A DNA stretch of 64,000 nt from an uncultured Chitinophagaceae bacterium. Lineage in GTDB: Bacteria > Bacteroidota > Ignavibacteria > UBA10030 > UBA8401. The stretch is from assembly GCA_964371615.1 (NCBI GenBank), contig CAYJMS010000001.1, forward strand, positions 688,436 to 752,435. Reading direction: 5' to 3'. A model generated the notes under the pieces. That model saw nothing but the letters and a program-made list of their open reading frames with translations, had not been told where the DNA came from and did not search any database. Below are positions 1-64,000 of the stretch, piece by piece. Numbering within the stretch: position 1 is the stretch's first letter; each line of letters begins with the position of its first letter. Made by a program: the position numbers and the translations under genes.

Positions 1-205
1 AGTTACACCGTACTAAATCCAATCCGTTTTTTCAGAAAGTTAATAAAAGGTTCGTTTTTAACGGAATCTCTGCAAAACAGAGAGAGAAGGACGTTTTTTC
101 TTTTTTTCACGACAACGAGTCTTTTTAGTACTATCATCGAAACAATACAAATTTATATATACATTTTTCAATCATCGCACTCAAATTACAGGAGAGCAGC
201 ATTCA

Positions 206-2941
206 ATGAGTGAAACCAAAGTAGCCACGCCCAACACCGTTGTCCGGGAGCACACCGGAAAGAGCGGTCTTGTCTTCAAACGATATTTCACACGAGAAGG
301 TGTGCATCCCTTCGATGATATCGAATGGGAATTACGCACCGCAGTGATCAGCAATGAAAAAGGGGAGAAAATATTCGAACAAAAGGACGTGGAAATTCCG
401 AAATCGTGGTCTATGACGGCAACGAATGTGGTGGTGTCGAAATATTTCCACGGTCAGCTCGGCACACCGGAGCGCGAACAGAGCGTCCGGCAGATTGTCG
501 ATCGGGTGGCAAAATCGACGGTGAACTGGGGACGTGCAATGAAATATTTTGCCTCCGAACAGGATGCAGAAACCTTCTATAATGAATTGTGTTACATTCT
601 GGTCAATCAATACATGGCGTTCAACAGCCCGGTGTGGTTCAACGTCGGTGTTGAGGAGAAACCGCAATGTTCGGCTTGCTTCATCAATTCCGTCCAGGAT
701 TCGATGGAATCGATTTTAGGACTTGCACGCACCGAAGGTATGCTCTTTAAATGGGGATCCGGTACAGGCTCCAATCTCTCCACGCTTCGTTCCTCCAAAG
801 AGGCGCTCGCCGGAGGAGGCACGGCATCCGGACCGGTCTCGTTCATGAAGGGATACGATGCGTTTGCCGGCGTGATCAAATCGGGAGGCAAAACCCGACG
901 CGCCGCCAAGATGGTCATTCTGAATACCGATCATCCCGACATCGTAGATTTCATCAACTGTAAAGCGGTGGAAGAGAAGAAGGCGTGGGCATTGATCGAT
1001 GCGGGATATAACGGCGGATTCAACGTTCCCGGCGGAGCGTACGATTCTGTCTCGTATCAGAATGCGAATCATTCCGTTCGTGTGACCGATGATTTCATGA
1101 AAGCGGCGCTTGAAGATAAAGAATGGACGACCAAAGCGGTGAAGAACGGCAAACCGGTCGAGACCTACCGTGCGCGCGATCTGATGCGTCAAATCTCCGA
1201 AGCGGCATGGATCTGCGGAGATCCCGGTATGCAATTCGACACAACCATCAACGCATGGCATACGTCGTCGAACACTGCCCGTATCAATGCATCGAATCCG
1301 TGCAGTGAATATATGTACCTGGATGATTCTGCCTGTAACCTTGCATCGTTGAACGTCATGAAATTCCGTACGGAAGACGGTGAATTCGACGTTGAGGCAT
1401 TTAAGTACGCCGTTGACATTACGATCACTGCACAGGAAATCTTTGTCGACAACGCTAGTTACCCGACACCCGCTATCGAAAAAAACAGCCACGACTACCG
1501 TCCTCTCGGCCTTGGCTACGCGAACCTCGGTGCATTATTGATGGCACGCGGCCTTGCGTATGACAGCGATTCCGGAAGGGAATATGCTGCCGCGGTGACG
1601 TCGTTGATGTGCGGTGAAGCATATGCACAGTCGGCCCGTATTTCGGAGCATACCGGTCCGTTTAAGGGATTTGCAGTGAACCGTGAACCGATGCTGAATG
1701 TGATGAATAAGCACAGCATCCATGCCGACAGAATCAGCAAAGATTATGTCCCGGCGGAATTGTGGGATGCATCCAGCCAATCATGGAAGGAAGCGATCGA
1801 ACTCGGGAAGCAGTACGGTTACCGGAACGGACAGGCGACCGTGTTGGCACCGACCGGCACCATCGGTTTTATGATGGATTGTGATACCACCGGCGTTGAG
1901 CCGGACATTGCATTGGTGAAATATAAAAAATTGGTCGGCGGCGGTTTGATGAAGATCGTGAACAATACTGTTCCCGAAGCGTTGCAGAAATTGGGGTATG
2001 ACAGCGAAGCAATCGAGCATATCGTTTCGTTTATCGACAAGAACGATACGATCGAAGGTGCCCCGTTTTTGAAAGAAGAACACCTCTCCGTGTTCGACTG
2101 CGCGTTCAAACCTGCAAAGGGGAAACGCTCCATTCAATATATGGGTCATATCAAAATGATGGGTGCCACGCAGCCGTTCCTGTCCGGCGCCATCTCTAAA
2201 ACAGTGAACATGCCGAACGAGGTATCGCCGGACGACATCATGCAGGCGTACATCGAATCGTGGAAACTCGGTCTGAAAGCCGTTGCCGTGTATCGTGACG
2301 GATGCAAACGCACACAGCCATTATCCACCTCTATGGATAGCGGTAAAAAGGATGAGAAAAAGACGGAATCCCGTCCCGCACGACGCCGCTTACCGGCGGA
2401 GCGCGCTGCCTACACGCACAAGTTCAGCATTGCCGGCCATGAAGGCTATATCACTGCCGGTATGTATGAGGACGGTATGCCGGGAGAGGTATTCATTACG
2501 ATGTCGAAGGAAGGGTCCACGCTCAGCGGTATGATGGATGCGTTTGCGACATCAATCTCCATTGCATTGCAGTACGGCGTTCCGCTGAAAGTGCTGGTCG
2601 ATAAATTCAGTCACATGCGGTTCGAACCCTCCGGCTTTACGCAGAATCCCGAGATTCCGATTGCAAAATCGATCTGCGATTACATCTTCCGCTGGCTCAG
2701 TATCAAGTTTTTGGACAAAGCCGAACAGCCGGTCAGCGTCGTCTCTGAAACGCCGGCGCTCGAATCGGTGAAGGATGAAGCACGCACGGCGGAAACATTT
2801 GCAGCAGCAGAGCGGGGCGAGAAATATGTTTTCCAGACGCAGGCCGACGCACCTCCGTGTCATGAGTGCGGCAGTTTGATGATTCGTTCCGGTGCATGCT
2901 ACAAATGCACGCAATGCGGAAGTACTTCGGGTTGTTCTTGA
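206..2941 (+). CDS. nrdJ: Class II (adenosylcobalamin-dependent) ribonucleotide reductase, monomeric NrdJ type with C-terminal Cys-rich zinc-ribbon tail
   Basis: 911 aa ORF. RNR barrel motifs (NPCSEYM, active-site region) are present. C-terminal tail CHECG...CYKCTQCG is typical of NrdJ. RBS-like AGGAGAG lies upstream. Confidence 0.93.
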   Translation: MSETKVATPNTVVREHTGKSGLVFKRYFTREGVHPFDDIEWELRTAVISNEKGEKIFEQKDVEIPKSWSMTATNVVVSKYFHGQLGTPEREQSVRQIVDRVAKSTVNWGRAMKYFASEQDAETFYNELCYILVNQYMAFNSPVWFNVGVEEKPQCSACFINSVQDSMESILGLARTEGMLFKWGSGTGSNLSTLRSSKEALAGGGTASGPVSFMKGYDAFAGVIKSGGKTRRAAKMVILNTDHPDIVDFINCKAVEEKKAWALIDAGYNGGFNVPGGAYDSVSYQNANHSVRVTDDFMKAALEDKEWTTKAVKNGKPVETYRARDLMRQISEAAWICGDPGMQFDTTINAWHTSSNTARINASNPCSEYMYLDDSACNLASLNVMKFRTEDGEFDVEAFKYAVDITITAQEIFVDNASYPTPAIEKNSHDYRPLGLGYANLGALLMARGLAYDSDSGREYAAAVTSLMCGEAYAQSARISEHTGPFKGFAVNREPMLNVMNKHSIHADRISKDYVPAELWDASSQSWKEAIELGKQYGYRNGQATVLAPTGTIGFMMDCDTTGVEPDIALVKYKKLVGGGLMKIVNNTVPEALQKLGYDSEAIEHIVSFIDKNDTIEGAPFLKEEHLSVFDCAFKPAKGKRSIQYMGHIKMMGATQPFLSGAISKTVNMPNEVSPDDIMQAYIESWKLGLKAVAVYRDGCKRTQPLSTSMDSGKKDEKKTESRPARRRLPAERAAYTHKFSIAGHEGYITAGMYEDGMPGEVFITMSKEGSTLSGMMDAFATSISIALQYGVPLKVLVDKFSHMRFEPSGFTQNPEIPIAKSICDYIFRWLSIKFLDKAEQPVSVVSETPALESVKDEARTAETFAAAERGEKYVFQTQADAPPCHECGSLMIRSGACYKCTQCGSTSGCS

Positions 2942-3044
2942 TACGCTGACATCCCGCTTATTATTTTGGCAGGGCGGATCTACGAGTGAATGTCACTGAT
3001 ATCTGCGCCTTCGCCGAAACGAAATCACATACAAAGCATCATAA

Positions 3045-3104
3045 AAACGCCGAGACAGACCTGACGATGCGGTTGGGGATTGTTCTCGGCGTTTTCAGTT
3101 TTTA
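3045..3104 (+). terminator. Rho-independent terminator after nrdJ (long-loop hairpin AACGCCGAGA...TCTCGGCGTT followed by TTTCAGTTTTT)
   Basis: Inverted repeat plus T-run read directly; sits about 100 nt after the nrdJ stop. Confidence 0.5.
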
Positions 3105-3164
3105 GATCTCTCTTGTTCTCTCTTAGAAAAAGCTTATATTTGCATAAACGTAAAGGAGACAAAA

Positions 3165-4190
3165 ATGTCTTTTATTGAAGTTACTTCTCCCCAGTTCGAA
3201 GTGGTGAAAAGCATGGAATCTTTTGTGGCGCAAAATCTTTCCACGCTGTTAAAATCGGTAGATGAGAACTGGCAGCCGACTGATCTTTTACCGGATATGA
3301 CCGCCGATGATTGGCGGGAACAGATCACGGAATTCCGGCGACGGGCAAAATCGTTGGCCGATGAAGTACTGGTGGTGCTTGTGGGGGATATGGTGACGGA
3401 AGAAGCGCTTCCAAGCTATCAGACTTGGTTGAACCGGTTCGGCGGAATCAACGATCCGACAGGAGACAGCGACGGCGCATGGGCGCGGTGGAGCAGAGGG
3501 TGGACATCAGAAGAGAATCGCCACGGCGATCTACTCAATAAATACCTCTATCTTACCGGAAGAGTAGACATGCGCTCAGTGGAAACAACGGTGCAGCATC
3601 TCATCAACAGCGGATTTAATACAAATTCCGGAAATGACCCGTATCTCGGATTCATTTACACATCATTTCAGGAACGGGCAACAAAGATCTCTCACCGAAA
3701 CGTGGGAATACTGGCAAAAAAATGCGGCGACGAACATCTTCACAAAATTTGCGGATTGATCGCCGGCGATGAAGCGCGTCACGAAAAAGCCTACAAATTG
3801 TTCATGTCGAAGGTGTTCGAGATCGATCCGAAAAACGCCGTTACGGCCTTTGCACAGATGATGAAGAACAAGGTTACGATGCCCGCAAGCCTCATGACGG
3901 ACGGCAAGGATGTCAACCTATTTTCAAAATTCTCCAATGTGGCGCAACGGATCGGTGTGTATACCGCAAATGATTATGCGTCCATCATCGCTGCTTTGGT
4001 TGATGAATGGAAAGTGGAATCATTAACCGGACTTTCCGATGCTTCCCAAAAAGCCCAGGATTATTTATGCACTTTGGCGGTCAGATACGAACGACTCGCA
4101 GACAGGTTGAAAATTACCGGAAATGCGAGATTCAGCTGGATTTTTGACCGGGAAATCGTACTGGATACTCCAAAAATATCAATGGTGTAA
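3165..4190 (+). CDS. Soluble acyl-ACP desaturase (stearoyl-ACP delta-9 desaturase family, di-iron)
   Basis: 341 aa. Two di-iron carboxylate motifs EENRHG and DEARHE are present. Overall similarity to plant and mycobacterial DesA-type acyl-ACP desaturases, from memory. Confidence 0.88.
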   Translation: MSFIEVTSPQFEVVKSMESFVAQNLSTLLKSVDENWQPTDLLPDMTADDWREQITEFRRRAKSLADEVLVVLVGDMVTEEALPSYQTWLNRFGGINDPTGDSDGAWARWSRGWTSEENRHGDLLNKYLYLTGRVDMRSVETTVQHLINSGFNTNSGNDPYLGFIYTSFQERATKISHRNVGILAKKCGDEHLHKICGLIAGDEARHEKAYKLFMSKVFEIDPKNAVTAFAQMMKNKVTMPASLMTDGKDVNLFSKFSNVAQRIGVYTANDYASIIAALVDEWKVESLTGLSDASQKAQDYLCTLAVRYERLADRLKITGNARFSWIFDREIVLDTPKISMV

Positions 4191-4475
4191 TTGTTTACTC
4201 TACCAACGACCGTTGACGATATACCCTCGACGGTCATCGACATCGTTCGGGGCGACATCACGAAGATCGACGTAGATGCTGTTGTGAATGCCGCCAATAC
4301 CACATTGCTCGGCGGTGTGTACGGATATCCGCTTGCCGATGCGGCAGGTATCGCCGTCCGAACGGTAAAGGAATTTCTGCTTCAAAAAACGTCGGTCCGC
4401 ACAATCCATTTTGTCTGTTTCGATGACGATGCCGAAGACGCCTACCGGACAGCCTTCCGGTTATTCGGTGTGTAA
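4191..4475 (+). pseudogene. Macro-domain (Appr-1''-p / YmdB-like) gene remnant with an in-frame internal deletion of the catalytic core
   Basis: 94 aa ORF starting at TTG directly after the desaturase stop. N-terminal GDITKIDVDAVVNAANTTLLGG joins directly to VYGYPLADAAGIAVRTVKEF...HFVCFDDD. In E. coli YmdB about 80 residues (GGGVDGAIH...STG) separate these two blocks. Confidence 0.6.
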
Positions 4476-4561
4476 TGAGATTTTATCTGCTACTATTGAA
4501 TGAGTGATACCTTCTCCGGAAATTACAATTCATATACTATTCATACGAAAGCGAACGGACA

Positions 4562-5098
4562 ATGAAGAATCGGAAAGTACTTCTGTATATCGCCATGAGC
4601 CTCGACGGATATATCGCCCGGCCGGACGGCGATATCGATTGGCTTTCATCGGTGCAGCGTGAAGGAGAAGATTACGGATACGGTGATTTCATTAACACCG
4701 TTGATACGGTTATCATCGGCAGAAAAACATACGACAAAGTGCTGTCGTTCGGTGTTCCGTTCCCGCATTCCGATAAAGAATGTTATATTATTACCAGAAG
4801 CGAGCGGCCGCCGATCGGGAAAATAATATTTTACACAAATAATCTTAAAGATCTCGTTGCCTCTCTCAAAGGCAAACAGGGAGGGAATATATTTGTGGAC
4901 GGTGGAGCGGAAATCGTCAACACAATGATGAAGCACGGGCTTTTTGACGAATATATTATTTCCATCATCCCCGTATTTCTTGGAAACGGAATACGCTTGT
5001 TTAACGATGCCCGGCCGGAGGAGTCTGTCACTCTTGTGTCTGCCGTGAGTTTCGATTCAGGATTAGTCCAACTCCATTATAGAAAGAACAATGAATAA
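4562..5098 (+). CDS. RibD C-terminal domain / dihydrofolate reductase-like family protein
   Basis: 178 aa with LYIAMSLDGYIARPDGDIDWL and VDGGAEIVNTMMKHGLFDE motifs of the RibD_C/DHFR-like family. Confidence 0.7.
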   Translation: MKNRKVLLYIAMSLDGYIARPDGDIDWLSSVQREGEDYGYGDFINTVDTVIIGRKTYDKVLSFGVPFPHSDKECYIITRSERPPIGKIIFYTNNLKDLVASLKGKQGGNIFVDGGAEIVNTMMKHGLFDEYIISIIPVFLGNGIRLFNDARPEESVTLVSAVSFDSGLVQLHYRKNNE

Positions 5099-5486
5099 GA
5101 AACCGACCGTTGAACAATTTCTCAGCAAGCATCCGCCGGAGATCCGCGTTATTGCTGAAAAACTCCGTACGCTGATATGTGCAACGATTCCGGTACATAT
5201 CGAAGCGGTGTATCCGGGGTGGGGACTAATCGGGTATCGTGTGATCAACGACCGGAAGAGCAAATATTTTGCGTTTATCGCCCCGGGTGCCGAGGGTGTT
5301 AAACTGGGATTTGAGTTCGGCATATTGCTGCCCGATCCGAGCAAAATATTGAAGGGGAACGGAAAACAGGTGAGATATATATTCATCTCCAGACAGAGCG
5401 AAATTAAAAAAAGGATCATTGGGCCGTTGATCTGGGAAGCAGCAATGGTTGCAGTTCATCATACTCACAAGAAGGTGAAAAAATGA
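5091..5486 (+). CDS. DUF1801 (YdhG-like) domain protein
   Basis: 131 aa. Overlaps its neighbours by 8 and 4 nt, so it is translationally coupled within the same operon as tag. Confidence 0.55.
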   Translation: MNKKPTVEQFLSKHPPEIRVIAEKLRTLICATIPVHIEAVYPGWGLIGYRVINDRKSKYFAFIAPGAEGVKLGFEFGILLPDPSKILKGNGKQVRYIFISRQSEIKKRIIGPLIWEAAMVAVHHTHKKVKK

Positions 5487-6070
5487 AATACCGCTGTGCC
5501 TGGTGCGGATCCGACCCGCTCTATACACTGTATCATGACACTGAATGGGGCGTGCCGCTCCATGATGACAGGAAATTGTTCGAAATGCTCATCCTTGAAG
5601 GAGCGCAGGCAGGATTGAGTTGGATCACCATTCTACGGAAGCGGGACGAATACCGAAGGGCTTTCGACCGTTTCGATCCGAAAAAGATCATTCGCTTTGA
5701 TAAGAAAAAAGTAAATGCACTGATGAGAAATCCGGGAATTGTCCGGAACCGGTTGAAAATTGAGTCTGTTAAAAAAAATGCCGCCGCGTTCTTGACGGTA
5801 CAGAAGGAGTTCGGCAGTTTTGATGCGTATATCTGGCAATTTGTGAATGGAAATCCCATTGTCAACTCACGTCGGTCGCTCAAGGATATTCCGTCCGCTA
5901 CCCCGGAATCGGATGCCATGAGCAAGGATATGAAAAAGCGGGGATTTACCTTCGCTGGATCGACGATCTGTTATGCCTTTATGCAGGCATGCGGCATGGT
6001 CAACGATCACGAGACACGTTGTTTCCGTTATCGTTCCGTGAATCGAAAAAAGAGATCCGGTCTATTGTGA
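5483..6070 (+). CDS. tag: DNA-3-methyladenine glycosylase I
   Basis: 195 aa. CAWCGSDPLYTLYHDTEWGVP and FAGSTICYAFMQACGMVNDH are near-identical to E. coli Tag motifs. Confidence 0.9.
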   Translation: MKYRCAWCGSDPLYTLYHDTEWGVPLHDDRKLFEMLILEGAQAGLSWITILRKRDEYRRAFDRFDPKKIIRFDKKKVNALMRNPGIVRNRLKIESVKKNAAAFLTVQKEFGSFDAYIWQFVNGNPIVNSRRSLKDIPSATPESDAMSKDMKKRGFTFAGSTICYAFMQACGMVNDHETRCFRYRSVNRKKRSGLL

Positions 6071-6110
6071 CGGCGAATGAAGGGATTGGAATAACGGATG
6101 AATAAATTTG

Positions 6111-6139
6111 TTGACATGACTTGTAAATATTGTTACTAT
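6111..6139 (+). promoter_or_regulatory. Sigma70-type promoter: TTGACA, 17 bp spacer, TACTAT, driving the stand-alone receiver gene
   Basis: TTGACA at 6111-6116 and TACTAT at 6134-6139. RBS AAGGAAA at 6143-6149 and ATG at 6160. Confidence 0.5.
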
Positions 6140-6159
6140 TTACAAGGAAACCTCTCACT

Positions 6160-6537
6160 ATGGATGACATAAAAACAGTTCTTATTGTTGACGATTCTGA
6201 AACGAATCGGTTGCTTCTCGGAGCAATCTTGTCCAAGTACAGTCTTCGGATTCTTTATGCCGAAGACGGTGATGAGGCAGTACAAAAATTTTACGAAAGC
6301 CAGCCCGCCATTGTTTTTATCGACCACATCATGCCGAAGCAAAACGGTGCCGATGCTTTATTCGAGATGAAACACAGTAATCCGAATTTCATCGGCGTGT
6401 TGATCTCTGCACTCGCCACACCGGATGACATTAAAAGGATCTTCGATCTTTCCGGAGCAGAGGAGTTTATTCAACGCCCGTTTCAGTCCATAGTAATCAC
6501 CGAAATTCTGAAAAAATATCACATTATCGAAGGATGA
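6160..6537 (+). CDS. Stand-alone CheY-like receiver domain protein (atypical: Arg in place of the conserved Lys109-equivalent)
   Basis: MDDIKTVLIVDDSE..FIDHIMP..LISA..IQRPF. The DD, D and S positions are conserved. The usual K-P motif reads R-P. Confidence 0.75.
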   Translation: MDDIKTVLIVDDSETNRLLLGAILSKYSLRILYAEDGDEAVQKFYESQPAIVFIDHIMPKQNGADALFEMKHSNPNFIGVLISALATPDDIKRIFDLSGAEEFIQRPFQSIVITEILKKYHIIEG

Positions 6538-6554
6538 TCAGCGCATATTTTGGC

Positions 6555-6590
6555 AATAAAAAAGGACGCCATGGGCGTCCTTTTTTTGTT
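6555..6590. terminator. Bidirectional rho-independent terminator (GGACGCC-ATG-GGCGTCC flanked by an A-run and a T-run) between convergent genes
   Basis: Perfect 7-bp stem, 3-nt loop, AAAAAA upstream and TTTTTTT downstream. Confidence 0.7.
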
Positions 6591-6609
6591 TATGCATGAA
6601 ACCGATATT

Positions 6610-8304
6610 TCAACCCAGGACCCGAAGATATTCATCCAGCGAAATCACTCCCGCCATCAATTTTTTCGCCGCATCCATCCGGATCGATTCGAATCCTTTT
6701 CGATTCGCTGCTTCGCGCAGACGCACCGGGGACGCTTGATTATAGATCAGGTCTTTTATCTCTTCATCGATCGGCAGCACTTCATGAATCGCGATCCGTC
6801 CCAGATGCCCGTCTCCGCCGCAGTTTTCGCATCCCTTTCCCTTAAACAACGTAATGGCCTCACCCAACTGGCTTAATCCGGCATCGTGCAGATCATGCTC
6901 GGTCGGTTTGTACTGAACTTTGCAATATTTGCATATCCGTCGGGCAAGTTGCTGGTAAATGACTCCGTTTAAAATCGGTGCGAGCCATGATGGGGGGATG
7001 TCGAAGTTGACCAGACGGGGAATGACAGACAGAGCATCGCTGGCCAGTACAGTGCTCAGTACCATATTTCCGGTCAATGCCGCTTCCGCTGCGGCGCGTC
7101 CGGCGGCAGGTTCGTGGATGCTGCCGAGAAAGACCACATCGGGATGCTGACGCAGCACCGCTCTCATCGATGTTGCATAATCCATTTTCTGATCAGGATC
7201 GATTTCCACCTGACTGGCAAAATTCAACCTGAATTCGACCGGATTTTCGATTGTCATGATGCTCTTTTGATCCTCGCGAAGACTGTCCAGGCATGCATAC
7301 GCTGTGGTGCTGACACCGGAACCGGACGGACCGGCGATCATTAAGAGTCCGCGGGGCCGGGTCAACAAATGGCGGACATGATTGAGATTCTCGCCGGAAA
7401 ACCCGATCTCCTTCAGATCGCGAATTCCCTGTCCCTTTCGAATGATGCGAATAGCATATCGTTCTCCCTCCATGGTCGGCAGTGTATTCACGCGGAAGTC
7501 GAAAAGAAAATTTCCGTATTGCGACGAGTACCGGCCGTCCTGGGCTTTCTTTTTGTCAAACAGTTTCAAACTGCCGCGTGTGCGGAGAACGTTACAGACG
7601 GTCTCCGTCATTTCTTTTGGAAGCGACAAATAGTGGTTCAATACGCCGTCGATATTGAGTCGCACCCTCAATTCGGTCTCCATCGGTTCCAAGTAGATGT
7701 CCGTCGCACCGAGCTTGATAGCCCGCATGACCAGTTCATCAACGATGAGATCGACATTCGGCAGTTTCCCGGAATTAAATATCTCATACACTTTTTCCTT
7801 CGGCCGGGATTTCAGGTCGATCGTCTCCAGGGGGAATTTTGACTGCAGAATTTGGTATTCATTTAGTTTTTTATCGACGCCCAGATTCAATACGGACAGT
7901 AAGGCCGATCGTTTTGCTGTTACCGGTACGATGAACGCCTTTGTTTCGTTCCGCATCGCTTCAACGATTTCTTTATACGGAGGCGACGTGAAGACAACGG
8001 TCAATTCAATACCGCTGCGGATGATCGGAAGAGCATTAAATTTTTTCAGGAACGAATCTTTGATCTGTTTGTCGGTCAATGATACCATCGATTCGGTCAG
8101 ATTCAGGAAGGGGATGTTGAAATCTTCCGAAATCGCTTCCGCCACAAGATCCTCACTCACGCCAAGCGAATCGATCAGCACGTCGGCAGTGAATTTATGT
8201 TCCGCACCTCCCATCATACGTTGGAATTTTTCGATACGTACTTTGTCAAGGTGTCCTTTCGCCATCAGGTGCCGAACAAGACGGATATCTTCTTCTTTAA
8301 TCAT
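6610..8304 (-). CDS. GspE/PilB-family secretion ATPase homolog with degenerate catalytic motifs (predicted pseudo-ATPase); N-terminal T2SSE_N-like domain, C-terminal tetracysteine zinc motif retained
   Basis: 564 aa. Walker A reads GPSGSGVST (Lys to Val, checked against the DNA). The Asp box reads TIENPVEF (Asp to Asn). Walker B reads DVVFLGSIHE instead of DVVMVGEIRD, so the catalytic Glu is Ser. The His box reads ALTGNMVLSTVLAS, so both His are lost. The CKYC...CENCGG zinc motif is intact. Confidence 0.85.
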   Translation of the reverse strand: MIKEEDIRLVRHLMAKGHLDKVRIEKFQRMMGGAEHKFTADVLIDSLGVSEDLVAEAISEDFNIPFLNLTESMVSLTDKQIKDSFLKKFNALPIIRSGIELTVVFTSPPYKEIVEAMRNETKAFIVPVTAKRSALLSVLNLGVDKKLNEYQILQSKFPLETIDLKSRPKEKVYEIFNSGKLPNVDLIVDELVMRAIKLGATDIYLEPMETELRVRLNIDGVLNHYLSLPKEMTETVCNVLRTRGSLKLFDKKKAQDGRYSSQYGNFLFDFRVNTLPTMEGERYAIRIIRKGQGIRDLKEIGFSGENLNHVRHLLTRPRGLLMIAGPSGSGVSTTAYACLDSLREDQKSIMTIENPVEFRLNFASQVEIDPDQKMDYATSMRAVLRQHPDVVFLGSIHEPAAGRAAAEAALTGNMVLSTVLASDALSVIPRLVNFDIPPSWLAPILNGVIYQQLARRICKYCKVQYKPTEHDLHDAGLSQLGEAITLFKGKGCENCGGDGHLGRIAIHEVLPIDEEIKDLIYNQASPVRLREAANRKGFESIRMDAAKKLMAGVISLDEYLRVLG

Positions 8305-8309
8305 AGGGA

Positions 8310-8546
8310 TTACCCGAACAGTTTATCGATGTCGCTCTGGCTGACAGTAGTATTTTTTTCGTCGCCGGAGACCGCTTTGCGGTTAATCTCCAACAGCAAT
8401 TTCAGTTCCTGATCGGAAAAGATGCCTGCGGGAGTGAAGTGCGCAGAAGGATTGTGAACATCCGTTTGATGAGAAATGAGGCCGCCGCAGTTGCTGCAAT
8501 ATGCTCCGGAGGGGATAATGTCGGATTTACAATGGGGACAGATCAT
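8310..8546 (-). CDS. Small zinc-ribbon protein (C-x2-C-x11-C-x2-C) of unknown function, coupled between the receiver and the GspE-like gene
   Basis: 78 aa, MICPHCKSDIIPSGAYCSNCGG. Overlaps the upstream receiver gene by 4 nt and ends 5 nt before the GspE-like start. Confidence 0.5.
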   Translation of the reverse strand: MICPHCKSDIIPSGAYCSNCGGLISHQTDVHNPSAHFTPAGIFSDQELKLLLEINRKAVSGDEKNTTVSQSDIDKLFG

Positions 8547-8932
8547 GACTGGAGGCCCTCCACTTGCAGCAATTGCCGAATTAAATCGATGACTTTGGCA
8601 GTTGAATACGGCTTTACTAAATAGTAACTGGCGCCAAGTTGTTTGGCTTCTTGCACTACTTCTATACTAGACACGGCAGAGATCATGACCACAATTGCAT
8701 CAGGTTTTACGGCTCGAATTTTTTTCAACGCGTCCATGCCGGAGAGTTTCGGCATCATATTGTCCATAAATACTATAGAGGGATTGATTTTGCCGAACAA
8801 TTCTACACCTTCTTCTCCGTTTGCGGCAAAATGGATGTGTTGTATACCCGATTTTTTTAACGACATCGCAAATAGTGCCCGAATATGTTCCGAGTCGTCC
8901 ACGACCAATACGGAAATTTCTTCTTTTGTCAT
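8543..8932 (-). CDS. Stand-alone CheY-like response regulator receiver domain
   Basis: 129 aa with canonical VDD, FMDNMMP, ISAV and VKPY receiver residues. First gene of a 3-gene minus-strand operon. Confidence 0.8.
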   Translation of the reverse strand: MTKEEISVLVVDDSEHIRALFAMSLKKSGIQHIHFAANGEEGVELFGKINPSIVFMDNMMPKLSGMDALKKIRAVKPDAIVVMISAVSSIEVVQEAKQLGASYYLVKPYSTAKVIDLIRQLLQVEGLQS

Positions 8933-9234
8933 GACGTCATTTTTCTTTGGTTGTAAGAAGGATTCGATGCTCTCATTAGTCAGTCCAACAGTATAGAGGA
9001 CTTGTCTCCACTCTTAATTTCGGTGCCATCGACCGGTACAACGTAAAGGCGAGACCGCAACACCCATGAGATTATCCTGCTTTAGTTCAACTTATGGTAA
9101 TAAGATTTGAAACCGAATGCAAACGGGAGGAACGATGAAGATTCCTGCTATTTCGAATACGGCATTGGCATTGAAAATTGCCTTAATTTTCCGCCATTTC
9201 TTGAAACTATCAAAAAAATTACGCATTTTGATGC

Positions 9235-9264
9235 AGGGACGTCACATGCGTCCCTATTTTTCTT
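9235..9264 (+). promoter_or_regulatory. Terminator/attenuator-like hairpin (AGGGACG-TCACAT-GCGTCCCT followed by ATTTTTCTT) abutting the hisB start codon
   Basis: 8-bp perfect stem, then a T-rich tract that runs directly into ATG 9265. No Shine-Dalgarno for hisB is visible. Confidence 0.4.
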
Positions 9265-9849
9265 ATGCGCAAAGCTACGATAAAAAGAATTACTAAAGAG
9301 ACTAAAATCTCTGCAACCGTTGACCTGAATGGAGCGGGAAAATCCGCCGTCTCGACGGGCATCGGTTTTCTCGATCACATGCTCGATCTCTTTGCCAAAC
9401 ATGGCTTGTTCGATATCTCCGTACAATGCAAAGGCGATCTTTATGTAGACGATCATCATACGACGGAGGATGTTGGAATTGCATTGGCAAAAGCTTTTGC
9501 AGCAGCGCTGGGGGAAAAGAAAGGTGTGACGCGATATGGTATCGCCTATGTGCCGATGGACGAATCGCTTGCACGGTGTGTTATCGATCTTAGCGGACGA
9601 TCTGCTCTTGTTTTTAGGGCGGAATTCAACCGGAAGAAAGTCGGCGATCTTTCTACGGAAATGATCGAACATTTTTTCCAATCCTTTGCCGATAACTGTA
9701 AAGCGAACATCCACCTCGAAATTTTGTACGGGAAAAATACACACCATAAAATCGAAGCATTGTTTAAAGCATTTGCCCGTGCAATGCGGCAGGCATGCGA
9801 GCAAGATCCGCGTGTCAAGGGTGTGCTCTCCACCAAAGGAAAATTGTAA
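9265..9849 (+). CDS. hisB: Imidazoleglycerol-phosphate dehydratase
   Basis: 194 aa with IGFLDHMLDLFAKHG and DDHHTTED motifs. Confidence 0.93.
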   Translation: MRKATIKRITKETKISATVDLNGAGKSAVSTGIGFLDHMLDLFAKHGLFDISVQCKGDLYVDDHHTTEDVGIALAKAFAAALGEKKGVTRYGIAYVPMDESLARCVIDLSGRSALVFRAEFNRKKVGDLSTEMIEHFFQSFADNCKANIHLEILYGKNTHHKIEALFKAFARAMRQACEQDPRVKGVLSTKGKL

Positions 9850-9920
9850 CAACAACAGATGAGAGATTTGAAGAGCAACTCTCCGGGCGTCAACACTGCG
9901 ACTTTCGTGCATTCATAATT

Positions 9921-10517
9921 ATGATCGGTATTATCGATTATCATTTAAATAATCTTCGGTCCGTACAGAAAGCGTTTGAAAAGGCCGGTGTTCGGTCCTT
10001 CATTTCTGACAAAGGACACGAATTACGCACGGCGGAGAAGATCGTTCTGCCGGGAGTCGGTGCATTCGGTACGGCGATGGAAAATTTGAAGAAACTCGGA
10101 CTGATCGAGATTCTCAACGACCACGTTTCTTCACGTCAACCGATGTTGGGAATTTGTCTTGGCATGCAGTTATTGTTCACCACAAGTCATGAATTGGGTG
10201 ACCATGGGGGATTGGGATATCTTCGTGGCGAGGTGCGGCAATTCTCTCCATCGGTTAAGGTGCCACACATGGGTTGGAATCAGATCGAAATAGTGAAAAA
10301 ATCCCCGGTGGTGAAAAACGTTGTCGAAAACAGTTTCGCATATTTTGTCCACTCCTATTACGTTGTACCGCTCGATGATGTGACTGTTGCAGAGACCGAG
10401 TACGGACATCGGTTTGCATCAATTGTACAGAAAGAGAATATATTTGGTATTCAGTTCCATCCCGAAAAAAGTCAGGAAACAGGACTGCAACTGTTGAAAA
10501 ATTTTGCGTCATTGTAA
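9921..10517 (+). CDS. hisH: Imidazole glycerol phosphate synthase, glutamine amidotransferase subunit
   Basis: MIGIIDYHLNNLRSV..LPGVGAFG..GICLGMQLL..FHPE class I GATase triad motifs. The ORF-track start at 9795 is an upstream in-frame extension; the ATG at 9921 fits HisH N-termini. Confidence 0.9.
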   Translation: MIGIIDYHLNNLRSVQKAFEKAGVRSFISDKGHELRTAEKIVLPGVGAFGTAMENLKKLGLIEILNDHVSSRQPMLGICLGMQLLFTTSHELGDHGGLGYLRGEVRQFSPSVKVPHMGWNQIEIVKKSPVVKNVVENSFAYFVHSYYVVPLDDVTVAETEYGHRFASIVQKENIFGIQFHPEKSQETGLQLLKNFASL

Positions 10518-10529
10518 AAGATTAAAACC

Positions 10530-11294
10530 ATGATACTGATTTTACCGGCGATCGACATAAAGAATGGCCGCTGTGTTCGGCTGGTCCAGGGTGCGCCCGG
10601 AACGGAAAAGATCTATTCCGATGATCCCGTGCAAATGGCAGTGCTGTGGCGCGGTGAAAATGCAAAAACACTCCATGTAGTCGACCTGGACGGTGCATTC
10701 GGCGGAACGATGCAAAATCTTGAAGTACTTCGCCGGATGATCGCGGCAGTCGATATTCCTATCCAGGTTGGGGGCGGCATACGCACCTACGACCAGGTAC
10801 AACAATTACTGGAATGCGGAATTTATCGCATCGTCATCGGCACGTCGGCTATCGACGATCCTGATCTTGTGGCGCGCTGCGTCACCGACTTTGGCGCACG
10901 GAAGATCGTCGTTGGCATCGATGCAAAGAACGGCGTCGTTATGACAAAAGGATGGCAGGAAAACACCGGTATCGAAGCAGTTTCGCTGGCATTGAATATG
11001 AAAGCGCTCGGCGTTTGTCGTATCGTCTACACGGATATCTCTCGTGACGGCATGCTGACGGGACCGAATTTTTCAGCTATTCAAGAAATGGCGCAAAAGA
11101 CTGGATTGCGCGTCACCGCATCGGGAGGCGTGTCGGGATACCAGGATCTGATCGGTTTGCAAGAACTTGAAAAATTCGGAGTCGATTCCGTTATTATCGG
11201 CAAGGCGCTGTATGAAAATAAATTTTCGTGTCAGGCTTTGTGGAGAGCCAACGAGAGGGAATTGGACGATCTCGGTCCTACACGGAGAATTTAA
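10530..11294 (+). CDS. hisA: ProFAR isomerase (1-(5-phosphoribosyl)-5-[(5-phosphoribosylamino)methylideneamino]imidazole-4-carboxamide isomerase)
   Basis: [18 protein letters not shown]...VGGGIR..SGGV motifs. Confidence 0.9.
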
Positions 11295-11328
11295 CTGCAA
11301 TGGGGAAGACGTTTTTGAAGGAAGTCGA

Positions 11329-12087
11329 GTGTTAGCAAAGAGAATTATACCGTGTCTTGATGTCGATAACGGACGGGTTGTTAAAGGGATCAATTTTGTC
11401 GAATTGGTGGATGCCGGCGATCCGGTGGAACAGGCAAAGTTCTACAATGCGGAAGGGGCGGATGAATTGATCTTTCTCGACATTACGGCATCGTCAGAAG
11501 ACCGTGCGACAGTCATCGATATGGTGCGCAGAACTGCGGAGGAAGTGACAATTCCGTTCACCATCGGCGGCGGAATTCGCACGGCGGCTGATATGCGCGT
11601 GATGCTGCGGAACGGTGCGGATAAAGTCTGCGTCAATACTGCCGCGGTTAAGAATCCCGAATTGCTGAAAGAAGGAGCGTCCGTCTTCGGCGTACAGTGC
11701 ATTGTTGTCGCCATCGATGCAAAAAAAACCGCGGAGAAGAAATGGAAAGTGTTCATCCACGGCGGCAGGACCGAGACGGTATTGGATGCGGTTGAATGGG
11801 CGCAGCAGGCAGAAGAATCCGGTGCCGGAGAAATTATGCTCACCAGCATGGATCGGGACGGAACGAAGGATGGATACGATCTCGATTTGTTGAAAGCTGT
11901 CTGTTCTGCCGTCAGGATACCGGTCATTGCCAGCGGCGGAGCGGGAAATTTGGAGCATCTCTACGAAGCGTTCAGTGTTGCCGACGCTGATGCGGTCCTC
12001 GCCGCATCCATTTTCCACTTCCGTCAGTATACGATCGGCCAGGCAAAAGAATATTTAAAGAATAAAAATATCCACGTACGAATATAA
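11329..12087 (+). CDS. hisF: Imidazole glycerol phosphate synthase cyclase subunit
   Basis: GTG start gives [20 protein letters not shown], the typical HisF N-terminus. IGGGIR and ASGGAG motifs are present. Confidence 0.9.
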
Positions 12088-12139
12088 TTTAAATGCGCAC
12101 GGGCCACGGTGGATTACCGTGAAGTGCGAACAGCACGCT

Positions 12140-12529
12140 ATGAAAATACTTGAAACAGTGAAGTTCGACTCCTATGGTCTTGTTCCGGCAATCGCTCAGG
12201 ACGACCGTTCAGGCGAGGTCTTGATGATGGCATGGATGAATCGCGAGAGCCTGGAAGAAACCATCCGAACGCGCCGGGCGGTCTACTGGAGCCGGTCGCG
12301 AAAAAAGGTATGGCGGAAAGGGGAGGAATCCGGACATGTGCAGGAAGTTCTCTCCATTCATCTTGATTGTGATGCCGACGTTCTCCTGCTTCGGGTGAAC
12401 CAGATCGGCGGAGCGGCATGTCATACCGGACACCGCAGTTGCTTCTATCGCGAAGTGACCGGCGGCGGTAACGAACTTACAGTAAAGGGCAACGTCGTTT
12501 TCGATCCGGCCGTTGTGTATAAAAAATGA
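12140..12529 (+). CDS. hisI: Phosphoribosyl-AMP cyclohydrolase (monofunctional HisI)
   Basis: [22 protein letters not shown]...LMMAWMN...CHTGHRSCF zinc-site motifs. Confidence 0.9.
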
Positions 12530-13431
12530 AAGTGACGATTATCGGACATTTTTGCGTCGATGTGTTCCATCGATCCGACGGCAGTGAAGAAAAAAAACTC
12601 GGCGGTATTTATCATGCCATTGCCGCAATGGCAAGTCTCGCTTCCGACCAAGACCGGCTTTTTCCGGTCTTCGGAGCCGGAGAAGCGGAAATAAGCCAGA
12701 TTACTTCGTCGTTGTCGGTATATCCGAACGTCGATCTCAGCGGCATGTTCGTTCAGCCGAACGGGTCGAACGTCGTCCACTACTTTGATGAACGGCCGAA
12801 CGAATGCGTCGAGAACATTTCCGCACCGATTCCGTTTGAAACGATCGAACCGTTTCTCGCCGTTGACGGTGTTTATATCAATATGATTTCCGGATCGGAC
12901 ATCACACTGGAGACGCTGGATCATATTCGTCTGGCGGTGCGAAGCCGGAAAACGCCCATCCACTTTGACATGCACTGCCTGACGCTGGGCATCAATCCGG
13001 ACGGAACCAGGTTCCGACGGGCAATGAGCGATTGGCGGCGGTGGTGCTTTATGATCGATAGTGTCCAGATGAATGAGGAAGAAGCCCGAGGAATTACGCT
13101 TGAACAGTACGGCGATGAAGCATTTGCCAAACAGATGATGCCCCTCATGGTAAAGGCGTTCGTCGTTACCAGGGGAAAAATGGGTGCGACAGTATATCGG
13201 GACGAGCATAAAGTGCTGAAACGAATCGATGTTAATGGCGACGCCAACGAAGATCCGGTGTCGGATATAGGCAGCGGGGATATTTTCGGTGCAGCGTTCC
13301 TGTTCGCGTTTCTCAAGAAGAACAATTATGCGGAAGCCGCATCCATCGCCCATGCGGTTGCTGCATACAGCACACGTTTTCCGGTTGCCGACAAACATCG
13401 GGAACTCCGCGCACAGAGGACTTTGCTATGA
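12526..13431 (+). CDS. PfkB-family carbohydrate/nucleoside kinase (ribokinase-like)
   Basis: 301 aa with IGHFCVD start and a C-terminal DxxGAGDxF-like motif ([12 protein letters not shown]). ATGA overlap with hisI. Confidence 0.75.
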
Positions 13432-14339
13432 AGCGTGTGTTGGTCTGCGGCAGCAACGGGTTGCTCGGACAACGGCTGGCGATGCTGTTCGACGGGAAAT
13501 CCGACTACGAAGTGCTGCATACCTCGCACCATCGGACATTTGCTCTGGATGAACCGCATATCGATTATACGCAGCTCGATATTGCGAACAAAAGCGATGT
13601 AAAAAGCCTGGTCTCCAGTTATCGGCCGGATGTTGTGTTGAATGCCGCTGCCATGACCAATGTGGATGAATGCGAAACTCACCGCGAACTCGCGTGGAAA
13701 CATAACGTGACAGCGGTGGAGAATCTCGTGGAAGTGTGTCGGCGAATCAATGCGAAATTAGTGCATGTCTCCACCGATTATGTTTTTGACGGCATGAGTG
13801 GAAAATATACGGAAGAGGACAGGGCGCATCCGGTTAATTATTACGGCAAAACAAAACTCGCCGGTGAGAATGTGATACGATCGAGCGGTATCGATTATGC
13901 CATTCTCAGAACCGTGCTCCTCTACGGCGTCGGCGTCGGGGTGAAAAACAATTTTGCGTTATGGGTAATCGACAATCTGACCGAAAAAAAGGAGATTCGC
14001 TGCGTCGATGATCAGATCAGCAATCCGACGCACGTCCACGATCTGGCCATGGCGGTAAAAACAGCAGCCGACGAACCGGTGTCGGGTGTGTTCCATATCA
14101 GCGGTTCGGAGATCGTGAGCCGGTACGCGTTTGCCGTGAAGGCGGCAGAGCTTTTTGGATTCGATTCTCAGTGTATACGCCGTGTGAAATCCGCGGACAT
14201 TCCGCGGCCGGCACTGCGGCCGATGAACACATCGTTTGTGATCGACAAAGCGCAGCGCGTATTGCGGTATCAACCGATGAATGTCACACAGGGCTTAACG
14301 CTATTCCATCAAGAACTAACGGGGATTGTGCTTAACTAA
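13428..14339 (+). CDS. RmlD-like NAD(P)-dependent sugar-nucleotide reductase (dTDP-4-dehydrorhamnose reductase family)
   Basis: GSNGLLGQ Rossmann motif, VHVSTDYVFDG and YYGKTK catalytic YxxxK. ATGA overlap with the upstream kinase. Confidence 0.75.
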   Translation: MKRVLVCGSNGLLGQRLAMLFDGKSDYEVLHTSHHRTFALDEPHIDYTQLDIANKSDVKSLVSSYRPDVVLNAAAMTNVDECETHRELAWKHNVTAVENLVEVCRRINAKLVHVSTDYVFDGMSGKYTEEDRAHPVNYYGKTKLAGENVIRSSGIDYAILRTVLLYGVGVGVKNNFALWVIDNLTEKKEIRCVDDQISNPTHVHDLAMAVKTAADEPVSGVFHISGSEIVSRYAFAVKAAELFGFDSQCIRRVKSADIPRPALRPMNTSFVIDKAQRVLRYQPMNVTQGLTLFHQELTGIVLN

Positions 14340-14340
14340 T

Positions 14341-15141
14341 ATGAAAACACTGAATCAGGTCTTTGCTGTCGCTCTCTCTGCACTTCTTCTTTTTTCCTGT
14401 TCATCGACAAAAGATGCGGCGTCGGATGCCGACAAGCTCAAGAGGCCGTCGGCGCCGATTACATCAACGGTGAAAATCCTCTCGATTAATCTTGCCCATA
14501 GTCTGCAGGATAAAACGGATGTCAAACAGTTCGCCGAATGGGTGAAAACCACCGGTGCGGAAGTCGTTGCCGTCCAACAAATTACACGGCCCAGGGAATC
14601 GCAGCAGGGTTTCGATTCCTACAGGGAATTGCTGAACCGTCTCGATATGCGCGGAACATTTGCAAAAGCACGATATTTTCAAGGATGGGATTCAGGGAAT
14701 GCCCTGCTGAGCATGTATCCGCTGCTGCAGTCGAACGCCTATACGCTTCCAGTCGGCAAGGGAAAAGTACGCCGGTCGCTCTCTTTCGGCGTTTTTGAAC
14801 TCGGACTGAAGTCGGTCGCTTTTGCTTCAACCGATCTCGACGACGTTGACAGCGACGAACGGCTCAAGCAGGTGCGAGAGATTTTCTCCATACAAAAATC
14901 GCTCGAGGAATTCCCGATGATTGTAACGGGAAATTTCGGGGAGCGGTCCAACGGACAATCGTCGGCGGCAATGTCGGCGCAGTACCAGGCATCGCATTCG
15001 ACGTCCGACCAATTATCGGTTGTGACGCAGCACGTCTATGTGCCGAAGCAAAAAAAGATGACCATCCTCTCAGCGGAAAAGGTTTTCTACAAACCGTTGA
15101 ACCAAAACGGTGTTATCGTTACAGTGCAACTTGAACAATAA
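14341..15141 (+). CDS. Endonuclease/exonuclease/phosphatase (EEP) family lipoprotein
   Basis: Signal peptide plus lipobox (LLFSCSS). KILSINLAH start of the EEP fold. Start at MKTLNQ, a few nt after the previous stop. Confidence 0.5.
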   Translation: MKTLNQVFAVALSALLLFSCSSTKDAASDADKLKRPSAPITSTVKILSINLAHSLQDKTDVKQFAEWVKTTGAEVVAVQQITRPRESQQGFDSYRELLNRLDMRGTFAKARYFQGWDSGNALLSMYPLLQSNAYTLPVGKGKVRRSLSFGVFELGLKSVAFASTDLDDVDSDERLKQVREIFSIQKSLEEFPMIVTGNFGERSNGQSSAAMSAQYQASHSTSDQLSVVTQHVYVPKQKKMTILSAEKVFYKPLNQNGVIVTVQLEQ

Positions 15142-15162
15142 AACAGACCGGGAAAAATCGTC

Positions 15163-16428
15163 ATGCTCGACATAAAATTTATCAGGGATAATGTCCAACT
15201 CGTAAAGAACGGAATCAAAGCAAAGAATGCCGACGATCGAATCGACGAGATCATCCATGGGGATGAACGACGGCGTGCATTGATCGCCGAAGTGGAAGTA
15301 TTGAAATCAAAACGGAACGATGTCTCCGCGTCAATCGGTTTGATGAAGAAAAAAGGAGAAGATGCGAGTGCCGTCATAGCGGAAATGAACGACGTGAAAA
15401 TCCGCATTCAACAGATCGATGAAGAACTGAAATCGGTCGAGACCACGCTCTACGATCTGCTGTTGACTGTGCCGAATATTCCGCATCCCACCGTACCGGT
15501 GGGGAACACCCCCGATGAGAACAGAACGGTGTTTGAATGGGGAGAAAAGCCGAAAAATGATTTTCCGATGAAACCGCACTGGGATCTGACACACTCCCTC
15601 GGCATCATCGATTTTGACAGAGGATCGAAAGTGGCCGGTGCAGGATTTCCGTTCTATGTGGGCAAAGGAGCGATGCTGCAGCGAGCACTGATCAACTTCT
15701 TTCTTGACCAGGCAGCAGTGCACGGATACACGGAGATGCAGCCGCCGATCGTTGTCAATGAAGAAAGTGCCCGCGGAACGGGACAGATTCCGGATAAAGA
15801 GGATCTGATGTACGTAGCGACGCGCGATGAATTGTTCATGATTCCGACGGCCGAAGTACCGGTCACAAACTTCCACCGGAAGGAAACGTTTGATGAGAAA
15901 GAATTGCCGATAAAGTATTGTGCATACACGCCCTGTTTCCGCCGTGAAGCGGGTTCGTACGGGAAAGATGTCCGCGGGCTGAACCGGCTGCATCAATTTG
16001 ACAAGGTCGAGCTGGTGAAATTCGTTCATCCGTCGACGTCGTACGATGAGTTGGAAGCGCTCCGCGCCGATGCAGAAAAATTGTTGCAGATACTCGAGAT
16101 TCCCTACCGTGTACTGTTGATGTGTACGGGAGATATGGGTTTTACGCAGACCAAAAAATACGATCTTGAGGTGTGGGCAGCCGGGCAGCAAAAATGGCTG
16201 GAGGTGTCCTCCTGCAGTAATTTCGAGACATTTCAGGCTCGGCGGATGAACATTAAATATAAATCCCGCGATACCGGCAAACAGGAATTCGTCCATACGC
16301 TCAACGGTTCCGGTCTGGCGTTACCGCGCATTGTTGCCGCGCTCATTGAGAATAACCAGACACCCGAAGGGAAAGTAATCGTGCCGAAAGCGCTCCAGCA
16401 GTACACCCGTTTTGCACTCATCGAGTAA
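15163..16428 (+). CDS. serS: Seryl-tRNA synthetase
   Basis: 421 aa with the N-terminal coiled-coil arm and class II aaRS motifs 2 and 3 (FRRE, GSGLALPR). Confidence 0.95.
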   Translation: MLDIKFIRDNVQLVKNGIKAKNADDRIDEIIHGDERRRALIAEVEVLKSKRNDVSASIGLMKKKGEDASAVIAEMNDVKIRIQQIDEELKSVETTLYDLLLTVPNIPHPTVPVGNTPDENRTVFEWGEKPKNDFPMKPHWDLTHSLGIIDFDRGSKVAGAGFPFYVGKGAMLQRALINFFLDQAAVHGYTEMQPPIVVNEESARGTGQIPDKEDLMYVATRDELFMIPTAEVPVTNFHRKETFDEKELPIKYCAYTPCFRREAGSYGKDVRGLNRLHQFDKVELVKFVHPSTSYDELEALRADAEKLLQILEIPYRVLLMCTGDMGFTQTKKYDLEVWAAGQQKWLEVSSCSNFETFQARRMNIKYKSRDTGKQEFVHTLNGSGLALPRIVAALIENNQTPEGKVIVPKALQQYTRFALIE

Positions 16429-16443
16429 GGGGATCCCGCATCC

Positions 16444-18204
16444 ATGAAATCTCTCCTGCGGCTTCTTCCGTATCTCACCAAATACAAGACCACACTTGCC
16501 TGGGGATTGGTGACCGTTATTGTCACCAATCTCTTCACCGTAGCCACGCCCTGGTTTATCGGCATGGCGATCGATGAATTGAAGTGGGGCATCGAACGGC
16601 AGTCGCTCCACTATACCGATCTGTTTTGGTACTCCGGTCTTATCGTCGGGTTTTCCGCCATTGCGGGCGTAATGCTTTTTCTGACACGCCAGACGATCAT
16701 TGTCGTCTCCCGGAAGATTGAATATGATCTCCGGAACGATTTTCTTTCCCACATACAAAAACTGCCGTACAGTTATTTCCAGAACACGCCCACCGGCGAT
16801 CTGATGGCGCTGGCAACGAACGATATCAGCGCTGTACGAAACGTGCTCGGGCCGGGAATTATGTACCCGTCGGACACATTGATGACGCTGTCAATGTCTC
16901 TTGTCTTGATGTTTGTGAAAGATTGGCAACTCACATTGCTGGCGCTCATTCCAATGCCGCTGGTGTCGATTGCGGTCTACCGGCTCGGTAAAATGATCCA
17001 TAAGAAATTCGATGAACGGCAGGAACAGTATGCCGAATTGACAACCAGAGCGCAGGAGAATCTTTCCGGTGCCCGGGTGGTGAAAGCCTACGTCCGTGAA
17101 GAGTATGAGATCGAACAGTTCCGAAAGGTGAGCTGGGACTATTTCAAGAAGAATCTCGTTCTTGCCAGGATTCAATCGATTATGTGGCCGCTGATGTTTA
17201 TTCTGGTCGGACTCTCACTGTTGATCACGATTTATGTCGGCGGATTGAAAGTAATCGACGGATCGATGACCATCGGCACGCTTACCGCGTTCTTCACATA
17301 TCTCTCCCTGTTGATCTGGCCGATGATTGCCCTGGGATGGGTGACCAATATGTGGCAGCAGGGGGCAGCCTCCATGCTTCGATTGGCGAAGATCTTCGAA
17401 ACGGTACCGGAGATCCGCGATACCGAAGAAACCGATCATAGCATCACGGCGGTGGACGGTACGATCGAATTCAAGAACGTCCAATTTACTCATCAGTCGG
17501 GTACCGCATCGACGCTCGCCGATATCAATTTACGGATTCCGAAAGGATCGGTCCTTGCGATCGTCGGATATACCGGCGCAGGAAAAAGTACGTTGGTCAA
17601 TCTGATTCCCCGATTGTATGATGTTACCGGCGGGGAAGTGTTGATCGACGGTATCAACATTAAGAAAATTCCGTTGGAGGTGCTGAGAAAGAGCATCGGT
17701 TATGTTCCGCAGGAAACGTTCTTATTCTCGGAGTCCATCGCGGAAAATATCCGGTACGGTAATGACGATGCGCACCGCGAACTGATCCATGAAGCGGCGG
17801 AAATTTCGCACATTGCACGGGATGTTGCCGATTTCCCGCAGCGGTTTGACACCATGCTCGGAGAACGGGGCATCACACTTTCCGGCGGGCAAAAACAGCG
17901 CACAAGTATTGCACGGGCTGTGCTGCGCAATCCAAAAATCCTGATTCTGGATGACGCACTTTCCGCGGTGGACACACATACGGAAGCGGAGATTCTTGAA
18001 AGACTCCGGAGGGTAATGAAGGACCGGACCAGTATCATTATCTCGCACCGAATTTCCACTGTTCAGCAGGCCGATGCGATTGTTGTGATCGACAAAGGAT
18101 CCGTCGTCGAACAGGGCACGCACGATGATTTGATTGCACGGGGGGGCATTTACGCCGGTCTCTACGAAAAGCAGCAACTGGAAAAAGAACTGGAAGCACT
18201 CTGA
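16444..18204 (+). CDS. ABC exporter, fused permease-ATPase (MsbA/multidrug type), subunit 1
   Basis: 6-TM N-terminal domain; Walker A GYTGAGKST, signature LSGGQKQR, Walker B ILILDDA. Confidence 0.9.
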   Translation: MKSLLRLLPYLTKYKTTLAWGLVTVIVTNLFTVATPWFIGMAIDELKWGIERQSLHYTDLFWYSGLIVGFSAIAGVMLFLTRQTIIVVSRKIEYDLRNDFLSHIQKLPYSYFQNTPTGDLMALATNDISAVRNVLGPGIMYPSDTLMTLSMSLVLMFVKDWQLTLLALIPMPLVSIAVYRLGKMIHKKFDERQEQYAELTTRAQENLSGARVVKAYVREEYEIEQFRKVSWDYFKKNLVLARIQSIMWPLMFILVGLSLLITIYVGGLKVIDGSMTIGTLTAFFTYLSLLIWPMIALGWVTNMWQQGAASMLRLAKIFETVPEIRDTEETDHSITAVDGTIEFKNVQFTHQSGTASTLADINLRIPKGSVLAIVGYTGAGKSTLVNLIPRLYDVTGGEVLIDGINIKKIPLEVLRKSIGYVPQETFLFSESIAENIRYGNDDAHRELIHEAAEISHIARDVADFPQRFDTMLGERGITLSGGQKQRTSIARAVLRNPKILILDDALSAVDTHTEAEILERLRRVMKDRTSIIISHRISTVQQADAIVVIDKGSVVEQGTHDDLIARGGIYAGLYEKQQLEKELEAL

Positions 18205-19979
18205 TGGCAATGCAGGACGACGAAATACTCGGTAAAGCGTACGACGCTCAATTGATGCGCCGGTTGATCAAGTATCTGACGCCGTACCGGTGGCAAGTGG
18301 TTTTGGCGATCGGTCTTGCGCTGGCGGTGTCGGGACTGGAAGCGGTCCGACCGTACTTCACCAAGATCGCCGTCGACGTGTACATCGCCAACGGCGACAA
18401 GCAGGGATTGCTGTTACTGACCGTTTTGTTTTTCTTTTTGCTTGTCGTACGAGGCGTGGTGCAATATTATAATGCGTACGTAACGCAAAAAATCGGCCAG
18501 CATACTATCTTCGATTTACGAATGGAGCTCTTTGCCCACCTGCAGCGGCTGTCGTTGAGATTCTACGACAAAAATCCGATCGGCCGGTTGATCACCCGCG
18601 TCACCAACGATGTGGAAGTTCTCAACGAAATGTTCTCCTCCGGTATTGTGATGGTCTTCAGCGACGTCTTTATGATTATTGGCATCGTCTGGTTCATGTT
18701 CACCATGAACTGGCAGTTGGCGCTCATATCGTTGAGCGTGCTGCCGTTCCTGTTTTACGGAACATTTCTCTTCCGGAAAAAAGCAAGAGAATCATACCGC
18801 GAAGTTCGCCTCTATATTGCCAGGATCAACACGTTTATGCAAGAGCATATCACGGGAATGCTGGTGGACCAGATCTTCAACCGCGAAAAGAAAGCATTCG
18901 AAGAATTTGATAAGCATAATGCCGGCCATCGCGAAGCAAACATCCGGTCGATATTCTATTACGCCGTCTTTTATCCGAGCGTTGATTTGATTGGAGCGGT
19001 GGCGGTGGGGTTGATCATCTGGTATGCGGGGGGAAGCGCACTGGATGGAGCCGTCACGATCGGAACGGTAATGGCATTTCTTCAGTTCAACGAAATGTTC
19101 TGGAGACCGATTCGCGATCTGTCGGAGAAATACAATATTATGCAGACGGCAATGGCATCGTCCGAACGGATATTTAAACTTCTTGACGATACTTCATTTA
19201 TTGCTGAAACGGATTTCCCGAAAGAATTTCATGATGTGAAAGGGAAGATCGAATTCCGCCACGTCTGGTTTGCATATAACAACGAGGATTGGGTGTTGAA
19301 GGATATTTCTTTCACAATCGAACCGGGACAGACAGCCGCGTTTGTCGGCCACACCGGTGCCGGGAAAACGACGATCATCAATCTTTTGTCACGTTTTTAC
19401 GATGTGCAGAAAGGTGAGATCTTGATCGACGATGTGAATATAAAAGATGTTGCACTGGGTGCCCTGCGACGTCATATTGCCGTCGTACTGCAGGATGTGT
19501 TTCTCTTTTCCGGCGATATCAAGGGGAATATCAATCTCGGCAAGGTAGAAATTTCTCTGGAGAAGATAAAAGAAGCAGCGGCGATTGTCGGTGTCAACCG
19601 GTTTATCGAATCGATGCCGAAACAATATGACGAAGAAGTGAAAGAACGCGGATCCACACTTTCCGTAGGACAAAAGCAGTTGTTATCGTTTGCACGGGCA
19701 CTTGCTTTCGATCCGCGGATTCTGGTGCTGGACGAAGCCACGTCAAGCGTGGATACGGAGACGGAATTGCTGATCCAATCGGCGATCCAGAAATTACTGG
19801 CCCATCGAACGGCCATCGTGATTGCCCACCGGTTATCGACGATTCAGAGTGCGGATAAAATTATCGTAATGCACAAAGGAGAGATCAGGGAAATGGGGAC
19901 GCATCAGGAACTGCTGGGAATGAAGGGCGTGTATCACAAGCTGTATCTGCTTCAGTACAAGGAACAGGAGGCGGCATAA
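18204..19979 (+). CDS. ABC exporter, fused permease-ATPase, subunit 2 (heterodimer partner)
   Basis: Walker A GHTGAGKTT, signature LSVGQKQL, Walker B LVLDEATS. Start overlaps the previous stop. Confidence 0.9.
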   Translation: MAMQDDEILGKAYDAQLMRRLIKYLTPYRWQVVLAIGLALAVSGLEAVRPYFTKIAVDVYIANGDKQGLLLLTVLFFFLLVVRGVVQYYNAYVTQKIGQHTIFDLRMELFAHLQRLSLRFYDKNPIGRLITRVTNDVEVLNEMFSSGIVMVFSDVFMIIGIVWFMFTMNWQLALISLSVLPFLFYGTFLFRKKARESYREVRLYIARINTFMQEHITGMLVDQIFNREKKAFEEFDKHNAGHREANIRSIFYYAVFYPSVDLIGAVAVGLIIWYAGGSALDGAVTIGTVMAFLQFNEMFWRPIRDLSEKYNIMQTAMASSERIFKLLDDTSFIAETDFPKEFHDVKGKIEFRHVWFAYNNEDWVLKDISFTIEPGQTAAFVGHTGAGKTTIINLLSRFYDVQKGEILIDDVNIKDVALGALRRHIAVVLQDVFLFSGDIKGNINLGKVEISLEKIKEAAAIVGVNRFIESMPKQYDEEVKERGSTLSVGQKQLLSFARALAFDPRILVLDEATSSVDTETELLIQSAIQKLLAHRTAIVIAHRLSTIQSADKIIVMHKGEIREMGTHQELLGMKGVYHKLYLLQYKEQEAA

Positions 19980-19985
19980 TCACTG

Positions 19986-20012
19986 GGGCACTGCATCGTG
20001 TGCCCGTTTTGT
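19986..20012 (+). terminator. Rho-independent terminator after the ABC exporter pair (GGGCAC-8nt-GTGCCC followed by GTTTTG)
   Basis: 6-bp GC-rich stem then a T-run, 7 nt after the stop. Confidence 0.55.
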
Positions 20013-20079
20013 GTCTCCTCATCTTTTTTAATACTTTCAATCACGTGTCGCTTTAGTCACCGAACGTCCGGAGAATGTC

Positions 20080-21090
20080 ATGAATATCGACAAATCGAAA
20101 ATTGTTACGCTCGAACGCCATATCATCGAAATGGAACGCCAGCACCCCGGCGCAACAGGAAATTTTTCCAATATACTCCGGGATTTATCCCTGGCGATCA
20201 AGATCGTCTGGCGCGAAGTGAGCAAGGCCGGCCTGGTCAACATTCTTGGTGCTGCCGGCACGCAAAACGTCTCTGGTGATGCGGTAAAAAAGCTCGATGT
20301 CTTTGCCGATGAGACGATCTACAAGGCGATGGATCACGGGGGTCACCTCTGTGCTATGGCATCGGAAGAGCACGAGAGTATCATCCACATTCCCGATCAA
20401 TATCCGAAAGGGAAGTATGTGCTGTTGTATGATCCGTTGGACGGATCCGGGAATATCGACGCTAACGTCAGTATCGGAACTATCTTCTCCATCTATCGGC
20501 GTGTGTCAAAGAGCGGGGACGGTACCATCACGGATTTGCTTCAACCGGGATATAAACAGATCGCCGCTGGATATGTCGTTTTCGGTTCCAGTACGATGCT
20601 GGTCTATACGAGCGGAGACGGCGTTCACGGTTTCACGCTCGATCCGAGCATCGGCGAGTTCCTGTTATCCCATGAGGATATCAAGATGCCTAAGCGGGGA
20701 AAAATCTATAGTGTGAACGAGGGAAATTACAAATGGTGGGACGCCGGCGTCAAAAAGTATATCAAATACCTTCAGGAAGAAGATAAAGCCACTGGACGGC
20801 CGTATTCCACCCGGTATATTGGTTCGCTGGTAGCGGATTTCCATCGAACCTTGTTGTATGGAGGTATCTATTTATATCCCGGCGATTCACGAAATAAAAG
20901 CGGAAAATTACGGTTGATGTATGAGAATAATCCGTTGGCGTATATCTGTGAACAAGCAGGAGGCAGAGCGATCGACGGGACGAAGCGGATTCTCGATGTA
21001 ATCCCCACCGAACTGCATCAGAGGACACCGGTATTTATCGGCAGTGAAGAAGATGTCACGATGTGCGAGAAGTTTCTGCGGGAAGGTTAG
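20080..21090 (+). CDS. fbp: Fructose-1,6-bisphosphatase class I
   Basis: 336 aa with [10 protein letters not shown] and GGIYLYPGD FBPase motifs. Confidence 0.93.
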
Positions 21091-21107
21091 CATTCCAACG
21101 AACCGCA

Positions 21108-21141
21108 ATAAAAAACCCCCGTTTTTTGCGGGGGTTTTTCT
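21108..21141. terminator. Bidirectional rho-independent terminator (AAAAACCCCCG-TTTTTTG-CGGGGGTTTTT) between convergent fbp and the TPR lipoprotein gene
   Basis: Perfect GC stem flanked by A- and T-runs. Confidence 0.8.
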
Positions 21142-21158
21142 TGTACCACTATTAAATG

Positions 21159-22004
21159 TTAACGCAAACGAGCACGGGCGCGGCTTACCCATTCGCTGGT
21201 CGGATACATATCGACCAGTTTTTGATATTCGGTCAATGCCTGTTCTTTGTTTCCCATTCGTTCATATGCGCGTGCGATCATGATCTGAGAATCGTCCTTT
21301 TTCTCGGAGAAACGATAATTCATAACCTGTTGAAAATGTTTGATTGCTGAATCATATTCTTTGGTTTGGAAATAGCTCAATCCAATCCAGTAATGGCAGT
21401 TATCGGCGTAGTCGTCTTTAATTCCGCTGTTCAGCAATGTCTGCAATTCGCTGATGGCGTCGGAATAGGATTTTGCATTGAATTTGCTGACGGATGATTT
21501 ATAAGCGCTGATTTCTTCGGGAGTCGATTTACCCGGTGCGGTTGGTTTTGTTTTCTCTTGTACTACGGCCGGTTTTTCCGCCTGCATTTTTTGGAGTGCG
21601 AGATTTGCGGCTTCCAGATCGGAGACCTTGGCCATCATGTCACGGTTCGCCTGTTCGGTGGCAGCGAGTTGATCTTTTAATTGAATGTTCTCCGTTTTCA
21701 TTGCATCAAGTTCACTTTGCAATTGATCGCGTGACGGGCCTTCGGGCTGTTCTATCGGTTCCGTCGACTGCGGCGGTACTTCCTGCGCCGGTTCTTCCGC
21801 TATCTGCTCCGTTGTGTCTGTCTGTTCTTCTGTCCCTTCTGCCGGCACCTCTTCCTCGGCTCCTTCATCATAATAACCGATATCGGTCACCATTTCATCT
21901 TCGGCCATCGCTTCCTCCGAACCGCCGCATCCGACATACAACAGCGAAAATGCGAACATGCTCAAAAAGACCAGGAAAGGGCGTGCATAGGTTGAACGGT
22001 TCAT
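21159..22004 (-). CDS. CpoB/YbgF-like lipoprotein: lipobox, acidic Pro/Glu-rich spacer, coiled coil, C-terminal TPR repeats
   Basis: GGAGGA RBS then MNRSTYARPF. Lipobox YVGC. Coiled-coil LQSELDAMKTENIQLKDQL. C-terminal TPR-like WIGLSYFQTKEYDSAIKHFQ. Confidence 0.6.
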   Translation of the reverse strand: MNRSTYARPFLVFLSMFAFSLLYVGCGGSEEAMAEDEMVTDIGYYDEGAEEEVPAEGTEEQTDTTEQIAEEPAQEVPPQSTEPIEQPEGPSRDQLQSELDAMKTENIQLKDQLAATEQANRDMMAKVSDLEAANLALQKMQAEKPAVVQEKTKPTAPGKSTPEEISAYKSSVSKFNAKSYSDAISELQTLLNSGIKDDYADNCHYWIGLSYFQTKEYDSAIKHFQQVMNYRFSEKKDDSQIMIARAYERMGNKEQALTEYQKLVDMYPTSEWVSRARARLR

Positions 22005-22075
22005 GATTCCTCCAATGAATTGTCGTAGTGTAGTCAAATATCGTATAATGAATGTATTAAGAGAGGATTTTAAAG

Positions 22076-23005
22076 TCAAGGAACCTTTTTGATTATGGCA
22101 TATATCTGCTGTCCCAGCTGCTGTTGAATGATCCCTATCACTTTATCCGGTACGCCGTCAAAATACTTGGATTGGGGGCGCATATCGCATATTTCATTGA
22201 CATAGTCAACAGCGACAAATTTTCCATCCGGCGTCAGTGCAATTTCTGACGAGAAAAAGTCAAGCCGGCAAATCCGCTGCATGATATTGGCAATCTGCTT
22301 GAGCCGTGCAAGTTTGAATTTTTTTTCTTCATTGTCGGTCATCACATGGTATATATGCGTCTCGTTGTTCCACCAGCAGGGGATGGTCAATCCGAATGCG
22401 TAAAAGACCCGGAACCATCCACGCTTCGAGTCGAGCACGACGGGATGGATGGTCTCCTGCAGCAAATACTTATCGTTGATGTGGCTTTTACGTGAAGTGA
22501 TGATCTCCTTCAGCGTTTCGGCACCCAGCACAACGCCGATACCGCCGCCGGTGGTGTTTGCCGGTTTAATGATAAACGGCCGACCCAAATGCGCGAGCTC
22601 AGTCAGGCTCAGTTCCACTTCCTTCTTTGTACTGTAGGGTGAGATGATGATTGTGTAGGGAACATGAATGCCTTCGCCGAGACACGCAACATGCATGTTG
22701 GCCTTATCCTTGGCATAGTCCGTCTGTTCGTACGTATTAAAAACATGCGTTCCCGATCCGGCGATCAGTTCACCCAACGGAAGGAAATTTTTGTCATCAT
22801 CGGATGCGCGATCGAGGTAGGTTTTAAAGGCGATCTTTCCGGAACGAAATTTTCTCGTAATCTCTTTTACATTGTACTGCTCAATGCGAAACGTCGTCAG
22901 ACCGAGGTGATGGCACTCCCGTTCGATGCCATGGATGAAATCGGCGTCGTATTCCCAATTCCACGCGATACCCAGATCAAAGACCGAATCCGGTTCTTTT
23001 GCCAT
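22076..23005 (-). CDS. ATP-grasp domain protein (RimK-like fold), function unknown
   Basis: FIIKPANTTGGGIGVVLG and DYVNE motifs typical of ATP-grasp ligases. Start ambiguous: 23005, or up to 23158 if upstream in-frame codons are used. Confidence 0.55.
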   Translation of the reverse strand: MAKEPDSVFDLGIAWNWEYDADFIHGIERECHHLGLTTFRIEQYNVKEITRKFRSGKIAFKTYLDRASDDDKNFLPLGELIAGSGTHVFNTYEQTDYAKDKANMHVACLGEGIHVPYTIIISPYSTKKEVELSLTELAHLGRPFIIKPANTTGGGIGVVLGAETLKEIITSRKSHINDKYLLQETIHPVVLDSKRGWFRVFYAFGLTIPCWWNNETHIYHVMTDNEEKKFKLARLKQIANIMQRICRLDFFSSEIALTPDGKFVAVDYVNEICDMRPQSKYFDGVPDKVIGIIQQQLGQQIYAIIKKVP

Positions 23006-23149
23006 TGATTGCACCGAAGGTTCGTTTCCGTTATTACTGTCCGGTGCAATATAAAAAATCGGGGGTTTCTTTGCACTTTTATTTTTATCTTTCGCATTGC
23101 ACGAGATAGATTCCTTCGTTGTCGGTCGGAGCCGACACATCAAAAACGT

Positions 23150-23989
23150 ATGCGTCATTCGATGAGAATAGTCATAATCCTGTGTTTCATGGTATATCCT
23201 CCGTTCCTTCATTCTCAGGATGCAGCAACGGGACTGCAGTCGTTTCATCTTACTGCTGCCTCGGCAAAACAGGTGATGTTGGATAAACGATTAAAGGAAA
23301 TCTCCGGCTTGGCGGTGCACCCCGACGGCAGACTATTCGCCCATCATGATGAATATGGCGACATCTTTGAATTGGACATGAAGAACGGCCGAATCCTCAA
23401 GAGATTTACAATCGGAATTGCGGATGACTTCGAAGGATTGGCAATCGTCGGGAAGGTGTTTTATCTCGTGACAAACAGCGGTGTTGTGTACGAGTTTCCG
23501 GAAGGGCAGAACAATGAAAAAGTTCTTTCTGTTTCATATACAACTTCGTTGGATGAAAATTATGACGTGGAGGGATTGTGTTACGATCCCACAACTGCAT
23601 CCCTGCTGCTGGCATGTAAAGGCTATTCCGGACTTAAGAATACGGGATATAAAGGGATCTTCGCCTTTTCGTTGGAGTCGAAATCGTTGGATCGGGAACC
23701 GAGATTTCTGATCCCAATTAACGAATTGAAACGTCGTTTCGGAGGGAAACCTTTTCGACCCTCCGGCATAGAATATAACCATGATTCACGTACGTTTTTT
23801 GTGGTGGATTCCGAGATCCGATCTGTCATCGAAATATCACCCACAGGCGATATTGTTGCTGCGGTGTTGCTCGACCGTTCTCTTCATAAACAACCGGAGG
23901 CGATTGCATTCGATTCGCACGGTGATTTGTTGATTGGCGATGAAGGGAGCAAAAAAGGGACATTAACTCGATACAAGCGAAAACGATGA
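23150..23989 (+). CDS. Secreted beta-propeller protein, YjiK/SdiA-regulated-like (tentative)
   Basis: Signal peptide MRHSMRIVIILCFMV. Repeats such as EISGLAVHPDGRLFAHHDEYGDIFELD. Divergent from the ATP-grasp gene. Confidence 0.4.
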   Translation: MRHSMRIVIILCFMVYPPFLHSQDAATGLQSFHLTAASAKQVMLDKRLKEISGLAVHPDGRLFAHHDEYGDIFELDMKNGRILKRFTIGIADDFEGLAIVGKVFYLVTNSGVVYEFPEGQNNEKVLSVSYTTSLDENYDVEGLCYDPTTASLLLACKGYSGLKNTGYKGIFAFSLESKSLDREPRFLIPINELKRRFGGKPFRPSGIEYNHDSRTFFVVDSEIRSVIEISPTGDIVAAVLLDRSLHKQPEAIAFDSHGDLLIGDEGSKKGTLTRYKRKR

Positions 23990-25131
23990 AAAAAATATTT
24001 ATTATAATCGCCGTTTTTCTTGGCGGTTGCAGTATTCATTCGGTGTACGTGAAAGATGGAACCGCACAATTTATTCCTGCCGCTCCACAGGATTCCGTTA
24101 TACACACTCTTTTCCTGATCGGAGATGCAGGCGAACCATTACCGGACGGGCAGGAAAAGGTTCTGAATGTTTTGGCCAATGATGCTTCACGCGATCCAGG
24201 CAGAAGTACCATTATATTTCTAGGTGACAATATTTACCCCGCCGGATTGCCCGACGAAGGCCATGATGACCGAAAAGAGATGGAACGGCATTTGGACGCA
24301 CAGATCGATGTCGCACGAAAGAGCGGCGCCCGCACTATTTTCATTCCGGGGAATCATGACTGGAATAAACAACGGAAAGACGGACTTGCCGCAATCCTGC
24401 GCCAGCAGAAATACCTCGCGGATGCAGGTTCGGAATCCATTCAGATGCTCCCATCCGGCGGCCTGCCCGGCCCGTCGTTTATCGATCTACGAGACGGCAT
24501 ACGGATAATTTTTCTCGATACGCAATGGTGGTTGCATGAGTTTGAAAAACCGATTTATTCCGGTGCCCGCACCGTTGAGCAGACGAAAGCGCTTTTTCTG
24601 GATTCACTATCGTCGCTACTTAAAACCGGCCGCATGACCATTGTTGCAGCGCATCATCCGTTGGAATCTCACGGAGAACATGGCGGATTTTTTGATTGGC
24701 GGGATCATCTCTTTCCAATGCGACATGTGGCGTCATGGTTGTGGCTCCCGCTGCCGGGAATCGGTTCGGCGTACCCGCTGTCGCGAATGTGGGGTATTAC
24801 ACAGCAGGACTTTTCCGGTTCACAGTACGATGAATTGCGCCGTCAATTGGATAGTACGCTTTCCCTGCATCCGCCGATGGCGTATGTGTCGGGCCACGAA
24901 CATACACTGCAGATCTTGGAGCCGCGGTCCGGCTATTATCACCTGATCAGCGGATACGGAATGTCGGGTCATCTTGCTTCACTGTCCACGGGGGAGAACA
25001 CGATTTTTGCCCGTCGTGCGCCCGGATTCATGAGAATGGATATTTACAGAAGCGGCGGCGTGATTGTTCGCGTGGTTGAAGCAGGCAACGATACGGATGG
25101 TACGGAAATCTTTTCAATCAGGATTCGGTGA
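23986..25131 (+). CDS. Calcineurin-like metallophosphoesterase lipoprotein
   Basis: Lipobox LGGCS. GDAGEP..FLGDNIYPAG..IPGNHDW..GHEH metallophosphatase motifs. ATGA overlap with the upstream gene. Confidence 0.8.
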   Translation: MKKIFIIIAVFLGGCSIHSVYVKDGTAQFIPAAPQDSVIHTLFLIGDAGEPLPDGQEKVLNVLANDASRDPGRSTIIFLGDNIYPAGLPDEGHDDRKEMERHLDAQIDVARKSGARTIFIPGNHDWNKQRKDGLAAILRQQKYLADAGSESIQMLPSGGLPGPSFIDLRDGIRIIFLDTQWWLHEFEKPIYSGARTVEQTKALFLDSLSSLLKTGRMTIVAAHHPLESHGEHGGFFDWRDHLFPMRHVASWLWLPLPGIGSAYPLSRMWGITQQDFSGSQYDELRRQLDSTLSLHPPMAYVSGHEHTLQILEPRSGYYHLISGYGMSGHLASLSTGENTIFARRAPGFMRMDIYRSGGVIVRVVEAGNDTDGTEIFSIRIR

Positions 25132-27228
25132 GTTTTTCATTTGCAGATAATGATAGATCTCGACCTGGGATTCGACCGGCTTGTTTACTTCCGATCGTTT
25201 ATATGTATTCTTTAGATTTTTGTCGATCATCCTCGCTTTCACGGTATCCATTAACTGGATCGATATCATTTCCTTGATTTCTCTTTTTAATCCTGCATCA
25301 AATACCGGAATAGCAACTTCAATCCGGCGATTGAGATTTCTCCTCATCCAATCGGCGGAAGAAATATAGATGAGATCATTGCCGCCGTTATGAAAGAAAT
25401 AGATCCGGTCATGCTCCAGAAAACGGCCGACAATGCTCATTGCGGTGATGTTTTTGCTAAAGGTCTTTTCGCCGGCGATAATACAACAGATTCCGCGTAT
25501 CAACAGCGTCACAGTGACACCTGCACTGCTTGCTTCGTACAGCGCATCGATCAATTCACGGTCCTCTATACTGTTTGCCTTCAGAAAAATTGAACCGATT
25601 TTTCCTTTTCGTGCCTGATCTCTCTCATACCGGATCATTTCCAGAAGACGTTCACGCAGCGAGTACGGTGCTACAAGCAGATGGCTCGTTTTTATGGAAC
25701 GGGTTTTATGATTGAGGAATTTAAAAACTTCGAACATCTCTTTGGTGATACGGATATCCGATGTAAAAAGCCCATGGTCGGTATAGACCTGCGCAGTCTT
25801 TTCGTTGAAATTTCCCGTACTGAGGTAGCCGTAGCGGCGTTTTACGGTCCCTTCCGTTCTGGTAATAAGACAAAGTTTCGCATGAACTTTGAGTTTCGGC
25901 AGTCCGTACAACACTTTGGCTCCGGCATTCTTCAATTCTTCCGCCCAGAAGATGTTCGATTCTTCGTCGAATCTCGCCATCAACTCAACATAGACCACAA
26001 CTTCTATTTTATTTGCGGCTGCCGCAATCAACGCCGCAACGACTCGAGACGATGCAGCAACACGATACAGTGTGATCCTGATCTGGCTGACATTCGGATC
26101 GAGGGAAGCTTCCTCCAAAAGACGAATGACCGGTTCGTAGGAATGATACGGGTAATGCAGCATCCAATCTTTTTCCCGGATGGCAGTGAACAGCGAAGGG
26201 AATTCCAACATCGCCGTATGGTCCAATGGGGGGAGCGGATCGTATTCAGGCAGGCGCTTTTCGGGATTCGGGAAGGAAAAGAAATCGCTGAAGTTGTGAT
26301 ATTGGGCTCCGGGAATCATCTCTTTGTCCGTCAACTTCAGCGAACGCTTAAGTATCGACTGAAGCTCCGCCGGCATGGTCGCATCAAAAAGGAATCGGGA
26401 CGGCGCACCGGTTTTTCTTGTCTTGACCGCTTTTTTGATCACTTCCACGGTATCGCCCGTAAACTCATCCTCGAAATACAGTTCCGCGTCGCGCGTCAGT
26501 TTAATGCAATACGCAGTACCGATCGCGTATTGAGGGAAGATATACGGAAGATAGATACGAACAATATCATCGAGAAACATAACCTGGATTTTCTCGCCGG
26601 CGGAAGGCAAGGTGATGAATCGTGGTACCACTGCGGTCGGCAATTCGACGATGGCATGTTCACGCGGTGCGGCAGGGTCATCCTTTCTCTTCAACTGCAC
26701 TGCCAAATACAATTGTTTGTTCTGCAGAAACAGTTCGGTTCTCGGCTTCGAGACTTCATAGGTTTTAACGTGGGGAAGAATCTGCTCTTTAAAGAAATCG
26801 TTGAGAAACGGCTCATGGTCACTTTTCACCTCTTTTTCAGAGATCAAAAATACCTTATGGTCGCGCATTTCTTTGAGTAAAACATTCCGGAACGTTTCAC
26901 CGTACTCCTCCTGCTGCTTTTTCACAATCCGATTGATTTCGTCGAGCAGCGAAACCGGATCGATATCGTATTTTTTTTTGGTCTTTTTCTTGATTCGTTG
27001 CAGGCTCTTCAGTGATGCCACCCGCACGCGGAAAAATTCGTCAAGATTCGACGAATAGATTGCCAGGAACTTTAATCGCTCATACAACGGATTCCGGGTA
27101 TCCCGCGCTTCCTGCAACACCCGGTGGTTGAACGCCAGCCAGCTGACATCCCGGTTATGGTACTGCCGATCCTTAATGATAAGGGATTCCGCGAAGAACG
27201 TGAATATATCGAACTGACGCAGGTTCAT
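25114..27228 (-). CDS. ppk: Polyphosphate kinase 1
   Basis: 704 aa. N-terminal YHNRDVSWLAFNHRVLQEA and the two PLD-like C-terminal domains are present. Confidence 0.93.
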   Translation of the reverse strand: MNLRQFDIFTFFAESLIIKDRQYHNRDVSWLAFNHRVLQEARDTRNPLYERLKFLAIYSSNLDEFFRVRVASLKSLQRIKKKTKKKYDIDPVSLLDEINRIVKKQQEEYGETFRNVLLKEMRDHKVFLISEKEVKSDHEPFLNDFFKEQILPHVKTYEVSKPRTELFLQNKQLYLAVQLKRKDDPAAPREHAIVELPTAVVPRFITLPSAGEKIQVMFLDDIVRIYLPYIFPQYAIGTAYCIKLTRDAELYFEDEFTGDTVEVIKKAVKTRKTGAPSRFLFDATMPAELQSILKRSLKLTDKEMIPGAQYHNFSDFFSFPNPEKRLPEYDPLPPLDHTAMLEFPSLFTAIREKDWMLHYPYHSYEPVIRLLEEASLDPNVSQIRITLYRVAASSRVVAALIAAAANKIEVVVYVELMARFDEESNIFWAEELKNAGAKVLYGLPKLKVHAKLCLITRTEGTVKRRYGYLSTGNFNEKTAQVYTDHGLFTSDIRITKEMFEVFKFLNHKTRSIKTSHLLVAPYSLRERLLEMIRYERDQARKGKIGSIFLKANSIEDRELIDALYEASSAGVTVTLLIRGICCIIAGEKTFSKNITAMSIVGRFLEHDRIYFFHNGGNDLIYISSADWMRRNLNRRIEVAIPVFDAGLKREIKEMISIQLMDTVKARMIDKNLKNTYKRSEVNKPVESQVEIYHYLQMKNSPNPD

Positions 27229-27296
27229 AATTTACGAGGGAGAATATGGGACCGCCATGCCAAAAAATGGAATAGAATGCCGCGGTGGTAAGCGCG

Positions 27297-28517
27297 TTAC
27301 AAATAAAAGCCGTACAGAACAAAAGCCGCGAGATATGCAACGACCGAAGCGACCATACCGTACAGAAAAATATTGTAACTTATCCGAAGATAGCGATACT
27401 TTTTTCCTAGTACCTGCCCCAGATAGTAGATGTCTTTGGTTAAGGCGCCGTAGAGCAAATCCTTATCCTTCATCATTTCATTTATACCCCAATGGAAGTC
27501 GCCGTACTTCATACCGAAAAAATTACCGAAAAAAAGCAGATTGATCTTTTTCTCCGCAATCTCCTCACGCGAATACCGGCCGGACGTTATTTTCGGTCTG
27601 GTGGAAAGAATGGCAAAGACAATCGTTGCCACACAGGTTACCAGCAACAGAAACGTCGGGATTAACAGTTCGGGATTCTCGTTCAGTTTGCGCAGCAACA
27701 CTGTCATGACAATGGAGATAATGATCGAAGGGACACTGATCATAATGTTTGCCTTGTTGTCGGCGATGGAGCTTAACTCCATGTGATTCTGCGAAGCGAT
27801 ACGGAACATTGTTTCTATGCCGCGTCCCGGACGCTTTTCCTTCATCATTGTTTTTTCCGTCTTGTGCTCCTGATCGGTGCGGCGAGATTCCAGTTTGCGC
27901 AGCCGCTTTTCGAGTTTGCTCAGGTTTTGATCGCGCCGGTCGCTGTATTCCCTGATTGCATATGTCGTGTGATAGGAATGGTCTTTAAAGAAACCGATGC
28001 TCTGCCGGAGCCATTGTTCTTCGGACATTCGCCGGTCGGTCATCTTTTCCACTTCCAATCGCAGTAACTCACCCTTCTTCAGACTGTCCTTCTTTCCAAG
28101 ATGGAGCAGGTCCGCATCGCACATAATTTGTTCTAGCAAATTGTTTGGCGATTGCGGAAGTTTTGTTGCCCCAATGCATCCGATGACGGCGTCGATTTTC
28201 TCCTTCGGATACTTGGCGGAACGCAAAAACTCGGCGGCATTCAATGCACTCCGCTCCTCATGGTCTTTGGGTGATTCCAGGTATCCGGTGTCGTGAAACC
28301 ATGCCGCCAGGAGTATAATTTCTGTGTCGGTGCGCGAGAGATCCATATTCTCTGCGATTTCCGTCGCGTTGCGGACCACTTCTTCGGTATGATCGAAATT
28401 ATGATAGAGACCCGGGAATGACTTGTGTTGTTGAAAAAGTGACCGGACGTGTGTTTGTGCTTTGCGTAAAATTTCGGTGCGTAGAGTCATTGAGCGTTCC
28501 TTGAAAATTGTGAACAA
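27297..28517 (-). CDS. HD-domain phosphohydrolase fused to a C-terminal multi-pass membrane domain
   Basis: N-terminal H..HD..H..D metal-binding motifs (YHNFDH, WFHDTGY). C-terminal approx 170 aa with three or four predicted TM helices and an SSIADNKANIMISV motif. Confidence 0.7.
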   Translation of the reverse strand: MFTIFKERSMTLRTEILRKAQTHVRSLFQQHKSFPGLYHNFDHTEEVVRNATEIAENMDLSRTDTEIILLAAWFHDTGYLESPKDHEERSALNAAEFLRSAKYPKEKIDAVIGCIGATKLPQSPNNLLEQIMCDADLLHLGKKDSLKKGELLRLEVEKMTDRRMSEEQWLRQSIGFFKDHSYHTTYAIREYSDRRDQNLSKLEKRLRKLESRRTDQEHKTEKTMMKEKRPGRGIETMFRIASQNHMELSSIADNKANIMISVPSIIISIVMTVLLRKLNENPELLIPTFLLLVTCVATIVFAILSTRPKITSGRYSREEIAEKKINLLFFGNFFGMKYGDFHWGINEMMKDKDLLYGALTKDIYYLGQVLGKKYRYLRISYNIFLYGMVASVVAYLAAFVLYGFYL

Positions 28518-28694
28518 AGGTACAATAAGTGATGCCGAGAATCAATTGACAACCGGACGTTAATACCCTTTGTTTGCGCACTTTCTGAGGTCTCACTTCC
28601 GATAATGTTAGGGATCTTCCGGATTTTTCAGTAATTTTTCGTATTCATCATCGAATTTGCACAATAAATGAAGAAAAGATAGTCAAATCTCTTT

Positions 28695-29519
28695 ATGGAC
28701 GTCCGTCTGCAGAAATTGGCACGCACACATTACGAAAATTTTCCCGTCGGGTCTCGATTCATTCCCGCACGGTATCGTGAGGCGGTCCATCTGGTGTACG
28801 CATTCGCCCGTGTTGCTGATGATATTGCCGATGAAGGAACGATGGACCGAAGCGAACGGGTTCAAAAACTCAGTGATTGGGAATTATTGTTGGTGGATAG
28901 TCTCAACGGAACCGTTGCAGACGAATTCTTCTCCGGCCTCGCGTCGGTGATTCGCCGGTATCGGATTCCGGTACAGTATTTCAAGGATTTGATCAGCGCA
29001 TTCAATCAGGATACCGGCAATCCGGAATATCAAACATTCGATGAGATCATCGGTTATTGCAGCCGTTCGGCAAATCCTATCGGCAGAATCATGTTGAAGA
29101 TTTTCAATTCTTCGAATTCTCGAAATGATCTCCTGTCGGATCACATTTGCACCGCACTGCAATTGACGAATTTTCTGCAGGATATTTCTATTGATACACG
29201 TCGGAATCGTTTCTATATTCCCGCGAAGGAATTGACGGAATATGGCCTCAGCCGCCAGGATCTGGCGGGACAGAACAAAAAGGAGGCGATGGTGCGACTG
29301 ATGAAATCGCAGGTCGAACGGACCCGTCAGATCTTCGGTCAGGGAAAAGAATTATTCTTCTTGGTCCACAACGATCTCCGTTTCGAATTGAAGCTGATCT
29401 GGCACGGCGGCATGAGAATTTTGGAAAAAATCGAAGCACTGGGATATGATACTCGGCATGTCCGGCCGTCATTGACGGTATTTGACTCCTTGCTCATTGT
29501 GTGGAGGGCGATGCGATAA
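28695..29519 (+). CDS. hpnC: Hydroxysqualene synthase (squalene/phytoene synthase family)
   Basis: HYENFPVGSRFIPARYREAVHLVYAFARVADDIADEG, the HpnC-type N-terminus with the first Asp-rich motif. Confidence 0.8.
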   Translation: MDVRLQKLARTHYENFPVGSRFIPARYREAVHLVYAFARVADDIADEGTMDRSERVQKLSDWELLLVDSLNGTVADEFFSGLASVIRRYRIPVQYFKDLISAFNQDTGNPEYQTFDEIIGYCSRSANPIGRIMLKIFNSSNSRNDLLSDHICTALQLTNFLQDISIDTRRNRFYIPAKELTEYGLSRQDLAGQNKKEAMVRLMKSQVERTRQIFGQGKELFFLVHNDLRFELKLIWHGGMRILEKIEALGYDTRHVRPSLTVFDSLLIVWRAMR

Positions 29520-29521
29520 CT

Positions 29522-30364
29522 ATGGAACATTTGTTGACGACATATGTGCTGGAACAGAACAAGAGGAGTAATTTCTATTATTCCTTTTTGCTGCTTCCAA
29601 AACCAAAGCGAGAAGCGATCAACATCGTGTACGCCTGGTGCCGCATTGCGGACGATATCGTCGATGAAGAAGAAAGCATTCCGGTCAAACGCCAGCGGCT
29701 CCTGTCGTGGGCAAAGGAGTTCGAAAAAGGGATAGAAGGCGAATCGGAGTATGCTCTAGTCAACCGCCTTTCGCGCATCATAGCACATTTCAAAATTCCG
29801 CTGACCCATTTTCACGATCTCATTGCCGGCATGGAAATGGACCTCATCAATTTCCGCTACGCGACGTTCGAGGATCTGAAACTGTACTGTTATCGCGTTG
29901 CGTCCACTGTCGGTTTGATCAGCACCGAGATTTTCGGATACCGGAACGACGGCGCCAAGGAATACGCCGTTAATCTCGGTTTCGCTTTGCAGTTGACGAA
30001 CATCCTCCGGGATGTGGCCGCCGATGCAAAGAAAGGAAGAATCTATCTTCCGCAGGAAGATCTTGTCGCATTCAGTTATACCGAAGAGGAACTCTTTTCC
30101 GGTGTCTATAACGACAAATTCCGAAAACTCATGAAGTTCGAAGCCGACCGGGCCAGAATGTATTTTACCGAAGCACTCAAACATCTTTCCGAAGAGGATA
30201 AACCGCTGTTCATTGCTGCGTTGATTATGCAGGAGATCTATTTCCGGCTGCTGCAGGATATTGAACGTGCAGACTATAATGTTTATGCGCACCGTTTCCG
30301 AGTCTCGAACTTCACAAAAATCCTCATCACATCCCGTGTCTGGTGGAACAATCGTAAGCGATAA
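29522..30364 (+). CDS. hpnD: Presqualene diphosphate synthase (squalene/phytoene synthase family)
   Basis: SNFYYSFLLLPKPKREAINIVYAWCRIADDIVDEEES, HpnD-type. Start placed at MEHLL, 2 nt after the hpnC stop. Confidence 0.8.
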   Translation: MEHLLTTYVLEQNKRSNFYYSFLLLPKPKREAINIVYAWCRIADDIVDEEESIPVKRQRLLSWAKEFEKGIEGESEYALVNRLSRIIAHFKIPLTHFHDLIAGMEMDLINFRYATFEDLKLYCYRVASTVGLISTEIFGYRNDGAKEYAVNLGFALQLTNILRDVAADAKKGRIYLPQEDLVAFSYTEEELFSGVYNDKFRKLMKFEADRARMYFTEALKHLSEEDKPLFIAALIMQEIYFRLLQDIERADYNVYAHRFRVSNFTKILITSRVWWNNRKR

Positions 30365-31721
30365 CGCTCCGGATGCGGTGATTATCGGCGGAGGTATGGC
30401 GGGATTGTCCGCCGCCGTCGATCTGGTTCGCCGCGGCCATTCTGTTGTACTCGTTGAACAAAAGCAGCATCTTGGCGGAAGAACCTATTCCTTCGTCCAT
30501 CCGGAAACAGGTGACGATGTCGATAATGGCCAGCATCTGATGATGGGGTGTTATCATTCGACGCTCCGGTATCTGCGAACGATCGGCACGATTGATGAGG
30601 TCGAGATCCAGAAACGCCTTACCATTCTTTTTCGCCGTAAAGGAAAGCAGACAGGGATATTGCACTCCGGCCGCCTTCCGGCACCGTTTCATATCCTTTC
30701 CGGATTATTGCGGCTCACCATTCTTCGCTGGACCCACCGGATTCGTTTGCTGAGAGTCGGCATTGAATTGCTCATCAGAAATCCCGATACGGACCGTCAT
30801 CTTCATTCCATCACCGTCGAACAATGGCTGGATGAAATGAAACAGCCGCCGGAAAATAAAGAATACCTCTGGAACATTATCGCCATTGGTGCGTTGAACG
30901 ACTCGCCAGCGGATATTTCCGCAGCGATGTTTGTCAAAGTGCTCAAGAGTGCATTTTTTGGAGCGCGGCAGAATTCATCAATGGTGATTCCAAAGCGCGG
31001 TTTGAGTTCGGTCTTGATCGATGGCGCCGAATCGTATATCCGTCTGCGGGGGGGCAGGATAGTGTTGAATTCGTCGGTTAAAAATATCGAGATTAATAGC
31101 AACGCCGTGGAATCGGTTACGTTGGAAAACGGCGAAGTATTAATCCCCGCGACGGTAATCTCCGCGGTGCCGTATTTCGACTTTCCCCGGCTTTTTTCCG
31201 ATGCAGCATTGTCCGTGGCAGGAAATATCGGCGCGTTTGTATCGTCGCCGATTATTACAATTCACCTTTGGTTTGATGCACATTTTGTTGAGGAAAAATT
31301 CTCCGCTCTTATCGGTTCACGCATCCATTGGGTGTTCAACAAAACCGCAATTTACGGCAGAAAAAGAGAAGGCTTGATGTATCTCTCCCTGGTGGTCAGC
31401 GGTGCACGCGATCTCATCGGAAAAAGTAAAGAAAACCTTGTGACGATAGCGCATGAAGAATTGAAACAGTTCTATCCCGCCGCATCATTGGCTGCAATCG
31501 TTCATTCCCTGGTCATGAAAGAAAAACGCGCGACCTTCTCGCCGAGCATAGAAATCGAACCGCAACGTCCCGCTGCCCGAACGGCGGTGAACAATCTCTT
31601 TATCGCAGGGGATTGGACAGATACAAAACTCCCCGCCACCATCGAAGGGGCAGTGCAAAGCGGATACGAAAGTGCCGCATTGGCCGCAATGGAAATTGAA
31701 TTGAGGAAAAATCCGAAGTAA
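30335..31721 (+). CDS. hpnE: Hydroxysqualene dehydroxylase (FAD-dependent amine-oxidase family)
   Basis: Rossmann VIIGGGMAGLSAAVDL..VLVEQKQHLGGR. Overlaps the hpnD 3' end; exact start uncertain (GTG near 30335). Confidence 0.75.
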
Positions 31722-31743
31722 GTGCAGCCTGAAAATTTACCAA

Positions 31744-31780
31744 TAAAAAAACCGGATGATCGATCCGGTTTTTTGTTTTC
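31744..31780. terminator. Bidirectional rho-independent terminator (AAAAAAA-ACCGGATGATCGATCCGGT-TTTTTGTTTT) between convergent hpnE and the histidine kinase gene
   Basis: Palindromic stem with flanking A- and T-runs. Confidence 0.8.
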
Positions 31781-31799
31781 AACAGTGATTCTATTGAAT

Positions 31800-33467
31800 T
31801 CATTCGACAGCTGCGGGGAACATCATTCTGATCGTTGTCCCTTTGCCGAGTTCGCTGTCGATCTCGATTTTCCCTTTGTGATCGTCAATCACTTTTTTAA
31901 CAATGGACATGCCGAGACCGGTTCCGTGTTTCTTTCCATAGGTCACAAACGGCTCAAAGATTCTCCGTTTTACCTCTTCCGGCATACCGGTGCCGGTATC
32001 GGTAAATTCGATCTTCACCATTCCGCCGATATCCTCGGTTGAGACGGAGAGCGATCCGCCGTTCGGCATGGCATCGCGTGCGTTGCTGGCGATATTATAG
32101 AATACCCGGACCATTTTATCCTGGTCGAGTTTTACTGTTCCCTTGAAATTAAGGTGCTTTTCTAATTTGACGTTGTTCTTGGTGAGGTCTTTTTCGATGA
32201 ACATCAGAACTCCCTCCATAACATCCTCGAACACCACATTTTCCATGTTCGTTGCGCTCACACCCCGGCTGAAGTCGAGAATTTCCTGCGCCATATTGAC
32301 AAATCGGTCGACCTGATGGATCATCTCGTCCGCCATTTTTGCCGCCTCTTCGTTCCCCGATTTCTTCTTCATTACCTGAGCATACACCCGCAGCGTTCCC
32401 ATCGGATTCTTGATGTCATGGATGATTGTGCTGGCCATGCGTCCGACGGCGGATAGTCGTTCGTTGTTCACCATCTCTTGGGCCATCCGGGCATTTTCGA
32501 TGGCAATGGAAGCGTGAATGGAAAGGGCGTTCAGGAACTCCTCGTCCTGCGGAGTAAACGGTCCCCCTTTTTTGTTTAACATTTGAAAGACGCCGATAAT
32601 CTTGCCGTCGCGATTGCGCATCGGCATGGTGAGCATATTATTCGTGCGGTAACCGGTCTTTTTGTCCACTTCGGGATTAAAGCGGGGATCGTTGTAAGCA
32701 TCGGGTATGTTCACGATCTCGCCCGTCTTTGCCACATAGCCGGCTAGTCCTTTGCCGAGCGGCAGCCGTATCTCAATCACTTCTGTGCCGCGTAGGGCTT
32801 TCGACCAGATCTCACCTTTTAATTCATCAACCAGATATAATGTACCGCGATCCGAGGCGATTGATTTAATCGCCGTTTCTAGAATTACATCGAGCAATTT
32901 ATCGAGATCGAGTGTCGAATTGACAGTCTTTGCAGCATCGATCAGGGTGTTTAACTTATTTATGTGCTGCTTCGATATCTCCACCGTCCGGTCCAGCTCC
33001 TGTACGATCGTCTGATCGGCAGCGCGTAACCGCTTCGTAACATTCCGCAATATGTTCAATTGGATGATGTTGTTCGATTTCAAGAGATTATCAAAATCCT
33101 GTTTGCTGATGCTGGCGCACACCGTGTTCTCCACGGCCATCGTCCGAGCAGACCGCACCTGATCGTCCAACAGCTCCATCTCTCCGAAAAAATCTCCCTT
33201 GGTAAGATGGGCAAGAACTGTTTCCGCTCCATACTTTGTCACTTTAGAGATCTTGATCTTGCCATCGAGGATAAGATACAATCGCTCTCCGCGGGTATTT
33301 TCCTGGAAAACGACGGTATTGGCGGCAAATCTCTCTTCTCGACACATCTTGAGAATTGCGTTCAAATTCACATCGGCCACATATTTAAACGCCGACGCGG
33401 ATTTGAGATTTTCGAGAGTGAGGAGTGATTGTTCCATTGGCTCTTTTCGAGTTGTGATTGGTTTCAA
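31800..33467 (-). CDS. Soluble sensor histidine kinase: cNMP-binding (CAP-type) domain, GAF domain, HisKA and HATPase_c
   Basis: FGEMELL...RSARTMAVE cNMP-binding signature. GAF region. H-box HDIKNP. G1/G2 boxes DTGTGM and GTGLGM. No TM segments. Confidence 0.85.
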   Translation of the reverse strand: MKPITTRKEPMEQSLLTLENLKSASAFKYVADVNLNAILKMCREERFAANTVVFQENTRGERLYLILDGKIKISKVTKYGAETVLAHLTKGDFFGEMELLDDQVRSARTMAVENTVCASISKQDFDNLLKSNNIIQLNILRNVTKRLRAADQTIVQELDRTVEISKQHINKLNTLIDAAKTVNSTLDLDKLLDVILETAIKSIASDRGTLYLVDELKGEIWSKALRGTEVIEIRLPLGKGLAGYVAKTGEIVNIPDAYNDPRFNPEVDKKTGYRTNNMLTMPMRNRDGKIIGVFQMLNKKGGPFTPQDEEFLNALSIHASIAIENARMAQEMVNNERLSAVGRMASTIIHDIKNPMGTLRVYAQVMKKKSGNEEAAKMADEMIHQVDRFVNMAQEILDFSRGVSATNMENVVFEDVMEGVLMFIEKDLTKNNVKLEKHLNFKGTVKLDQDKMVRVFYNIASNARDAMPNGGSLSVSTEDIGGMVKIEFTDTGTGMPEEVKRRIFEPFVTYGKKHGTGLGMSIVKKVIDDHKGKIEIDSELGKGTTIRMMFPAAVE

Positions 33468-33643
33468 AAAATAAGGAACTACCGAGAGAGAAGCAAGGAA
33501 TGAGCAGGAGTCATTTTATCCCGTGTGACGTGTGATATATCGTGTCTGTACGGTGAAATTTTCATATATTGATACAATTCTTATCAACGGAGTCCGCCGG
33601 TCGTGTGGACTCCGCTTTATTTACAGCATCAGAAGGACGTACT

Positions 33644-35317
33644 GTGAGCGATACAAAAATAATTTTTTCGATGATCGGTGTCGGCAAGGTGCACAAACCG
33701 AACAAGCAGGTCTTAAAAGATATCTACCTGTCTTTCTATTATGGGGCAAAGATCGGCGTGCTTGGATTGAATGGCGCGGGAAAATCGACGCTGTTAAAGA
33801 TCATCGCCGGAGTTGATAAAGACTATCTCGGAACGATCAATGCACAAAAAGGGATTACCTTCGGTTATTTGTCGCAAGAACCCGAACTCGATCCGGAAAA
33901 AACGGTGAAGGAGATCGTTGAGGAAGGTGTGCAGGAAACGGTGAACCTGTTGAAGGAATATGAAGCGATCACCGCCAAGTTTGCCGATCCGGATGCCGAT
34001 TTTGACAAGTTGCTCGAAAAACAGGGAACACTTCAGGAAAAGATTGATCACATCAATGCATGGGATCTTGACAGTAAATTGGAACAGGCTATGGATGCCT
34101 TGCGCTGTCCTTCCGGCGAAACTCCGGTAAAGGTCCTCTCCGGCGGTGAACGACGGCGGGTGGCACTCTGCAGACTGTTGCTGCAGGAACCCGATGTATT
34201 ACTGCTGGATGAACCGACAAACCATCTGGATGCGGAATCGGTATCCTGGCTGGAACAGCATTTGGCGCAGTACAAAGGAACCGTACTGGCCGTGACGCAT
34301 GACCGGTATTTTCTCGACAATGTCGCCGGATGGATACTGGAACTTGATCGCGGGGAAGGAATTCCGTTCGAAGGAAATTATTCCTCCTGGCTGGAGCAGA
34401 AACAAAAACGTCTTGAAGTCGAAGAGAAACAGGAATCGAAACGGCAAAAAGTATTGAAGCGGGAATTGGAATGGGTGAGGATGAATCCGAAAGGCCGTCA
34501 CGCAAAAAGCAAGGCGCGTATCGCATCGTATGAACAAATGCTCACCGAAGAGCATGAGCGACGCAACGAAGAGATCGAAATCTTCATTCCCAAAGGTCCC
34601 CGCCTGGGAGATGTGGTGATTAAATCGGAAAATGTCGCCAAAGCGTTCGGCGATAATTTGTTGTATGAAAATATGAATTTTGATCTTCCGCCCGGCGGAA
34701 TCATCGGCGTGATAGGACCGAACGGTGCCGGTAAAACCACGTTGTTCAGGATGATTACCGGACAGGAAAAACCCGATACCGGAAAAATTACCGTTGGGGA
34801 TACTGTGAAACTCGCCTATGTCGACCAAAACCGTCCGCTCGATCCCGACAAGACGATTTGGGAAGAGATTTCCGGCGGTGAAGAATTGCTTCGCTTCGGT
34901 ACACGCGAAGTGAACTCCCGCGCATATGTTGCACGGTTTAATTTCAGCGGCAGCGACCAACAGAAGCGCGTTGGCCAACTTTCCGGCGGAGAGCGGAACC
35001 GGGTTCATCTCGCCAAGACGATGAAACAGGAAGCGAATGTTTTGCTTCTGGACGAACCGACAAACGATCTCGATGTGAATACGCTGAGAGCCCTGGAAGA
35101 AGCATTGGGAGAATTTGCCGGATGCGCCGTTGTCATCTCGCACGATCGCTGGTTTCTCGATCGTGTCGCGACACACATTCTCGCATTCGAAGGGGAGAGC
35201 CAGGTGCAGTGGTTCGACGGAAATTATTCCGAATACGAAGAGTTTCGCAGGAAAAAACTCGGCATTGCCGCTGACCAGCCGCATCGGATCCATTATAAAA
35301 AATTGGTGAGACAATAA
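33644..35317 (+). CDS. ettA: ABC-F family energy-dependent translational throttle protein
   Basis: GTG start gives [17 protein letters not shown]. Two ABC cassettes with Walker [10 protein letters not shown] / GPNGAGKTT and signatures LSGGERRR / LSGGERNR. 558 aa. Confidence 0.9.
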
Positions 35318-35325
35318 CGCTTCAG

Positions 35326-35362
35326 GAGGACTCTCCATCAATGGAGGGATCCTATTTTTTTC
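35326..35362 (+). terminator. Rho-independent terminator after ettA (imperfect hairpin then TATTTTTTTT)
   Basis: GGAGGACTCTCCAT/ATGGAGGGATCC stem followed by an 8-T run. Confidence 0.55.
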
Positions 35363-35387
35363 GAATACAGAATGACGATATCCGTGG

Positions 35388-36344
35388 GTGCAGCGGATAG
35401 TGTCACACAAGCATATGAAAACACTTCTTTACCTTCTCCTCGTTTTCCCGATTGCATACGCACAGAACACAGTCATTCCATCGTATCTTCATTATGACTC
35501 GTCGCTTTCCGCTGCCATGGCCGGCATCGCAACTGAGCTCGGCATCAATAAGGAATTCGATACAGGTGAGGATGGGATGGAACAGATTTCATTCGCCGTT
35601 ATCGACTTAACCGGAAAGACACCTCTGCTCGGCGGTGTCCATTTTGACAATTTCATTTATCCCGCCTCGGTATATAAAATGTACGTTGCGGCGGAGATAT
35701 TACGACAGGTATCGCAGGAAAAACAATTCATGACGAATCCAATTGTCGTACGATCTCCCAATGATGTTGACCGATCCCGTGAATTGTCGTGGGATCCACG
35801 GCCGTTGATCCGGGACGGCGATACGGTCACCGTCGCGTATCTGCTCGATCTGATGATCACGCGGAGCGACAATTCGGCTGCCAATTGCCTCATCGATATT
35901 GCACGACGCGAGAATATCAATGCAATGATGCATGAGTATGGGTGGAAGGGAAGCGAAGTGACAAGAAAATTTCTCAGCCGCAAATTCGAGGATTCTGCCT
36001 ATGTGAAAGTGCGCTCGACAGAAACATGCGCATTGCACGCGGCGGATTTCCTCTACAGAATTTATACGGATCAGCTAATCAATCCGTGGGTAAGCCAGCA
36101 AATGAAGTCTTACCTCGGACGGCAGTTGGATACGACGAAACTCTCTCCCGGATTACCGCATCAGGCGATGTTTTATCATAAGACCGGTTGGTATTCCAGC
36201 TGGACACACGATGTCGGTATCGTGGATGATGGAAACACCCGTTACGTCATTGCGTGTTTTTTGCCGTTAGAAGAAGAGAAGGCAAGACCGATACTGAAGC
36301 AATTAGCGGAGAGGGTACATAAGTACTTCATAACAAAGAAATAA
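35388..36344 (+). CDS. Class A beta-lactamase-related serine hydrolase (secreted)
   Basis: Signal peptide. S-x-x-K (SVYK), SDN and KTG (KTGW) motifs in the correct order. Confidence 0.7.
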   Translation: MQRIVSHKHMKTLLYLLLVFPIAYAQNTVIPSYLHYDSSLSAAMAGIATELGINKEFDTGEDGMEQISFAVIDLTGKTPLLGGVHFDNFIYPASVYKMYVAAEILRQVSQEKQFMTNPIVVRSPNDVDRSRELSWDPRPLIRDGDTVTVAYLLDLMITRSDNSAANCLIDIARRENINAMMHEYGWKGSEVTRKFLSRKFEDSAYVKVRSTETCALHAADFLYRIYTDQLINPWVSQQMKSYLGRQLDTTKLSPGLPHQAMFYHKTGWYSSWTHDVGIVDDGNTRYVIACFLPLEEEKARPILKQLAERVHKYFITKK

Positions 36345-36371
36345 AATTTCTGCGACCATCCCAGTCGTCGA

Positions 36372-38975
36372 TTAGAACGTAAATCCAGTCGTCACGTACC
36401 CTTCAACCTGTTCTCGAGACCGTGCGACGGAAAGAGCAACAGTCAGATTTTTGTCCACTGCATACGTCCAGAGGCCCGCTCCGAATCCGGAGTGCCAGAG
36501 CAACGAACGTTCGCCCCGTACAAATACCCGTCCGGTTTCCGCAAAGAGAGTTCCGCCGAGATGAAACGGCAGAAGTACCCTGATCGTCGCAATTTTAAAT
36601 CGCGATTCGGCATGGAGTGAAATGCTGGCATCGCCGGAGAAGCGTTGCTTTTCAAATCCGCGGACAGACTCCGTACCGCCCAGGAATGAACCTTCGAAAA
36701 ACGGATATGTGCCGGAGATATTTTCCGCAAACAGACGGAACGCCAGCGTTGTCGTCGAAAAGAGCGATGTCGTAACATAGGTACGCATATCGAGATATGA
36801 TCGTGTGAATTCTGACCTGCTGCTCAACACTTTCGGGAAATGATAGAGGCCGGATCGGATGAATGAACCCGCCGTCGGAAAAACAGAATGATCGCGCGTA
36901 TCCCATTCCGCTTCACCCTGCAGACTCATGATCGTCATATTTTCAGTACCGTAGGGGAGAAGCGTAGTGATGAACGTTGAATCTTCGAGGAGAATATCAC
37001 TATGCTTGAGCAGGATTCCGCCGATAATCGATAATCGGTCCGTAAAACCGTATTTCACCTGCGGATGAAGAATGTATTGCCCCTGCTTTACTTTATAATA
37101 TTCTTCATCATCGGGGGAATGTGGCAGCGAGAATGAATTCCCTTTTCCAAAGAAGCGTAAGACCTCGATGCCGGATAATCGGATATCGAGAATGTAGTGA
37201 AGGTGTCGATTGTATGTCCTAAAGAGGCCGCGATAATCAATCCGGAATGCTTCGTGATTTGTTGCATAGGCAGCGCTCAGATCCATTCGATAAAAATACG
37301 GATCGTATTTGAAACCATACGCGAACACTGTTTGACCTCCGCCAAGAATGATTCCGTCGGCGGAATTATATGCTGCTACTGCCAGAGGACGAAAATCAAA
37401 TCCGAAATCCCTGTACGGTTCGACCATTGCCGTATCCGACTCAAACAGCGGGAATGTGTGGTCGATAATCGTGGTGGATGATTGTCCTCGTACTACCGTC
37501 TTTTTACCGGTATCATAGACGAATGTCTGTGCGGCGGGAACAATTCCGGGAATATAATCCAGCACGCCGCCGCGCACAACGGATTCATCGACAATGACAT
37601 CTTTCCCTTCGCCGCCGTCCACGTGTATGTCGATGCTGGAAGCGACATTACCGGAAAGATGAGCGATGTCGTCTCCATCCTTTAGATATATCCGGATTTC
37701 GTTTGTTTCTTCCGCAGAGAATCTGCGGCGGTAAATCGGATCGTCCATCGGTTTCCCGGTCGTCTTATCACGCTTCCAAACGGTGATGTCAACACTCCGG
37801 TCGTCATTCCGGACCGCTTCGACATATTCATTTTTGTTGCTGCAATGGATATCGACATACCGTGCGGACAATTCGTAAAATTTCATGGAGATTTCGTGTA
37901 AACGGTCGCGTCGTTCCCGAAGGATATTTTCGATGGCAGGTCCCTCCAGCGCAAGATGTTCCTGCGGCATGAGTCGGACAGCGGAAGCGATCAGTGAATC
38001 GGTAAGCCGGTCAACAAGCCATGACGTAACATTCTTCCATTCTTCTCTATTCAAGCCGGAAAGGAATCTGCGGTCCAGATGTCGCCCGGACCAGGTAAGA
38101 TCGTCGATCAACGGAAAGATATTGTCATAACTTTCTATCTGCTTGACGGAGAGAACGATCAGCCACGGAATTAATCCGTCGATCTTCGCCAATGCCTGAT
38201 CGCGGTCTCGCGGAATCGGCCTCCAAATTCGTTTTCCTTCTTTTTTATATCCCGCCCATTTCCATTGATCGATATGCCGGTCCCAATCGCCGATAAAAAT
38301 GTCGACCAGCCGTGCGGTAAGAAATTCCTTCTCATCGACAACTTCGTCATTATCGTCATTCAGTTCACGAATGAGGGAATACGATCCTTTGATTTTATCC
38401 GCCCCTGCAAAAACGACGGATCCTTTGTCGTCCGGATTTTCTTCGAAAGTGCCGAGCAAGCCGCCAAAATCTTTTTGGAATTCTCCCAGTGCCGGAGAAT
38501 CCGGTAGTACTACCATGCGGGGTGTCGCCTGCAGAATTCCCGCAGCATCAACAATCGGCGCTGCAATGACGGCGGAGAAGGGATGGGTCCAGCTGATCTG
38601 ATCTTGGACGAGATCCTTGACGAAAGTATCCAATAATTCCTCAGGGAGCAATCTGCCGGGATCTTTGTCCAGCGAACGGAATTTATATTCCTTCCCGTCA
38701 CGACCGATGAATTGCAGCGATCTCGTCTGAAATCCCCCGCCGCGTTTTGTCGGTATCAATCCACCGGCGGTTTTGTCGAGATCCAGTACGGGGACAGTGA
38801 CCGGAATAGCCCAGAGATCCCTCCAATGATCGCCGAACAGGAACCGCTTGATCGGTCCGGCTTGATAATGGTTTCCCGGTACAACGGTAACGGAATCCGA
38901 AGAAACGATTTGTCCCTGCGAAACAACAGTGACGGCAACTATCAGAACAAAAAATATCGATTTGGTGTTTATCAT
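36372..38975 (-). CDS. Omp85-family outer-membrane beta-barrel protein with a large N-terminal domain that does not resemble POTRA repeats
   Basis: 867 aa with signal peptide. C-terminal barrel has the Omp85 signature FLGGTESVRGF and ends in F. The N-terminal approx 500 aa includes GDWDRHIDQW. Confidence 0.7.
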   Translation of the reverse strand: MINTKSIFFVLIVAVTVVSQGQIVSSDSVTVVPGNHYQAGPIKRFLFGDHWRDLWAIPVTVPVLDLDKTAGGLIPTKRGGGFQTRSLQFIGRDGKEYKFRSLDKDPGRLLPEELLDTFVKDLVQDQISWTHPFSAVIAAPIVDAAGILQATPRMVVLPDSPALGEFQKDFGGLLGTFEENPDDKGSVVFAGADKIKGSYSLIRELNDDNDEVVDEKEFLTARLVDIFIGDWDRHIDQWKWAGYKKEGKRIWRPIPRDRDQALAKIDGLIPWLIVLSVKQIESYDNIFPLIDDLTWSGRHLDRRFLSGLNREEWKNVTSWLVDRLTDSLIASAVRLMPQEHLALEGPAIENILRERRDRLHEISMKFYELSARYVDIHCSNKNEYVEAVRNDDRSVDITVWKRDKTTGKPMDDPIYRRRFSAEETNEIRIYLKDGDDIAHLSGNVASSIDIHVDGGEGKDVIVDESVVRGGVLDYIPGIVPAAQTFVYDTGKKTVVRGQSSTTIIDHTFPLFESDTAMVEPYRDFGFDFRPLAVAAYNSADGIILGGGQTVFAYGFKYDPYFYRMDLSAAYATNHEAFRIDYRGLFRTYNRHLHYILDIRLSGIEVLRFFGKGNSFSLPHSPDDEEYYKVKQGQYILHPQVKYGFTDRLSIIGGILLKHSDILLEDSTFITTLLPYGTENMTIMSLQGEAEWDTRDHSVFPTAGSFIRSGLYHFPKVLSSRSEFTRSYLDMRTYVTTSLFSTTTLAFRLFAENISGTYPFFEGSFLGGTESVRGFEKQRFSGDASISLHAESRFKIATIRVLLPFHLGGTLFAETGRVFVRGERSLLWHSGFGAGLWTYAVDKNLTVALSVARSREQVEGYVTTGFTF

Positions 38976-39132
38976 TTGGACTGTTGAAAATCAGCAAAAA
39001 CGAAATGAAATACAACTTTTGTTCGACGGCAGAAAATCGTATATTTTAGTCCCAATTCGTTTTGTAAATACCGGTGGACTTTTTTTCTTACATCGGAGTC
39101 CATCATTTTTTTTGTGCTTTCGTTAAAAATAT

Positions 39133-42100
39133 ATGTCAAAGAACGGAATATCTGAGAAGTTCGAGCAGGTGCTGGAATCATTCGGCCCTAACACGAGCTA
39201 TGTCTGGGACGTCCTTCAGCAATATCTGGAAGATCCCGCTTCGGTCAACGAAACGTGGCAGCAATTGTTTGCTGACGTCGTATCGTCCGGCGAAGTGCAT
39301 CTGCTGCAGCGAACGGAATCAAAAAAATCATCCCCCGATGCGGTCCCGGCTGCGGTGCCAGCCCAGGCAAAATCGTCAAAACAAACGGTCCCGGTGCCGT
39401 CGCTGGCCGTTGTTCACAAGCAACTTTCGGCGATCAGCGGCGTAGCGGCAAAGATCGTGGAAAATATGGAAGCGTCGTTAACGCTTCCCACGGCAACATC
39501 GTTGCGAGTTATCCCCGTCAAGGTTCTGGACGAGAATCGTTCCCTGCTGAATAAATATCTTACATCCCGTTCGCGCGGTAAAATTTCGTACACGCACATT
39601 GTTGCATGGGCGATTGTAAAGGCATTAAAAAAATATCCGAACATCAACGCCGCATTCACTCGAGTGGAAGGCCAGGCGTTTAAAGATGAGAAATTACAGA
39701 TTAATATCGGCATCGCCGTGGATATGACACGGAAGGACGGATCGCGGACGCTGTTGGTGCCGAATATCAAGAACGCAAACGAAATGGATTTTGCTGGATT
39801 CGTCGATGCGTACGATTCGATTATCGATAAATCCCGACGGTCTGCACTCGATCCGGGTGATTTTCAAGGTACATCCATTTCGTTGACAAATCCCGGAACG
39901 GTCGGGACGGTGTCGTCGGTGCCGAGGTTAATGCCGGGCCAGGGTTCCATCATAGCCGCCGGTGCGATAGGCTACGATGCCGCACATCAGGGTATGTCGC
40001 CGCAAACGCTCTCGTCGCTCGGCGTCAGCAAAGTAATGAACATTACCTGCACGTACGATCACCGGATTATTCAGGGTGCGGAATCGGGACAATTCCTCCA
40101 ATACATCCACACATTGCTTGTCGGTGAAGAGCGCTTTTACGAAGAGATTTTCTCCGATCTTCGCATTCCGCTCAGTCCCGTCAAATGGGCTGCGGATATC
40201 AACGCGGTGGCAATCGGCGGAACCGCCTCGGATGAGTACGTGGAGAAACAATCACGCGTGCAGCAACTTATTAATGCATACCGTGTGCGGGGGCACCTGA
40301 TCGCCCATCTTGATCCGCTGTTGGATGAACCGAGAAACCATCCTGAACTTGATCCCGGATATTACGGCCTGACCGTCTGGGACCTGGACCGTGAGTTTCT
40401 CTTCACGAACAAGGAGGGGTATTCCCGCGCGACATTGCGAGAGATCCTCGATGTCTTGTACGCTACCTATTGCGGTTCGATCGGCGTGGAGTTCATGAAT
40501 ATTCAGGATCCGGAGCAGAAGAAATGGCTGATTCAAAAGATGGAACCGTCGCGCAATCGGGCTCTGTTGCCGCGCGAACGAAAAATCCAGATTCTCAAAA
40601 AACTGATTCACGCCGAAGGTTTTGAACGGTATCTGCACACGAAATTTGTCGGTCACAAACGGTTTTCGCTCGAAGGGGCCGAATCGTTTGTGTCAATCGT
40701 CGATGTGTTGTTGGACGAACTCGCCAATCAGGGAGCTGCGCGGGCGGTGATCGGTATGGCGCACCGCGGACGTCTGAACATACTTGCCAATGTAATCGGA
40801 AAGTCGCTCGCCAAGATATTTTCAGAATTCGACGGCAGTATCGATCCGACAACCATTCAAGGCTCCGGCGATGTGAAATATCACCTTGGCGCACATGGCA
40901 CGCATAGGACCCTGAGCGGAAAAGATATTACGGTCGAGGTTGCTCCGAATCCGAGTCATCTTGAAGCGGTGAATCCGGTGGTGGAAGGAATGGTCCGTGC
41001 TATGCAAGATCGTGCCGGCGATACCGAACGGAACAAAGCGGTGCCGCTGCTGGTACATGGCGATGCAGCGTTCGCGGGACAAGGAATCGTTGCGGAAACG
41101 CTGAATCTCTCGCAGTTGAAAGGGTACCGCACCGGCGGTACAATCCATATTATCATCAATAATCAGATCGGATTCACGACTTCGCCGGATGATGCGAGAT
41201 CAACTCCATACTGTACTGATGTTGCAAAGATGGTACAGGCGCCGATCTTTCATGTTAACGGCGACAATCCCGAGGCATGCGCACGCGTTGCCGCACTGGC
41301 GGTGGCGTACCGTACAGCATTCAAAAAGGATGTCGTGATCGACATGTTCTGTTACCGGAAGTACGGCCATAACGAGGGGGATGAACCGAGTTACACACAG
41401 CCGCTGTTGTATAAAAAGATCAAATCCCATCGCTCGACACGGGAGATGTACGGTGAACGGCTGATTCTCGACAAAGAAATGACGCGAGAGGAATACGAAC
41501 AATTGCAGTCGGAGGCGAAACAGCGGTTCGAACGGGCGCATGAAGCATCCCAAAAACGGGAGATGCATATGAAAGCGGAGATTGCACTTGCCGTGACGCA
41601 GGAGCAAATCGAAGCAATGCAGCCGTTCAAAGAAACGAAAGTGACGTTCGACGCGCTCAAAGAAGTTTCTGTACGACTCGGAACTGTACCGCAGGAATTT
41701 GCCGTCAATCCCAAGCTGGTGAAGATGCTGGAGCATCGCCGTCATATCGACCGTGAAACAAGGATCGATTGGGGACATGCGGAAGCGCTGGCGTTCGGCA
41801 CATTGGTCTATGAAGGAAACGGCGTTCGCGTCAGCGGGGAAGATGTCGGACGCGGGACGTTCAGCCACCGTCACGCAAAACTCTTCGATGCGAATACGGG
41901 AAAAGATTTTATTCCGTTGCAGCATATCCGCGAAGGGCAGGGGCCGTTCAATGTATTCGACAGTCTGCTGTCGGAGTACGCAATTCTCGGCTATGAATTC
42001 GGATACAGCGTCACCGATCCGCTGTCGCTGGTCGTCTGGGAAGCGCAGTTCGGCGATTTCGCAAACGGCGCCCAGGTCATCATCGATCAGTTCCTCGCCG

Positions 42101-42786
42101 CATCCGAAGCGAAATGGCAACAGCCGTGCGATCTTGTCTTGCTGGTTCCCCACGGATACGAAGGGCAGGGACCGGAACATTCCAGCGCTCGGTTGGAGCG
42201 GTATCTCCAATTGTGCGCGGAAGACAATATGCAGGTATGCAATCTCTCGACGCCGGCGCAATACTTCCATGCGCTGCGACGGCAGATGCGGGACGCACAG
42301 CGTCGGCCGCTGATTCTGATGACTCCGAAGAGCCTGTTGCGGCATCCGCTGGTGAATTCACCGGTCCACGAATTCACCGACGGTAAATTCAGGCGGGTCA
42401 TCGACGATCCGCAATGTGACGCCGGTTCCGCACGACGGGTGGTGCTCTGCTCCGCAAAGGTGTATTATGACGCAGTGCAATTCATGCAGGAATCGAAGAT
42501 CGATCGGACAGCCCTGGTTCGTCTGGAACAGTTCTACCCGTTCCCGGATACGGAATTGAAAGAGATCGTTGAGAAATATCGGAATGCCGAAGAAATTGTC
42601 TGGATGCAGGAAGAACCGCAGAACATGGGAGCATGGAATTTTCTGGCAGACCGCCTGCGGGACGTGATCCTTCCCGGCCAGCGGCTCCGCTATTGCGGAC
42701 GTGCCGCATCGGCGAGCACGGCAACAGGAACATTAAAACGTCATCAATCCGAGCAGGAGAAATTGCTCAAGGAAGCGTTGGAATGA
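39133..42786 (+). CDS. kgd: Multifunctional 2-oxoglutarate dehydrogenase, OdhA/Kgd type (N-terminal E2-like acyltransferase domain fused to E1o)
   Basis: 1217 aa. E2 catalytic-type DHRIIQG motif in the N-terminal third. ThDP-binding GDAAFAGQG...N in the E1o part. Length matches actinobacterial OdhA/Kgd, from memory. Confidence 0.88.
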   Translation: MSKNGISEKFEQVLESFGPNTSYVWDVLQQYLEDPASVNETWQQLFADVVSSGEVHLLQRTESKKSSPDAVPAAVPAQAKSSKQTVPVPSLAVVHKQLSAISGVAAKIVENMEASLTLPTATSLRVIPVKVLDENRSLLNKYLTSRSRGKISYTHIVAWAIVKALKKYPNINAAFTRVEGQAFKDEKLQINIGIAVDMTRKDGSRTLLVPNIKNANEMDFAGFVDAYDSIIDKSRRSALDPGDFQGTSISLTNPGTVGTVSSVPRLMPGQGSIIAAGAIGYDAAHQGMSPQTLSSLGVSKVMNITCTYDHRIIQGAESGQFLQYIHTLLVGEERFYEEIFSDLRIPLSPVKWAADINAVAIGGTASDEYVEKQSRVQQLINAYRVRGHLIAHLDPLLDEPRNHPELDPGYYGLTVWDLDREFLFTNKEGYSRATLREILDVLYATYCGSIGVEFMNIQDPEQKKWLIQKMEPSRNRALLPRERKIQILKKLIHAEGFERYLHTKFVGHKRFSLEGAESFVSIVDVLLDELANQGAARAVIGMAHRGRLNILANVIGKSLAKIFSEFDGSIDPTTIQGSGDVKYHLGAHGTHRTLSGKDITVEVAPNPSHLEAVNPVVEGMVRAMQDRAGDTERNKAVPLLVHGDAAFAGQGIVAETLNLSQLKGYRTGGTIHIIINNQIGFTTSPDDARSTPYCTDVAKMVQAPIFHVNGDNPEACARVAALAVAYRTAFKKDVVIDMFCYRKYGHNEGDEPSYTQPLLYKKIKSHRSTREMYGERLILDKEMTREEYEQLQSEAKQRFERAHEASQKREMHMKAEIALAVTQEQIEAMQPFKETKVTFDALKEVSVRLGTVPQEFAVNPKLVKMLEHRRHIDRETRIDWGHAEALAFGTLVYEGNGVRVSGEDVGRGTFSHRHAKLFDANTGKDFIPLQHIREGQGPFNVFDSLLSEYAILGYEFGYSVTDPLSLVVWEAQFGDFANGAQVIIDQFLAASEAKWQQPCDLVLLVPHGYEGQGPEHSSARLERYLQLCAEDNMQVCNLSTPAQYFHALRRQMRDAQRRPLILMTPKSLLRHPLVNSPVHEFTDGKFRRVIDDPQCDAGSARRVVLCSAKVYYDAVQFMQESKIDRTALVRLEQFYPFPDTELKEIVEKYRNAEEIVWMQEEPQNMGAWNFLADRLRDVILPGQRLRYCGRAASASTATGTLKRHQSEQEKLLKEALE

Positions 42787-43187
42787 TTCCGGAAAGCTCT
42801 GATCGAACATCATGGATTGTGATAACCCTGCGATGGGCTGCCACGCTGTTTTTTGTCGTTGCCGGTGTGCTGCATTTCGTTATCCCCGAATTCTATCTTG
42901 CTATGATGCCACCGTTTATTCCAATGAAGGATATTCTCATCGTCCTGACCGGTCTTGCAGAAATCGCTTTGGGAATTGGCCTTCAGATACCCCTCATTCG
43001 GCGACGTTCCGGAATTTCTCTCATCGCACTGTTGATCGGAATTTTTCCCGCCAATATTTATGTTGCTATTTCACAGCCGGCGTTGCCGGATCTTTCGTAC
43101 GATCCGGCATCCATGTGGTGGAGATTGGTGCTGCAACCGCTCTTTATCATTTGGGTCTGGTGGGTCAGTGTGAAAAAACACCAATAA
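42783..43187 (+). CDS. Small integral membrane protein, DoxX-like (tentative)
   Basis: Four predicted TM helices. ATGA overlap with the kgd stop. Confidence 0.4.
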   Translation: MIPESSDRTSWIVITLRWAATLFFVVAGVLHFVIPEFYLAMMPPFIPMKDILIVLTGLAEIALGIGLQIPLIRRRSGISLIALLIGIFPANIYVAISQPALPDLSYDPASMWWRLVLQPLFIIWVWWVSVKKHQ

Positions 43188-43433
43188 TTGTGCTGGTCCA
43201 TCGCCTGTGACAATGCAAACGACGGAACATTGTAAACGCCATTTGACTTTATTCGAAAAATCTGTATCTTTCTGAAGAATTAAGGAGAAAAAACAGGGAA
43301 CATTTGTTAGAGAGTTTTTCCATCTGTCGTACGAAGTATTTTTTTCTCTAACAATATCGGCCGGATTTCACTCGCGTATTGATGAGAGATCCGGCTTTTT
43401 CGTTTATCCGTCGAATCGGATATGTGAGGAAGC

Positions 43434-44495
43434 ATGAAAAAGATTCTTGTTGTGCTCATAATGACTGTTGTCGCGGTGCCCGGCGTTGCACAGGAGTTCG
43501 GAAAATATGCCGGCGAATTTATGTACATCGGCATCGGGGGCCGTGCACTTGGTGTCGGCAGCGCATATGCCGCACTGGCAAACGACGTCACTGCCGGCTA
43601 TTGGAATCCCGCCGGTTTGGCGCGTATCGAATATCCCCAGATCGCCCTGTCCCATGATGAACGCTTCGGAAACCTCATTAATTACGACTATGCCGCCTTT
43701 GCCGTCCCGTACGGCGCAAATACCGTCGATTCTGAAACGGGAGAAACGACATACAATGCCTCGTCGTTTGCCATAAGTGTTATTCGTCTCGGCATTGACG
43801 GAATACCCGATACACGCAAAGCATGGGCAGACAGCAACGGCAACGGACTGTTCGACGATGGCTCAAATCTCCGTCCCGACTACGGCGCAATCACATTCTT
43901 TAATGCCAGCGACTGGATTATCTATTTGACCTATGCGAAACATTCGTCGGAGAATCTCTTTATCGGCGCAAATCTCAAAATCATTCGCCGGAATATCGGC
44001 GACTTCCACGGTACGGGAATCGGTTTCGACGCGGGTGTGCAATATCTTGCAGCGAAAGATTTTGTTGTGGGTGCAAACCTGCAGGATGTAACGACAACGC
44101 TGGTGGCATGGAACACCGGAACAAATGAATTGATATCCCCGACGCTGAAACTTGGCGCGGCGTACGCATTCGAAATTTTCAACGGACGGCTGACTCCCAC
44201 AATCGGCGCGGATGTCCGGTTCGAAAACCGTCGTTTTTCCGCTATGACAAACATCGGACCGATCAGCATTGATCCGCAAGCAGGACTGGAATTCGATTAT
44301 AAAAATGTCGTTGCAATTCGGGGCGGCTATAACGAGATCGGCAATATCACCATCGGCGCCGGAATCCACCTGCGCAAGCTGGACATCGATTATTCTTTTG
44401 CAAAGTTTGATGCTGCCGATCAGCTCGGCAATACGCATCGCATTTCACTCCGGCTGACGCTTGAAGAAGACCGATACCGCCGGGGTGCGGAATAA
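43434..44495 (+). CDS. FadL/PorV-like outer-membrane beta-barrel protein
   Basis: Signal peptide. GIGGRALGVGSAYAALANDVTAGYWNPAGLA N-terminal motif is characteristic of the FadL/PorV/PorP-SprF barrel group. Confidence 0.5.
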   Translation: MKKILVVLIMTVVAVPGVAQEFGKYAGEFMYIGIGGRALGVGSAYAALANDVTAGYWNPAGLARIEYPQIALSHDERFGNLINYDYAAFAVPYGANTVDSETGETTYNASSFAISVIRLGIDGIPDTRKAWADSNGNGLFDDGSNLRPDYGAITFFNASDWIIYLTYAKHSSENLFIGANLKIIRRNIGDFHGTGIGFDAGVQYLAAKDFVVGANLQDVTTTLVAWNTGTNELISPTLKLGAAYAFEIFNGRLTPTIGADVRFENRRFSAMTNIGPISIDPQAGLEFDYKNVVAIRGGYNEIGNITIGAGIHLRKLDIDYSFAKFDAADQLGNTHRISLRLTLEEDRYRRGAE

Positions 44496-45068
44496 ATGCA
44501 TTGGCGATCGCAGCACGGACCGCGATTACTCACCGCAGCTGCGATCCCGGTAATTTTTTTCCTGGTCTCCTGCACCTCTACCGAACCGATTCCCCGTTAC
44601 CAACGATCACCAGAAACATCACCTGAAATTACGACGGTTCGCAGTCTCTATCCGCCGGGATGGGACGATGTGACCGGCCGCAGCGCTGTTCCGTCGATTT
44701 CACTTTGGCTGGTCAACACCGATCGTGCGGCTTCGATGACAGTGCGTTCGATCACCGTCGATGACAGTACACGAGTCCTGTTGTTGAAGGAAGATATTTG
44801 TATGATCGGTCATCTTTCACTCCGTCTCAAAATGGAAGAGCGTCACAACGGACGACGCATAACACGTGCGCCGGAACGGATGAACGCTACGATCGAATAT
44901 TGTTCGTATGTGTATGAGGAAAACGGTTTATTGCGTCGGGTCGTTGTCTTTCGGAAGGGAGGAAAAATATTTGAATCGGAATTACTGCAGGAGGGACACG
45001 AACAGGAATTTCAGATGCTGGTGAACGATCAAAACACTCTATTGGAAATTGTCATTGCGCAGGAGTGA
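44496..45068 (+). CDS. Lipoprotein of unknown function, translationally coupled to the FadL/PorV-like gene
   Basis: Lipobox LVSCTS. Start codon directly follows the upstream stop. Confidence 0.4.
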   Translation: MHWRSQHGPRLLTAAAIPVIFFLVSCTSTEPIPRYQRSPETSPEITTVRSLYPPGWDDVTGRSAVPSISLWLVNTDRAASMTVRSITVDDSTRVLLLKEDICMIGHLSLRLKMEERHNGRRITRAPERMNATIEYCSYVYEENGLLRRVVVFRKGGKIFESELLQEGHEQEFQMLVNDQNTLLEIVIAQE

Positions 45069-45083
45069 TCGGTCATCACCGCG

Positions 45084-47291
45084 TTATTTCGTCTTCATCT
45101 CAAACACGCCGCTCCAATCTTCAGGCGGTGGATTTTTCATATACTTTTCAGCGCGGCTAAAATACAACTGAGACGGTCCGTCGTCATGGACGATCTCCAT
45201 TGCATCGTAAAATGAATGCATCGCTTCCGAAAACCGCCGTTCACGATAGAGTTTTAATCCGGTATTGTATAAATCGATCATACGATGCTTGTCCGGATCG
45301 ATCTCTTCGGATCGTTCGGCAATGAGTTCGAAAACGCGGATTGGTTTTGATTTTCCTTTGACGATCAATAAATCCAATTCGCGACACAGCAGTTGATCCT
45401 TGACGAGGTCATACGCCCGCTCGCTGATCAGAATGTGCGTGCCGTATGTCTTGTTCGCTCCTTCCAACCGTGACCCGAGATTCACCGCATCGCCGATGAC
45501 CGTATAATCGAACCGGCCGGCGCCGCCGACATTGCCCACTACCATTTCATCGGTGTTCAATCCCATACGTACTACCAAATTTGGCTTTCCCTCCTTATTC
45601 CACCGATCGGCGATCTCCTGGGTTTTCCTTTGCATCTGCAGCGCAGCCCGGCACGCATTCAATGCGCTGTTTTCCAACGGTATCGGCGCACCCCAGATTG
45701 CCATCACCGCATCGCCGACATATTTGTCGAGCATGCCGTCGTGTTTCAGTATGATGTCCGTCATGGCACTCAGGTATTCGTTTAACAGGTGGACCAGTTC
45801 CACCGCATCAAGTTTCTCCGAAAAATTCGTGAACGACGCGATATCCGAAAAGAAAACGGTCAATTCTTTTTTTTCACCGCCGAGTCGGAGTTTTTCAGGA
45901 TGTGCAATCAGTTCGTTCACTACCGACGGATTGAGATACTGGCTGAACATCCCTTTGATCATTGTTTTCTGCTTGCGTTCGGTCAGATATTGGTATACAG
46001 CACTGCCGAAATAGTTGAGGACTACCGCTGCAATGGGTGAGACGACCGGAAACAGGATAGAATGGGCGGAAAACATGTAGTAGAAAAATTGAAGTATCCC
46101 GACGATAAGCAGCGCGGAGAATGTTAGCGCACCGATTTCAGCAAGAAATGCGTTTCGGGTCCGGATCTGCTTCAGCATCGTCACGACGAAGAATGTTATG
46201 CCTGAGAGAAACACAATATACAGCAGTACAATAAAATCTGAGACATTGTGGATATATTTCTGATCGATGAGCATTTGCAGAACATTGGCATGCAATTCTA
46301 CGCCGTACATCTGGTTCCGGTTACTCAATCCCTCTTCGGAGACGGAGACATTGAAAAGATCCTTTGATTCTGAGAAATAAGGTCCGATCAGTACGATCTT
46401 ATCTTTGAACAACTCGTCATGGAGCAATCCGTAATCCGGGTCATCGAATGCATTGATCGATGTATGGAGTTCACGTTCTTCATTCGTTTCGAACTCATCG
46501 TCATCGAGAATATTGACGATGTCAAGTTCTTTAAACGTTTTCCCGGCAGACCCATAATAATTTATGAGAAGAGAAATATCGTCGTATTTTGGGATTATTC
46601 TCTCCCCGACAATAAAAAATCCTTTCCGATCCTCCGCCGGCGTTTTCGCCTTGATTCCGGCGGTAATATTCAGCAGCGCAAATGAGAATGTCGGCAGGAA
46701 TATATCACGATCGGGCATTTTGGTGAATGGCATGTAACGGCGAAATACACCGTCGATGTCGTTCGGCACGAAGACGCTTCCGACGGCGCTGTCTGCCGGA
46801 TAAAATATCGAATGGAAATTCTCGTCTTCTCGATATACTGTCGCGTCGGACCTGCTTAGGTCAGTTTTTCCTGCGACCACAACATTCCGGTATTGTTGAA
46901 TGGCAGCGTACAATTCGTCGTCGTGGTGAGGGCCGCGTGTGTCGGGTTGTTCGAACGTCAAGTCGATGCCGATCGCTTTTACACCGGCGCGGTTCAGATT
47001 GTGCACTGCTCGGGCATAATAACTACGCGGGAAAGGAAACCGTTCGGGAACCGTCGATTCTGATTTGTCGGAAATCGATACGATAATAACATCGAGGGAA
47101 TCTGCTGATATCCCAACCGGGCCTCGATCTGCAAAAGCACGGTCAATAAACGAAAGCCGGAACCTGTCAAAGAAATCGAATTCGTACAGTTCATCACGAA
47201 CGAAAATTATCACAACGAGGGAAATGGAGAGACATAACGCAGCACGATTGATCCATGTGCGGAAAGACGATGCCGAAGATGTACTGTCCAT
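45084..47291 (-). CDS. CHASE2 sensor domain class III adenylate cyclase
   Basis: N-terminal periplasmic CHASE2 region flanked by TM helices. Cyclase core FFSDIASFT, LDKYVGDAVMAIWG and GDAVNLGSRLE with the metal-binding Asps, the Lys and the Asn-Arg pair. C-terminal TPR-like tail. Confidence 0.85.
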   Translation of the reverse strand: MDSTSSASSFRTWINRAALCLSISLVVIIFVRDELYEFDFFDRFRLSFIDRAFADRGPVGISADSLDVIIVSISDKSESTVPERFPFPRSYYARAVHNLNRAGVKAIGIDLTFEQPDTRGPHHDDELYAAIQQYRNVVVAGKTDLSRSDATVYREDENFHSIFYPADSAVGSVFVPNDIDGVFRRYMPFTKMPDRDIFLPTFSFALLNITAGIKAKTPAEDRKGFFIVGERIIPKYDDISLLINYYGSAGKTFKELDIVNILDDDEFETNEERELHTSINAFDDPDYGLLHDELFKDKIVLIGPYFSESKDLFNVSVSEEGLSNRNQMYGVELHANVLQMLIDQKYIHNVSDFIVLLYIVFLSGITFFVVTMLKQIRTRNAFLAEIGALTFSALLIVGILQFFYYMFSAHSILFPVVSPIAAVVLNYFGSAVYQYLTERKQKTMIKGMFSQYLNPSVVNELIAHPEKLRLGGEKKELTVFFSDIASFTNFSEKLDAVELVHLLNEYLSAMTDIILKHDGMLDKYVGDAVMAIWGAPIPLENSALNACRAALQMQRKTQEIADRWNKEGKPNLVVRMGLNTDEMVVGNVGGAGRFDYTVIGDAVNLGSRLEGANKTYGTHILISERAYDLVKDQLLCRELDLLIVKGKSKPIRVFELIAERSEEIDPDKHRMIDLYNTGLKLYRERRFSEAMHSFYDAMEIVHDDGPSQLYFSRAEKYMKNPPPEDWSGVFEMKTK

Positions 47292-47293
47292 GG

Positions 47294-49654
47294 CTAGAAG
47301 TCGATGCGGTACAGCAGGCTCACAAAAGAATCGTTCTTGCTGGTCAACGCCGCCAGTGCGGACGATGAATTCCGAATGAATTGAAACTGCAGAACCGCCA
47401 GTTGATGGTCAGTGATGGAATATTGTAAACTAGTTTCGAACAACAGTCGGCTAAGATCGCCGAATGTCGGTGCAAATGTTCCCGTCAATCGTAGCACCTC
47501 TTGATACAGTTTATAGCGCCCGGTCAGCGACAGTGTCTGATAGCCGAGTGATCCTTGCATGACGACACCGGTGGAATCGGTTTGCGGGAAGGTAATACTG
47601 CTGACGGAGAAACCGACGCTGCTTTCGAGGCGAAGATTATGCGCAGTGCTGATGAGCAAGACGGTGTTGAGTGTCGAAACATCCTGTTCTTTCGGAGTCT
47701 TATCATCTTTGCCCGACATATCCAGATTCAAAGAAATATTGTGCCGCCCCCAGTACGAAAAATCGTACGATGATTGCAGGAAATAACGGTCCGTGTTATC
47801 ATCGATGGCGCGCAATGCAATCTGACGGGCGACGACGTCGGCGGTGTCGAATGCATTGATCGGATTTCTGTTCCTGTTCGCCCCGTACCCCAGCGTAATA
47901 TTCGGATAATCCTTTGCAGGATAGTACGAAACGGATGTGTTGACGGTGGTGTACGTGGTTGTCGCAATCTCAAAACCGGAGGTATTATTCTTTAGTTCTT
48001 CATAACTGCCGGTGAGAAATAATCGATTGTCCAGCAGCCGTAAACGATCGGTGACGTTATATCCCTGTATATCTTTTCGTATAGTCGAAGCGCCGGAGGA
48101 GGTATAGTCTTTTCCGTGAAAGAGGAACGCCGCTTTAAGAAAATTGCCGAAATAGTTGAACGAAACGGCCGTTTCGTAGACCAGGGATGTGAGTCCGGCA
48201 GGATTGACCGGAACAAGGTTTTCATTTACCGTGATCAGATTACGGGCGAGGGGAAGGAGTTTTTTCAACTGGTCCGCGTCACCCTTGTCGAACGTACCGC
48301 GAGCCACTGCGGCATCGATGCTGTCGCTATTAAACTCCGCACGCGATATATCGACGTTATTAAGGCTTAACGCGCTCTGGGCAGTAATCTCAATCCGTCG
48401 CCGGTCGATCCCGATCAGCATATCCGTTCCGAACACTACATTCTCCTGCGGCCGTACGACGATCGGCTGGAGCGGATCGAATTCATCCTTGGATTTGAGA
48501 TAGGTAAATCCCCATTGGAAGTTTTCTCCTTTTCCGAAACTCGGCCTCACGACGGTCATGTTTCTCTTCAACGCCTGCGGTACGGCGTTGACTTCCACCC
48601 GGCGGATAATTTCGCCGCTGGCAGCGTTGATATTAAATGCGCCAAGCAACAGATCGAAAGTATAACCGCGTATCCGCCGTCCATCCATAATCGTCGAAGG
48701 GAACCGCGGGTAGGCATCGCCCAAACCGATTTTTACGTACCGTGCATCAAGTCCGAGAAAATATCTGTTCTGCGGCTGGTTCTCCGGTTTTTCCTCGGAA
48801 GTAATGGTGAGATTCGTCGTGGCTTTCAGGAATTCGAGGTACGATGCGCTTGCCCGAACATCGAGACGGTTATATGTTTTTACAATACCTTTAATATCCT
48901 CCCGGCGCGTTTCTGCCTGAGCATTTCCGAACCCTTGAAACGACGATCGGATTTCTTCCGCTTCTTCTTCAGTGATGACGTTGAAGCCCCGATTCAATGA
49001 TGTCAGGCGTTTTCCCTCTGCATTGAATGTCTGCACGGAAAGATTGACCCCCCCCTTAAGCAGTCCGGCAGGAATCGCATCGGGTGGGATTATCAACAAA
49101 TCGTCGAACATCATCGCTTTATCCGAAAGATCGATGCCGTTCAACAGCACCTTCGTTTTACTGCGATCGGTGTTTTCATCGGCGTAGACAAACGAAATCG
49201 AGATATACGTCTCGCCGCCGGTAATCTGCTCTCCGTCTTCGGGACTGAGAATGATGACCTCGCTTTTCGGAGCGGGAGCGATCATAATGCGGAATGGATT
49301 CGTTTCTGGATTGTCGAATGGAAATGTCTCTGTCGTACCATCGATACCCGTTACAATGACATAGGCTTCGACGAACGGCGGTTGCATGACGGCGGCAGGA
49401 ATTTCTGCCACGGCGGAATCCCGAAGAAGCTGCATCTCAACGGAAGTATATTCCGATTCCCCGAACGAGCGGTACTGCAATACCACCCGTTGAATGTTCG
49501 ACGAGAATTGCAATTCTGCGGCGACCATGACCGGTTTTTTTTCCAGTGCCGACGCAGGCCGTATTGCACGTACATACGTATTGACCTGTCCGCTCACTTC
49601 CGCTGCAAATACAAACAGTACGAGCGGCAGCATCAATAAAAGGCGTTGTTTCAT
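47294..49654 (-). CDS. Large outer-membrane beta-barrel protein, family unknown
   Basis: Signal peptide after MKQRLLL. Alternating beta-strand pattern. C-terminal LLYRIDF. The stop lies 2 nt before the cyclase start. Confidence 0.5.
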   Translation of the reverse strand: MKQRLLLMLPLVLFVFAAEVSGQVNTYVRAIRPASALEKKPVMVAAELQFSSNIQRVVLQYRSFGESEYTSVEMQLLRDSAVAEIPAAVMQPPFVEAYVIVTGIDGTTETFPFDNPETNPFRIMIAPAPKSEVIILSPEDGEQITGGETYISISFVYADENTDRSKTKVLLNGIDLSDKAMMFDDLLIIPPDAIPAGLLKGGVNLSVQTFNAEGKRLTSLNRGFNVITEEEAEEIRSSFQGFGNAQAETRREDIKGIVKTYNRLDVRASASYLEFLKATTNLTITSEEKPENQPQNRYFLGLDARYVKIGLGDAYPRFPSTIMDGRRIRGYTFDLLLGAFNINAASGEIIRRVEVNAVPQALKRNMTVVRPSFGKGENFQWGFTYLKSKDEFDPLQPIVVRPQENVVFGTDMLIGIDRRRIEITAQSALSLNNVDISRAEFNSDSIDAAVARGTFDKGDADQLKKLLPLARNLITVNENLVPVNPAGLTSLVYETAVSFNYFGNFLKAAFLFHGKDYTSSGASTIRKDIQGYNVTDRLRLLDNRLFLTGSYEELKNNTSGFEIATTTYTTVNTSVSYYPAKDYPNITLGYGANRNRNPINAFDTADVVARQIALRAIDDNTDRYFLQSSYDFSYWGRHNISLNLDMSGKDDKTPKEQDVSTLNTVLLISTAHNLRLESSVGFSVSSITFPQTDSTGVVMQGSLGYQTLSLTGRYKLYQEVLRLTGTFAPTFGDLSRLLFETSLQYSITDHQLAVLQFQFIRNSSSALAALTSKNDSFVSLLYRIDF

Positions 49655-49752
49655 TGGAAAGAAGGGATTGTCCGTAAAAAGAATCGCCTGCAATCTATAA
49701 AATACCATATAGAGTTGCAAGCGATTATCAATGTTCGTACGGATGGCAGCTG

Positions 49753-50850
49753 CTACTTATATTCGATGACCATCGTTTTTTTCTTCCCGTTCGGATCGGT
49801 GAATTCTATCCGTATTTCGTTCATTACACCTGCCTGGACCGGAAGAACTGCCGGATTGGATTCGGGAGACTGGCTCGGTGACGTGAATTCAGAACCATCC
49901 TGCAATCGCAACGAAGCATAGACCTGCATTGTCGGTGCAAAGACCTCCGCAGCGGGGAGGGTAAATTTGACCGTTCTTCCGCTCAATGTCGATTTCAACG
50001 GTTTAAACATCTGATCCGTTTTGCTTCGGTAGAAGAGCGAGAAATCCGTGACGATCTTCGATAGCGAATCCATTGTAATCGATGATTGCGAAATTTCTAC
50101 CGTTACCGTTAAATCCTGATTTTCTTTCGACACCGGAGCGCTGATTGTCATGCCGATGGAAATGCCGGACCCGGACGTGGAACCGGTATCCGGTTCAACA
50201 TTCGATCCTTCAGACTTTCCGGAGTCGGGATTTTCCGGCGAACCAAGATTGAGTAATCGTTTTTCCTCGTCGGTGGATTCCTCGATTTTTATGGACCCGT
50301 TGGACATTGAGTATCCGGTCTGTCCGGCGTTCAATGTTGCGCTGAAATTCGACAGAAGGTTCCGGAGATCGACGGTTCCCGAACCGAGGATCAAGACATC
50401 ATTGGAGTCCTGTCCGGCAATCAGCAATCCGCCGGTTCCGCGGATGGATGCGACAGAAGTCGGTGTGGAAAATTCAAATTTCTCGTTCGGACGTTTTTTT
50501 ACATTAAAGCCGAGTTCTCCCTGTTGCAGAAAGACGTTTTTCGAGAATTCCCCTTTGGCAATTTCACCGTTGACCGTCACTTCGGATTTTTCCTGGACGC
50601 GGAGGACCGAGTTTTCCAGAAACTTGATGATGGCAAACGAATTCTCACCCGTACGGACAAGGTCGCCGGAAATAAGCGGCGTTGCGGGTTTTGCCTTTGA
50701 CCAGTCTTTTGATTCCGTTTTATGTTCTACCGTGCCGACCGGTTTGAACATGGTGGCGACGGTTTTTTTCTTTTGCGCTGTCGACGTCGAGAGTCCGAGG
50801 ACGATGGAAAGCGCAACGATGACGATGGATTTCATGGATGCTCCTTTCAC
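49753..50850 (-). CDS. FecR-domain secreted protein
   Basis: Signal peptide, then FecR-fold signature (ISGDLVRTGENSFAIIKFLENSVLRVQEKSEV...ASIRGTGGLL). Ser/Gly-rich linker and a C-terminal beta-rich domain. Confidence 0.7.
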   Translation of the reverse strand: MKGASMKSIVIVALSIVLGLSTSTAQKKKTVATMFKPVGTVEHKTESKDWSKAKPATPLISGDLVRTGENSFAIIKFLENSVLRVQEKSEVTVNGEIAKGEFSKNVFLQQGELGFNVKKRPNEKFEFSTPTSVASIRGTGGLLIAGQDSNDVLILGSGTVDLRNLLSNFSATLNAGQTGYSMSNGSIKIEESTDEEKRLLNLGSPENPDSGKSEGSNVEPDTGSTSGSGISIGMTISAPVSKENQDLTVTVEISQSSITMDSLSKIVTDFSLFYRSKTDQMFKPLKSTLSGRTVKFTLPAAEVFAPTMQVYASLRLQDGSEFTSPSQSPESNPAVLPVQAGVMNEIRIEFTDPNGKKKTMVIEYK

Positions 50851-50854
50851 GTTG

Positions 50855-52012
50855 TTAGTCCTCGATCCTGACGGCGGTGATCCGGTCTTTATTTTCCGTT
50901 AACAGCCGCTGCAAGTCCTGCGGGGAAATACGGACTCCATTCAGGACGATGCTGTTCGTATTGATCGTCAGGTTTTGATCCTGGACAGCGTTGAAAATGC
51001 TCTGAAAATCACCGGAAGAAAATGTGGTCTGCAGAATGTTGATCAGCACCTGTCCCTGCGGATCGGAGATGACAAATGAACGGATTGTCCGCAGCGGATC
51101 GACGTCAAAACCAAAGGCGGTGGAAATGCCGTCCAGCACGATCACATACATTTTTCCCCGTTCCAGCTGCCGGGGGCCGCGGATGAACTCCACGCCAATC
51201 CTGCCGGAAGCCGTTTGCGGATAGGTGAATGTCGTCAGGTTGCCCGATGCCCGCCTGTCGATGCGGACCTGCAAATGCGGATCCGATGCGCCGATTGCAT
51301 CTTCCAGGGATTGATGCTCCGGTCGTTTTTCGTAGACGGAGAGAATCACTGCACGAGTGTCGTATGTCCATTGAAATTGCGGAAATGGCGTCGGGTATAG
51401 ATAACCATTGGTAAACGGCACATCGAGAATGGCTGTGGTCGGATTGGTGACGTTCACTGATCTGTAGATTTCTATTGGCGCCTCACTGACGGCAACACCG
51501 CCGACGGAATCGACCGTCACCACCATGCGGATTTCATACAATCCGGAGGGGACTCGTCCACCACTTGCCGGATCGAGGACCTTATCCTTCAATTTGCTTT
51601 TCATATCCTCGTTGACATCCGTCGTGAAATCAATGTCGGAACCGGGATTGTCTGCGTCCTTACTTGTGAAAATTCTGCCCGCAGCCGGAACGAGAAACGG
51701 ACGCGTCGTTCTGCCGGAAGCGATCTGCTCCGTCTGCCGGTCCTCTTCAAGAGTCACATGCGCTATAAAAGTCAGACTTACCTTGATGTCCGGTTTCCCC
51801 GGTGCGTTATTGAAGATATTGAGCGAAAAATTGGAGGGAGAAATGTCCTTCACTTTTTCCGCCAATGGATCGACCAGCACAGCGGCATTGATAATATCCG
51901 CATCCGTGATGGTCGGAATCACTGTCACTGACTGTCCGTAAGCAAAGGATAGGAACAGCAATGCAGTACAAGCGCTTCGTCTCATGGTTTTACTCCTTAT
52001 TGGTAGTGACAA
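50855..52012 (-). CDS. Secreted protein of unknown function, first gene of the FecR/OMP/cyclase operon
   Basis: Signal peptide (MRRSACTALLFLSFAYGQ). No recognised domain. Lies 4 nt upstream of the FecR gene. Confidence 0.4.
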   Translation of the reverse strand: MSLPIRSKTMRRSACTALLFLSFAYGQSVTVIPTITDADIINAAVLVDPLAEKVKDISPSNFSLNIFNNAPGKPDIKVSLTFIAHVTLEEDRQTEQIASGRTTRPFLVPAAGRIFTSKDADNPGSDIDFTTDVNEDMKSKLKDKVLDPASGGRVPSGLYEIRMVVTVDSVGGVAVSEAPIEIYRSVNVTNPTTAILDVPFTNGYLYPTPFPQFQWTYDTRAVILSVYEKRPEHQSLEDAIGASDPHLQVRIDRRASGNLTTFTYPQTASGRIGVEFIRGPRQLERGKMYVIVLDGISTAFGFDVDPLRTIRSFVISDPQGQVLINILQTTFSSGDFQSIFNAVQDQNLTINTNSIVLNGVRISPQDLQRLLTENKDRITAVRIED

Positions 52013-52099
52013 AATAACTCTTTTCTATTATCAAAATGTGTTAAATGTCACGAGTTGGTAAAAACTTCCGAATTCTTAAAGATTTCGGAAGTTTTAAAA

Positions 52100-53461
52100 T
52101 CAGCCAAAAATGTCGTTATATAGTACAAATACCATAAAACTTAATAAGATGACCATGCCTACCTGTTGGATGCGGATCTGAATTTTATGCGGGAGTGGTT
52201 TCTTTGCGACCAGTTCATACACGAGAAGAATCAAATGGCCGCCGTCGAGAGCCGGAAAGGGAAGAATGTTCATTACGGCAAGACTGATGCTGAGTAATGC
52301 CATGAATGCGAGGAAACTCAAGATTCCAATCTCGGCGCTGCGTGTGGCAATTTGTGCAATCTTAACCGGACCACCGACCGATTTGGTAAATTCCGCTTTT
52401 CCGACTATTAACTGCCAGATCGAATGACCGAATAGTGTGGTGGCATTCAATGTCTGTCTCACACCGCGGGGGAATGATTCCAGCAGACCGTATTGTACGA
52501 TCTTTGTCGGTCCGGTATACCGTGCACTGACCGTAATACCGATCCGTCCGTCGGATGAGGGAGTAACGGAAATATTTTTTATTCCCTCATCCCGTTGTAT
52601 TTCCATCGTGACTGTCTGTTCGGGATTGGCGCTAATGACGCGGATGACCTGATCCTGGTTGAAGACCCGTTCGCCGTTGATCGAAACAATGACATCGTTA
52701 GATCGGAGTCCCGCTGTTTCTGCCGGTTTTCCGGCCAGCACGTCGTTGATGATCGCCTCGGTAAAATTTGGGATGATGCCGAATGTCGTTTCGCTGACAT
52801 CCGGAATATTCTCGCGTGGAATGTGGATCGATTGTTGAACGCCGCTGCGTTCGATCACCAGCGTGATATCCTTGCCGATCTCGTCAAAATAAATTGCAGT
52901 CTGAATGGCTTCCCAATGGTCGATAGCCGTACCGTTGACGGAGACAATCTTGTCGCCGCTCTGCAATCCGGCGTCAGCGGCGGGTGAATTGTTGACAATC
53001 ATGCCGATCTCGGTAGTCTGCATCAGTGAATCGCCCTGCAGATAACTGATTCCCCAAAAAATGCCGATGGCAAGTAGGATGTTCATGATGACGCCGGCGG
53101 AAATGACAATCATACGCTGCCAGATCGGTTTTGCCCGATACTCCCACGGCTGCGGTTCACTCTCTTCAAGGTTATCGTCCAGACTTTCATCCACCATTCC
53201 TGAAATCTTGACATATCCGCCGATCGGAAATGCAGCGACACGATAATCGGTGTTTCCCTGTAGATCAAGATCATCCCTCAGTTTACCGAATGAAAATCCG
53301 CTTATTTTGTTCCATCCGAACACGCGATTTCCCATTCCCAGCGCAAAGACTTCCGCTCTCATGCCGCAGGATATTGCCGCGAGAAAATGGCCGAGTTCAT
53401 GCACAAACACCAGAACGCCGATGGTGATTAAAAAATAGAGGGTGGTATTCAGTAACTCCAT
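52100..53461 (-). CDS. rseP: RIP (site-2) zinc metalloprotease
   Basis: HELGHFLAA zinc motif, PDZ domains and the C-terminal LDGG motif. Confidence 0.9.
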   Translation of the reverse strand: MELLNTTLYFLITIGVLVFVHELGHFLAAISCGMRAEVFALGMGNRVFGWNKISGFSFGKLRDDLDLQGNTDYRVAAFPIGGYVKISGMVDESLDDNLEESEPQPWEYRAKPIWQRMIVISAGVIMNILLAIGIFWGISYLQGDSLMQTTEIGMIVNNSPAADAGLQSGDKIVSVNGTAIDHWEAIQTAIYFDEIGKDITLVIERSGVQQSIHIPRENIPDVSETTFGIIPNFTEAIINDVLAGKPAETAGLRSNDVIVSINGERVFNQDQVIRVISANPEQTVTMEIQRDEGIKNISVTPSSDGRIGITVSARYTGPTKIVQYGLLESFPRGVRQTLNATTLFGHSIWQLIVGKAEFTKSVGGPVKIAQIATRSAEIGILSFLAFMALLSISLAVMNILPFPALDGGHLILLVYELVAKKPLPHKIQIRIQQVGMVILLSFMVFVLYNDIFG

Positions 53462-53477
53462 GGTTCAAACAGCCTTT

Positions 53478-54620
53478 TTATTTGTTCATAAAATATCGTC
53501 GTGTCCATCCGTCTGCTTCAACAATATCTTCGAGCGAAGGGTTCGCCGTGGACGTATGTTTTTCCATTGCTTCGGAGATGATGCGGGGAATGTCGGAAAA
53601 CCGGATTTCATTACAGAGGAATTTTTTGACCGCAATCTCGTTCGCAGCATTCATCACGGCGGGAATTGTCCCGCCGGACCGAAGCGCATCATAGGCAAGT
53701 CGGAGGCACGGAAATCTTTCCGTATCCGGCTTAAAAAACGTCAATTCATTCATCGCGGGGAAATCAATCCGCTGTGACGCAGAGGGGGAGCGAGAGGGGA
53801 ATGTCAGGGCATACTGGATCGGAATCTTCATATCCGGAACCCCCAGTTGTGCTTTTACCGATCCGTCCACAAACTCGACCATGGAATGGATGATCGACTG
53901 CGGGTGTACAACAACATCGATCCGGTCCGGCGCAATGCCGAACAACCAATGCGCTTCGATTACTTCTAAGCCTTTGTTCATCAATGTTGCCGAATCAATC
54001 GTCACTTTGCTTCCCATTTTCCAATTGGGATGATTTAATGCCTGGTCAATGGTAACGGAATCCAATTCTTCCTTCCTCTTTAATCTGAACGGACCGCCGG
54101 AGGCTGTGAGGATGATCCGTCCGACTTCCCGCGATAATTCTCCCACGAGACATTGAAAGATTGCGGAATGTTCGCTGTCAACCGGAATCAATTCCACATT
54201 ATATCGTTTGATCAGCGGCATCATGACAGCACCGGCCACAACCAATGTCTCTTTGTTGGCGAGTGCGATGCGCTTCTGTGCTTCAATCGCCCTGATTGTC
54301 GGTTTCAATCCTGCAAATCCGACCAGCGCACTGACGACAATATCCACATCGCTTCTGCCGGCGACCTCGGATAAACCGTCCTCACCGACGAGAACTTCGA
54401 TGCCCGGACCCACGGCATTCCGCACTTCGTGAGCGGATTTTTCCTGCAACACGACCACCCCTTTCGGCCGGTATCGTCGTACCTGATCCAACAGCAGAGG
54501 GATGTTGTTATTTCCGGTGAGGTACGTAATTCTGAATTCTTCGGGAAAATTCGAGATGACGTCCAATGTCTGTGTGCCAATCGATCCGGTTGAACCAAGA
54601 ATAGCTATGTTTTTATGCAA
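53478..54620 (-). CDS. dxr: 1-deoxy-D-xylulose 5-phosphate reductoisomerase
   Basis: MHKNIAILGSTGSIGTQTLDVI NADPH-binding N-terminus. 380 aa. Confidence 0.95.
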   Translation of the reverse strand: MHKNIAILGSTGSIGTQTLDVISNFPEEFRITYLTGNNNIPLLLDQVRRYRPKGVVVLQEKSAHEVRNAVGPGIEVLVGEDGLSEVAGRSDVDIVVSALVGFAGLKPTIRAIEAQKRIALANKETLVVAGAVMMPLIKRYNVELIPVDSEHSAIFQCLVGELSREVGRIILTASGGPFRLKRKEELDSVTIDQALNHPNWKMGSKVTIDSATLMNKGLEVIEAHWLFGIAPDRIDVVVHPQSIIHSMVEFVDGSVKAQLGVPDMKIPIQYALTFPSRSPSASQRIDFPAMNELTFFKPDTERFPCLRLAYDALRSGGTIPAVMNAANEIAVKKFLCNEIRFSDIPRIISEAMEKHTSTANPSLEDIVEADGWTRRYFMNK

Positions 54621-54836
54621 ATAAGGCTCTTTACTTTTAATATACTGTTGACAAAATACTTAAAGTGAGTATGGGATGCAACGATGGACATTGTGCCTTA
54701 CAATGTTATATTATTATATTCGATGCATCGGCTAAGACAATTCTAATGATGGTTTAAAGCACTCTAACTTGCATATTGTATCGTAAATCACAAAATTTAT
54801 CGTGAGAGTATTGTACCTTAACAAGAAAAATACACT

Positions 54837-55364
54837 ATGGGATTAGGCCAAACAATGTTGACGATAATGGCGTTGATGTTGATGGGAAGGATTATTCTCT
54901 CCATTAACACGACGACATTGGATACCGGTTTCACGAAGGATATGGCCGAGTACCGTATCACTGCGACTTCGCTCGGTACGTCGATGCTGGAAGAGACATC
55001 GGCGCTGGCGTTCGACGAAAGGACCATCGATTCAACACTATATCTTACGTCAAATTTGACCGCGTCGGGAACTTTCGGGCCGGATGCCGGCGAAAGCACC
55101 GTGTATGATTATGATGATATCGATGACTACGATAACTATTACAGCATCGATACACTGGAGAATTCGGCTATATTTAAAACGCGGGTTTTGGTACACTATG
55201 TAACAATATCCGGATCAAATATCGTTACAACGACAACAAAAGGATTCAGTAAAGAAGTGGTGGTCGAAGTTACAAGCGATTATCTGGTCGATTACTCGGT
55301 GACCCCGATAAGGCCGGATACGCTGCGATTTAAGCAAATTTTCAGTTATTGGAATTTTCGATAA
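54837..55364 (+). CDS. Secreted/membrane-anchored protein with a degenerate pseudopilin-like N-terminus (pilin-like A)
   Basis: MGLG-QTMLTIMALMLMG resembles a class III signal (G|FTLIE) but lacks Glu at position +5. 175 aa, otherwise beta-rich. Confidence 0.35.
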   Translation: MGLGQTMLTIMALMLMGRIILSINTTTLDTGFTKDMAEYRITATSLGTSMLEETSALAFDERTIDSTLYLTSNLTASGTFGPDAGESTVYDYDDIDDYDNYYSIDTLENSAIFKTRVLVHYVTISGSNIVTTTTKGFSKEVVVEVTSDYLVDYSVTPIRPDTLRFKQIFSYWNFR

Positions 55365-55385
55365 AAATCATCCTGTAGAAACCGC

Positions 55386-56033
55386 ATGGGCTCACAAACT
55401 ATATTGGATTTGATCGGTTCCACCATGGTCTTCGGCAGTCTGTTGCTGATTTCGCTCCGGATAAACATGAGTACGACCGAAAATATCCAGATGTACCGTG
55501 CTGATCTTATGGTGCAGCAAAACCTTGTTGAAATTACCCGGCTGCTCGAGTATGATTTTAAAAAAATCGGCTATTGTAAAGATCCGTCGAAAATTCCCGA
55601 TCCCTCAATAGCAATTCGGTACGCCGATTCGATCAGGATCTGCTTTCTGACGGATTTTCCAACCATCGCCGATCCGCAGGGAGACGGCGTAGTCGATTCC
55701 CTGAAGTATTATGTCGGTCCGATCAGCGAAGCATCCGGGACTCCGAATCCGAACGACCGCCTTTTATATCGCGTGGAAAACGATGATGCTCCGGTCGGAG
55801 TGAATCTGGGTGTAACGGAATTCGATCTCCGGTACTTCGATGCCATGAAAAACAGTATTCCGTCTCCCGTGTTGTATCCGGGATTAATCCAGTATATGCA
55901 AATTACCATTCAGGTAGAAAATGTCGTTGCTGCCGATTCGTTGCTGGCGAATAATGCATCGTTCGACCGGTCGTATCAATCGGCGTACTGGCGTCAGGTG
56001 CGGCTCGTTGCAAAAAATCTCCGTAACCGTTAA
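55386..56033 (+). CDS. Secreted/membrane-anchored protein with a degenerate pseudopilin-like N-terminus (pilin-like B)
   Basis: MGSQTILDLIGSTMVFGSLLL resembles GFTLIELLI, with Asp in place of Glu. 215 aa. Confidence 0.35.
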   Translation: MGSQTILDLIGSTMVFGSLLLISLRINMSTTENIQMYRADLMVQQNLVEITRLLEYDFKKIGYCKDPSKIPDPSIAIRYADSIRICFLTDFPTIADPQGDGVVDSLKYYVGPISEASGTPNPNDRLLYRVENDDAPVGVNLGVTEFDLRYFDAMKNSIPSPVLYPGLIQYMQITIQVENVVAADSLLANNASFDRSYQSAYWRQVRLVAKNLRNR

Positions 56034-56041
56034 GGTCAACC

Positions 56042-57247
56042 ATGGGACGATCGTCAATATATCTTGTCATTGGTTTCAGTGCGATCATGCTCTTTACCGG
56101 CAAGAATCTGAGCAATGTCGGTGTCGAAGCGCTGGATAATTCTCTGTCGTACTATGAGAATACTCAACGGTATGCAATCGCTGTTGCCGCAGCAAATCTC
56201 GTCTGTTCAAAAATATGGGAATCTCCGTCTTATTCGGCATCCTATACAGATGTCAATTACAACGGCGGAACGTTCAGCACATCGGTCACGAATCTCGGAG
56301 GCGGCATGATCCAAATTGAAGCCGTCGGTTCGTACGGCGGAAAGTCGCAATCGGTGACCATTACCATGAAACCAAGTTCGTTTTCAAAATTTGCATATTA
56401 CGGCGGGACAAGTGCCTCCGCAGCGGCATGGGAAACGGGCGATACGATCGGCGGACCGAGCCATACGCAGGGCAAGTTAAAGACATACGGATCTCCGGTC
56501 TTTTTGGGAAAAGCGACATCAAAGACAGGGATCACGATGACCGGATCGCCGAAAAATCCGCAATTCTTCGGCGGATTTGAATCCGGTGTCGATATTCCGA
56601 TGCCGGATAATACCAGCTACAATAATATTCTTTCCGCTGCCTCCGCCGGAGGGTATATACAGACCGGCGGAGATCTGTACCTAAAATTCAATTCCGACGG
56701 AACAGTCAGCTGGAAGACGTCGTCGTCAGGATCGTATATAACAGTGTCCCTCAGTTATTTTGCTCCCAACGGAGTAATTGCAATTGACAAAGGGAATTTG
56801 TTCGTGGAAGGGACATTGGACGGTAGAGTGACAGTTGCATCACTCCGGTCGGGCGGCAGTTCCGGCGGAACGACAACGATATTGAATAGCATCGTTATGA
56901 AGGACGATCCCCGGACAAATCCATTGTCGGATGATCTTCTCGGTATCGTCAGTTACGGAGATATCACGGTTGAAGACAACGGCGCCACACAATTTGATGT
57001 TCAGGCGTCGATGTATAGTTATAAGGGAGGACTTGCAGTGGAACATGGAACATCCCGGCCCGCCGGAAACCTCAATATACTCGGCGGCATGATTGTGGAA
57101 AAACTGTACGCTACATCCAACGGGGCATCCGGGAGTTCACGTAAAGGATACAACCTTATTCTCCGGTTTGACGAGAGAATGTATAATGATTCACCTGATT
57201 ACTTCCCCGCAACAGGAAAATATGAGATCCTTTCCTGGTTTGAATGA
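56042..57247 (+). CDS. PilX-like minor-pilin-type protein with a Gly/Ser-rich beta domain (pilin-like C)
   Basis: Hydrophobic N-terminus IYLVIGFSAIMLF followed by ENTQRYAIAVAAANLV (PilX_N-like helix). 401 aa. Confidence 0.4.
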   Translation: MGRSSIYLVIGFSAIMLFTGKNLSNVGVEALDNSLSYYENTQRYAIAVAAANLVCSKIWESPSYSASYTDVNYNGGTFSTSVTNLGGGMIQIEAVGSYGGKSQSVTITMKPSSFSKFAYYGGTSASAAAWETGDTIGGPSHTQGKLKTYGSPVFLGKATSKTGITMTGSPKNPQFFGGFESGVDIPMPDNTSYNNILSAASAGGYIQTGGDLYLKFNSDGTVSWKTSSSGSYITVSLSYFAPNGVIAIDKGNLFVEGTLDGRVTVASLRSGGSSGGTTTILNSIVMKDDPRTNPLSDDLLGIVSYGDITVEDNGATQFDVQASMYSYKGGLAVEHGTSRPAGNLNILGGMIVEKLYATSNGASGSSRKGYNLILRFDERMYNDSPDYFPATGKYEILSWFE

Positions 57248-57331
57248 CATCCGCACCTCAACGCTGAAATTCGGTAAATCCTGAAATACTTTTTTCCATT
57301 CCGTTTTACAATTCGTTATATTTCAACATTC

Positions 57332-59179
57332 GTGAAAATAGTGTTTTCCATATTGACTGCAACTGTCTTTTTGACGCTTCTCTTCGGTCAACCGAATAAC
57401 GACCAGAACGTCTTCCGGCTTGCACAGGCGTTCGAACAGCAGGGGGATTATGAGCGGGCTCTGGAATTATACCGCAGTCTGTATGCCCGCGAACCGAACA
57501 ATTATCCGTACTTCGACGCACTCCGGCGCACATTCGTCCAATTAAAGAAATACGATGATGCCATCGATGTAAGCAGGGAACGATTACGTCTGCTGCCGTT
57601 CGATTTCACTCTTCAGGCGAATATCGGCAGCCTCTATTCGATGTCCGGTCGGGAGCGGCAGTCGGATTCAGTCTGGAACCTGATCCTCGTTGCGTCGAAT
57701 AAAAATCAGATGGTCTTTCGCGCCGTTGCGGCGGAACAGACAAACCAGCGATTGTTCGATAAGGCGATCGGGACGTATCGGCGGGGGAGAAGGGAGATCG
57801 GCGATCCGTTTGTCTTTGCCAATGAGATGGGATATCTCTATTCGTTCATGATGGATTACGAGAATGCCGCTAAGGAATTTTTGTTATTGCTCCGTCAGAA
57901 CGAGCAGCAGTACGATTTCATCCAATCCCGCTTGGCAGGCATCATTGCGAAAACGGACGGTCTCCGGGCAGTGACGACGGTTGTCGAAGCGGAAATCAAA
58001 CAGCGGCAGACTATCCCGTTACTGCGTCTGCAGATGTGGTTGTCCATGGAGGATAAAAAATTTTCCGATGCGTTCGACATTGCTCAGACGATCGAACGGC
58101 TGCTCAATTCCGGCGGGGTGGAGGTCTTCCAATTTGCCGAACGGTCGGCACGGGAACACGAATACATGGTGGCGTCCCGTGCGTATCGTCTGGCTCTCCA
58201 AAAAAATCTGCCGGTGCAGTATCTCCAATCCGCCCGGTTTGGTTTTGCTCGCTGTGTCGAAGAGTTAAGCAGTGGCGGGGATACCGCCGTATCACGGCAG
58301 TCCACATCAGCTTCGACGGTGCGAGAGACGCAGCCGAATTTTTCCGATGCGATCGAACTGTATTCTGCGTTGGCGAAGGATTTCCCCTACACTGCCGCCG
58401 CGGCAAATGCACTCTACCGAATCGGGATGATCCGGTACATGCGATTATACGATCTTGACGGAGCACTGCAGGTATTCGATTCGGTCCTTACCGTTGCTCC
58501 TGCGGGGCCAATGGTGGCTACCATACTTTCGGCGATTGGGGATATTCACATCGCGCAAAATAAATTGGAAACGGCCGGGAAAAAATATACCATCATATCG
58601 CAGACGCCGCACGCAACACAGGAGCAAAAGGATCGTGCGCTGTTTCGTTTGGCTGAGATCCAATATTTCACGAATTCGATGGACAGCGCTCTGTCCCTGC
58701 TGCGACCGCTGACCCAGAAACTGAAGGCTGACGAGACCAACGATGCACTATTGTTACAGTATTTTATAACGGAAAACTCATTCCAGTATCGCGATGCATT
58801 GAAGCAGTACGCCCGAGCTGAACTCTTGGCGCTTCAAAACCGGCTGGGCGATGCAGTGACTGAGATGCTGTCATTGATCGACGTGTATCCGGCCGCACCG
58901 CTGACGGATAACGCGGTGTTGACCGCTGCGTCATATTTGACAACACTACAACGGTACAACGATGCAGTGGTGTTGTATAACAGACTTTTTGACGAGTTTA
59001 AAACCAGTACCGAGAAAGAAAAGGCGTATTTCAAGATCGGTGAATTGTATCAATTCTATTTGAAAGAACCGGAAAAAGCAATTACCGCCTATGGGACGAT
59101 TCTGGAAAAATATCCCTTCTCACTCTTTGCCGAAGAAGCGAGAAAAAGAATCCGATTGTTGCGCGGGGATTCTATCTGA
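57332..59179 (+). CDS. Secreted TPR-repeat protein
   Basis: Signal peptide. Multiple TPR-like helices (AQAFEQQGDYERALELYRSLYA...). Confidence 0.7.
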   Translation: MKIVFSILTATVFLTLLFGQPNNDQNVFRLAQAFEQQGDYERALELYRSLYAREPNNYPYFDALRRTFVQLKKYDDAIDVSRERLRLLPFDFTLQANIGSLYSMSGRERQSDSVWNLILVASNKNQMVFRAVAAEQTNQRLFDKAIGTYRRGRREIGDPFVFANEMGYLYSFMMDYENAAKEFLLLLRQNEQQYDFIQSRLAGIIAKTDGLRAVTTVVEAEIKQRQTIPLLRLQMWLSMEDKKFSDAFDIAQTIERLLNSGGVEVFQFAERSAREHEYMVASRAYRLALQKNLPVQYLQSARFGFARCVEELSSGGDTAVSRQSTSASTVRETQPNFSDAIELYSALAKDFPYTAAAANALYRIGMIRYMRLYDLDGALQVFDSVLTVAPAGPMVATILSAIGDIHIAQNKLETAGKKYTIISQTPHATQEQKDRALFRLAEIQYFTNSMDSALSLLRPLTQKLKADETNDALLLQYFITENSFQYRDALKQYARAELLALQNRLGDAVTEMLSLIDVYPAAPLTDNAVLTAASYLTTLQRYNDAVVLYNRLFDEFKTSTEKEKAYFKIGELYQFYLKEPEKAITAYGTILEKYPFSLFAEEARKRIRLLRGDSI

Positions 59180-59559
59180 TGAATCTCGACGACATTCACT
59201 CCTATTGCCTGCAGAAGAAGGGGAAGATCACCCGAGAATTTCCATTCGACGAGGAAGTACTGGTCTTCAAAGTGTTCGGAAAGATTTTTGTGCTGCTGAA
59301 TGTGACCGAGTACCCGTTGTCATTGAATCTGAAATGCGATCCGGAGCGTGCGCTGGAATTACGGGAACGATATCCATCCGTACAGCCGGGATACCACATG
59401 CATAAAAAATTCTGGAATACGGTGACGGTGGATGGAGTAATTCCCGAATCGGAAGTCTATGCAATGATCGATCATTCGTACGATGAAGTAGTGAAGAAAT
59501 TACCGAAGAAAATACGTCTTACGATCGCGGTAAAAAGCCGTTCAACGAAAATCCATTAG
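59179..59559 (+). CDS. MmcQ/YjbR-family protein
   Basis: 126 aa. KFWNTVTVDG...YDEVVKKLPKK is typical of YjbR. Confidence 0.65.
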   Translation: MNLDDIHSYCLQKKGKITREFPFDEEVLVFKVFGKIFVLLNVTEYPLSLNLKCDPERALELRERYPSVQPGYHMHKKFWNTVTVDGVIPESEVYAMIDHSYDEVVKKLPKKIRLTIAVKSRSTKIH

Positions 59560-61460
59560 TTCAGGAATTCCCACGACAATCCGAAACGGATATTCCTCTC
59601 ATACAACGGATAGACCGGTGCCAGCAGATATTCATTTCCCGTCAGATTTTCCCAAATGAAATGTACGTAGGCGGAACCGATCTTACCCACCGCAAAGAAA
59701 TCCATCGTTCCGCTCGGTCCGAACGATAACAACGACGATGGGACCCAGAGTCCCTCCTCATCGTACGGTTTCATTCCCGTCTGCTTCGCAACAAAACTAC
59801 CGCGCACGCCGATCTTCAGGTCGAGATTTCCTTTTGCCAGCAGTCCATGGTAATATGCCGATCCGTTCATCGTCAAATCCGGTTGCAGTGTGATCGGCAT
59901 GCCGTCGCGCACCATTCGCGGATGGATAAGATAGACTGCCGTACCTTCAAAATGGAATCCGCCGAAAATCAGATGACCCGACATTGAAATGGCATCGTAT
60001 TCTTTTCGACCCAACAACGAGAGTGAGGAGGAAGTTAATACGTTTGTATTGGGGATTGTATCGTAGACGATCATATTTCGAATTGTCGTTCTGTGCGCAT
60101 TGACAGTACCCGCAAAAAAGCCAGGGAGTGTGTACCGCGCTCCGACGGATATTTGTTCGACCATATCGTCGTTTCGCAAGAAACGGTCGGCCAATGTCGG
60201 ACCGGTAAACGTAGAATAGCCGGAATAGACGGAAAAGCCTTCTGCTGGCCGCACTGAAACTTCGCCGCCATATGAAAGGTCATTTGAATATGAGGCAAAC
60301 CCGGTGACATCCAGAAAATTCAGAATTGTCAATTGATCCCGTATCCCAAATGCGTCGAATGTAATATCCGTTCCCGATGCCCTCTCATAAAAATTATAAT
60401 TCACCGATAGACGGTTGATATTCGTGTGGTGGAAAAAGTTGGCCCGAATTCCCTTGGTGATACTGTAGAAATCGGTCTGGCGGAAGATGCCGTTTGCCGA
60501 AGAGCGATTTTCTTCATCTCTATACTGCCGTAGTCGGTCAAAATAATAGCCGGAGACTGTCAGTGCGCTGGATGAATCAGATCCCGGGGCGAAGGAAACG
60601 GAAAGATATGATTGGCTATAAAAAAGCTTTTCATATGCATCGAAGTTACTCACGGTCGCCAGATATCCGTCAAAAATATCGGAAGTATTGAGATAATCCA
60701 CTCCGCCGTGTAATCCCGTCCATGTCCGGTTTGAAAGGTGAGTAAAACTGACGTTCAGATTGTTGGTGATATTGTACCGCATTTTCACGCGAAACGTCCA
60801 TGCATCATCGTTGGAATTATAGAAACGACCGCGGAACCGGGAGCGCTCCTTGTTTGTCCCGTATCCATAATGAGAGAGGCCGAGCGTCAGGTTAAAATCA
60901 CGAAAAATGTTTTGAGCAAACATCGCGTCGGTGTGCACATACCCGTCGACACCCTGACTGTATCGCAGATTGGTAATCGCACGGTTATTCGTAAAACTTT
61001 TTGTAACGATATTAATCACGCCTCCTGAAGACCGGCCGTCGTAAAAAAAACTGCCGGGACCGGTAATGATCTCCACCCGTTCGATCATATCCACCGGTAT
61101 ATTCCACAGATTGAACGACGAGGAAGGATAATCGTTATACGGTATTCCGTCTACCAATATGGCAATGTAATTGTCATCAATCCCGTTGATAACGATCTGG
61201 TTTTTTTGTCCTGGGCTTGCCAGATCCCGGATAGACACGCCGGGAAATCCGGCGAGAATATCGTAGAGAGACCGGTATTCATTCCAGACGATTTCATATT
61301 TGCCGATGATCAGTGTGCTGTCGCCGTACGGTGCGATGGAACCAAGTTCTGCGATCGGCGTGATAAAAACGACAGAATCCTGCTGAACAACAGTTGAATC
61401 CATTGCACCTGCAGCGGATGAAATGCAAAGGAGGAGAAAGAGAGTCCGCAGTCTGTTCAT
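59556..61460 (-). CDS. TonB-dependent receptor-like outer-membrane protein (plug plus barrel)
   Basis: Signal peptide. Plug-domain motifs (IVINGIDDNYIAILVDGIPYND...VEIITGPGSFFYDG). Large beta-barrel. Confidence 0.7.
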   Translation of the reverse strand: MNRLRTLFLLLCISSAAGAMDSTVVQQDSVVFITPIAELGSIAPYGDSTLIIGKYEIVWNEYRSLYDILAGFPGVSIRDLASPGQKNQIVINGIDDNYIAILVDGIPYNDYPSSSFNLWNIPVDMIERVEIITGPGSFFYDGRSSGGVINIVTKSFTNNRAITNLRYSQGVDGYVHTDAMFAQNIFRDFNLTLGLSHYGYGTNKERSRFRGRFYNSNDDAWTFRVKMRYNITNNLNVSFTHLSNRTWTGLHGGVDYLNTSDIFDGYLATVSNFDAYEKLFYSQSYLSVSFAPGSDSSSALTVSGYYFDRLRQYRDEENRSSANGIFRQTDFYSITKGIRANFFHHTNINRLSVNYNFYERASGTDITFDAFGIRDQLTILNFLDVTGFASYSNDLSYGGEVSVRPAEGFSVYSGYSTFTGPTLADRFLRNDDMVEQISVGARYTLPGFFAGTVNAHRTTIRNMIVYDTIPNTNVLTSSSLSLLGRKEYDAISMSGHLIFGGFHFEGTAVYLIHPRMVRDGMPITLQPDLTMNGSAYYHGLLAKGNLDLKIGVRGSFVAKQTGMKPYDEEGLWVPSSLLSFGPSGTMDFFAVGKIGSAYVHFIWENLTGNEYLLAPVYPLYERNIRFGLSWEFLN

Positions 61461-62302
61461 GATTGTTCCGGTGCAAAGCCCGGTCCGGTATAATGGGTGA
61501 AATATTTTCCGCTATAGAAATCCATTACCGACCGTGCATCGGCTTCTTGTTCGAATAGTCCGAAGACGGATGAACCGCTGCCGGACATCAATGCGTGCAC
61601 CGCCCCATGCTCCATCATTGTTTTTTTAAGAGTAGCAATTTCGGGATATCGCTCAAAAACCGTCGCTTCGAAATCATTTTCTAATTTTGAGATATCGGCG
61701 GGGGATGAAAAGAGATCGCGCAGTGTCGGTCTCTTGGGAAAGTGATTGCCGAACCGGGTTGCAATAGCCCCGTACGCCCAGGGGGTCGAAACATGGATGC
61801 CGGGATTGACAAGTACAATTCGGTACGGCAATCGGAGCGGGAAATATGATAATCGCTCTCCCCGTCCTTCGCCGAACGCCGTTCCATTGTGTAAAAAGTA
61901 AGGGACATCAGATCCGAGATTCAATCCAAGAGTTTCGAGACGATCGTGCTGAATTGTGGATGAGAATAATTGCTGCAGCGCAATGAGTGTCGTCGCGGCA
62001 TTGCTGCTCCCGCCGCCGAGACCCGCACCCGATGGGATCCGTTTTTTGATGGTAATGGAGATTCCCTCTGTTACACCGGTCTCTTTTTGGAATAATTCTA
62101 CGGCTTTCCAACAAAGGTTCATTTCATCTGTCGGTATGGTCGGATCATCGCAACGCAGAGAAAGCGCAGCAGACCGCTCGAAGGTGAGCTCATCAAAGAG
62201 GTCGATACGATGGAATATGGTCTCTATATTATGATATCCGTCGTTCCTCCGTCCTACGATATGGAGGCCCAGATTGATTTTTGCGTATGATTTTGTCTGC
62301 AT
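61457..62302 (-). CDS. ispE: 4-diphosphocytidyl-2-C-methyl-D-erythritol kinase
   Basis: MQTKSYAKINLGLHIVGRRNDGYHNIETIF and the GHMP-kinase motif PSGAGLGGGSSNAA. Confidence 0.9.
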   Translation of the reverse strand: MQTKSYAKINLGLHIVGRRNDGYHNIETIFHRIDLFDELTFERSAALSLRCDDPTIPTDEMNLCWKAVELFQKETGVTEGISITIKKRIPSGAGLGGGSSNAATTLIALQQLFSSTIQHDRLETLGLNLGSDVPYFLHNGTAFGEGRGERLSYFPLRLPYRIVLVNPGIHVSTPWAYGAIATRFGNHFPKRPTLRDLFSSPADISKLENDFEATVFERYPEIATLKKTMMEHGAVHALMSGSGSSVFGLFEQEADARSVMDFYSGKYFTHYTGPGFAPEQS

Positions 62303-62465
62303 TATGGATAAGATACGAGAAGTCTGCAGAATGAGCAAGATAGCAGTAGTGTGAAAGGTGAATCGGATTAAGAAAATTTTATATTGATTTTTTAGAGCGG
62401 TTTGGCTATACTTCAGCCGACTATAAGCATTGATGTATACTCTATAAACACACGGGGATACCGTA

Positions 62466-62836
62466 TGGCGCAGCCATTCAACATTCTGGTCGTCGATGAC
62501 GAAGATGCACTACGAACTGTGCTGAGCAGTGAATTGCAAAGTGAAGGATATTCCGTTGTTTCGGCATCGGACGGCGATGAGGCGATCTCAGTTCTCCAGC
62601 AAAAATCTTTCGATCTTGTACTGCTTGACATAAAAATGCCCCGTGTGGACGGATTTGAAGTGTTGCGGTTTCTGAAGGAACGGTATCCGAAGACCAAAGT
62701 GATCATGCTTACCGGATTTGCCGATCTCAAAAATGCCATTGAATCGAAGAAACTCGGAGCCGAAGATTTTGTCAGTAAACCATACGATCTGGTCGATCTT
62801 TTAACCACGATCGAGCGGGTGCTTTCTTCCGAATAG
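62466..62836 (+). CDS. Stand-alone CheY-like receiver domain protein
   Basis: FNILVVDDED..LLDIKMP..LTGF..SKPY canonical receiver residues. Confidence 0.8.
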
Positions 62837-62880
62837 CCCTTTCCCATTAACCACCGGATCCATGATAATCTGACGAACGT

Positions 62881-64000
62881 ATGGTGCGCCGCCACTCCAT
62901 CTTGATTGTTGACGATGAACCGAGCGTTTGTTTCCTCCTCAAAGAAGAACTCTCAGAACTGAAGCAATTCACCATCTCCACCGTCAACGACGGCGCCGAA
63001 GCGATCAATCTGCTTCAAAAACAACCGATCGATGTCGTCTTGCTGGATGTCCGCATGCCCCGCATGAACGGATTGGAAGTGTTGAAATACGTCAAGGAGA
63101 ATCATCCCACGATCCAGGTGATCATGCTGACGAATTATGCCGAAGTGAAGACCGCCATCGAAGCGACCAAACTCGGTGCATACGACTTTGTGAGCAAGCC
63201 GTACAACCGAGAAGAATTGCTCGCGACCGTTAACCGTGCCGTAGAACACCGTCAGTTAACGATCGACAACGAACTGATGAAGTACGAATTATCCCGGAAG
63301 AGCGGAGCGAAAGAAATTATTGCCGATAGTCCTGCCATGAAAACGGTATTGTCGACTGTGCAGAAGGTGGCGCCGAGCGATACGTATGTTCACATCAGCG
63401 GACCAAGCGGGACCGGAAAGGAACTGATCGCTCAGCGTATCCATGATGAAAGCCAGCGCCGCGACCGTCCCTTTGTAGTGGTGAATTGTGCAGCACTGCC
63501 GGATACACTGCTCGAGAGCGAACTGTTCGGTCATGAAAAGGGATCATTCACCAGCGCATATCAATTGAAACAGGGACTGGTTGAAGTTGCCAACGGCGGA
63601 TCGCTGTTTCTCGACGAAGTGGGGGATATCAGTCCGGCCGTACAGCCGAAGTTGCTGCGGTTTCTGGAGACGGGCGAATTCCGGAGAATCGGCGGTACCA
63701 TCACCATGCGCGTGGATGTCCGCGTCATTTCGGCAACGAACAAGGATCTGAACAACGAAGTGAAATCAGGACGGTTCCGCGAGGATCTTCTCTACCGGTT
63801 GAACGTCGTCACCGTCAAACTGCCGCCGCTGCACGAACGGAAAGAGGATATTCCTCTGTTGATCAATCACTTCTTGAATAAAAAACTGAAATCGAAAAAC
63901 CCGAAAAGCATTTCCGGCGAGGCGATGCGTACGCTGCTGCAGTATGACTGGCCGGGTAATATTCGTGAACTGGAACATGCCATCGAAGGTGCGCTGTTGA
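62881..64000 (+). CDS. Sigma-54-dependent response regulator (NtrC family), 3'-truncated by the window edge
   Basis: Not in the ORF track because it has no stop in the window; I translated it myself. Receiver (ILIVDDEPS..LLDVRMP..KPY), then AAA+ sigma54-activation domain (GPSGTGKE, ESELFGHEKGSFT GAFTGA-type loop, GGSLFLDEVG). Confidence 0.9.
   Translation, partial: MVRRHSILIVDDEPSVCFLLKEELSELKQFTISTVNDGAEAINLLQKQPIDVVLLDVRMPRMNGLEVLKYVKENHPTIQVIMLTNYAEVKTAIEATKLGAYDFVSKPYNREELLATVNRAVEHRQLTIDNELMKYELSRKSGAKEIIADSPAMKTVLSTVQKVAPSDTYVHISGPSGTGKELIAQRIHDESQRRDRPFVVVNCAALPDTLLESELFGHEKGSFTSAYQLKQGLVEVANGGSLFLDEVGDISPAVQPKLLRFLETGEFRRIGGTITMRVDVRVISATNKDLNNEVKSGRFREDLLYRLNVVTVKLPPLHERKEDIPLLINHFLNKKLKSKNPKSISGEAMRTLLQYDWPGNIRELEHAIEGALL

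What the first reader, a model, noticed from the sequence alone, without database searches (positions are those of the whole stretch)
6610..8932. Operon of a CheY-like receiver, a zinc-ribbon protein and a GspE/PilB-family ATPase with every catalytic motif substituted
Three tightly coupled minus-strand genes: a receiver (8932-8543), a small zinc-ribbon protein (8546-8310) and a GspE-like protein (8304-6610); the gaps are a 4-nt overlap and 5 nt.

The large protein keeps the T2SSE_N-type N-terminal domain, the overall AAA+/secretion-ATPase fold and the C-terminal tetracysteine zinc motif. All four catalytic signatures are altered:
- Walker A reads GPSGSGVST instead of GPTGSGKST. I confirmed the Lys-to-Val change by reverse-complementing 7295-7340.
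- The Asp box reads IENPVE instead of VEDPVE.
- Walker B reads DVVFLGSIHE instead of DVVMVGEIRD, so the catalytic Glu and the Arg are lost.
- The His box reads TGNMVLSTVLAS instead of TGHLVLSTLHTN.

This cannot be one frameshift or a sequencing error, because the ORF is intact over 564 codons. It looks like an evolved, non-hydrolysing secretion-ATPase paralog. Pairing with a phospho-receiver suggests a signalling or scaffolding role, perhaps regulating the pilin-like system at 54.8-57.2 kb or a machine elsewhere in the genome.

The first 30 residues (RLVRHLMAKGHLDKVRIEKFQ) loosely fit the MshEN c-di-GMP-binding motif RLGxxLxxxGxLxxxxLxxxLxxQ. I am not aware of a described family of catalytically dead GspE/PilB proteins coupled to CheY-like receivers.
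Basis: partly seen in the sequence, partly recalled or inferred. Interest (0 to 1): 0.85.

Follow-up and report, generated by a model that had tools for sequence, protein, structure and literature searches.

The report
Receiver-coupled dead PilB-like ATPase operon
A conserved three-gene operon in an uncultured Ignavibacteria-type bacterium encodes a CheY-like phospho-receiver, a small zinc-ribbon adaptor and a pilus-motor-like ATPase that has lost its catalytic residues yet is under strong selection, so a former motor protein seems to have become a signalling part.

Summary
Genes, junctions and all four motif substitutions are as described (Walker A K→V, codon GTC; Asp box D→N; Walker B E→S and R→H; both His-box His lost).

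It is not a pseudogene. Seven relatives (79–94% identical) share the K→V/E→S state and form a clade with 100% bootstrap. dN/dS is 0.03–0.07, lower than for neighbouring housekeeping genes.

The degeneration has two layers. An Ignavibacteriota/Bacteroidota-restricted paralog group lost the His box throughout but mostly keeps Lys and Glu. Only the window's subclade, plus one independent short form, lost the Lys. The Asp-box change is not diagnostic.

The conserved unit is a triad of receiver, Zn-ribbon protein and PilB-like ATPase, repeated 1–3 times per locus. No PilC, pilin or secretin gene lies nearby.

The Zn-ribbon proteins end in an invariant SQxDIDKLF helix that matches the CheY~P-docking peptides of FliM and CheZ. 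They occur only with ATPases that keep the N-terminal domain.

Most likely mechanism: receiver~P binds the adaptor, which acts on a pseudo-ATPase scaffold. The output is unknown.

The c-di-GMP (MshEN) idea fails a formal motif test. The link to the "pilin-like" genes at 54.8 kb has no support.

Novelty: a new variant of a known kind.

The parts
8543..8932 (-). RR1: single-domain CheY-like receiver, first gene of the operon
   Evidence: Pfam Response_reg 1.3e-25. CheY positions D12, D13, D57, T87(S), A88, Y106, K109 and P110 are all kept, and kept across 23 orthologs. dN/dS 0.046 vs L001.
8310..8546 (-). ZnR: 78-aa zinc-ribbon adaptor (CxxC...CxxC), overlapping RR1 by ATGA
   Evidence: Cysteines C3, C6, C17 and C20. 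Weak Pfam DZR hit, 19.1 bits, below cut-off. The family has 36 clusters, all annotated 'hypothetical'. AF2 model: zinc knuckles 1-23, disordered linker, helices 45-60 and 70-77.
8316..8342 (-). ZnR C-terminal motif SQSDIDKLF (residues 69-77): putative CheY~P-docking helix
   Evidence: Q70, D74 and F77 are invariant in ZnR_A, ZnR_B and ZnR_C. The same pattern matches E. coli FliM N-terminus LSQAEIDALL and CheZ C-terminus ASQDQVDDLL, both verified from NC_000913.3. In 551,850 background ORF residues, 48 of 49 pattern matches lie at extreme C-termini, where the aligned ZnR proteins carry the motif.
6610..8304 (-). PilB/GspE-family pseudo-ATPase (paralog group B), 564 aa
   Evidence: Pfam T2SSE 2.6e-82. 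Below the PilB and GspE equivalog cut-offs. dN/dS 0.033-0.067. K->V clade 100% bootstrap.
7885..8304 (-). N-terminal GSPII/MshEN-fold domain (residues 1-140) with degenerate c-di-GMP half-sites at residues 8 and 37
   Evidence: Pfam MshEN 27.2 bits. Aligns to the PilF GSPII-B c-di-GMP domain 8pfa, E=0.002. Relaxed motif test fails, 7/11 and 8/11 positions. AF2 pLDDT 80-92.
7303..7332 (-). Degenerate Walker A GPSGSGVSTT (Lys->Val, codon GTC)
7231..7254 (-). Asp box TIENPVEF (D->N; not diagnostic, shared with canonical paralog A)
7111..7140 (-). Degenerate Walker B DVVFLGSIHE (catalytic Glu->Ser, Arg->His)
7039..7074 (-). Degenerate His box TGNMVLSTVLAS (both His lost; a family-wide trait of the B, C and short paralogs)
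6820..6933 (-). Tetracysteine zinc motif (C458, C461, C492, C495), intact
   Evidence: Invariant columns in A1; motif table.
6558..6586 (.). Bidirectional intrinsic-terminator-like hairpin (13-bp stem flanked by A and T runs) between the convergent ATPase and RR2 genes
6160..6537 (+). RR2: second single-domain receiver, always linked to the cluster although its position and orientation vary. The ORF can start at TTG 6130, but relatives are called at 123-125 aa, i.e. ATG 6160.
   Evidence: Pfam Response_reg 8e-17. Orthologs lie downstream, upstream or convergent to the triads. CheY-position signature DDD-S-A-I-A-F-Q-R-P, i.e. Y106F and K109R. dN/dS 0.077.

Best explanation
The locus is a phosphorylation-controlled signalling module built around a PilB/GspE-family protein that no longer works as a motor.

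Shown:
- A three-gene operon (CheY-like receiver RR1, Zn-ribbon protein ZnR, PilB-like protein) plus a linked second receiver RR2 is conserved in a lineage of uncultured Ignavibacteriota/Bacteroidota.
- The large protein belongs to a lineage-specific paralog group that lost both His-box histidines. In the window's subclade it also lost the Walker A Lys and the Walker B Glu and Arg.
- It remains under strong purifying selection and keeps its N-terminal domain, N2 domain and zinc motif.

Inferred:
- It cannot hydrolyse ATP, and probably binds it poorly.
- It therefore acts through protein-protein contacts, as a fixed 'apo-like' conformer.

Proposed signal path (inferred):
1. An unlinked histidine kinase phosphorylates RR1.
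2. RR1~P binds the C-terminal SQxDIDKLF helix of ZnR through its alpha4-beta5-alpha5 face, as CheY~P binds FliM_N or CheZ_C.
3. ZnR is anchored on the ATPase's N-terminal GSPII-like domain.
4. The complex changes the oligomeric state, localisation or partner binding of the pseudo-ATPase.
5. RR2 (Y106F, K109R here) acts as a competing phosphate sink or antagonist.

The output is either a type IV filament or secretion machine encoded elsewhere (occupying, blocking or recruiting at the PilC/PilM platform) or another downstream pathway. Which one is unknown.
For: Motif loss is verified against PilF and read from the DNA.

The dead state is conserved. P0001-P0008, L001 and L003 all carry GPSG[SA]GVSTT + GSI[HN]E and form a clade with 100/100 bootstrap, nested in paralog B.

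Purifying selection: dN/dS is 0.033 (dS 0.96) and 0.067, against about 0.09 for hisB and the adenine glycosylase next door.

The His-box-less proteins (B + C + short forms) are monophyletic at 100/100. They are sister to a canonical paralog A and evolve about 2x faster (0.60 vs 0.32).

Triad synteny: the receiver-ZnR-ATPase unit is repeated 1-3 times in 68 loci, with RR2 retained despite rearrangements.

The receivers keep all phospho-acceptor residues, and RR1 keeps the CheY switch Tyr106.

ZnR C-terminal motif: it is invariant in ZnR_A, B and C and predicted helical. It fits one pattern with the FliM_N and CheZ_C sequences taken from E. coli K-12. In background sequence, 48 of 49 matches lie at extreme C-termini, where the aligned ZnR proteins carry it. 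FliM's EIDAL helix binds CheY~P between alpha4 and alpha5 (PMC6946799, PMC9126983).

ZnR is present at 48/50 full-length ATPases and at 0 genuine short forms, which lack the N-domain.

At least 12 representative PilB-type proteins carry fused receiver domains.

Precedents:
- M. xanthus PilB K327A is a dominant, apo-like signalling form acting independently of pilus assembly (PMC5544727).
- Phospho-PixG binds PilB1 and PixH antagonises it (PMC11181946).
- Archaeal CheY~P acts on the archaellum via the adaptor CheF (PMC9126983).

A second, independent K->V substitution occurs in a receiver-coupled short form, P0059.
Against: No biochemical data exist. Loss of ATP binding and hydrolysis is inferred from motifs only, and the intact glycine P-loop (GPSGSG-ST) could still hold a phosphate or nucleotide.

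The RR1-ZnR and ZnR-N-domain contacts are inferred from a short motif and from co-occurrence. Because the short forms are monophyletic, that co-occurrence reflects roughly one evolutionary event.

RR1 does not keep CheY K119 and K122, which contact FliM_N in E. coli.

No kinase, platform protein, pilin or secretin is linked in any locus, so neither input nor output is identified.

Most family members keep the Lys and Glu and may be slow ATPases, so the family's general mechanism may still need nucleotide.

The AF2 model of the ATPase core is low-confidence.
Confidence: 0.6

Rival explanations
1. The module has nothing to do with a pilus or secretion machine. The hexameric PilB-like shell has been co-opted as a stand-alone signalling hub, for example controlling polysaccharide production or a switch between motile and attached states, as apo-PilB does for EPS in Myxococcus.
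For: No PilC/GspF, pilin, PilM-Q or secretin gene lies within +/-10 kb in any of the loci inspected. The cluster sits at a housekeeping syntenic site: desaturase ... adenine glycosylase ... his operon. Short forms lack the N-terminal domain that in GspE/PilB contacts the machine. A PilB Walker A mutant signals EPS independently of T4P assembly (PMC5544727).
Against: Extension ATPases are often encoded apart from their machines. Ignavibacteria do carry pilB/pilC/pilT/pilQ (Melioribacter, PMC3534657). In most genomes the sister paralog A, in the same cluster, looks like a competent motor.
Confidence: 0.3
2. The protein is still an ATPase that uses non-canonical residues, or it is activated in trans by a partner that supplies the missing Lys/Glu/His. 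For example, it could work in a mixed hexamer with a canonical PilB encoded elsewhere.
For: The glycine scaffold of the P-loop, the Ser/Thr after the Val, the Asp-box Glu and the N2-domain 'QDGR' arginine are conserved. In most relatives a canonical paralog A sits next to B, which is compatible with mixed assemblies.
Against: Lys, Glu and both His are lost together. In PilB, K327A strongly reduces ATP binding and E391A abolishes hydrolysis (PMC5544727). Paralog A is absent from the locus in the window, L001-L005 and anywhere else in the 64-kb window. No compensating Lys/Glu shows up in the alignments.
Confidence: 0.07
3. It is a c-di-GMP receptor of the MshE/PilF type, with the N-terminal MshEN domain as the signal input.
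For: Pfam MshEN hit above cut-off. Weak alignment to the c-di-GMP-binding GSPII-B domain of PilF. The two best partial motif matches lie at residues 8 and 37, the correct tandem register with a 5-residue spacer.
Against: 0 of 56 full-length A/B/C paralogs match the authors' relaxed motif, while the PilF control does. The conserved Gly3 and Gln24 are missing in both half-sites (V/M and T/E). PMC5013675 describes these as highly conserved ligand-contacting residues and reports that mutating the conserved motif residues markedly reduces binding. There is no c-di-GMP riboswitch or any other Rfam element in the window.
Confidence: 0.06
4. It is a recent pseudogene or decaying relic of a PilB duplicate, or an assembly or sequencing artefact.
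For: All catalytic motifs are hit, and the sister paralog A has been lost from the locus.
Against: The 564-codon ORF is intact. The identical sequence occurs on many independent contigs. Eight 79-100% relatives share the state. dN/dS of 0.03-0.07 is lower than for the housekeeping neighbours. The Val codon needs 3 nucleotide changes.
Confidence: 0.02
5. It specifically regulates the three 'pilin-like' ORFs at 54.8-57.2 kb of the same window.
For: Those ORFs have N-terminal hydrophobic segments.
Against: They have no Pfam or NCBIfam match. They lie 46 kb away, and nothing similar lies near the triad in any related locus.
Confidence: 0.05

Closest known systems
PilB / GspE / PilF extension and secretion ATPases (Pfam T2SSE; T. 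thermophilus PilF 6f8l/5oiu, V. cholerae EpsE 1p9r, G. metallireducens PilB 5tsg)
   Same: Full-length collinear homology (31-37% identity): N-terminal GSPII/MshEN-fold domain, N2 domain, RecA-like core and C-terminal tetracysteine zinc motif.
   Different: Walker A Lys, Walker B Glu/Arg and both His-box His are replaced. Scores are far below the PilB and GspE equivalog cut-offs (362 vs 675; 349 vs 630). There are no platform, pilin or secretin neighbours. It forms a separate Ignavibacteriota-specific clade.
Myxococcus xanthus PilB acting as a signalling protein (PMC5544727)
   Same: A PilB-type protein whose nucleotide-free, Walker-A-defective form (K327A) transmits a signal independently of pilus assembly. 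The window protein is a natural Walker-A-Lys-less PilB homolog.
   Different: In Myxococcus one protein is both motor and signaller, and the mutant is engineered. Here a dedicated paralog has fixed the dead state and is wired to receivers through a Zn-ribbon protein.
Cyanobacterial Tax1 system: PixG~P binds PilB1, PixH antagonises it (PMC11181946); more generally PilG/PilH
   Same: Phosphorylated CheY-like receivers act directly on a PilB-type ATPase. A second receiver acts as antagonist or sink, which resembles the RR1/RR2 pair.
   Different: PixG uses a PATAN output domain and targets an active motor. Here the receivers are single-domain, a separate Zn-ribbon adaptor is interposed, the genes form one operon with the ATPase, and the ATPase is catalytically dead.
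CheY~P docking peptides of FliM (N-terminal EIDAL helix) and CheZ (C-terminus); archaeal CheY-CheF-archaellum adaptor logic (PMC6946799, PMC9126983)
   Same: The ZnR C-terminus SQxDIDKLF fits the same pattern as FliM LSQAEIDALL and CheZ ASQDQVDDLL, is terminal and is predicted helical. As with CheF, a small adaptor would connect CheY~P to a type-IV-filament-family ATPase system.
   Different: There is no homology of ZnR to FliM, CheZ or CheF outside the peptide. CheF binds CheY at a different surface. Binding has not been demonstrated here.
PilB cofactors and inhibitors (PilZ/FimX; A. baylyi PilB+TfpB with the inhibitor CpiA) (PMC11656802, PMC8213720)
   Same: Small accessory proteins and second PilB paralogs tune extension-motor activity.
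   Different: Those paralogs are active ATPases, and those cofactors are PilZ, EAL or other folds. None is a Zn-ribbon protein with a CheY-docking-like tail, and none is a receiver-coupled pseudo-ATPase.

Membership tests
T2SSE superfamily (Pfam PF00437, type II/IV secretion system protein) | Domain match above the gathering score | tested here: met
   276.9 bits vs cut-off 24.9, residues 184-561
T2SSE superfamily, as an active ATPase | Walker A GxxxxGK[ST] lysine | tested here: not met
   GPSGSGVSTT; Val codon GTC
T2SSE superfamily, as an active ATPase | Walker B with catalytic Glu (hhhhGEhRD) | tested here: not met
   DVVFLGSIHE
T2SSE superfamily, as an active ATPase | His box with two conserved histidines (TGHxxxSTLHT) | tested here: not met
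   TGNMVLSTVLAS. The loss is shared by all B, C and short paralogs.
T2SSE superfamily, as an active ATPase | Asp box (hEDPhE) | tested here: inconclusive
   IENPVE: the Glu residues are kept and D->N. The same variant occurs in canonical-looking paralog A and in some ordinary PilB/GspE proteins.
GspE/PilB subfamily | C-terminal tetracysteine zinc-binding motif | tested here: met
   C458, C461, C492 and C495 are invariant
Type IV-A pilus assembly ATPase PilB (NCBIfam TIGR02538 equivalog) | Score at or above the curated equivalog cut-off | tested here: not met
   362.1 vs 675.65. Paralogs A, B and C also fail: 544, 404 and 394.
Type II secretion ATPase GspE (NCBIfam TIGR02533 equivalog) | Score at or above the curated equivalog cut-off | tested here: not met
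   349 vs 630.25
PilB/GspE as part of a filament or secretion machine | Genomic linkage with the platform protein (PilC/GspF), pilins or secretin | tested here: not met
   None within +/-10 kb in representative loci of every architecture. No other T2SSE gene in the window. Presence elsewhere in the genome was not testable.
MshEN c-di-GMP receptor domain | Pfam MshEN/GSPII fold match | tested here: met
   27.2 bits vs 23.1; aligns to PilF GSPII-B 8pfa, E=0.002
MshEN c-di-GMP receptor domain | Two tandem 24-residue motifs RLGxx(L/V/I)(L/V/I)xxG(L/V/I)(L/V/I)xxxxLxxxLxxQ, tested in the authors' relaxed form | tested here: not met
   0/56 paralogs match while the PilF control matches. The window scores 7/11 and 8/11, lacking Gly3 and Gln24 in both half-sites (motif from PMC5013675).
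CheY-like phospho-receiver (Pfam Response_reg) | Acidic pocket D12/D13, phospho-acceptor D57, T/S87, K109 | tested here: met
   RR1 signature DDD-S-A-V-A-Y-V-K-P, conserved in orthologs. RR2 keeps DDD and S but has K109R and Y106F.
FliM_N / CheZ_C type CheY~P-docking peptide | Terminal helical peptide fitting [ST]Q..[ILV]D.[LFM][LFY] | tested here: met
   SQSDIDKLF at the ZnR C-terminus. FliM and CheZ from E. coli K-12 fit the same pattern. 48/49 background matches lie at extreme C-termini, where the aligned ZnR proteins carry the motif. Predicted helix 70-77.
FliM_N / CheZ_C type CheY~P-docking peptide | Phosphorylation-dependent binding to the alpha4-beta5-alpha5 face of the receiver | not testable with these tools
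   Needs binding assays or complex modelling. RR1 keeps A103, Y106 and V108 (I95V) but not K119 or K122.
Double zinc ribbon (Pfam DZR PF12773) | Score above gathering; two CxxC...CxxC ribbons | tested here: not met
   19.1 vs 27.3 bits. The window protein has one ribbon after a 26-residue deletion. The 105-110-aa relatives have two, and many carry a precomputed DZR hit.
Anti-phage defence systems (PADLOC) | Any component model match | tested here: not met
   0 hits for all four proteins

The most novel reading that the evidence does not exclude
Ignavibacteriota possess a previously undescribed signalling device. CheY-like receivers dock, via a FliM/CheZ-like terminal helix, onto a dedicated Zn-ribbon adaptor. 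The adaptor controls PilB-derived hexamers that have progressively given up catalysis: His box first, then in some lineages Walker A and B. This would be a bacterial counterpart of the archaeal CheY-CheF-archaellum link and a natural example of a secretion-ATPase pseudoenzyme acting as a phospho-gated switch on, or decoy for, a type IV filament platform.
Probability: 0.3. Interest if true: 0.8.

Novelty: new variant of a known kind. Interest (0 to 1): 0.62.

Why it matters
PilB/GspE/PilT-type ATPases are treated as obligate motors. A paralog that has naturally lost every catalytic residue, yet is conserved under strong selection, shows that the hexameric scaffold itself can have a selectable, non-enzymatic role. 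That idea has so far been suggested only by engineered Walker-A mutants of Myxococcus PilB.

The family also offers a graded natural series in closely related genomes: canonical A, then His-box-less B/C/short forms, then the fully dead subclade, with an independent recurrence of the same K→V change. This is useful material for asking how motor ATPases turn into regulators.

The receiver–Zn-ribbon–ATPase triad, with its FliM-like docking tail, gives a concrete and cheaply testable hypothesis for how two-component or chemotaxis-like signals reach type-IV-filament-family ATPases in the FCB group. Nothing is known about this there.

Limits: every carrier is an uncultured MAG, and the output of the system is unknown.

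Tried and rejected
- **Rfam scan of the whole window:** no hit, so no c-di-GMP riboswitch or other RNA element.
- **PADLOC:** no defence-system match.
- **Pfam and NCBIfam on ORFs 54837-57247:** no hits, so the 'pilin-like' label could not be supported.
- **Kinase next to the receiver–ATPase pairs:** sporadic only. A hybrid PAS kinase at L076 and a Reg_prop kinase at L033; the other neighbours are T9SS-sorted proteins, argininosuccinate lyase and similar.
- **AF2 model of the ATPase (32-sequence alignment):** the core (residues 316-453) has pLDDT <50. I did not interpret it. The Foldseek search only recovered GspE/PilB/PilT at low TM-scores.
- **First ZnR structure job:** Redone with database proteins.
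- **First tree script:** timed out. Redone with numpy distances.
- **The ~1000-aa top hits of the exhaustive search:** they looked like possible active+dead fusions but are tandem canonical double ATPases, unrelated to the His-box-less clade.
- **RR2 K109R tracking the ATPase K→V clade:** it does not. It also occurs in L019 and L029, which keep the Lys.
- **Organism name:** not recoverable; the sources give none.
- **Literature searches** for a described degenerate PilB/GspE family or a receiver–Zn-ribbon–GspE module: nothing found.

Full report
**1. The observation**

All three minus-strand ORFs exist at the stated coordinates.
- The receiver stop overlaps the Zn-ribbon start (ATGA). The Zn-ribbon stop is followed by 5 nt and then the ATG of the large gene.
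- Pfam assigns T2SSE (2.6e-82) and MshEN (27.2 bits, cut-off 23.1) to the 564-aa protein, and Response_reg (1.3e-25) to the 129-aa protein. The 78-aa protein gets only a sub-threshold DZR hit.
- The HMMER alignment to T. thermophilus PilF places each motif unambiguously: GPSGSGVSTT vs GPTGSGKSFT; TIENPVEF vs TIEDPVEY; DVVFLGSIHE vs DIIMVGEIRD; TGNMVLSTVLAS vs TGHLVIATLHTN.
- The Val codon is GTC, three substitutions away from Lys.
It is convergent with the ATPase gene and separated from it by a 13-bp-stem bidirectional terminator-like hairpin at 6558-6586.

**2. It is not a pseudogene, and the loss has two layers**

A database search found 61 close relatives (45-100% identity), followed by a sharp drop to ordinary PilB/GspE at ≤37%. 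The motif table shows:
- The whole group lacks both His-box histidines and mostly has VENPVE.
- P0009-P0058 keep the Walker A Lys and GEIRD.
- Only P0001-P0008 (79-100% identity to the window) have GPSG[SA]GVSTT together with GSI[HN]E.
- One short form, P0059, independently has the same K→V.

In an NJ tree of the ATPase core (100 bootstraps):
- The K→V group is monophyletic (100) and nested in paralog B.
- The His-box-less proteins (B, C and short forms) are monophyletic (100).
- Together with a canonical paralog A (98) they form one lineage-specific clade (100), set apart from ordinary PilB/GspE.
- Path lengths from the common ancestor are 0.32 (A), 0.60 (B), 0.69 (K→V) and 0.54 (short).

dN/dS for the window gene is 0.033 against L001 (dS 0.96) and 0.067 against L003. 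That is lower than for hisB and the adenine glycosylase next door, both about 0.09. The dead state is therefore maintained by selection.

**3. The genomic unit**

A scan of one genome per species returned 68 loci, all from uncultured Ignavibacteriota/Bacteroidota-Chlorobi MAGs.
- Mapping receivers, Zn-ribbon proteins and ATPases onto them, and looking at Pfam-annotated contexts, shows a triad of receiver, Zn-ribbon protein and PilB-like ATPase.
- The triad is repeated in tandem: A+B in most genomes, A+B+C in L023/L024, and B alone in the window, L001-L005.
- RR2 is always adjacent, but it may lie downstream, upstream or convergent.
- The cluster sits at a syntenic housekeeping site: acyl-ACP desaturase ... 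cluster ... adenine glycosylase ... hisBHAF.
- No PilC/GspF, pilin, PilM-Q or secretin gene occurs within ±10 kb in any architecture examined.
- The window holds no second T2SSE gene.
- Paralog A has a canonical Walker A, Walker B and His box but also VENPVE, so the Asp-box change is not evidence of inactivity.
- None of A, B, C or the short forms reaches the PilB or GspE equivalog cut-offs.

**4. The partners**

*Receivers.* RR1 orthologs keep D12, D13, D57, S87, A88, Y106, K109 and P110 in CheY numbering. RR2 keeps the acidic pocket and Ser but has Y106F, and in the window K109R.

*Zn-ribbon proteins.* These are double ribbons of 105-110 aa in most genomes. In the window, L001, L004 and L005 a 26-residue deletion leaves a single ribbon.
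- All three paralog groups (ZnR_A, B and C) end in an invariant [ST]Q-x-[DE]-[ILV]-D-x-[LF]-[FY] motif. Window: SQSDIDKLF. L026 ZnR_A: LSQNEIDLLF.
- I retrieved E. coli K-12 FliM, CheZ and CheY to avoid relying on memory. FliM starts MGDSILSQAEIDALLN and CheZ ends ASQDQVDDLLDSLGF.
- One regular expression covers both of these and the ZnR tails. In 551,850 six-frame ORF residues it matches 49 times, 48 of them at an extreme C-terminus, which is where the aligned ZnR proteins carry the motif.
- FliM's EIDAL helix is the CheY~P docking site, between α4 and α5 (PMC6946799, PMC9126983).
- AF2 models the window ZnR as zinc knuckles (1-23), a disordered linker, a helix at 45-60 and a terminal helix at 70-77 that coincides with the motif (pLDDT 70).
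- ZnR genes precede 48 of 50 full-length ATPase genes. The two exceptions are over-extended ORF calls. ZnR genes precede none of the genuine short forms, which lack the N-terminal domain. This points to the N-terminal GSPII-like domain as the ZnR anchor, but it amounts to about one evolutionary event.
- The ZnR family is tiny (36 clusters, all 'hypothetical') and confined to this lineage.

*Wider support.* In an exhaustive search of 1.84 billion representatives, 143 of the 150 parsed ATPase modules in the 150 best-scoring proteins are fully canonical. Only a handful are His-box-less. At least 12 PilB-type representatives carry fused receiver domains, an independent hint that receivers act directly on this ATPase family.

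**5. The c-di-GMP idea**

- The N-terminal domain does have the GSPII/MshEN fold: a Pfam hit, a weak alignment to PilF GSPII-B (8pfa, E=0.002), and a confident AF2 four-helix + α/β model.
- Its best partial motif matches lie at residues 8 and 37, the correct tandem register.
- However, 0 of 56 full-length paralogs match the relaxed 24-residue pattern published by the discoverers of the motif. A PilF control does match.
- Gly3 and Gln24 are absent from both half-sites. PMC5013675 describes these as highly conserved residues that contact the ligand.
- I treat the domain as a relic of a c-di-GMP site, re-used for protein binding.

**6. Mechanism**

*Shown:* a selected, receiver-linked PilB-family protein without catalytic residues.

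*Inferred:* it is a pseudo-ATPase locked in an apo-like state. RR1~P docks on the ZnR tail, and ZnR sits on the N-terminal domain. The complex changes assembly, location or partner binding of the scaffold. RR2 competes for phosphate.

*Precedents for each step:*
- Myxococcus PilB K327A is a dominant apo-like signalling form (PMC5544727).
- Phospho-PixG binds PilB1 while PixH antagonises it (PMC11181946).
- Archaeal CheY~P reaches the archaellum through the adaptor CheF (PMC9126983).
- Accessory regulators and second extension motors are known for PilB (PMC11656802, PMC8213720).
- Ignavibacteria carry pilB/pilC/pilT/pilQ (PMC3534657), so a filament machine is a plausible target. No linkage shows it, and a machine-independent output remains a serious rival.

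**7. Novelty and score**

Four literature searches found no description of a His-box-less or Walker-A-less PilB/GspE family, nor of a receiver–Zn-ribbon–GspE module.
- The parts are known kinds (T2SSE ATPase, CheY-like receiver, zinc ribbon, EIDAL-like peptide).
- New elements are the combination, the graded natural loss of catalysis and the adaptor. I rate it a new variant of a known kind.
- Interest is moderate to high. It is a clean, testable case of a motor becoming a regulator, with convergent K→V events. It is restricted to uncultured organisms, and neither the input nor the output has been identified.

Noticed in passing
L076:5590-9858 (protein P0059, Logan SRR31558125): A second, independent Walker A Lys->Val change (GPSGSGVSTI) occurs in a 416-aa short-form paralog that keeps SEIRD. 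It is preceded by a receiver and followed by a convergent PAS-HisKA-HATPase-REC hybrid kinase. The same replacement residue has been chosen twice.
   Followed up: partly
L021:3582-5282: The normally canonical paralog A has degenerated independently in this genome (GPPGSGKSST / AEHPVAF / VSEISD / TGTLILGTLNAN) and sits on a long branch.
   Followed up: partly
Representative library hits P0135, P0137, P0139-P0145, P0147-P0149, P0153: About 15 cluster representatives of ~1000 aa are tandem fusions of two complete PilB-like ATPase modules, with canonical motifs in both. P0136 (1047 aa) has a first module with Walker A GPTGSGTTT (K->T). They are unrelated to the window's clade.
   Followed up: partly
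Representative library hits P0159, P0188, P0192, P0206, P0212, P0213, P0222, P0259, P0261 (C-terminal REC); P0215, P0240 (N-terminal REC); P0255 (three REC): These are PilB-type ATPases with canonical motifs and fused receiver domains. I found no description of this architecture in the papers searched.
   Followed up: no
window 54837-57247 (+): Three consecutive ORFs (175, 215 and 401 aa) each have an N-terminal hydrophobic segment and no Pfam or NCBIfam match. They are followed by a 615-aa TPR protein (57332-59179).
   Followed up: partly
window 6130-6537 (+): The RR2 ORF can start at TTG 6130 (135 aa), but orthologs are called at 123-125 aa, which corresponds to ATG 6160. A sigma-70-like promoter match with an extended -10 lies at 6111-6139, which fits the shorter gene.
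   Followed up: partly
window 31800-33467 (-): A sensor histidine kinase with cNMP-binding + GAF + HisKA + HATPase_c domains. It is a candidate, but unlinked, kinase for the orphan receivers.
   Followed up: no
window 62402-64000 (+): A single-domain receiver (144 aa) is followed by a second receiver-containing ORF that runs off the window end. This is another two-component pair in the same window.
   Followed up: no
L009 (CALRIY020000079.1, 'Synechococcus sp. UW140' MAG) and P0029 ('Bacteriovoracaceae bacterium'): The complete A+B triad cluster, 59-61% identical to the window protein, appears on contigs binned as a cyanobacterium and as a Bacteriovoracaceae MAG. These are most likely mis-binned Ignavibacteriota contigs.
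   Followed up: no
window 206-6070 and 9265-12087: The flanks are conserved housekeeping genes: class II ribonucleotide reductase, acyl-ACP desaturase, RibD_C, DUF1801 and adenine glycosylase on one side, and hisB/hisH/hisA/hisF on the other. The triad cluster is inserted at this same site in genomes as distant as 54% identity.
   Followed up: yes

Follow-up and report, generated by a model that had tools for sequence, protein, structure and literature searches.

The gene analysed here, HD-PycTM, lies on the reverse strand of a 64,000-nucleotide stretch of DNA (the window), and its true coding sequence is most likely 27297..28490 (397 aa plus stop; open reading frame, database protein P0001 and homologue alignment). 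The window's ORF list carries the frame from a TTG at 28517 (27297..28517, reverse strand, 406 aa), a start that is probably 27 nt too far upstream. The ATG at 28490 is preferred because P0001 (397 aa, 100% identical) and all close homologues begin at M10 of the 406-aa ORF ('MTLRTEIL'), because an AAGGAA is found 6 nt upstream of this ATG, and because the TTG falls within a TACCTTTG element resembling the -7 promoter box of Bacteroidota. Residue numbers below are those of the 397-aa protein.

Directly downstream on the same strand is ppk1 (25114..27228), coding for a 704-aa polyphosphate kinase 1 in which Pfam recognises all four PPK1 domains. The 68-nt spacer between the HD-PycTM stop and the ppk1 start (27229..27296, reverse strand; sequence inspection) agrees with the sequence-only reading of this DNA, which had placed a co-directional ppk1 at that distance, and no terminator-like hairpin was found within it, so that the two genes are likely to be co-transcribed. 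Convergent with ppk1 is a gene for an exported Metallophos lipoprotein (23986..25131, forward strand, 381 aa, LGGC lipobox; Pfam), whose start is overlapped by 4 nt by a gene for a YjiK-like secreted beta-propeller (SdiA-regulated, PF06977; 23162..23989, forward strand; profile match). The lipoprotein is homologous to the N-terminal third of a ~1200-aa Metallophos-Omp85 fusion, and an Omp85-family outer-membrane protein of 867 aa (36372..38975, reverse strand) is homologous to residues 369-1171 of the same fusion, which is split in the window's genome into two genes ~11 kb apart. The genes flanking HD-PycTM for 10 kb on either side are housekeeping genes, and neither defence or mobile genes nor a cyclase (Guanylate_cyc) were found within that distance; the nearest cyclase in the window is a CHASE2 cyclase 17 kb away (45084..47291), and genes for cNMP signalling exist in the window's genome. 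A tblastn search for Ppx/GppA in the window and the related loci gave no match, a weak test in that it used an E. coli Ppx sequence as query and covered only the flanking sequence of the loci. The Pho box TGTCA-N6-TGTCA, a consensus of the proteobacterial type, was no commoner upstream of 78 family genes than in shuffled sequence.

Domain architecture of HD-PycTM

In the protein, a helical K/E-rich linker of variable length joins an N-terminal HD phosphohydrolase to a PycTM domain at the C-terminus, and the matches to PF01966 and PF18967 bear out the proposal, made earlier from the sequence alone, of an HD phosphohydrolase fused to a Pycsar-type transmembrane domain. The HD domain (residues 1-180; 27951..28490, reverse strand) is predicted to be cytoplasmic and was delimited by PF01966 (E 2.8e-8, 34.5 bits against a cut-off of 22), conservation, PDB profiles and Foldseek. 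Across 57 homologues there is no variation at H30, H34, H66-D67, H77-E78 or D125 and little at D127 (conserved at >=90%), with H30, H66-D67 and D125 the probable metal ligands. Profile comparison with the PDB returned 2pq7, YedJ and BH2835 (E 1e-6 to 2e-5), the HD motifs aligning with those of 2pq7 and YedJ. The AF2 model has an all-alpha HD fold (residues 11-200, pLDDT mostly >90 with one 10-residue block at 81), and its Foldseek matches include 2pq7 (TMt 0.73) and YpgQ (TMt 0.70), the stand-alone HD enzymes as a group giving TMt 0.62-0.73, and also PDE5 and PDE10; there is in addition a weak resemblance to domain III, which is HD-like, of Ppx/GppA (8jgx, 6pbz, 3rf0). A Ppx-GppA domain is absent from the protein by Pfam. 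YpgQ, a Mn-dependent (d)NTP pyrophosphohydrolase (PMC8177086), is the closest characterised HD enzyme and is <20% identical to the HD domain. The stand-alone enzymes YpgQ, YedJ, 2pq7 and BH2835 share with it the all-helical HD fold and the H...HD...D metal site but are soluble proteins of ~190-240 aa with <25% identity, YpgQ acting on (d)NTPs, whereas here the HD domain is joined via a coiled linker to a membrane domain. We predict an active phosphohydrolase of the YpgQ/YedJ type, for which the substrates named below are candidates.

The linker (residues 181-220; 27831..27950, reverse strand; alignment and AF2 model) ranges from 30 to 74 aa among homologues, with 0 columns conserved at >=90%. 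It leads into the PycTM domain, a three-helix domain of the pJV1-SpdB3 type (residues 221-397; 27297..27830, reverse strand) supported by PF18967, PADLOC, hydropathy, AF2 and conservation. The PF18967 match covers profile positions 2-107 of 107 (E 5.3e-34, 117 bits against a cut-off of 27.2), the PADLOC PycTM models are aligned over their positions 16-152 of 160 (E 4.6e-14 to 3.6e-12), and four PADLOC models of the CBASS 'Effector 2TM' match nearly full length (E 8e-12 to 2e-4). The likeness to Pycsar transmembrane domains that had been noted earlier was thus correct, and homology to real Pycsar effectors rests on the PADLOC models, since searches of plasmids and of representatives gave the family's own forms: the plasmid matches of tblastn with the C-terminal domain were just three copies of this family, all on Bacteroidota megaplasmids, and only HD-fused or very close stand-alone forms were among the matches listed for the representatives.

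Hydropathy and the AF2 monomer model (pLDDT 86.5) give the order of the domain as a cytosolic pre-TM1 helix, TM1 (residues 248-266; 27693..27749), TM2 (276-294; 27609..27665), a cytosolic insert of ~75 aa and TM3 (374-392; 27315..27371), all on the reverse strand. Of the three or four helices first suggested, three are upheld; a fourth was rejected, as the hydrophobic spans number only three. At the cytosolic entry of TM1, within SSIADNKANIMISV (residues 240-253), lies an A-D-N-K-A motif (residues 243-247; 27750..27764, reverse strand) that is invariant and a family-wide hallmark, A-D-x-K-A being invariant in alignments of HD-fused, stand-alone bacterial and phage-encoded relatives. The transmembrane helices are hydrophobic and carry no charged residues (hydropathy and sequence), and hence do not directly indicate a route for ions or polyanions through the monomer. 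The three-helix layout and the helical cytosolic insert fit the description of EcPucTM, which by cryo-EM has three TM helices per protomer and forms a hexamer in which TM2 lines a ~15 Å channel (bioRxiv 10.64898/2026.08.12.744502). By analogy with this distant homologue and its preprint structure, TM2 would be the pore-lining helix, and the PycTM part may form a hexamer or other oligomer. Conservation is higher in the PycTM part than in the HD part, both in mean majority-residue frequency (0.71 vs 0.57) and in columns conserved at >=90% (49/172 vs 36/180), and 41 of those 49 columns fall in two cytosolic elements, the pre-TM1 helix and the insert between TM2 and TM3 (the latter with the motifs NLLFFGNF, WG and KY), and only 7 in the TM helices. 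As the better conserved part of the protein, the PycTM domain is probably more than an anchor, and the role of a plain membrane anchor appears unlikely.

Conserved neighbourhood and vertical inheritance

Among Bacteroidota, Ignavibacteriota and Calditrichota, a relative of HD-PycTM is present in at least 575 species genomes, and more than 6993 protein clusters match it; the top 120 protein matches and the best 80 species loci all have the HD+PycTM design. The topology of the protein tree follows taxonomy, and the gene is vertically inherited. Synteny was counted in the best 80 of these at least 575 species, and module genes in 79 loci. The linkage to ppk1, whose conservation had been posed as a check, is conserved: ppk1 lies within ~3 kb of HD-PycTM in 32/80 species loci, for the most part immediately downstream in the same orientation, and it is downstream, on the same strand and within three genes in 25 loci, the window's own contig counted. 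This synteny spans three phyla.

The link to ppk1 belongs to a wider phosphate/polyphosphate module of the Bacteroidota-Ignavibacteriota-Calditrichota group, at least one gene of which is found within five genes of HD-PycTM in 60/79 loci. Its commonest member elsewhere is Metallophos-Omp85 (48/79 loci), followed by the YjiK-like protein (34), PPK1 (31), a GAF sensor protein (26), SixA (11), PAP2 (8) and a membrane class III cyclase (8). The linkage persists through rearrangement (tandem, SixA-interposed, convergent and upstream layouts), and the same linkage was seen on independent metagenome contigs. The membrane class III cyclase borders the module in 9/80 species loci and in one further locus (L083), in two phyla, and an adjacent cyclase is absent from 71/80 related loci. 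The GAF protein, which is large, has as its best fold match a phytochrome-regulated adenylate/guanylate cyclase, and its output domain had no Pfam match even at E up to 10. In no locus does it stand together with the class III cyclase (P about 0.03, without correction for phylogeny). None of the module genes was present in 19/79 loci, and the neighbours in Saprospiraceae and Lewinellaceae are DUF2805, ferritin and DUF2007 instead, so that the ppk1 link is not obligatory.

Relation to Pycsar defence

The C-terminal 177 aa are homologous to Pycsar PycTM and Pucsar PucTM (PF18967 E 5e-34; PADLOC PycTM E 5e-14), with which they share three TM helices, a cytosolic, helical segment that separates TM2 from TM3 and, within the region aligned to the PADLOC PycTM models, an ADxKA-type motif. 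Of the features that define a Pycsar system, HD-PycTM thus has the effector domain (a PycTM- or TIR-bearing effector; PF18967, PADLOC). It does not have an adjacent PycC-type cyclase in its operon (10 kb either side), nor the defence-island or mobile context and patchy spread of such systems, as its housekeeping neighbours, conserved synteny and taxonomic tree attest. Unlike the Pycsar and Pucsar effectors it carries an N-terminal HD hydrolase and is widespread in the Bacteroidota group with a link to ppk1 and phosphate genes. The comparison with the CBASS 2TM effectors is similar: the C-terminal domain matches four PADLOC models, but the surrounding genes are housekeeping genes and include neither a CD-NTase nor any other gene of CBASS.

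Stand-alone PycTM-like proteins of T4-like phages resemble the PycTM domain in their three TM helices, in the motifs MADAKANIMI, NPLFFGHF and KY, and in sequence (27-40% identity, PF18967 E 5e-22), and they likewise have no adjacent cyclase and a non-defence setting; they differ in lacking an HD domain and in their length of 195-240 aa. They are encoded between terminase genes, beside a solute-binding protein and two small TM proteins.

A role for HD-PycTM as a Pycsar defence gene is not supported. There is a very slight chance that it is a genuine abortive-infection effector of the Pycsar type, either an orphan or served by a distant cyclase, in which the HD domain would be an added toxic nuclease or NTPase. 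Its PF18967 and PADLOC PycTM/2TM matches and the automatic NCBI name of its members ('Pycsar system effector family protein') are in keeping with this, but no cyclase adjoins it, no defence or mobile genes occur among the housekeeping genes of its flanks (10 kb either side), ppk1 synteny is kept across three phyla, the tree follows taxonomy and the viral contigs (IMG/VR) carry HD-less relatives only. The absence of an adjacent cyclase, the housekeeping neighbours, the design shared by relatives and the taxonomic tree likewise tell against the membrane-disrupting effector envisaged in the sequence-only reading.

Literature searches found nothing on the HD-PycTM family or its ppk link, on DUF5706, or joining polyphosphate kinase, the HD domain and Bacteroidetes. 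Pycsar and polyphosphate occurred together in one review, on nucleotide second messengers of archaea and apparently unrelated, and the HD fusion goes unmentioned in the published PycTM work found.

Candidate functions and their meaning

The explanation we favour, to which we give about an even chance, is that HD-PycTM is a housekeeping membrane pore or regulator of the PycTM type, coupled to an HD domain and acting in polyphosphate/phosphate homeostasis. By analogy with EcPucTM, the C-terminal domain would form an oligomeric pore or regulator in the inner membrane, possibly a hexamer lined by TM2, and its cytosolic side, which is strongly conserved and made up of the ADxKA-bearing pre-TM1 helix and of the TM2-TM3 insert with NLLFFGNF, WG and KY, would bind a phosphate-rich ligand, for which a nucleotide-type phosphoanhydride or phosphodiester, or the end of a polyP chain, are candidates. 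HD domains on flexible charged helices would hydrolyse the bound ligand and so fix the state of the membrane module or reset it, and PPK1/polyP status may in this way be coupled to membrane conductance or to phosphate or ion flux. The earlier option of a membrane-bound hydrolase of (poly)phosphate or of a nucleotide messenger is plausible as well.

In E. coli ppx adjoins ppk in the ppk-ppx operon, an arrangement comparable to the present one in that a gene for a phosphohydrolase stands next to ppk1 in the same orientation and is kept there across many taxa, but here the gene lies upstream of ppk1 and codes for an HD-3TM membrane protein, not for a Ppx/GppA (ASKHA-fold) exopolyphosphatase. Because HD-PycTM occupies the ppk1-adjacent slot that ppx fills in E. 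coli, it could be a tethered enzyme only, an exopolyphosphatase-like HD protein or nucleotide phosphohydrolase held beside a membrane-associated PPK1 with the PycTM domain merely as an anchor and perhaps an oligomeriser. The conserved active-site residues, the weak fold likeness to domain III of Ppx/GppA and the variable, flexible linker, which suggests a tether and not tight allosteric coupling, are consistent with such a protein; we nevertheless hold it to be unlikely, as the PycTM domain is better conserved than the HD domain, mostly on its cytosolic side, and bacterial and phage relatives without an HD domain retain its motifs, and an anchor would not be so constrained.

A nucleotide ligand would be central to a self-limiting cNMP circuit, in which a 3',5'-cNMP gates the PycTM domain as in Pycsar and Pucsar and the fused HD domain is a phosphodiesterase off-switch; the cNMP would come from either of two neighbours, the membrane class III cyclase or the GAF-sensor protein, the latter through a cyclase-like output. 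The homologous effectors are cNMP-activated, PDE5 and PDE10 are among the HD matches, the window's genome has cNMP signalling genes, and the bordering cyclase and the GAF protein, each present at some of the loci, never occur together, all of which agree with this circuit. We consider it quite improbable, given that no cyclase lies within 17 kb in the window, that most loci have no adjacent one, that the HD domain is closer to the YpgQ/YedJ phosphatase type than to known phosphodiesterases, that the cyclase-like nature of the GAF output domain is putative, and that the exclusion statistic takes no account of phylogeny. A conduit for polyP or another polyanion, an oligomeric 3TM pore passing PPK1-made polyP across the inner membrane, seems very improbable. 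It would join the strongest neighbours, which are extracytoplasmic proteins of the phosphoesterase type (48/79 and 34/79), to the cytoplasmic PPK1; Metallophos-Omp85 and the YjiK-like protein, being exported, would then process or display polyP, with the HD domain handling the chain end. The width of the EcPucTM channel is compatible with such passage, as is the family's namesake, the plasmid-spread protein SpdB3 of pJV1, which is tied to DNA translocation. Against it, the TM helices have no basic residues, we know of no extracytoplasmic polyP in Bacteroidota, Ignavibacteriota or Calditrichota, and the co-location may merely reflect a shared phosphate regulon.

That HD-PycTM is an ordinary gene, passed on vertically and linked to genes for polyphosphate and phosphate, implies that the immune pore domain has, as it appears, an unstudied housekeeping relative. 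Going further, and as a speculation that we think has a low probability, the PycTM/pJV1-SpdB3 pore of immunity (Pycsar, Pucsar, CBASS-like) may have an ancient physiological counterpart, a channel of the inner membrane, gated by a ligand and fitted with an HD off-switch of its own, that governs the polyP/phosphate economy. Such a channel may answer a nucleotide signal from the membrane cyclase or the GAF-sensor enzyme, or may even conduct polyP to the exported phosphoesterases. If this were true, the immune effectors would be derived from, or parallel to, a housekeeping PycTM channel. HD-PycTM also gives a non-lethal context for studying ligand sensing and opening by the PycTM pore domain, which has a bearing on the origin of nucleotide-activated suicide effectors. 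The automatic annotation as a Pycsar system effector probably mislabels HD-PycTM members, which domain-based defence models match, and recognising a housekeeping PycTM branch would avoid false defence calls in Bacteroidota genomes. HD-PycTM is also very widespread in Bacteroidota, Ignavibacteriota and Calditrichota, groups that include polyP-accumulating bacteria of wastewater and soil, and is a candidate for a part in their polyphosphate metabolism.

Architecture of the HD-PycTM protein

The open reading frame proposed by the sequence-only reading is present (27297..28517, minus strand), and the gene is taken here as 27297..28490 because its tenth codon is where the 397-aa database protein P0001 (100% identical) begins, as do all close homologues, likewise 397 aa long, an AAGGAA lies 6 nt upstream of the ATG at 28490, and the upstream TTG falls within TACCTTTG, which we take to resemble the Bacteroidota -7 promoter box. 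On the same grounds the TTG start at 28517 was set aside. No tRNA genes and no Rfam families at the gathering threshold were found in the 64-kb window (1..64000).

The product, HD-PycTM, carries an HD domain (PF01966, E 2.8e-8, above the Pfam cut-off). In an alignment of 57 homologues with 45-75% identity to the window protein, H30, H34, H66-D67, H77-E78 and D125 are invariant and D127 is conserved at 90% or more; the site is under selection and probably catalytic. Its closest solved relatives are B. subtilis YpgQ, a (d)NTP pyrophosphohydrolase with a mononuclear Mn site (PMC8177086), and three HD hydrolases from structural genomics (2pq7, E. coli YedJ and BH2835). Cyclic-nucleotide phosphodiesterases and domain III of Ppx/GppA, which is HD-like, come lower in the list of fold matches. 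The K/E-rich, helical linker that follows varies from 30 to 74 aa among homologues, with no column at 90% conservation.

The C-terminal domain matches PycTM (PF18967) over the whole profile length (Pfam, E 5.3e-34) and its last ~150 residues match the PADLOC models for Pycsar PycTM and the CBASS '2TM effector' (E 5e-14 to 2e-4), so the Pycsar resemblance proposed in the sequence-only reading was right. Of the 'three or four' TM helices envisaged there, three hold and a fourth does not: hydrophobic helices lie at 248-266, 276-294 and 374-392 (hydropathy; AF2 pLDDT 86.5), TM1 and TM2 being joined by a 9-residue outer loop and TM2 and TM3 by a mainly helical, cytosolic insert of ~75 residues in the AF2 model. 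This layout agrees with a recent account of the homologous effector family, there called 'pJV1-SpdB3 three-TM proteins', in which cryo-EM of E. coli PucTM revealed a hexameric cylinder with a ~15 Å channel lined by TM2 (bioRxiv 10.64898/2026.08.12.744502). Columns conserved at 90% or more number 49 of 172 in the PycTM half compared with 36 of 180 in the enzyme half. Forty-one of the 49 fall in the cytosolic pre-TM1 helix (RGIETMFR..NH..LS.MADxKAN) and the cytosolic TM2-TM3 insert (TRPK, NLLFFGNF, WG and KD.Y.LG.VLG.KY), and only seven in the TM helices.

Association with ppk1 and a phosphate module

The adjacency to ppk1 was borne out: ppk1 (25114..27228, minus strand), with all four PPK1 domains, begins 68 nt downstream of HD-PycTM on the same strand, no terminator-like hairpin was found in the gap, and the two genes are likely expressed together. 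The linkage is also conserved, ppk1 lying within ~3 kb in 32 of 80 other species scored by tblastn with the window's PPK1. With the window contig counted, 17 loci have a co-directional ppk1 as the next gene downstream, and in 25 it lies no more than three genes away in the same orientation; given a single ppk1 per genome, we estimate chance adjacency at well under 1%.

Clustering of all flanking ORFs from 79 loci revealed further module neighbours, namely an exported protein of ~1200 aa that joins a Metallophos domain to an Omp85-type barrel (48/79 loci), a secreted YjiK-like 'SdiA-regulated' beta-propeller (34/79), PPK1 (31/79 by this method), a GAF-type sensor protein of ~790 aa (26/79), the phosphohistidine phosphatase SixA (11/79), a PAP2 phosphatase (8/79) and a membrane class III cyclase (8/79; 9/80 by tblastn, plus locus L083). 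At least one module gene lies within five genes of HD-PycTM in 60 of the 79. The order is HD-PycTM, PPK1, YjiK, Metallophos-Omp85, GAF protein in Sphingobacteriales and some Chitinophagales, and HD-PycTM, SixA, PPK1 in Ignavibacteria and Calditrichia, while in Cytophagales YjiK/Metallophos-Omp85 are divergent. The layout varies by lineage, and the association has therefore been retained across rearrangements. The module is missing from the HD-PycTM neighbourhood in Saprospiraceae and Lewinellaceae loci, where DUF2805, ferritin and DUF2007 genes flank HD-PycTM instead (eight loci).

The window holds the module in split form, with the YjiK-like protein (23162..23989), the Metallophos lipoprotein (23986..25131, plus strand, convergent with ppk1) and the Omp85 part (36372..38975, minus strand) encoded separately, the latter two ~11 kb apart; a 64%-identical metagenomic relative shares this arrangement. 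Most related genomes encode Metallophos-Omp85 as one protein (e.g. locus L061:14164-17769), and we read this layout as similar to that of type Vd autotransporters, with the phosphoesterase as passenger. SixA (TIGR00249), seen in the module of ten Ignavibacteria and Calditrichia loci, usually sits straight between HD-PycTM and ppk1; two loci have a gene on the other strand between it and HD-PycTM, and in another two ppk1 was not found after it within the stretch covered. Since PPK1 acts via a phospho-histidine intermediate, SixA might regulate it.

The GAF-type protein (e.g. locus L079:6743-9118, minus strand; homologues include P0272) is absent from the window, is annotated solely as 'GAF domain-containing' and gave no Pfam match above threshold. 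Its AF2 model comprises tandem PAS/GAF-like sensors, long helices and a C-terminal beta-alpha-beta-beta-alpha-beta domain in which KTDG.EH and RFDVDG are invariant; the best fold match is 6fht, a phytochrome-regulated adenylate/guanylate cyclase (E 9e-9), and the protein may be a hitherto unrecognised enzyme of nucleotide signalling. None of these loci has both this protein and the membrane class III cyclase (P ~0.03, uncorrected for phylogeny). That multi-TM cyclase lies at the module edge in ten loci from Ignavibacteriota, Cytophagales and Bacteroidales, far more commonly than chance adjacency predicts, and Pfam Guanylate_cyc was confirmed for two of them (L008 and L083).

Cyclic-nucleotide context and phage relatives

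The sequence-only reading had also offered a membrane-disrupting effector, an option that the neighbourhood speaks against. A Pycsar system has a partner cyclase, whereas no cyclase lies within 10 kb either side of HD-PycTM in the window; its neighbours there have housekeeping functions (squalene/phytoene synthase-like genes, an ABC-F protein, FBPase and ABC exporters). The nearest, a CHASE2-class III cyclase (45084..47291, minus strand), is 17 kb off. Those bordering the module elsewhere are multi-TM class III proteins at its edge, unlike the Pycsar two-gene operon, and match PycC models merely as any class III cyclase would. Judged by sequence and gene context, HD-PycTM belongs to the PycTM domain family and not to a Pycsar system.

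On the other side of the HD-PycTM promoter region, and divergent from it, lie two SQS_PSY genes and one for an amine-oxidase/FAD protein (28695..31721, plus strand). To us they look like the hpnC/hpnD/hpnE squalene pathway, and their arrangement beside HD-PycTM is conserved in close relatives only. A cNMP_binding-GAF-HisKA-HATPase sensor kinase (31800..33467, minus strand) is encoded 3.3 kb upstream of HD-PycTM, and also in the 64%-identical relative; as this kinase and the CHASE2 cyclase are both present, the genome uses cNMP signalling, but neither is a conserved neighbour of the family.

Of 156 relatives in viral contigs, 80 were inspected, and all of these lack the HD domain. T4-like myophage contigs (IMG/VR) encode a stand-alone PycTM-like protein of 195-240 aa (e.g. 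L103:1271-1945 and L105:2376-3491; PF18967, E 5e-22) with 27-40% identity to the window protein's C-terminal domain. Its gene is preceded by one for a signal-peptide SBP_bac_3 solute-binding protein in 71/80 loci and usually also by two small TM proteins, the cassette often lies between the genes for the small and large terminase subunits, and no cyclase was seen in the 80 loci inspected. The presence in phages of an 'abortive-infection' pore domain next to a binding protein is suggestive of counter-defence or of a transport-like function.

Inheritance and proposed role

The window protein matches more than 6993 90%-identity clusters, the best 120 of which are all HD+PycTM proteins of ~400 aa, and its C-terminal domain, taken by itself, hits 1789 50%-identity clusters (417 at E 1e-30 or better). 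Scanning one genome per species found a relative in at least 575 species, the best 80 being exclusively Bacteroidota, Ignavibacteriota or Calditrichota. A neighbour-joining tree of these proteins recovers Flavobacteriaceae, Ignavibacteria, Saprospiraceae/Lewinellaceae, Cytophagales, Bacteroidales and Sphingobacteriales, which indicates mainly vertical descent; defence systems typically show the opposite of this tree-follows-taxonomy pattern.

Overall, an active-looking cytoplasmic HD hydrolase is fixed to a highly constrained PycTM-type module among phosphate-handling genes. In the reading we favour, the 3TM module would oligomerise and work as a membrane switch or regulated pore. The phosphate-rich ligand controlling it would be hydrolysed by the HD domain and would be either the end of a polyP chain or a phosphoanhydride or phosphodiester of nucleotide type. 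That the PycTM part simply tethers a hydrolase of polyP or nucleotides to the membrane is unlikely: the cytosolic PycTM motifs are strongly conserved and are retained in HD-less bacterial relatives (205-213 aa) and phage-encoded relatives, which argues for a ligand-binding or gating surface rather than a mere anchor. The occasional cyclase and GAF sensor neighbours fit a cNMP circuit that limits itself through HD acting as its phosphodiesterase, a reading we regard as rather improbable. A polyP conduit toward the exported phosphoesterases of the module is very unlikely, and a true abortive-infection effector, to which the PADLOC matches might point and against which the housekeeping flanks stand, is ranked least likely of all.

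The HD-PycTM architecture is already catalogued in Pfam, and NCBI names its members 'Pycsar system effector family protein', 'DUF5706' or 'HD domain-containing'. Our literature search found no DUF5706 papers and none in which polyphosphate or ppk1 is tied to the family; an HD fusion goes unmentioned in the PycTM literature examined. The conserved tie to the ppk1/phosphate module, the vertical inheritance and a pore domain more constrained than the enzyme appear to be new, and for HD-PycTM we infer a housekeeping role in polyphosphate/phosphate homeostasis.

Follow-up and report, generated by a model that had tools for sequence, protein, structure and literature searches.

In the window, a 64,000-nucleotide stretch of DNA from an uncultured Ignavibacteria bacterium, four neighboring minus-strand genes (here g1 to g4) encode a secreted protein, a FecR-domain protein, a predicted outer membrane β-barrel, and a CHASE2 adenylate cyclase, an arrangement that is conserved in distant relatives. 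On balance, we consider it probable that the four genes form one envelope-spanning sensory module that sets adenylate cyclase activity. By analogy with the NsrA-CyaK system of Sinorhizobium meliloti, the cassette would most likely relay an envelope signal to cAMP synthesis, using a different barrel.

All four open reading frames described in the earlier note are present on the minus strand, and its gene content, domain assignments, and secretion signals proved correct when checked against open reading frames, Pfam, and signal peptides. The first gene, g1 (50855 to 51985), encodes a secreted protein of 376 amino acids (aa), g2 (49753 to 50835) a secreted, periplasmic FecR-domain protein of 360 aa, g3 (47294 to 49654) an outer membrane protein of 786 aa, and g4 (45084 to 47291) an inner membrane CHASE2 adenylate cyclase of 735 aa. 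Two of the start codons first proposed were corrected. The g1 start is most likely the ATG at 51985, since this start has an AAGGAG ribosome binding site and yields a protein that is on record exactly (P0121), and the TTG at 52012 is unlikely. Similarly, the most likely start of g2 is the ATG at 50835 rather than the GTG at 50850. For g3, the ATG at 49654 and the start in the public gene call (49633; 779 aa) are equally possible; an exact look-up of the 786-aa protein returned no record. Hydropathy analysis identified the N-terminal signal peptide as the sole hydrophobic feature of g1, g2, and g3. The four genes had been called nearly contiguous, which holds for g1-g2 (19-nt gap) and for g3-g4, where exactly 2 nt (CC) separate the g3 TAG from the g4 ATG, as originally reported; g2 and g3, however, are 98 nt apart, and this gap carries a hairpin and promoter-like element.

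To examine gene order, we compared 116 nonredundant related loci from Ignavibacteria, KSB1, and Marinimicrobia, which represent at least three phylum-level lineages and in which g3 identities ranged from 23% to 92%. The earlier note had staked its reading on synteny in relatives, and synteny was decisively present: of the informative loci, 97 of 102 had a FecR gene upstream of g3, and 87 of 91 had a CHASE2 cyclase gene downstream of it. Cassette order and orientation were kept in about 90 to 95% of the 116 loci, while the flanking genes were unrelated and varied between loci, so the arrangement is far beyond chance. Three relatives retained g3-g4 without g1 and g2 (L042, L051, and L052), and two carried g3 without an adjacent cyclase gene (L116 and L119), indicating that the four parts are not strictly obligatory. 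The cassette is broadly single copy, and all four proteins diverge at similar, moderate rates, as expected for partners. In a metagenome scan, a very diverse alignment gave no usable conserved stretch, whereas a narrower alignment worked.

The g2-g3 gap contains a conserved element (49676 to 49726) in which a 12+5-bp hairpin followed by CUUUUU overlaps a promoter-like motif, TTGCAA-17 nt-TAGATT. The RNA is predicted to fold with a free energy of −28.2 kcal/mol (z = −4.5), the stem base shows covariation, with 91% of cells paired compared to 31 to 39% when partners were slid, and the TTGCAA-17 nt-TAGATT motif is fixed. The element occurs once within the window, closely precedes g3 in every locus of the window's clade, and is retained in a relative carrying g3-g4 only. 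An Rfam search of the surrounding region gave no match. With such a conserved terminator-like structure and an overlapping promoter-like motif separating the two gene pairs, g1-g2 and g3-g4 are probably expressed as two units. The earlier proposal of one operon is therefore doubtful, as the element between the pairs speaks against straightforward cotranscription.

The g4 protein comprises a first transmembrane segment, a periplasmic CHASE2 domain, three further transmembrane segments, a class IIIb cyclase domain, and a C-terminal tail. Hydrophobic segments were predicted at residues ~15 to 35 and, three in number, between residues ~349 and 430 (the first of these at 349 to 376), with CHASE2 between. 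Pfam confirmed all three families for which HMM checks had been suggested (FecR, CHASE2, and Guanylate_cyc). In g4, CHASE2 (PF05226) spans residues 28 to 365 (46197 to 47210; E = 1.1e-42, 146.9 bits compared to a gathering score of 26.3 bits), and the class III catalytic domain (PF00211; E = 4.4e-24, 85.5 bits) spans residues 474 to 651 (45339 to 45872). The closest solved relative is Pseudomonas aeruginosa CyaB (3r5g; E = 8.6e-43), with which g4 shares identical metal Asp, Lys, Thr, Asn, and Arg motifs. Consistent with the initial reading of an intact active site, D483, K523, D527, T597, N604, and R608 all align with CyaB, and these six residues are unchanged in 73 to 74 of 75 orthologues. 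The sequence thus identifies g4 as a class III adenylate cyclase of subclass IIIb, the Lys/Thr type found in CyaB, with predicted production of cAMP. The membrane domain of CyaB is MASE2 rather than CHASE2, and CyaB is not known to have FecR or barrel partners.

The FecR domain of g2 (PF04773; E = 2.5e-10, 41.1 bits compared to a gathering score of 24 bits) begins at residue 64 (50419 to 50661) and contains a Gly133-Thr134 motif (IRGT), both residues of which are at least 90% conserved among 102 orthologues. The protein has a cleavable-looking signal peptide but neither a transmembrane anchor nor a cytoplasmic anti-sigma domain. A sequence search of g2 against solved structures returned nothing significant. 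The C-terminal Ig-like domain of g2 (49828 to 50148), which is confined to the long form of the protein (about 360 aa), is homologous to the first Ig-like domain of g3 (D1; 49271 to 49567): hhalign aligned it to g3 residues 30 to 128 with a probability of 99.3% (E = 3e-20). This shared domain points to a relationship between g2 and g3.

The g3 protein consists of a signal peptide, two N-terminal Ig-like domains (D1 and D2), and a barrel of ~26 strands, and it ends in YRIDF. In its AlphaFold2 (AF2) model (pLDDT 83.9), DSSP assigned 26 strands between residues 239 and 785, and the barrel part, defined by AF2 secondary structure and Foldseek, covers residues 239 to 786 (47297 to 48940). Barrels of this size are also used by machines for transport or insertion, such as LptD and MtrB. 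Foldseek matches in the PDB were all to large outer membrane barrels (FimD, MtrB, LptD, AlgE, and TonB-dependent transporters), with a TM score of at most 0.33 and about 10% identity, which indicates general fold-level similarity only. The model and these matches bear out the assignment of the third protein as an outer membrane β-barrel, and the signal peptide, the closed antiparallel barrel with its even number of strands (26), and the C-terminal aromatic residue (Phe) likewise predict an outer membrane location. No Pfam or NCBIfam family was found for g3; Usher (PF00577), LptD/OstA, and transporter families gave no match at an E value below 0.1, and the Plug, STN, and TonB_dep_Rec domains were absent in Pfam searches. 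D1 weakly matched the profile of the Ig-like domain of Porphyromonas gingivalis peptidylarginine deiminase (E = 9e-4), and ten distant g3 relatives gave only subthreshold Ig-like matches in Pfam. As modeled, g3 is an outer membrane β-barrel of an undescribed family, which comprises 2,365 representative clusters and has no Pfam model.

The remaining protein, g1, has a signal peptide, two Ig/FN3-like β-sandwich domains, and a small C-terminal helical domain (AF2 model, pLDDT 80.6). It belongs to no family in Pfam or NCBIfam, and its Foldseek matches were generic Ig-like ones only, with TM scores below 0.3. When g1 was compared with the Ig-like domains in g2 and g3, hhalign gave probabilities below 1%, and homology was rejected. 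With iterative searches, nearly every related locus proved to have a g1 homologue immediately before its FecR gene. Fast divergence, which would be a sign of ligand binding, was not seen for g1.

These features could also be read as belonging to a transport, secretion, or surface assembly machine of the usher, LptD, or MtrB kind, in which g1 would be a passenger, plug, or substrate of the barrel and the cyclase a linked regulator or monitor, so that the barrel would not be a receptor for an external cue. The top structural matches of g3 (FimD/PapC ushers, MtrB, and LptD) are large barrels in which a partner protein is housed or through which it passes; the weak matches of g1, with its two Ig-like domains, include the pilus adhesin CfaE and the chaperone PapD; and the pairs g1-g2 and g3-g4 seem to be expressed separately. 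However, the low TM scores and identity reflect likeness of fold only, Pfam gave no match to Usher, PapD-type chaperones, LptD/OstA, or transporters at an E value below 0.1, and no pilin-like or cargo genes are conserved near the cassette. Moreover, the most tightly kept neighbor of the barrel gene encodes a signaling enzyme, and FecR domains are known from trans-envelope signaling (PMC12036975). We therefore regard a machine of this kind as unlikely.

The same parts and topology would also suit a sensor of envelope integrity, in which the barrel is altered, or the FecR protein released, by defects in outer membrane assembly or composition that the cyclase then reports as cAMP, with a logic analogous to that of Rcs or sigma-E. 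Broad single-copy conservation at similar, moderate rates, with no fast-evolving ligand-binding partner, fits a housekeeping sensor of this type, and rseP adjoins the cassette in the window and in one distant relative. In most loci, however, this adjacency is not kept, and in the window rseP is followed immediately by a terminator-like hairpin and its U-tract (52061 to 52095; −19.5 kcal/mol, z = −3.35), which lie before g1 and separate the cassette from dxr-rseP. The sequences themselves do not distinguish stress sensing from ligand sensing, and we judge dedicated stress sensing to be quite improbable. That unrelated envelope proteins merely sit beside a cyclase gene, with no functional coupling, would agree with the minority of loci lacking one or more members but is very hard to reconcile with an order and orientation kept between unrelated flanks across such divergent lineages.

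A single sensory module, the reading we prefer, has an experimental precedent that is not mentioned in the earlier note. In S. meliloti, the gene directly upstream of and abutting cyaK encodes a protein with FecR, TPR, and barrel regions. This gene is probably the nsrA of Garnerone et al. 2018. Its matching size and barrel position (aa 600 to 1200; PMC7529298) support the identification. The CHASE2 cyclases of S. meliloti depend on NsrA, an outer membrane barrel protein, to perceive their signal (PMC7529298, PMC13001267, PMC10463352). As in the window, the NsrA-CyaK system (with CyaD1 and CyaD2) places FecR and barrel coding sequence directly upstream of a gene for CHASE2 and a class III cyclase. 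The FecR domains of NsrA and g2 are homologous (BLASTP E = 1e-9, 26% identity over 157 residues), and CyaK and g4 have the full CHASE2-cyclase architecture in common (28% identity over 94% of g4). The outer membrane components differ. NsrA is one 1,190-aa polypeptide running from FecR through TPR repeats to a TonB-dependent-receptor-like barrel, and its relatives carry PF00593, whereas in the window FecR and barrel are separate proteins, TPR repeats are absent, and the barrel belongs to an unnamed family with ~26 strands and two Ig-like domains. The g1 protein is a fourth component with no counterpart in NsrA-CyaK. Homology between the two barrels was ruled out (nothing by BLASTP; hhalign profile-profile probability of 0.1%), and because they are unrelated in sequence, the precedent transfers only by analogy.

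Other systems resemble the cassette in part. In Burkholderiales (the BiofilmReg operon) and Campylobacterota, a gene for a secreted FecR protein lies beside a CHASE2 sensor gene, and the authors read the pair as one signaling pathway (PMC5192318, PMC9239204). The Burkholderia CHASE2 protein, however, is a histidine kinase, its FecR protein carries LysM, and a barrel is absent, while the Campylobacterota cluster contains a phosphodiesterase and a TPR protein; both clusters lack a g3-type barrel and g1. In FecA-FecR-FecI, as proposed here, a periplasmic FecR domain links an outer membrane barrel to an inner membrane signaling step, and the Gly-Thr motif that serves as the self-cleavage site of Escherichia coli FecR (PMC12036975) is conserved in g2. 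Unlike FecR-type anti-sigma factors, g2 has neither an anti-sigma domain nor a transmembrane anchor; the output of the Fec system is sigma factor release, whereas that of the cassette is predicted to be cAMP, and neither an ECF sigma gene nor a TonB-dependent transducer with Plug and STN was found in or next to the cassette. The earlier note had described FecR-like proteins as recurring beside CHASE2 cyclases in Leptospira-type genomes. This pairing found no support in the data consulted: Leptospira FecR-domain lipoproteins showed weak NCBIfam similarity only, and at the single Leptospira cyclase locus inspected, the match covered the catalytic half only and no FecR gene was annotated nearby. 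A Sphingobium CHASE2 cyclase has a CHAT protein among its neighbors, along with other partners, and likewise has no gene annotated FecR nearby, indicating that FecR coupling is not universal.

In the proposed mechanism, g4 would lie in the inner membrane with CHASE2 facing the periplasm and the class IIIb (Lys/Thr) cyclase domain facing the cytoplasm, the N-terminal Ig-like domains of g3 should hang into the periplasm, and g2 would be a soluble periplasmic FecR protein that, in the window's clade, also carries a copy of the first Ig-like domain of the barrel. Something occurring at or within the outer membrane would alter the g3 barrel, with g1 possibly acting as a partner or plug; this change would pass via the periplasmic Ig-like domains of the barrel to g2, and g2 would contact the CHASE2 domain and switch cAMP synthesis. 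The idea of an envelope-to-cAMP pathway was thus strengthened by the precedent of NsrA and by conserved co-occurrence, while the contacts, direction, and signal of the relay are as we infer them here.

More tentatively, the cassette might represent an undescribed form of cell surface signaling in the FCB group (Ignavibacteria, KSB1, and Marinimicrobia) that arose independently of the TonB-receptor-type NsrA. Here a new family of ~26-strand barrels would hold g1 in or on the lumen, as in LptD-LptE or MtrB-MtrA, and a surface event would be passed to the periplasmic FecR adaptor, which may self-cleave at Gly-Thr, and on to the CHASE2 cyclase. If this possibility, which we hold to be doubtful as a whole, were true, FecR-domain partners would be the route by which CHASE2 sensors in general receive their input.

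In the literature searched, no ligand or activation mechanism was reported for CHASE2, a widespread bacterial sensor domain, and the rhizobial NsrA-CyaK system was the only experimental lead on its activation. The cassette would follow the same logic with different parts and lends comparative support to the ideas that CHASE2 may usually be partnered in the periplasm by FecR-domain proteins and that the outer membrane can drive cAMP signaling. In addition, it singles out a large, unannotated family of outer membrane proteins and offers a compact four-protein system for which reconstitution is conceivable.

All four minus-strand open reading frames described in the earlier note were present: a secreted Ig-like protein (g1, 50855-52012), a secreted FecR-domain protein (g2, 49753-50850), an outer-membrane barrel (g3, 47294-49654), and a CHASE2 adenylate cyclase (g4, 45084-47291), with the claimed 2 nt between the barrel stop codon and the cyclase ATG. 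The frames stood, and two of the proposed start codons were moved, that of g1 to an ATG at 51985, which lies behind an AAGGAG site and yields a 376-aa product with an exact database record, and that of g2 to an ATG at 50835 (both on the minus strand). The genes upstream of the cassette are dxr and rseP. Since a hairpin with a U-tract (-19.5 kcal/mol) lies 3′ of rseP and a convergent gene ends 15 nt past the cyclase gene, the cassette is bounded on both sides. Two plus-strand ORFs (43434-45068; 353 aa and 190 aa) run toward the 3′ end of the cyclase gene; neither has a confident family, and the 353-aa ORF gave a sub-threshold match to UPF0164. A few kilobases from the cassette lies a gene for an 867-aa Omp85-superfamily protein (BamA/TamA-like; 36372-38975, minus strand).

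The close g3 family comprises 211 proteins from metagenome-assembled genomes of Ignavibacteriales/Bacteroidota, every one named "hypothetical." Three divergent members (34-49% identity) were found in the identical four-gene order among other neighbors. Scanning species-representative genomes identified a g3 relative in 184, the best 80 of which were analyzed, and a full-library profile search retrieved 2,365 representative clusters (E ≤ 1e-3). Distant members occur in candidate division KSB1 and Marinimicrobia/Fidelibacterota, and a metagenome scan seeded with these added 35 loci. Gene order was then counted by running profiles of the window's clade against all ORFs of 116 non-redundant loci. 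A FecR gene lay just upstream of g3 in 97/102 loci with enough DNA, and a CHASE2 cyclase gene just downstream in 87/91, one further case being a filtering artefact; the co-occurrence for which the earlier note proposed to look is thus found in relatives, with varying neighbors. A plain profile detected g1 in 62/86 loci; when 19 of the remaining loci were searched iteratively, it was recovered in 17, each time immediately 5′ of the FecR gene. Three loci (L042, L051, and L052) carry g3-g4 only. In another (L115, 9657-13328), the gene after g3 encodes a cyclase of 1,224 aa carrying two CHASE2 domains in tandem, and upstream no FecR gene was detectable; in L116 and L119, g3 has no adjoining cyclase. 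The tightest core of the cassette is the g3-g4 pair, and divergence rates are similar among all four proteins. We conclude that the cassette is real and well conserved.

The 735-aa g4 product matched Pfam CHASE2 (1.1e-42) and Guanylate_cyc (4.4e-24), in agreement with its proposed identity. Hydropathy analysis showed CHASE2 flanked by a single hydrophobic segment on its N-terminal side and by three on its C-terminal side, and the domain is therefore predicted to face the periplasm. The nearest solved relative is the Pseudomonas aeruginosa CyaB catalytic domain (3r5g, 8.6e-43), with which the g4 motifs FFSDI, DKYVGDAVM, and DYTVIGDAVNLGSRLE can be aligned position by position. This alignment assigns D483 and D527 to metal binding, K523 and T597 to the substrate, and N604 and R608 to the transition state. 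The Lys/Thr pair is a mark of class IIIb adenylate cyclases. Each of the six is unchanged in 73-74 of the 75 orthologues, bearing out the claim that the catalytic residues are intact.

A 555-aa histidine kinase with cNMP_binding, GAF, HisKA, and HATPase_c domains is encoded 12 kb from the cyclase gene (31800-33467, minus strand); that it reads the cAMP made by g4 is speculative. Other genes in the window include one for a 406-aa protein in which an HD domain is joined to PycTM, the domain that serves as membrane effector in Pycsar anti-phage systems (27297-28517, minus strand), a pairing we judged unusual. A 1,217-aa 2-oxoglutarate dehydrogenase (39133-42786, plus strand) carries an E2 acyltransferase catalytic domain fused N-terminal to its E1 domains, a fusion best known from actinobacterial OdhA/Kgd. 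Two adjoining squalene/phytoene-synthase-family genes followed by a flavin amine-oxidase-family gene (28695-31721, plus strand) are reminiscent of the three-gene HpnCDE squalene route.

Neither g1 nor g3 matched a Pfam or NCBIfam family. An AlphaFold2 model of g3 built with 41 homologues (pLDDT 83.9) contains a signal peptide, two N-terminal beta-sandwich domains (the Ig-like D1 and D2), and then 26 strands (residues 239-785), among which a helical segment is inserted at 443-473; the C terminus reads YRIDF. Foldseek comparison with the PDB returned large outer-membrane barrels exclusively (FimD/PapC ushers, MtrB, LptD, AlgE, and TonB-dependent transporters), at TM ≤ 0.33 and ~10% identity. Model and matches both uphold the earlier reading of this protein as an outer-membrane beta-barrel; as modeled, its fold class is secure, with no nameable family. 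D1 is nearly universal (109/116 loci), and a profile search of PDB sequences gave, as its sole result, a weak match of D1 to the Ig-like domain of a peptidylarginine deiminase. For g1, the model (pLDDT 80.6) has a pair of Ig/FN3-like sandwiches plus a small, helical domain at the C terminus, with generic Ig-like structural matches only.

The g2 product consists of a signal peptide, the expected FecR domain (Pfam, 2.5e-10), and a C-terminal domain that shares homology with g3 domain D1 (hhalign probability 99.3%, E 3e-20). NCBIfam searching showed a weak similarity of g2 to two Leptospira FecR-domain lipoproteins, Lsa33 and LipL45. Two forms occur, a short one of ~232 aa with FecR only and a long one of ~360 aa, as in the window. 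Within the FecR domain, Gly133-Thr134 (IRGT; 50434-50439, minus strand) is at least 90% conserved among 102 orthologues. E. coli FecR cleaves itself at a Gly-Thr bond in its periplasmic part (PMC12036975), and we infer that Gly133-Thr134 occupies the same position; by analogy, g2 might be processed there into two fragments.

The 98-nt gap between g2 and g3 contains a conserved hairpin element (49676-49726, minus strand), AAUCGCUUGCAA-C-UCUAU ... AUAGA-UUGCAGGCGAUU, followed by CUUUUU, with a predicted folding energy of -28.2 kcal/mol (z -4.5). It occurs once in the window, had no match in Rfam, and is present as a single copy just 5′ of g3 in all loci of the window's clade. Across 33 sequences, 91% of cells were paired, versus 31-39% with slid partners, and the stem base covaries, the counts at three pairs being UA/CG/AU 15/11/4, AU/GC 19/6, and UA/UG 18/14. 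The core, TTGCAA-17 nt-TAGATT, is invariant in sequence and spacing, and its predicted geometry is that of a sigma-70-type promoter. The element is retained in L042, which has neither g1 nor g2, and in L025, another related locus, despite a decayed 3′ arm; in several relatives, a further terminator hairpin of the ordinary kind separates g2 from the element. We infer from these sequence features a putative g1-g2 terminator or attenuator overlapping a g3-g4 promoter.

FecR-CHASE2 associations have been described elsewhere. In Burkholderiales, a gene pair encodes a LysM-FecR protein and a CHASE2 histidine kinase (PMC5192318), and a Campylobacterota cluster combines a CHASE2 cyclase, a phosphodiesterase, a FecR-domain protein, and a TPR protein (PMC9239204). 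In Sinorhizobium meliloti, the CHASE2 cyclases CyaK, CyaD1, and CyaD2 need the outer-membrane barrel NsrA for plant-signal perception (PMC7529298, PMC13001267, PMC10463352). The gene abutting cyaK on pSymB encodes a 1,190-aa "FecR domain-containing protein" which combines FecR (residues 66-160) and TPR repeats with a C-terminal barrel whose last residue is Phe; relatives of this protein have a TonB-dependent-receptor barrel domain. We take nsrA to be the gene directly upstream of cyaK, as Garnerone et al. 2018 reportedly described. The barrel placement in the cyaK-adjoining protein fits the published description of NsrA, with a barrel at residues 600-1200 (PMC7529298). The FecR domain of g2 is homologous to that of the cyaK-adjoining protein (1e-9) and CyaK shows full-length similarity to g4, whereas the two barrels are unrelated, which places the window cassette on the NsrA plan but outside the NsrA family. 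The FecA-FecR-FecI system was ruled out, as the cassette lacks an anti-sigma domain, a sigma gene, and Plug or STN domains. On a Sphingobium plasmid (AP027328.1, 2672-13602), a CHASE2 cyclase gene lies between genes for a CHAT-domain protein and a "heme:hemopexin-binding protein," the latter followed by a gene for a very large hypothetical protein, and no nearby gene is annotated as FecR. FecR coupling is thus not universal for CHASE2 cyclases. On this plasmid, the envelope proteins that accompany the CHASE2 sensor appear to be of another set.

We slightly favor a relay in which an event at the outer membrane would act on the g3 barrel, perhaps together with g1, and would pass from the periplasmic Ig-like domains of g3 to the FecR-domain protein g2 and from there to CHASE2 of g4, switching cAMP synthesis. 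Alternatively, though we consider it unlikely, the barrel, g1, and g2 could make up a transport or assembly apparatus, with the cyclase monitoring it. That the module senses envelope integrity and not a ligand seems to us quite doubtful, and coincidental adjacency of genes kept in this order is highly improbable. The concept of such a relay has precedent; in this cassette the barrel belongs to a new family, and the split layout, g1, and the element between g2 and g3 are new as well.

Follow-up and report, generated by a model that had tools for sequence, protein, structure and literature searches.

Three adjacent genes (g1, g2, and g3) in the window, that is, the whole 64,000-nucleotide stretch of DNA analyzed here, encode proteins with N termini that resemble those of type IV prepilins and lack Glu+5. 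Are these proteins pilins and, if so, which machine would they serve? The first-pass annotation offered two answers: the triplet could be a set of divergent minor pilins or pseudopilins from a type IV filament-like system, or it could be an unrelated family of N-terminally anchored surface proteins. The analysis described here makes it quite likely that the triplet is an orphan second set of core minor pilins, of the priming and tip type, belonging to an Ignavibacteriota-specific type IVa-like pilus whose machine is encoded elsewhere in the genome.

A three-gene cluster with pilin-like N termini

The locus comprises the following features:

54621-54836, + strand: intergenic leader between dxr and g1, 216 bp, 31% GC, presumed promoter region of the triplet
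54837-55364, + strand: g1, ORF of 175 aa, pilin-like, putative minor pilin of the GspI/PilV position
55386-56033, + strand: g2, ORF of 215 aa, predicted GspJ/PilW-class minor pilin
56042-57247, + strand: g3, ORF of 401 aa, predicted ComZ/GspK/PilX-class tip pilin

As originally described, the three ORFs are codirectional and separated by 21 nt (g1-g2) and 8 nt (g2-g3), and the N termini read as quoted then (g1, MGLGQTMLTIMALMLMG; g2, MGSQTILDLIGSTMVF; g3, MGRSSIYLVIGFSAIML). The dxr gene is divergent from g1, with 216 bp between them. The ATG of g1 is preceded, 18 nt upstream, by an in-frame TAA, and a longer N terminus of g1 is therefore impossible. Sigma-70-like sequences at 54685-54714 fit the consensus, but not significantly better than shuffled sequences do. 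The AT richness that had been ascribed to the stretch holds for the leader but not for the cluster itself, which has a GC content of 47.6% (window mean, 49.0%; 22nd percentile). A horizontal-transfer island was rejected on the basis of this ordinary composition.

Hundreds of full-length homologs were found for each of the three proteins. In the source databases, these are hypothetical proteins, apart from a few g2 homologs that are named PulJ by JGI and some g3 homologs assigned to DUF4900; the assignments made here give these proteins names. None of the three proteins matched the Pfam N_methyl, T2SS pseudopilin, or PilX_N models at E ≤ 1, and the NCBIfam and Pfam libraries as a whole yielded nothing significant, the sole exception being a weak match of g3 to DUF4900. 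Profile searches of PDB sequences with the three families gave no meaningful matches.

g2 and g3 are predicted to adopt minor-pilin folds

The AlphaFold2 model of g2 (pLDDT, 78) consists of a 58-residue N-terminal helix (residues 2 to 59) and a β-sheet. When this model was searched with Foldseek, the top 14 matches were all to XcpW/EpsJ/GspJ or to Thermus TTHA1219, with probabilities of 0.96 to 1.0, E values of 2e-4 to 4e-3, and modest TM-scores (0.33 to 0.52); the next match had an E value of 0.2. The best match was the Thermus minor pilin TTHA1219, and the GspJ-type matches were 3nje, 3cfi, 6utu, 2ret, 3ci0_J, 5bw0, 5vtm, and 9a1f. Thus, g2 is predicted to have the GspJ fold, of the pilin lollipop type. 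Formation of a heterodimer with a GspI-like partner is a feature of the GspJ/PilW class. In the family alignment, the N terminus of g2 (MGSQTILD) has invariant M1, G2, and D8, and a D-rich acidic loop is conserved. A faint Pfam match to PpdB was also noticed in one g2 homolog (locus L001).

For g3, the model (pLDDT, 90.6; pTM, 0.80) comprises, in order, a helix (residues 3 to 60), a four-stranded sheet (68 to 113), a β-solenoid (119 to 375), and a final strand (390 to 400). This order of secondary-structure elements, rather than the coordinates, suggests that the solenoid is inserted before the last pilin β-strand. The only significant fold matches in the PDB were chains of Thermus ComZ (6qvi), with E values of 2e-9 to 4e-8 over ∼470 columns and a sequence identity of only 13 to 14%. 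ComZ, a tip pilin of the GspK-like kind, carries a β-solenoid, has no Glu5, and binds DNA and a GspI-like neighbor (PMC6561018). By its predicted structure, g3 belongs to the ComZ/GspK/PilX fold class of tip subunits. The match of g3 to DUF4900 (PF16241) scores 17.4 bits (E = 0.006; gathering threshold, 29.4 bits), many g3 homologs at 35 to 52% identity have a precomputed match to the same family, and the DUF4900 region includes the conserved motif TGDTxxGPxHTQGKL. The suggested resemblance of g3 to PilX is borne out with respect to position and fold class but not by Pfam. In the models, both g2 and g3 combine a long N-terminal pilin helix with β-sheets, and their PDB matches are to pilins only; with pilin folds predicted, the assignment to unrelated N-terminally anchored surface proteins was rejected for these two proteins.

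The N terminus of g1, M-G-L-G-Q, is followed by a hydrophobic helix, with G4, Q5, and T9 invariant in the alignment, and the protein carries an acidic FDDxDDY motif. With a hidden Markov model search of all representatives, the family grew to 963 clusters (50% identity), but no canonical pilin was reached. The deep profile of g1 (122 representatives) produced only noise against Pfam, hhalign comparisons with the g2 and g3 families detected no relationship, and no likeness to any pilin emerged from Pfam, PDB-sequence, or profile-profile searches, the detectable relatives of g1 being confined to its own family. Nearly all of the 150 family members listed have a 3- to 4-residue N terminus of the M-x-x-G/Q type, and only one (P0501) has an N-terminal extension. 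Furthermore, g1 invariably opens the triplet, also in the type IV pilus machine cluster described below. Judging solely by this N terminus and by gene position, we propose that g1 is pilin-like.

A paralogous triplet lies within a T4aP-like gene cluster

Consistent with the first-pass annotation, the window was found to contain no PilC, secretin, or major pilin and no polytopic ORF of the PilD type. By Pfam, the product of the PilB-like gene at 6610-8304 (− strand) has its full length (T2SSE, E = 3e-82; MshEN was matched as well). It can fairly be described as degenerate, with Val in place of the Walker A Lys (GPSGSGVST) and GSIHE at the GEIRD-type box.

The same organism, however, encodes a paralogous triplet, g1′g2′g3′, that is 66, 64, and 42% identical to g1, g2, and g3, respectively. 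This second triplet is embedded in a complete T4aP-like cluster with the order pilins, PilC, PilB, g1′g2′g3′, PilT, two unassigned proteins, and secretin. Comparison of 85 loci, 80 of which came from a genome scan with the g2 alignment, showed this gene order in ∼40 Ignavibacteriota loci, so that the triplet, absent from the neighborhood of machine genes in the window, is repeatedly associated with PilB, PilC, and secretin through its paralog. Both triplets are present in the same assemblies at matching coverage (19.2x and 17.6x in ERZ13693050; 6.4x and 6.2x in ERZ13692972), and they occur together in seven further MAGs. The folds of g2 and g3, together with this conservation alongside type IV filament genes, support the first of the two initial answers, a divergent minor-pilin or pseudopilin set.

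The cluster PilB is similar to M. xanthus PilB (E = 3e-83), and the cluster PilT is a genuine retraction ATPase (E = 1e-69 to PilT 2ewv). There are 2 to 4 tandem major-pilin paralogs, three minor pilins rather than four or five, a short secretin of 418 aa, and no PilY1-like gene. The pilins of the Ignavibacteriota cluster are not recognized by Pfam, and the major-pilin profile yielded only marginal matches to PDB sequences (E ≥ 0.05), with pilins (6w8u, PilE1, geopilin, and Thermus PilA5) at the top and in several of the ranks just below. Literature searches retrieved no account of this system.

These data bear on whether the filament could instead be a type II secretion-like pseudopilus, with g1 to g3 as a GspI/J/K tip that pushes substrates through the secretin. 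The fit of g2 to T2SS GspJ proteins is as good as that to type IV pilus minor pilins, the short secretin and the PulJ label point in the same direction, and numerous glycoside hydrolases are secreted by Melioribacter roseus (PMC3534657). Nevertheless, we consider this reading improbable, given that the cluster includes a bona fide PilT, a T4aP hallmark (the PilB/PilT duplication is discussed in PMC6668835), that the major-pilin paralogs are arranged in tandem, and that a bulky tip of the ComZ type has been described for pili but is not known for T2SS.

The orphan triplet is under purifying selection

The layout of the orphan copy, rseP-dxr followed by g1 g2 g3 and a TPR gene, is syntenic in eight other loci (L007 to L014). 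All of these have undisrupted reading frames of the same lengths (g2, 215 aa). The orphan triplet is 73 to 80% identical to its orthologs, with a dN of 0.15 to 0.24 and saturated synonymous sites, and is under purifying selection. Pseudogenization was ruled out by these dN values at saturated dS, and chance ORFs were rejected on account of the low dN and the hundreds of full-length homologs.

The orphan set has no physical linkage to machine genes in the window, and its neighbors, dxr and rseP, are housekeeping genes, as might be expected if it were a decaying redundant duplicate or a group of anchored surface proteins that no longer serve any pilus machine. Such a fate is very hard to reconcile with the preserved frames and lengths at saturated dS, with the invariance of the N-terminal helices and motifs, and with the general occurrence of orphan and tandem triplets in Melioribacteraceae; we regard it as highly improbable.

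Very short leaders and no Glu5

The type IV filament superfamily is commonly defined by a class III leader, cleavage after Gly-1, and Glu5. In the Ignavibacteriota system, every pilin class starts with a conserved Met-Gly or M-x-x-G; the major pilin, for example, begins with MGQQQLLLIILG. Following an in-frame stop, translation could begin no earlier than at the conserved Met in 79 of 94 g1 genes, 81 of 97 g2 genes, 90 of 96 g3 genes, and 79 of 84 major-pilin genes, the median distance to the upstream stop being 3 to 4 codons. This limits the leader to 1 to 4 residues at most, and an unrecognized longer N terminus is excluded by the in-frame stops. None of these starts is a usual class III leader, and in g1 and g2 the leader is uncharged, without basic residues. 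The conserved Gly is retained (G4 in g1; G2 in g2, g3, and the major pilin). The lack of Glu+5 noted in the first-pass annotation extends throughout, with one qualification, namely, that g2 alone keeps an acidic residue, the invariant Asp8, which is at +5 when the mature protein begins with Q4 and at +6 if cleavage occurs after G2. An invariant Thr is found at +5 relative to G4/Q5 in g1 and a Leu in the major pilin, and g3 has no acidic residue at this position, like GspK, PilX, and ComZ.

No Peptidase_A24 or PilD-like polytopic ORF was detected in the window or near any of the machine clusters, and pilD was reported as not found in M. roseus (PMC3534657). It is conceivable, although we hold this reading only tentatively, that the whole Ignavibacteriota pilus (the major pilin, MGQQQLLL..., and g1, g2, and g3) is made leaderless and without Glu5 and, because of that, assembles without a prepilin peptidase or N-methylation. 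If so, no earlier type IV filament would share its independence of the signature processing step of the family, and the triplet in the window would be a leaderless tip complex in which Met-Gly serves for Met removal or membrane insertion, not for PilD cleavage. A phylum-wide system with leaders of 1 to 4 residues and no Glu5 provides a test of the need for cleavage, N-methylation, and the Glu5 salt bridge.

A putative priming and tip complex

For the reading that we favor, an orphan minor-pilin set, the following mechanism can be envisaged. The N-terminal hydrophobic helices would insert g1, g2, and g3 into the inner membrane and bundle into a GspI/J/K-like heterotrimer, with g1 in the I/PilV position, g2 in that of GspJ/PilW, and g3 as a GspK/PilX/ComZ-like cap. 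The complex would prime polymerization of the major pilin on the PilC/PilB platform and would finally be located at the tip of the pilus, with the bulky β-solenoid of g3 as both plug and receptor. Paralogy by itself suggests that the orphan set would use the distant machine. Counting against this reading are the missing similarity of g1 to any pilin, the lack of Pfam pilin matches and of a canonical class III signal, the failure to find a peptidase gene in the window or beside the machine clusters, and a minor-pilin set of only three with no PilY1-like gene. Between the two triplets, identity is ∼65% for g1 and g2 but only 42% for g3, and the orphan set would therefore most likely give the same machine a different tip specificity, for example, adhesion to a substrate or polysaccharide as opposed to binding of DNA or another ligand. 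In cyanobacteria, two sets of core minor pilins serve to prime different pili from one machine and include β-solenoid PilX homologs (bioRxiv 10.64898/2026.02.12.705559).

The nature of the ligand is where a competence function comes into play. The triplet might be a DNA-uptake tip set like Thermus PilA2-PilA3-ComZ, with g3 as a DNA receptor and not an adhesin: the only structural relative of g3 is a DNA-binding competence pilin (PMC6561018), the best match of g2 is the Thermus minor pilin with the neighboring tag, TTHA1219, and the cyanobacterial "Com-type" priming sets also employ β-solenoid PilX homologs (bioRxiv 10.64898/2026.02.12.705559). However, β-solenoids are generic binding scaffolds, and the sequence identity between g3 and ComZ is very low. 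Moreover, comEA, comEC, and dprA were not seen near any locus, and a "Com" member of the two triplets cannot be distinguished. A role in DNA uptake thus appears unlikely, though less so than one in type II secretion.

Comparison with known systems

Among FCB-group bacteria, the Bacteroidetes "T2SS" of Cytophaga hutchinsonii (CHU_3191-3201) is likewise a type IV filament system. Its minor pseudopilins and platform proteins are very divergent, and phylogenies group it with T4aP. The Cytophaga cluster includes a Peptidase_A24, a GspG recognizable by Pfam, and a single ATPase, whereas the Ignavibacteriota cluster has PilB and PilT, no peptidase gene, and pilins unseen by Pfam.

In T2SS (GspI-GspJ-GspK; XcpV-W-X, EpsI-J-K) and T4aP (PilV-PilW-PilX, plus FimU), there are also three minor subunits, cotranscribed and in the I-J-K order, the last and largest of which lacks Glu5 and caps the fiber; g3 is, likewise, the last, the largest, and without Glu5. 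The J-like fold predicted for g2 was confirmed by Foldseek. Unlike these systems, the triplet has neither a gene for a GspH/FimU adaptor nor the canonical G|FTLIE signal, a GspI-like nature of g1 is not demonstrable, and the β-solenoid of g3 occupies the place of the α-helical insertion of GspK; in contrast to T2SS, the machine includes PilT.

The closest architectural parallel to g3 is found in the Thermus locus pilA1-pilA2-pilA3-comZ-pilA4, where ComZ (6qvi) also combines a GspK-like domain with a large β-solenoid and lacks Glu5. The gene order, from a small pilin to a J-like pilin to a large tip pilin, is the same, and the J-like subunit TTHA1219 (5g23) is presumably PilA3. ComZ is longer than g3 (554 versus 401 aa), and the Thermus pilins possess ordinary prepilin leaders, in contrast to the leaders of 1 to 4 residues here. 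The Thermus constructs omit 30 to 33 N-terminal residues, which correspond to the peptidase sequence and the hydrophobic helix (PMC6561018).

Finally, the cyanobacterial systems similarly combine several minor-pilin sets per genome with one type IV pilus machine, and have a ComZ-like β-solenoid tip subunit and no PilY1 (bioRxiv 10.64898/2026.02.12.705559). The cyanobacterial sets consist of four genes, whereas those described here consist of three, belong to another phylum, start with leaderless N termini, and include one set inside the machine cluster. The Ignavibacteriota triplets would thus extend both the ComZ/β-solenoid tip design and the logic of several priming sets sharing one machine to a third phylum.

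Structure and setting of the g1-g2-g3 triplet

The three genes are co-directional, with the gaps of 21 nt (g1/g2) and 8 nt (g2/g3) reported in the first-pass annotation, and their N-termini read as given there. The coordinates are as follows.

54837-55364, + strand: g1, ORF of 175 aa
55386-56033, + strand: g2, ORF of 215 aa
56042-57247, + strand: g3, ORF of 401 aa
216 bp before g1: intergenic leader shared with the divergent dxr, 31% GC

The AT-rich setting noted at first pass holds for the leader but not for the triplet itself, which has 47.6% GC compared with 49.0% for the window (22nd percentile of the window). Public gene calls differ on the start of g1, placing it at 54837 (175 aa) in some assemblies and at 54867 (M11, 165 aa) in others; M1-G-x-G-Q is conserved across the family, which favors the 175-aa call, and a longer N-terminus is excluded by an in-frame TAA 18 nt upstream of the ATG. 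Downstream of the triplet lies a gene for a TPR protein of 615 aa whose N-terminus resembles a signal peptide (57332-59179, +); this gene also follows the triplet in most syntenic loci with downstream sequence (L007-L013) and may be either functionally linked (e.g., pilotin-like) or a mere flank of the insertion site.

Predicted folds of g2 and g3 match minor pilins

Sequence models of the Pfam/NCBIfam type gave no pilin match for g1, g2, or g3, and a weak DUF4900 match for g3. By contrast with these models, the predicted structures of g2 and g3 bear out the pilin-like reading, each consisting of a long N-terminal helix followed by β-sheet. In the g2 model (pLDDT 78), the helix spans residues 2 to 59, and the 14 top-ranked PDB matches comprise only the Thermus minor pilin TTHA1219 and minor pseudopilins of the GspJ class, namely XcpW, EpsJ, E. 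coli GspJ, and the XcpGHIJK model (probability 0.96 to 1.0, E 2e-4 to 4e-3; the following match has E 0.2); several g2 homologues are annotated as PulJ by JGI. The g3 model (pLDDT 90.6, pTM 0.80) comprises a helix (3-60), a four-stranded sheet (68-113), a large β-rich domain (119-375), and a last strand (390-400), and its sole significant PDB matches are three Thermus thermophilus ComZ chains (E 2e-9 to 4e-8, ~470 columns). ComZ is a competence-associated tip pilin with a GspK-like pilin fold whose last two strands are separated by a β-solenoid insert; Gly takes the place of Glu at +5. It is not a predicted PilD substrate and binds DNA and the neighboring GspI-like PilA2 (PMC6561018). For g1, searches with Pfam, PDB-sequence profiles, and hhalign reached no known family, and its putative pilin-like nature rests on the conserved N-terminal hydrophobic helix and the fixed first-gene position, which is that of GspI/PilV/PilA2.

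Several motifs are conserved within the triplet. Residues 89 to 104 of g2 contain an acidic motif, TD...GDGxxD, that in Melioribacteraceae homologues is a textbook DxDxDGxxD (TDVDSDGNID), and residues 93 to 98 of g1 contain an invariant FDDxDDY; both look like Ca2+-binding loops. An invariant TGDTxxGPxH lies within the DUF4900 region of g3.

A paralogous triplet is embedded in a pilus machine cluster

A g2 paralogue (P0184, 64% identical) is present in the same assemblies as the window g2, at nearly the same coverage (19.2x and 17.6x in ERZ13693050; 6.4x and 6.2x in ERZ13692972), and the same longest contig, of 2.33 Mb, is listed for both. It belongs to a triplet, g1'-g2'-g3', within the following gene order.

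Two pilin genes: 142 and 133 aa, N-termini MGQQQLLLIILGVIIVGIAV
PilC: T2SSF
PilB: 595 aa, E 3e-83 to M. xanthus PilB
g1'-g2'-g3': paralogous triplet, after PilB
PilT: genuine, E 1e-69 to PilT 2ewv
520-aa protein: one predicted membrane span, no Pfam family
295-aa protein: no Pfam family
Secretin: 418 aa
Big_1 lipoprotein: after the secretin

By their position, the 520-aa and 295-aa proteins could be alignment (PilM/N/O-type) subunits. Among 85 loci (the best 80 of 346 genome-scan loci plus L001-L005), this order is exactly repeated in about 40. A T2SS is a less likely reading than a retractile T4aP-like pilus, given PilT and the several paralogues of the major pilin. The orphan layout, rseP-dxr/g1 g2 g3/TPR gene, is common to the window and eight loci (L007-L014), and seven MAGs contain both kinds of locus. 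Identity between the window and embedded triplets is 66% for g1, 64% for g2, and 42% for g3.

The major-pilin candidates (L004 5018-5928; about 80 such genes in L016-L078) have 127 to 146 aa, occur as 2 to 4 tandem paralogues, and share the N-terminus MGQQQLLLIILGVIIVGIAVAVGITMFQDNA, which is near-invariant, together with a conserved LGGGG motif. In Pfam they go unrecognized apart from a weak ComP_DUS match (E 0.002), and PDB sequences give marginal matches, with pilins among the best. Two further genes are conserved at the cluster edges: a polytopic membrane protein of 835 aa that belongs to no Pfam family (L004 2224-4731), for which a pilin glycosyltransferase is a guess, and an 860-aa Big_1/invasin-like lipoprotein directly 3' of the secretin (L004 17025-19607).

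Distribution and selection

Each of the three genes has hundreds of full-length homologues, nearly all annotated as hypothetical, and the named hosts are almost always Ignavibacteriota or "Bacteroidota" MAGs; the few other labels (Bacillota, Bacteriovoracaceae, Chlorobiaceae) seem to reflect mis-binning. The g1 profile reached 963 clusters (50% identity) in a set of 1.8 billion representatives. The g2 profile detected 346 loci in 185,579 species genomes, and the best 80 are from Ignavibacteriota (a few labels plainly reflect mis-binning); the cultured species Melioribacter roseus and Stygiobacter electus are among them. The triplet genes co-occur in conserved order in every locus examined. Between the window triplet and orthologous triplets, dN is 0.15 to 0.24 with synonymous sites saturated, indicating strong purifying selection.

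In Melioribacteraceae, triplets lie away from the machine genes, often in tandem duplicates (L001 6896-13091; L045, L046, L052, L055, L062, L064-L066, L072, L074, L082, L084, and L085). Some of these loci carry further copies of g3, and second copies of g2 that have diverged strongly (33 to 36% identity); L001 also has a 181-aa ORF with a g3-like C-terminus, EILEWDE.

Nearly leaderless N-termini without Glu5

All four pilin classes of the system start at a conserved Met: MGQQQLLL in the major pilin, M-[GN]-x-G-Q in g1, MG[SF][QS]xx[LI]D in g2, and MGR(S/T) or MGGK in g3. This Met is usually the first possible start after an in-frame stop (79/84 major pilins, 79/94 g1, 81/97 g2, and 90/96 g3) at a median distance of 3 to 4 codons, so any leader is at most 1 to 4 residues long; those of g1, g2, and the major pilin contain no basic residue. 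The lack of Glu+5 noted for the window proteins extends to all four classes. An invariant acidic residue near +5 is kept in g2 only (Asp8), and the Melioribacteraceae g2 N-terminus, MGFSTLID, is a recognizable relic of G|FTLIE. The conserved Gly that precedes the hydrophobic segment fits both the cleavage of a very short leader and plain Met removal. A Peptidase_A24 gene was found neither in the window nor at distances of up to 10 kb from any machine cluster. For the M. roseus genome, its authors reported pilT, pilQ, pilB, and pilC and did not find pilA or pilD (PMC3534657); pilA went unreported because the pilins are divergent, and the absence of pilD may be genuine.

Other genes of the window

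The degenerate GspE/PilB homologue noted at 6.6 kb is an orphan PilB/MshE-like protein of 564 aa (6610-8304, - strand), judged full-length from its Pfam matches (T2SSE E 3e-82, MshEN E 4e-6). Lys is replaced by Val in its Walker A (GPSGSGVST), and the sequence GSIHE occupies the GEIRD-type box. The ATPase is probably inactive as a catalyst, with binding of c-di-GMP as a regulator being a possible role. An additional PilB-like gene lies upstream of the pilins in some machine loci (L042, L048, L050, L051, L054, and L059).

Four co-directional genes at 45084-52012 (- strand) may form a signaling operon.

CHASE2 sensor with adenylate/guanylate cyclase domain: 735 aa
Protein without Pfam family: 808 aa
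FecR-domain protein: 365 aa
Protein without Pfam family: 385 aa

A putative alternative tip complex

The predicted folds of g2 and g3, together with the machine-linked paralogous triplet, support assigning the genes to a type IV filament system as a set of divergent minor pilins. On the model of GspI-J-K, PilV-W-X, and PilA2-(PilA3)-ComZ, we infer that g1-g3 would assemble as a helix-bundled, heterotrimeric priming complex that starts pilus polymerization and stays at the tip, where the g3 β-solenoid would act as cap and receptor. The distant machine would also serve the window triplet, with polysaccharide, the cell surface, and DNA as candidate ligands. Because divergence between the two triplets is concentrated in g3, the tip subunit, the arrangement fits alternative tip specificities on one machine. 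In Synechocystis, two core minor-pilin sets have been demonstrated to serve one machine in this way, and PilX homologues there also bear ComZ-like β-solenoids (bioRxiv 10.64898/2026.02.12.705559).

The searchable literature contains no description of this Ignavibacteriota pilus system, and Ignavibacteria go unmentioned in the TFF-superfamily survey. The closest known systems are the Thermus competence-pilin locus, the I-J-K (V-W-X) tip complexes of T2SS/T4aP, and the cyanobacterial dual priming sets; the "T2SS" of Cytophaga (Bacteroidetes) differs in that its cluster includes PilD, its GspG is Pfam-recognizable, and it has one ATPase. A minor-pilin tip set is a known kind of thing; what is new is the variant, a leaderless, phylum-wide system without Glu5 whose tip sets are both orphan and embedded.
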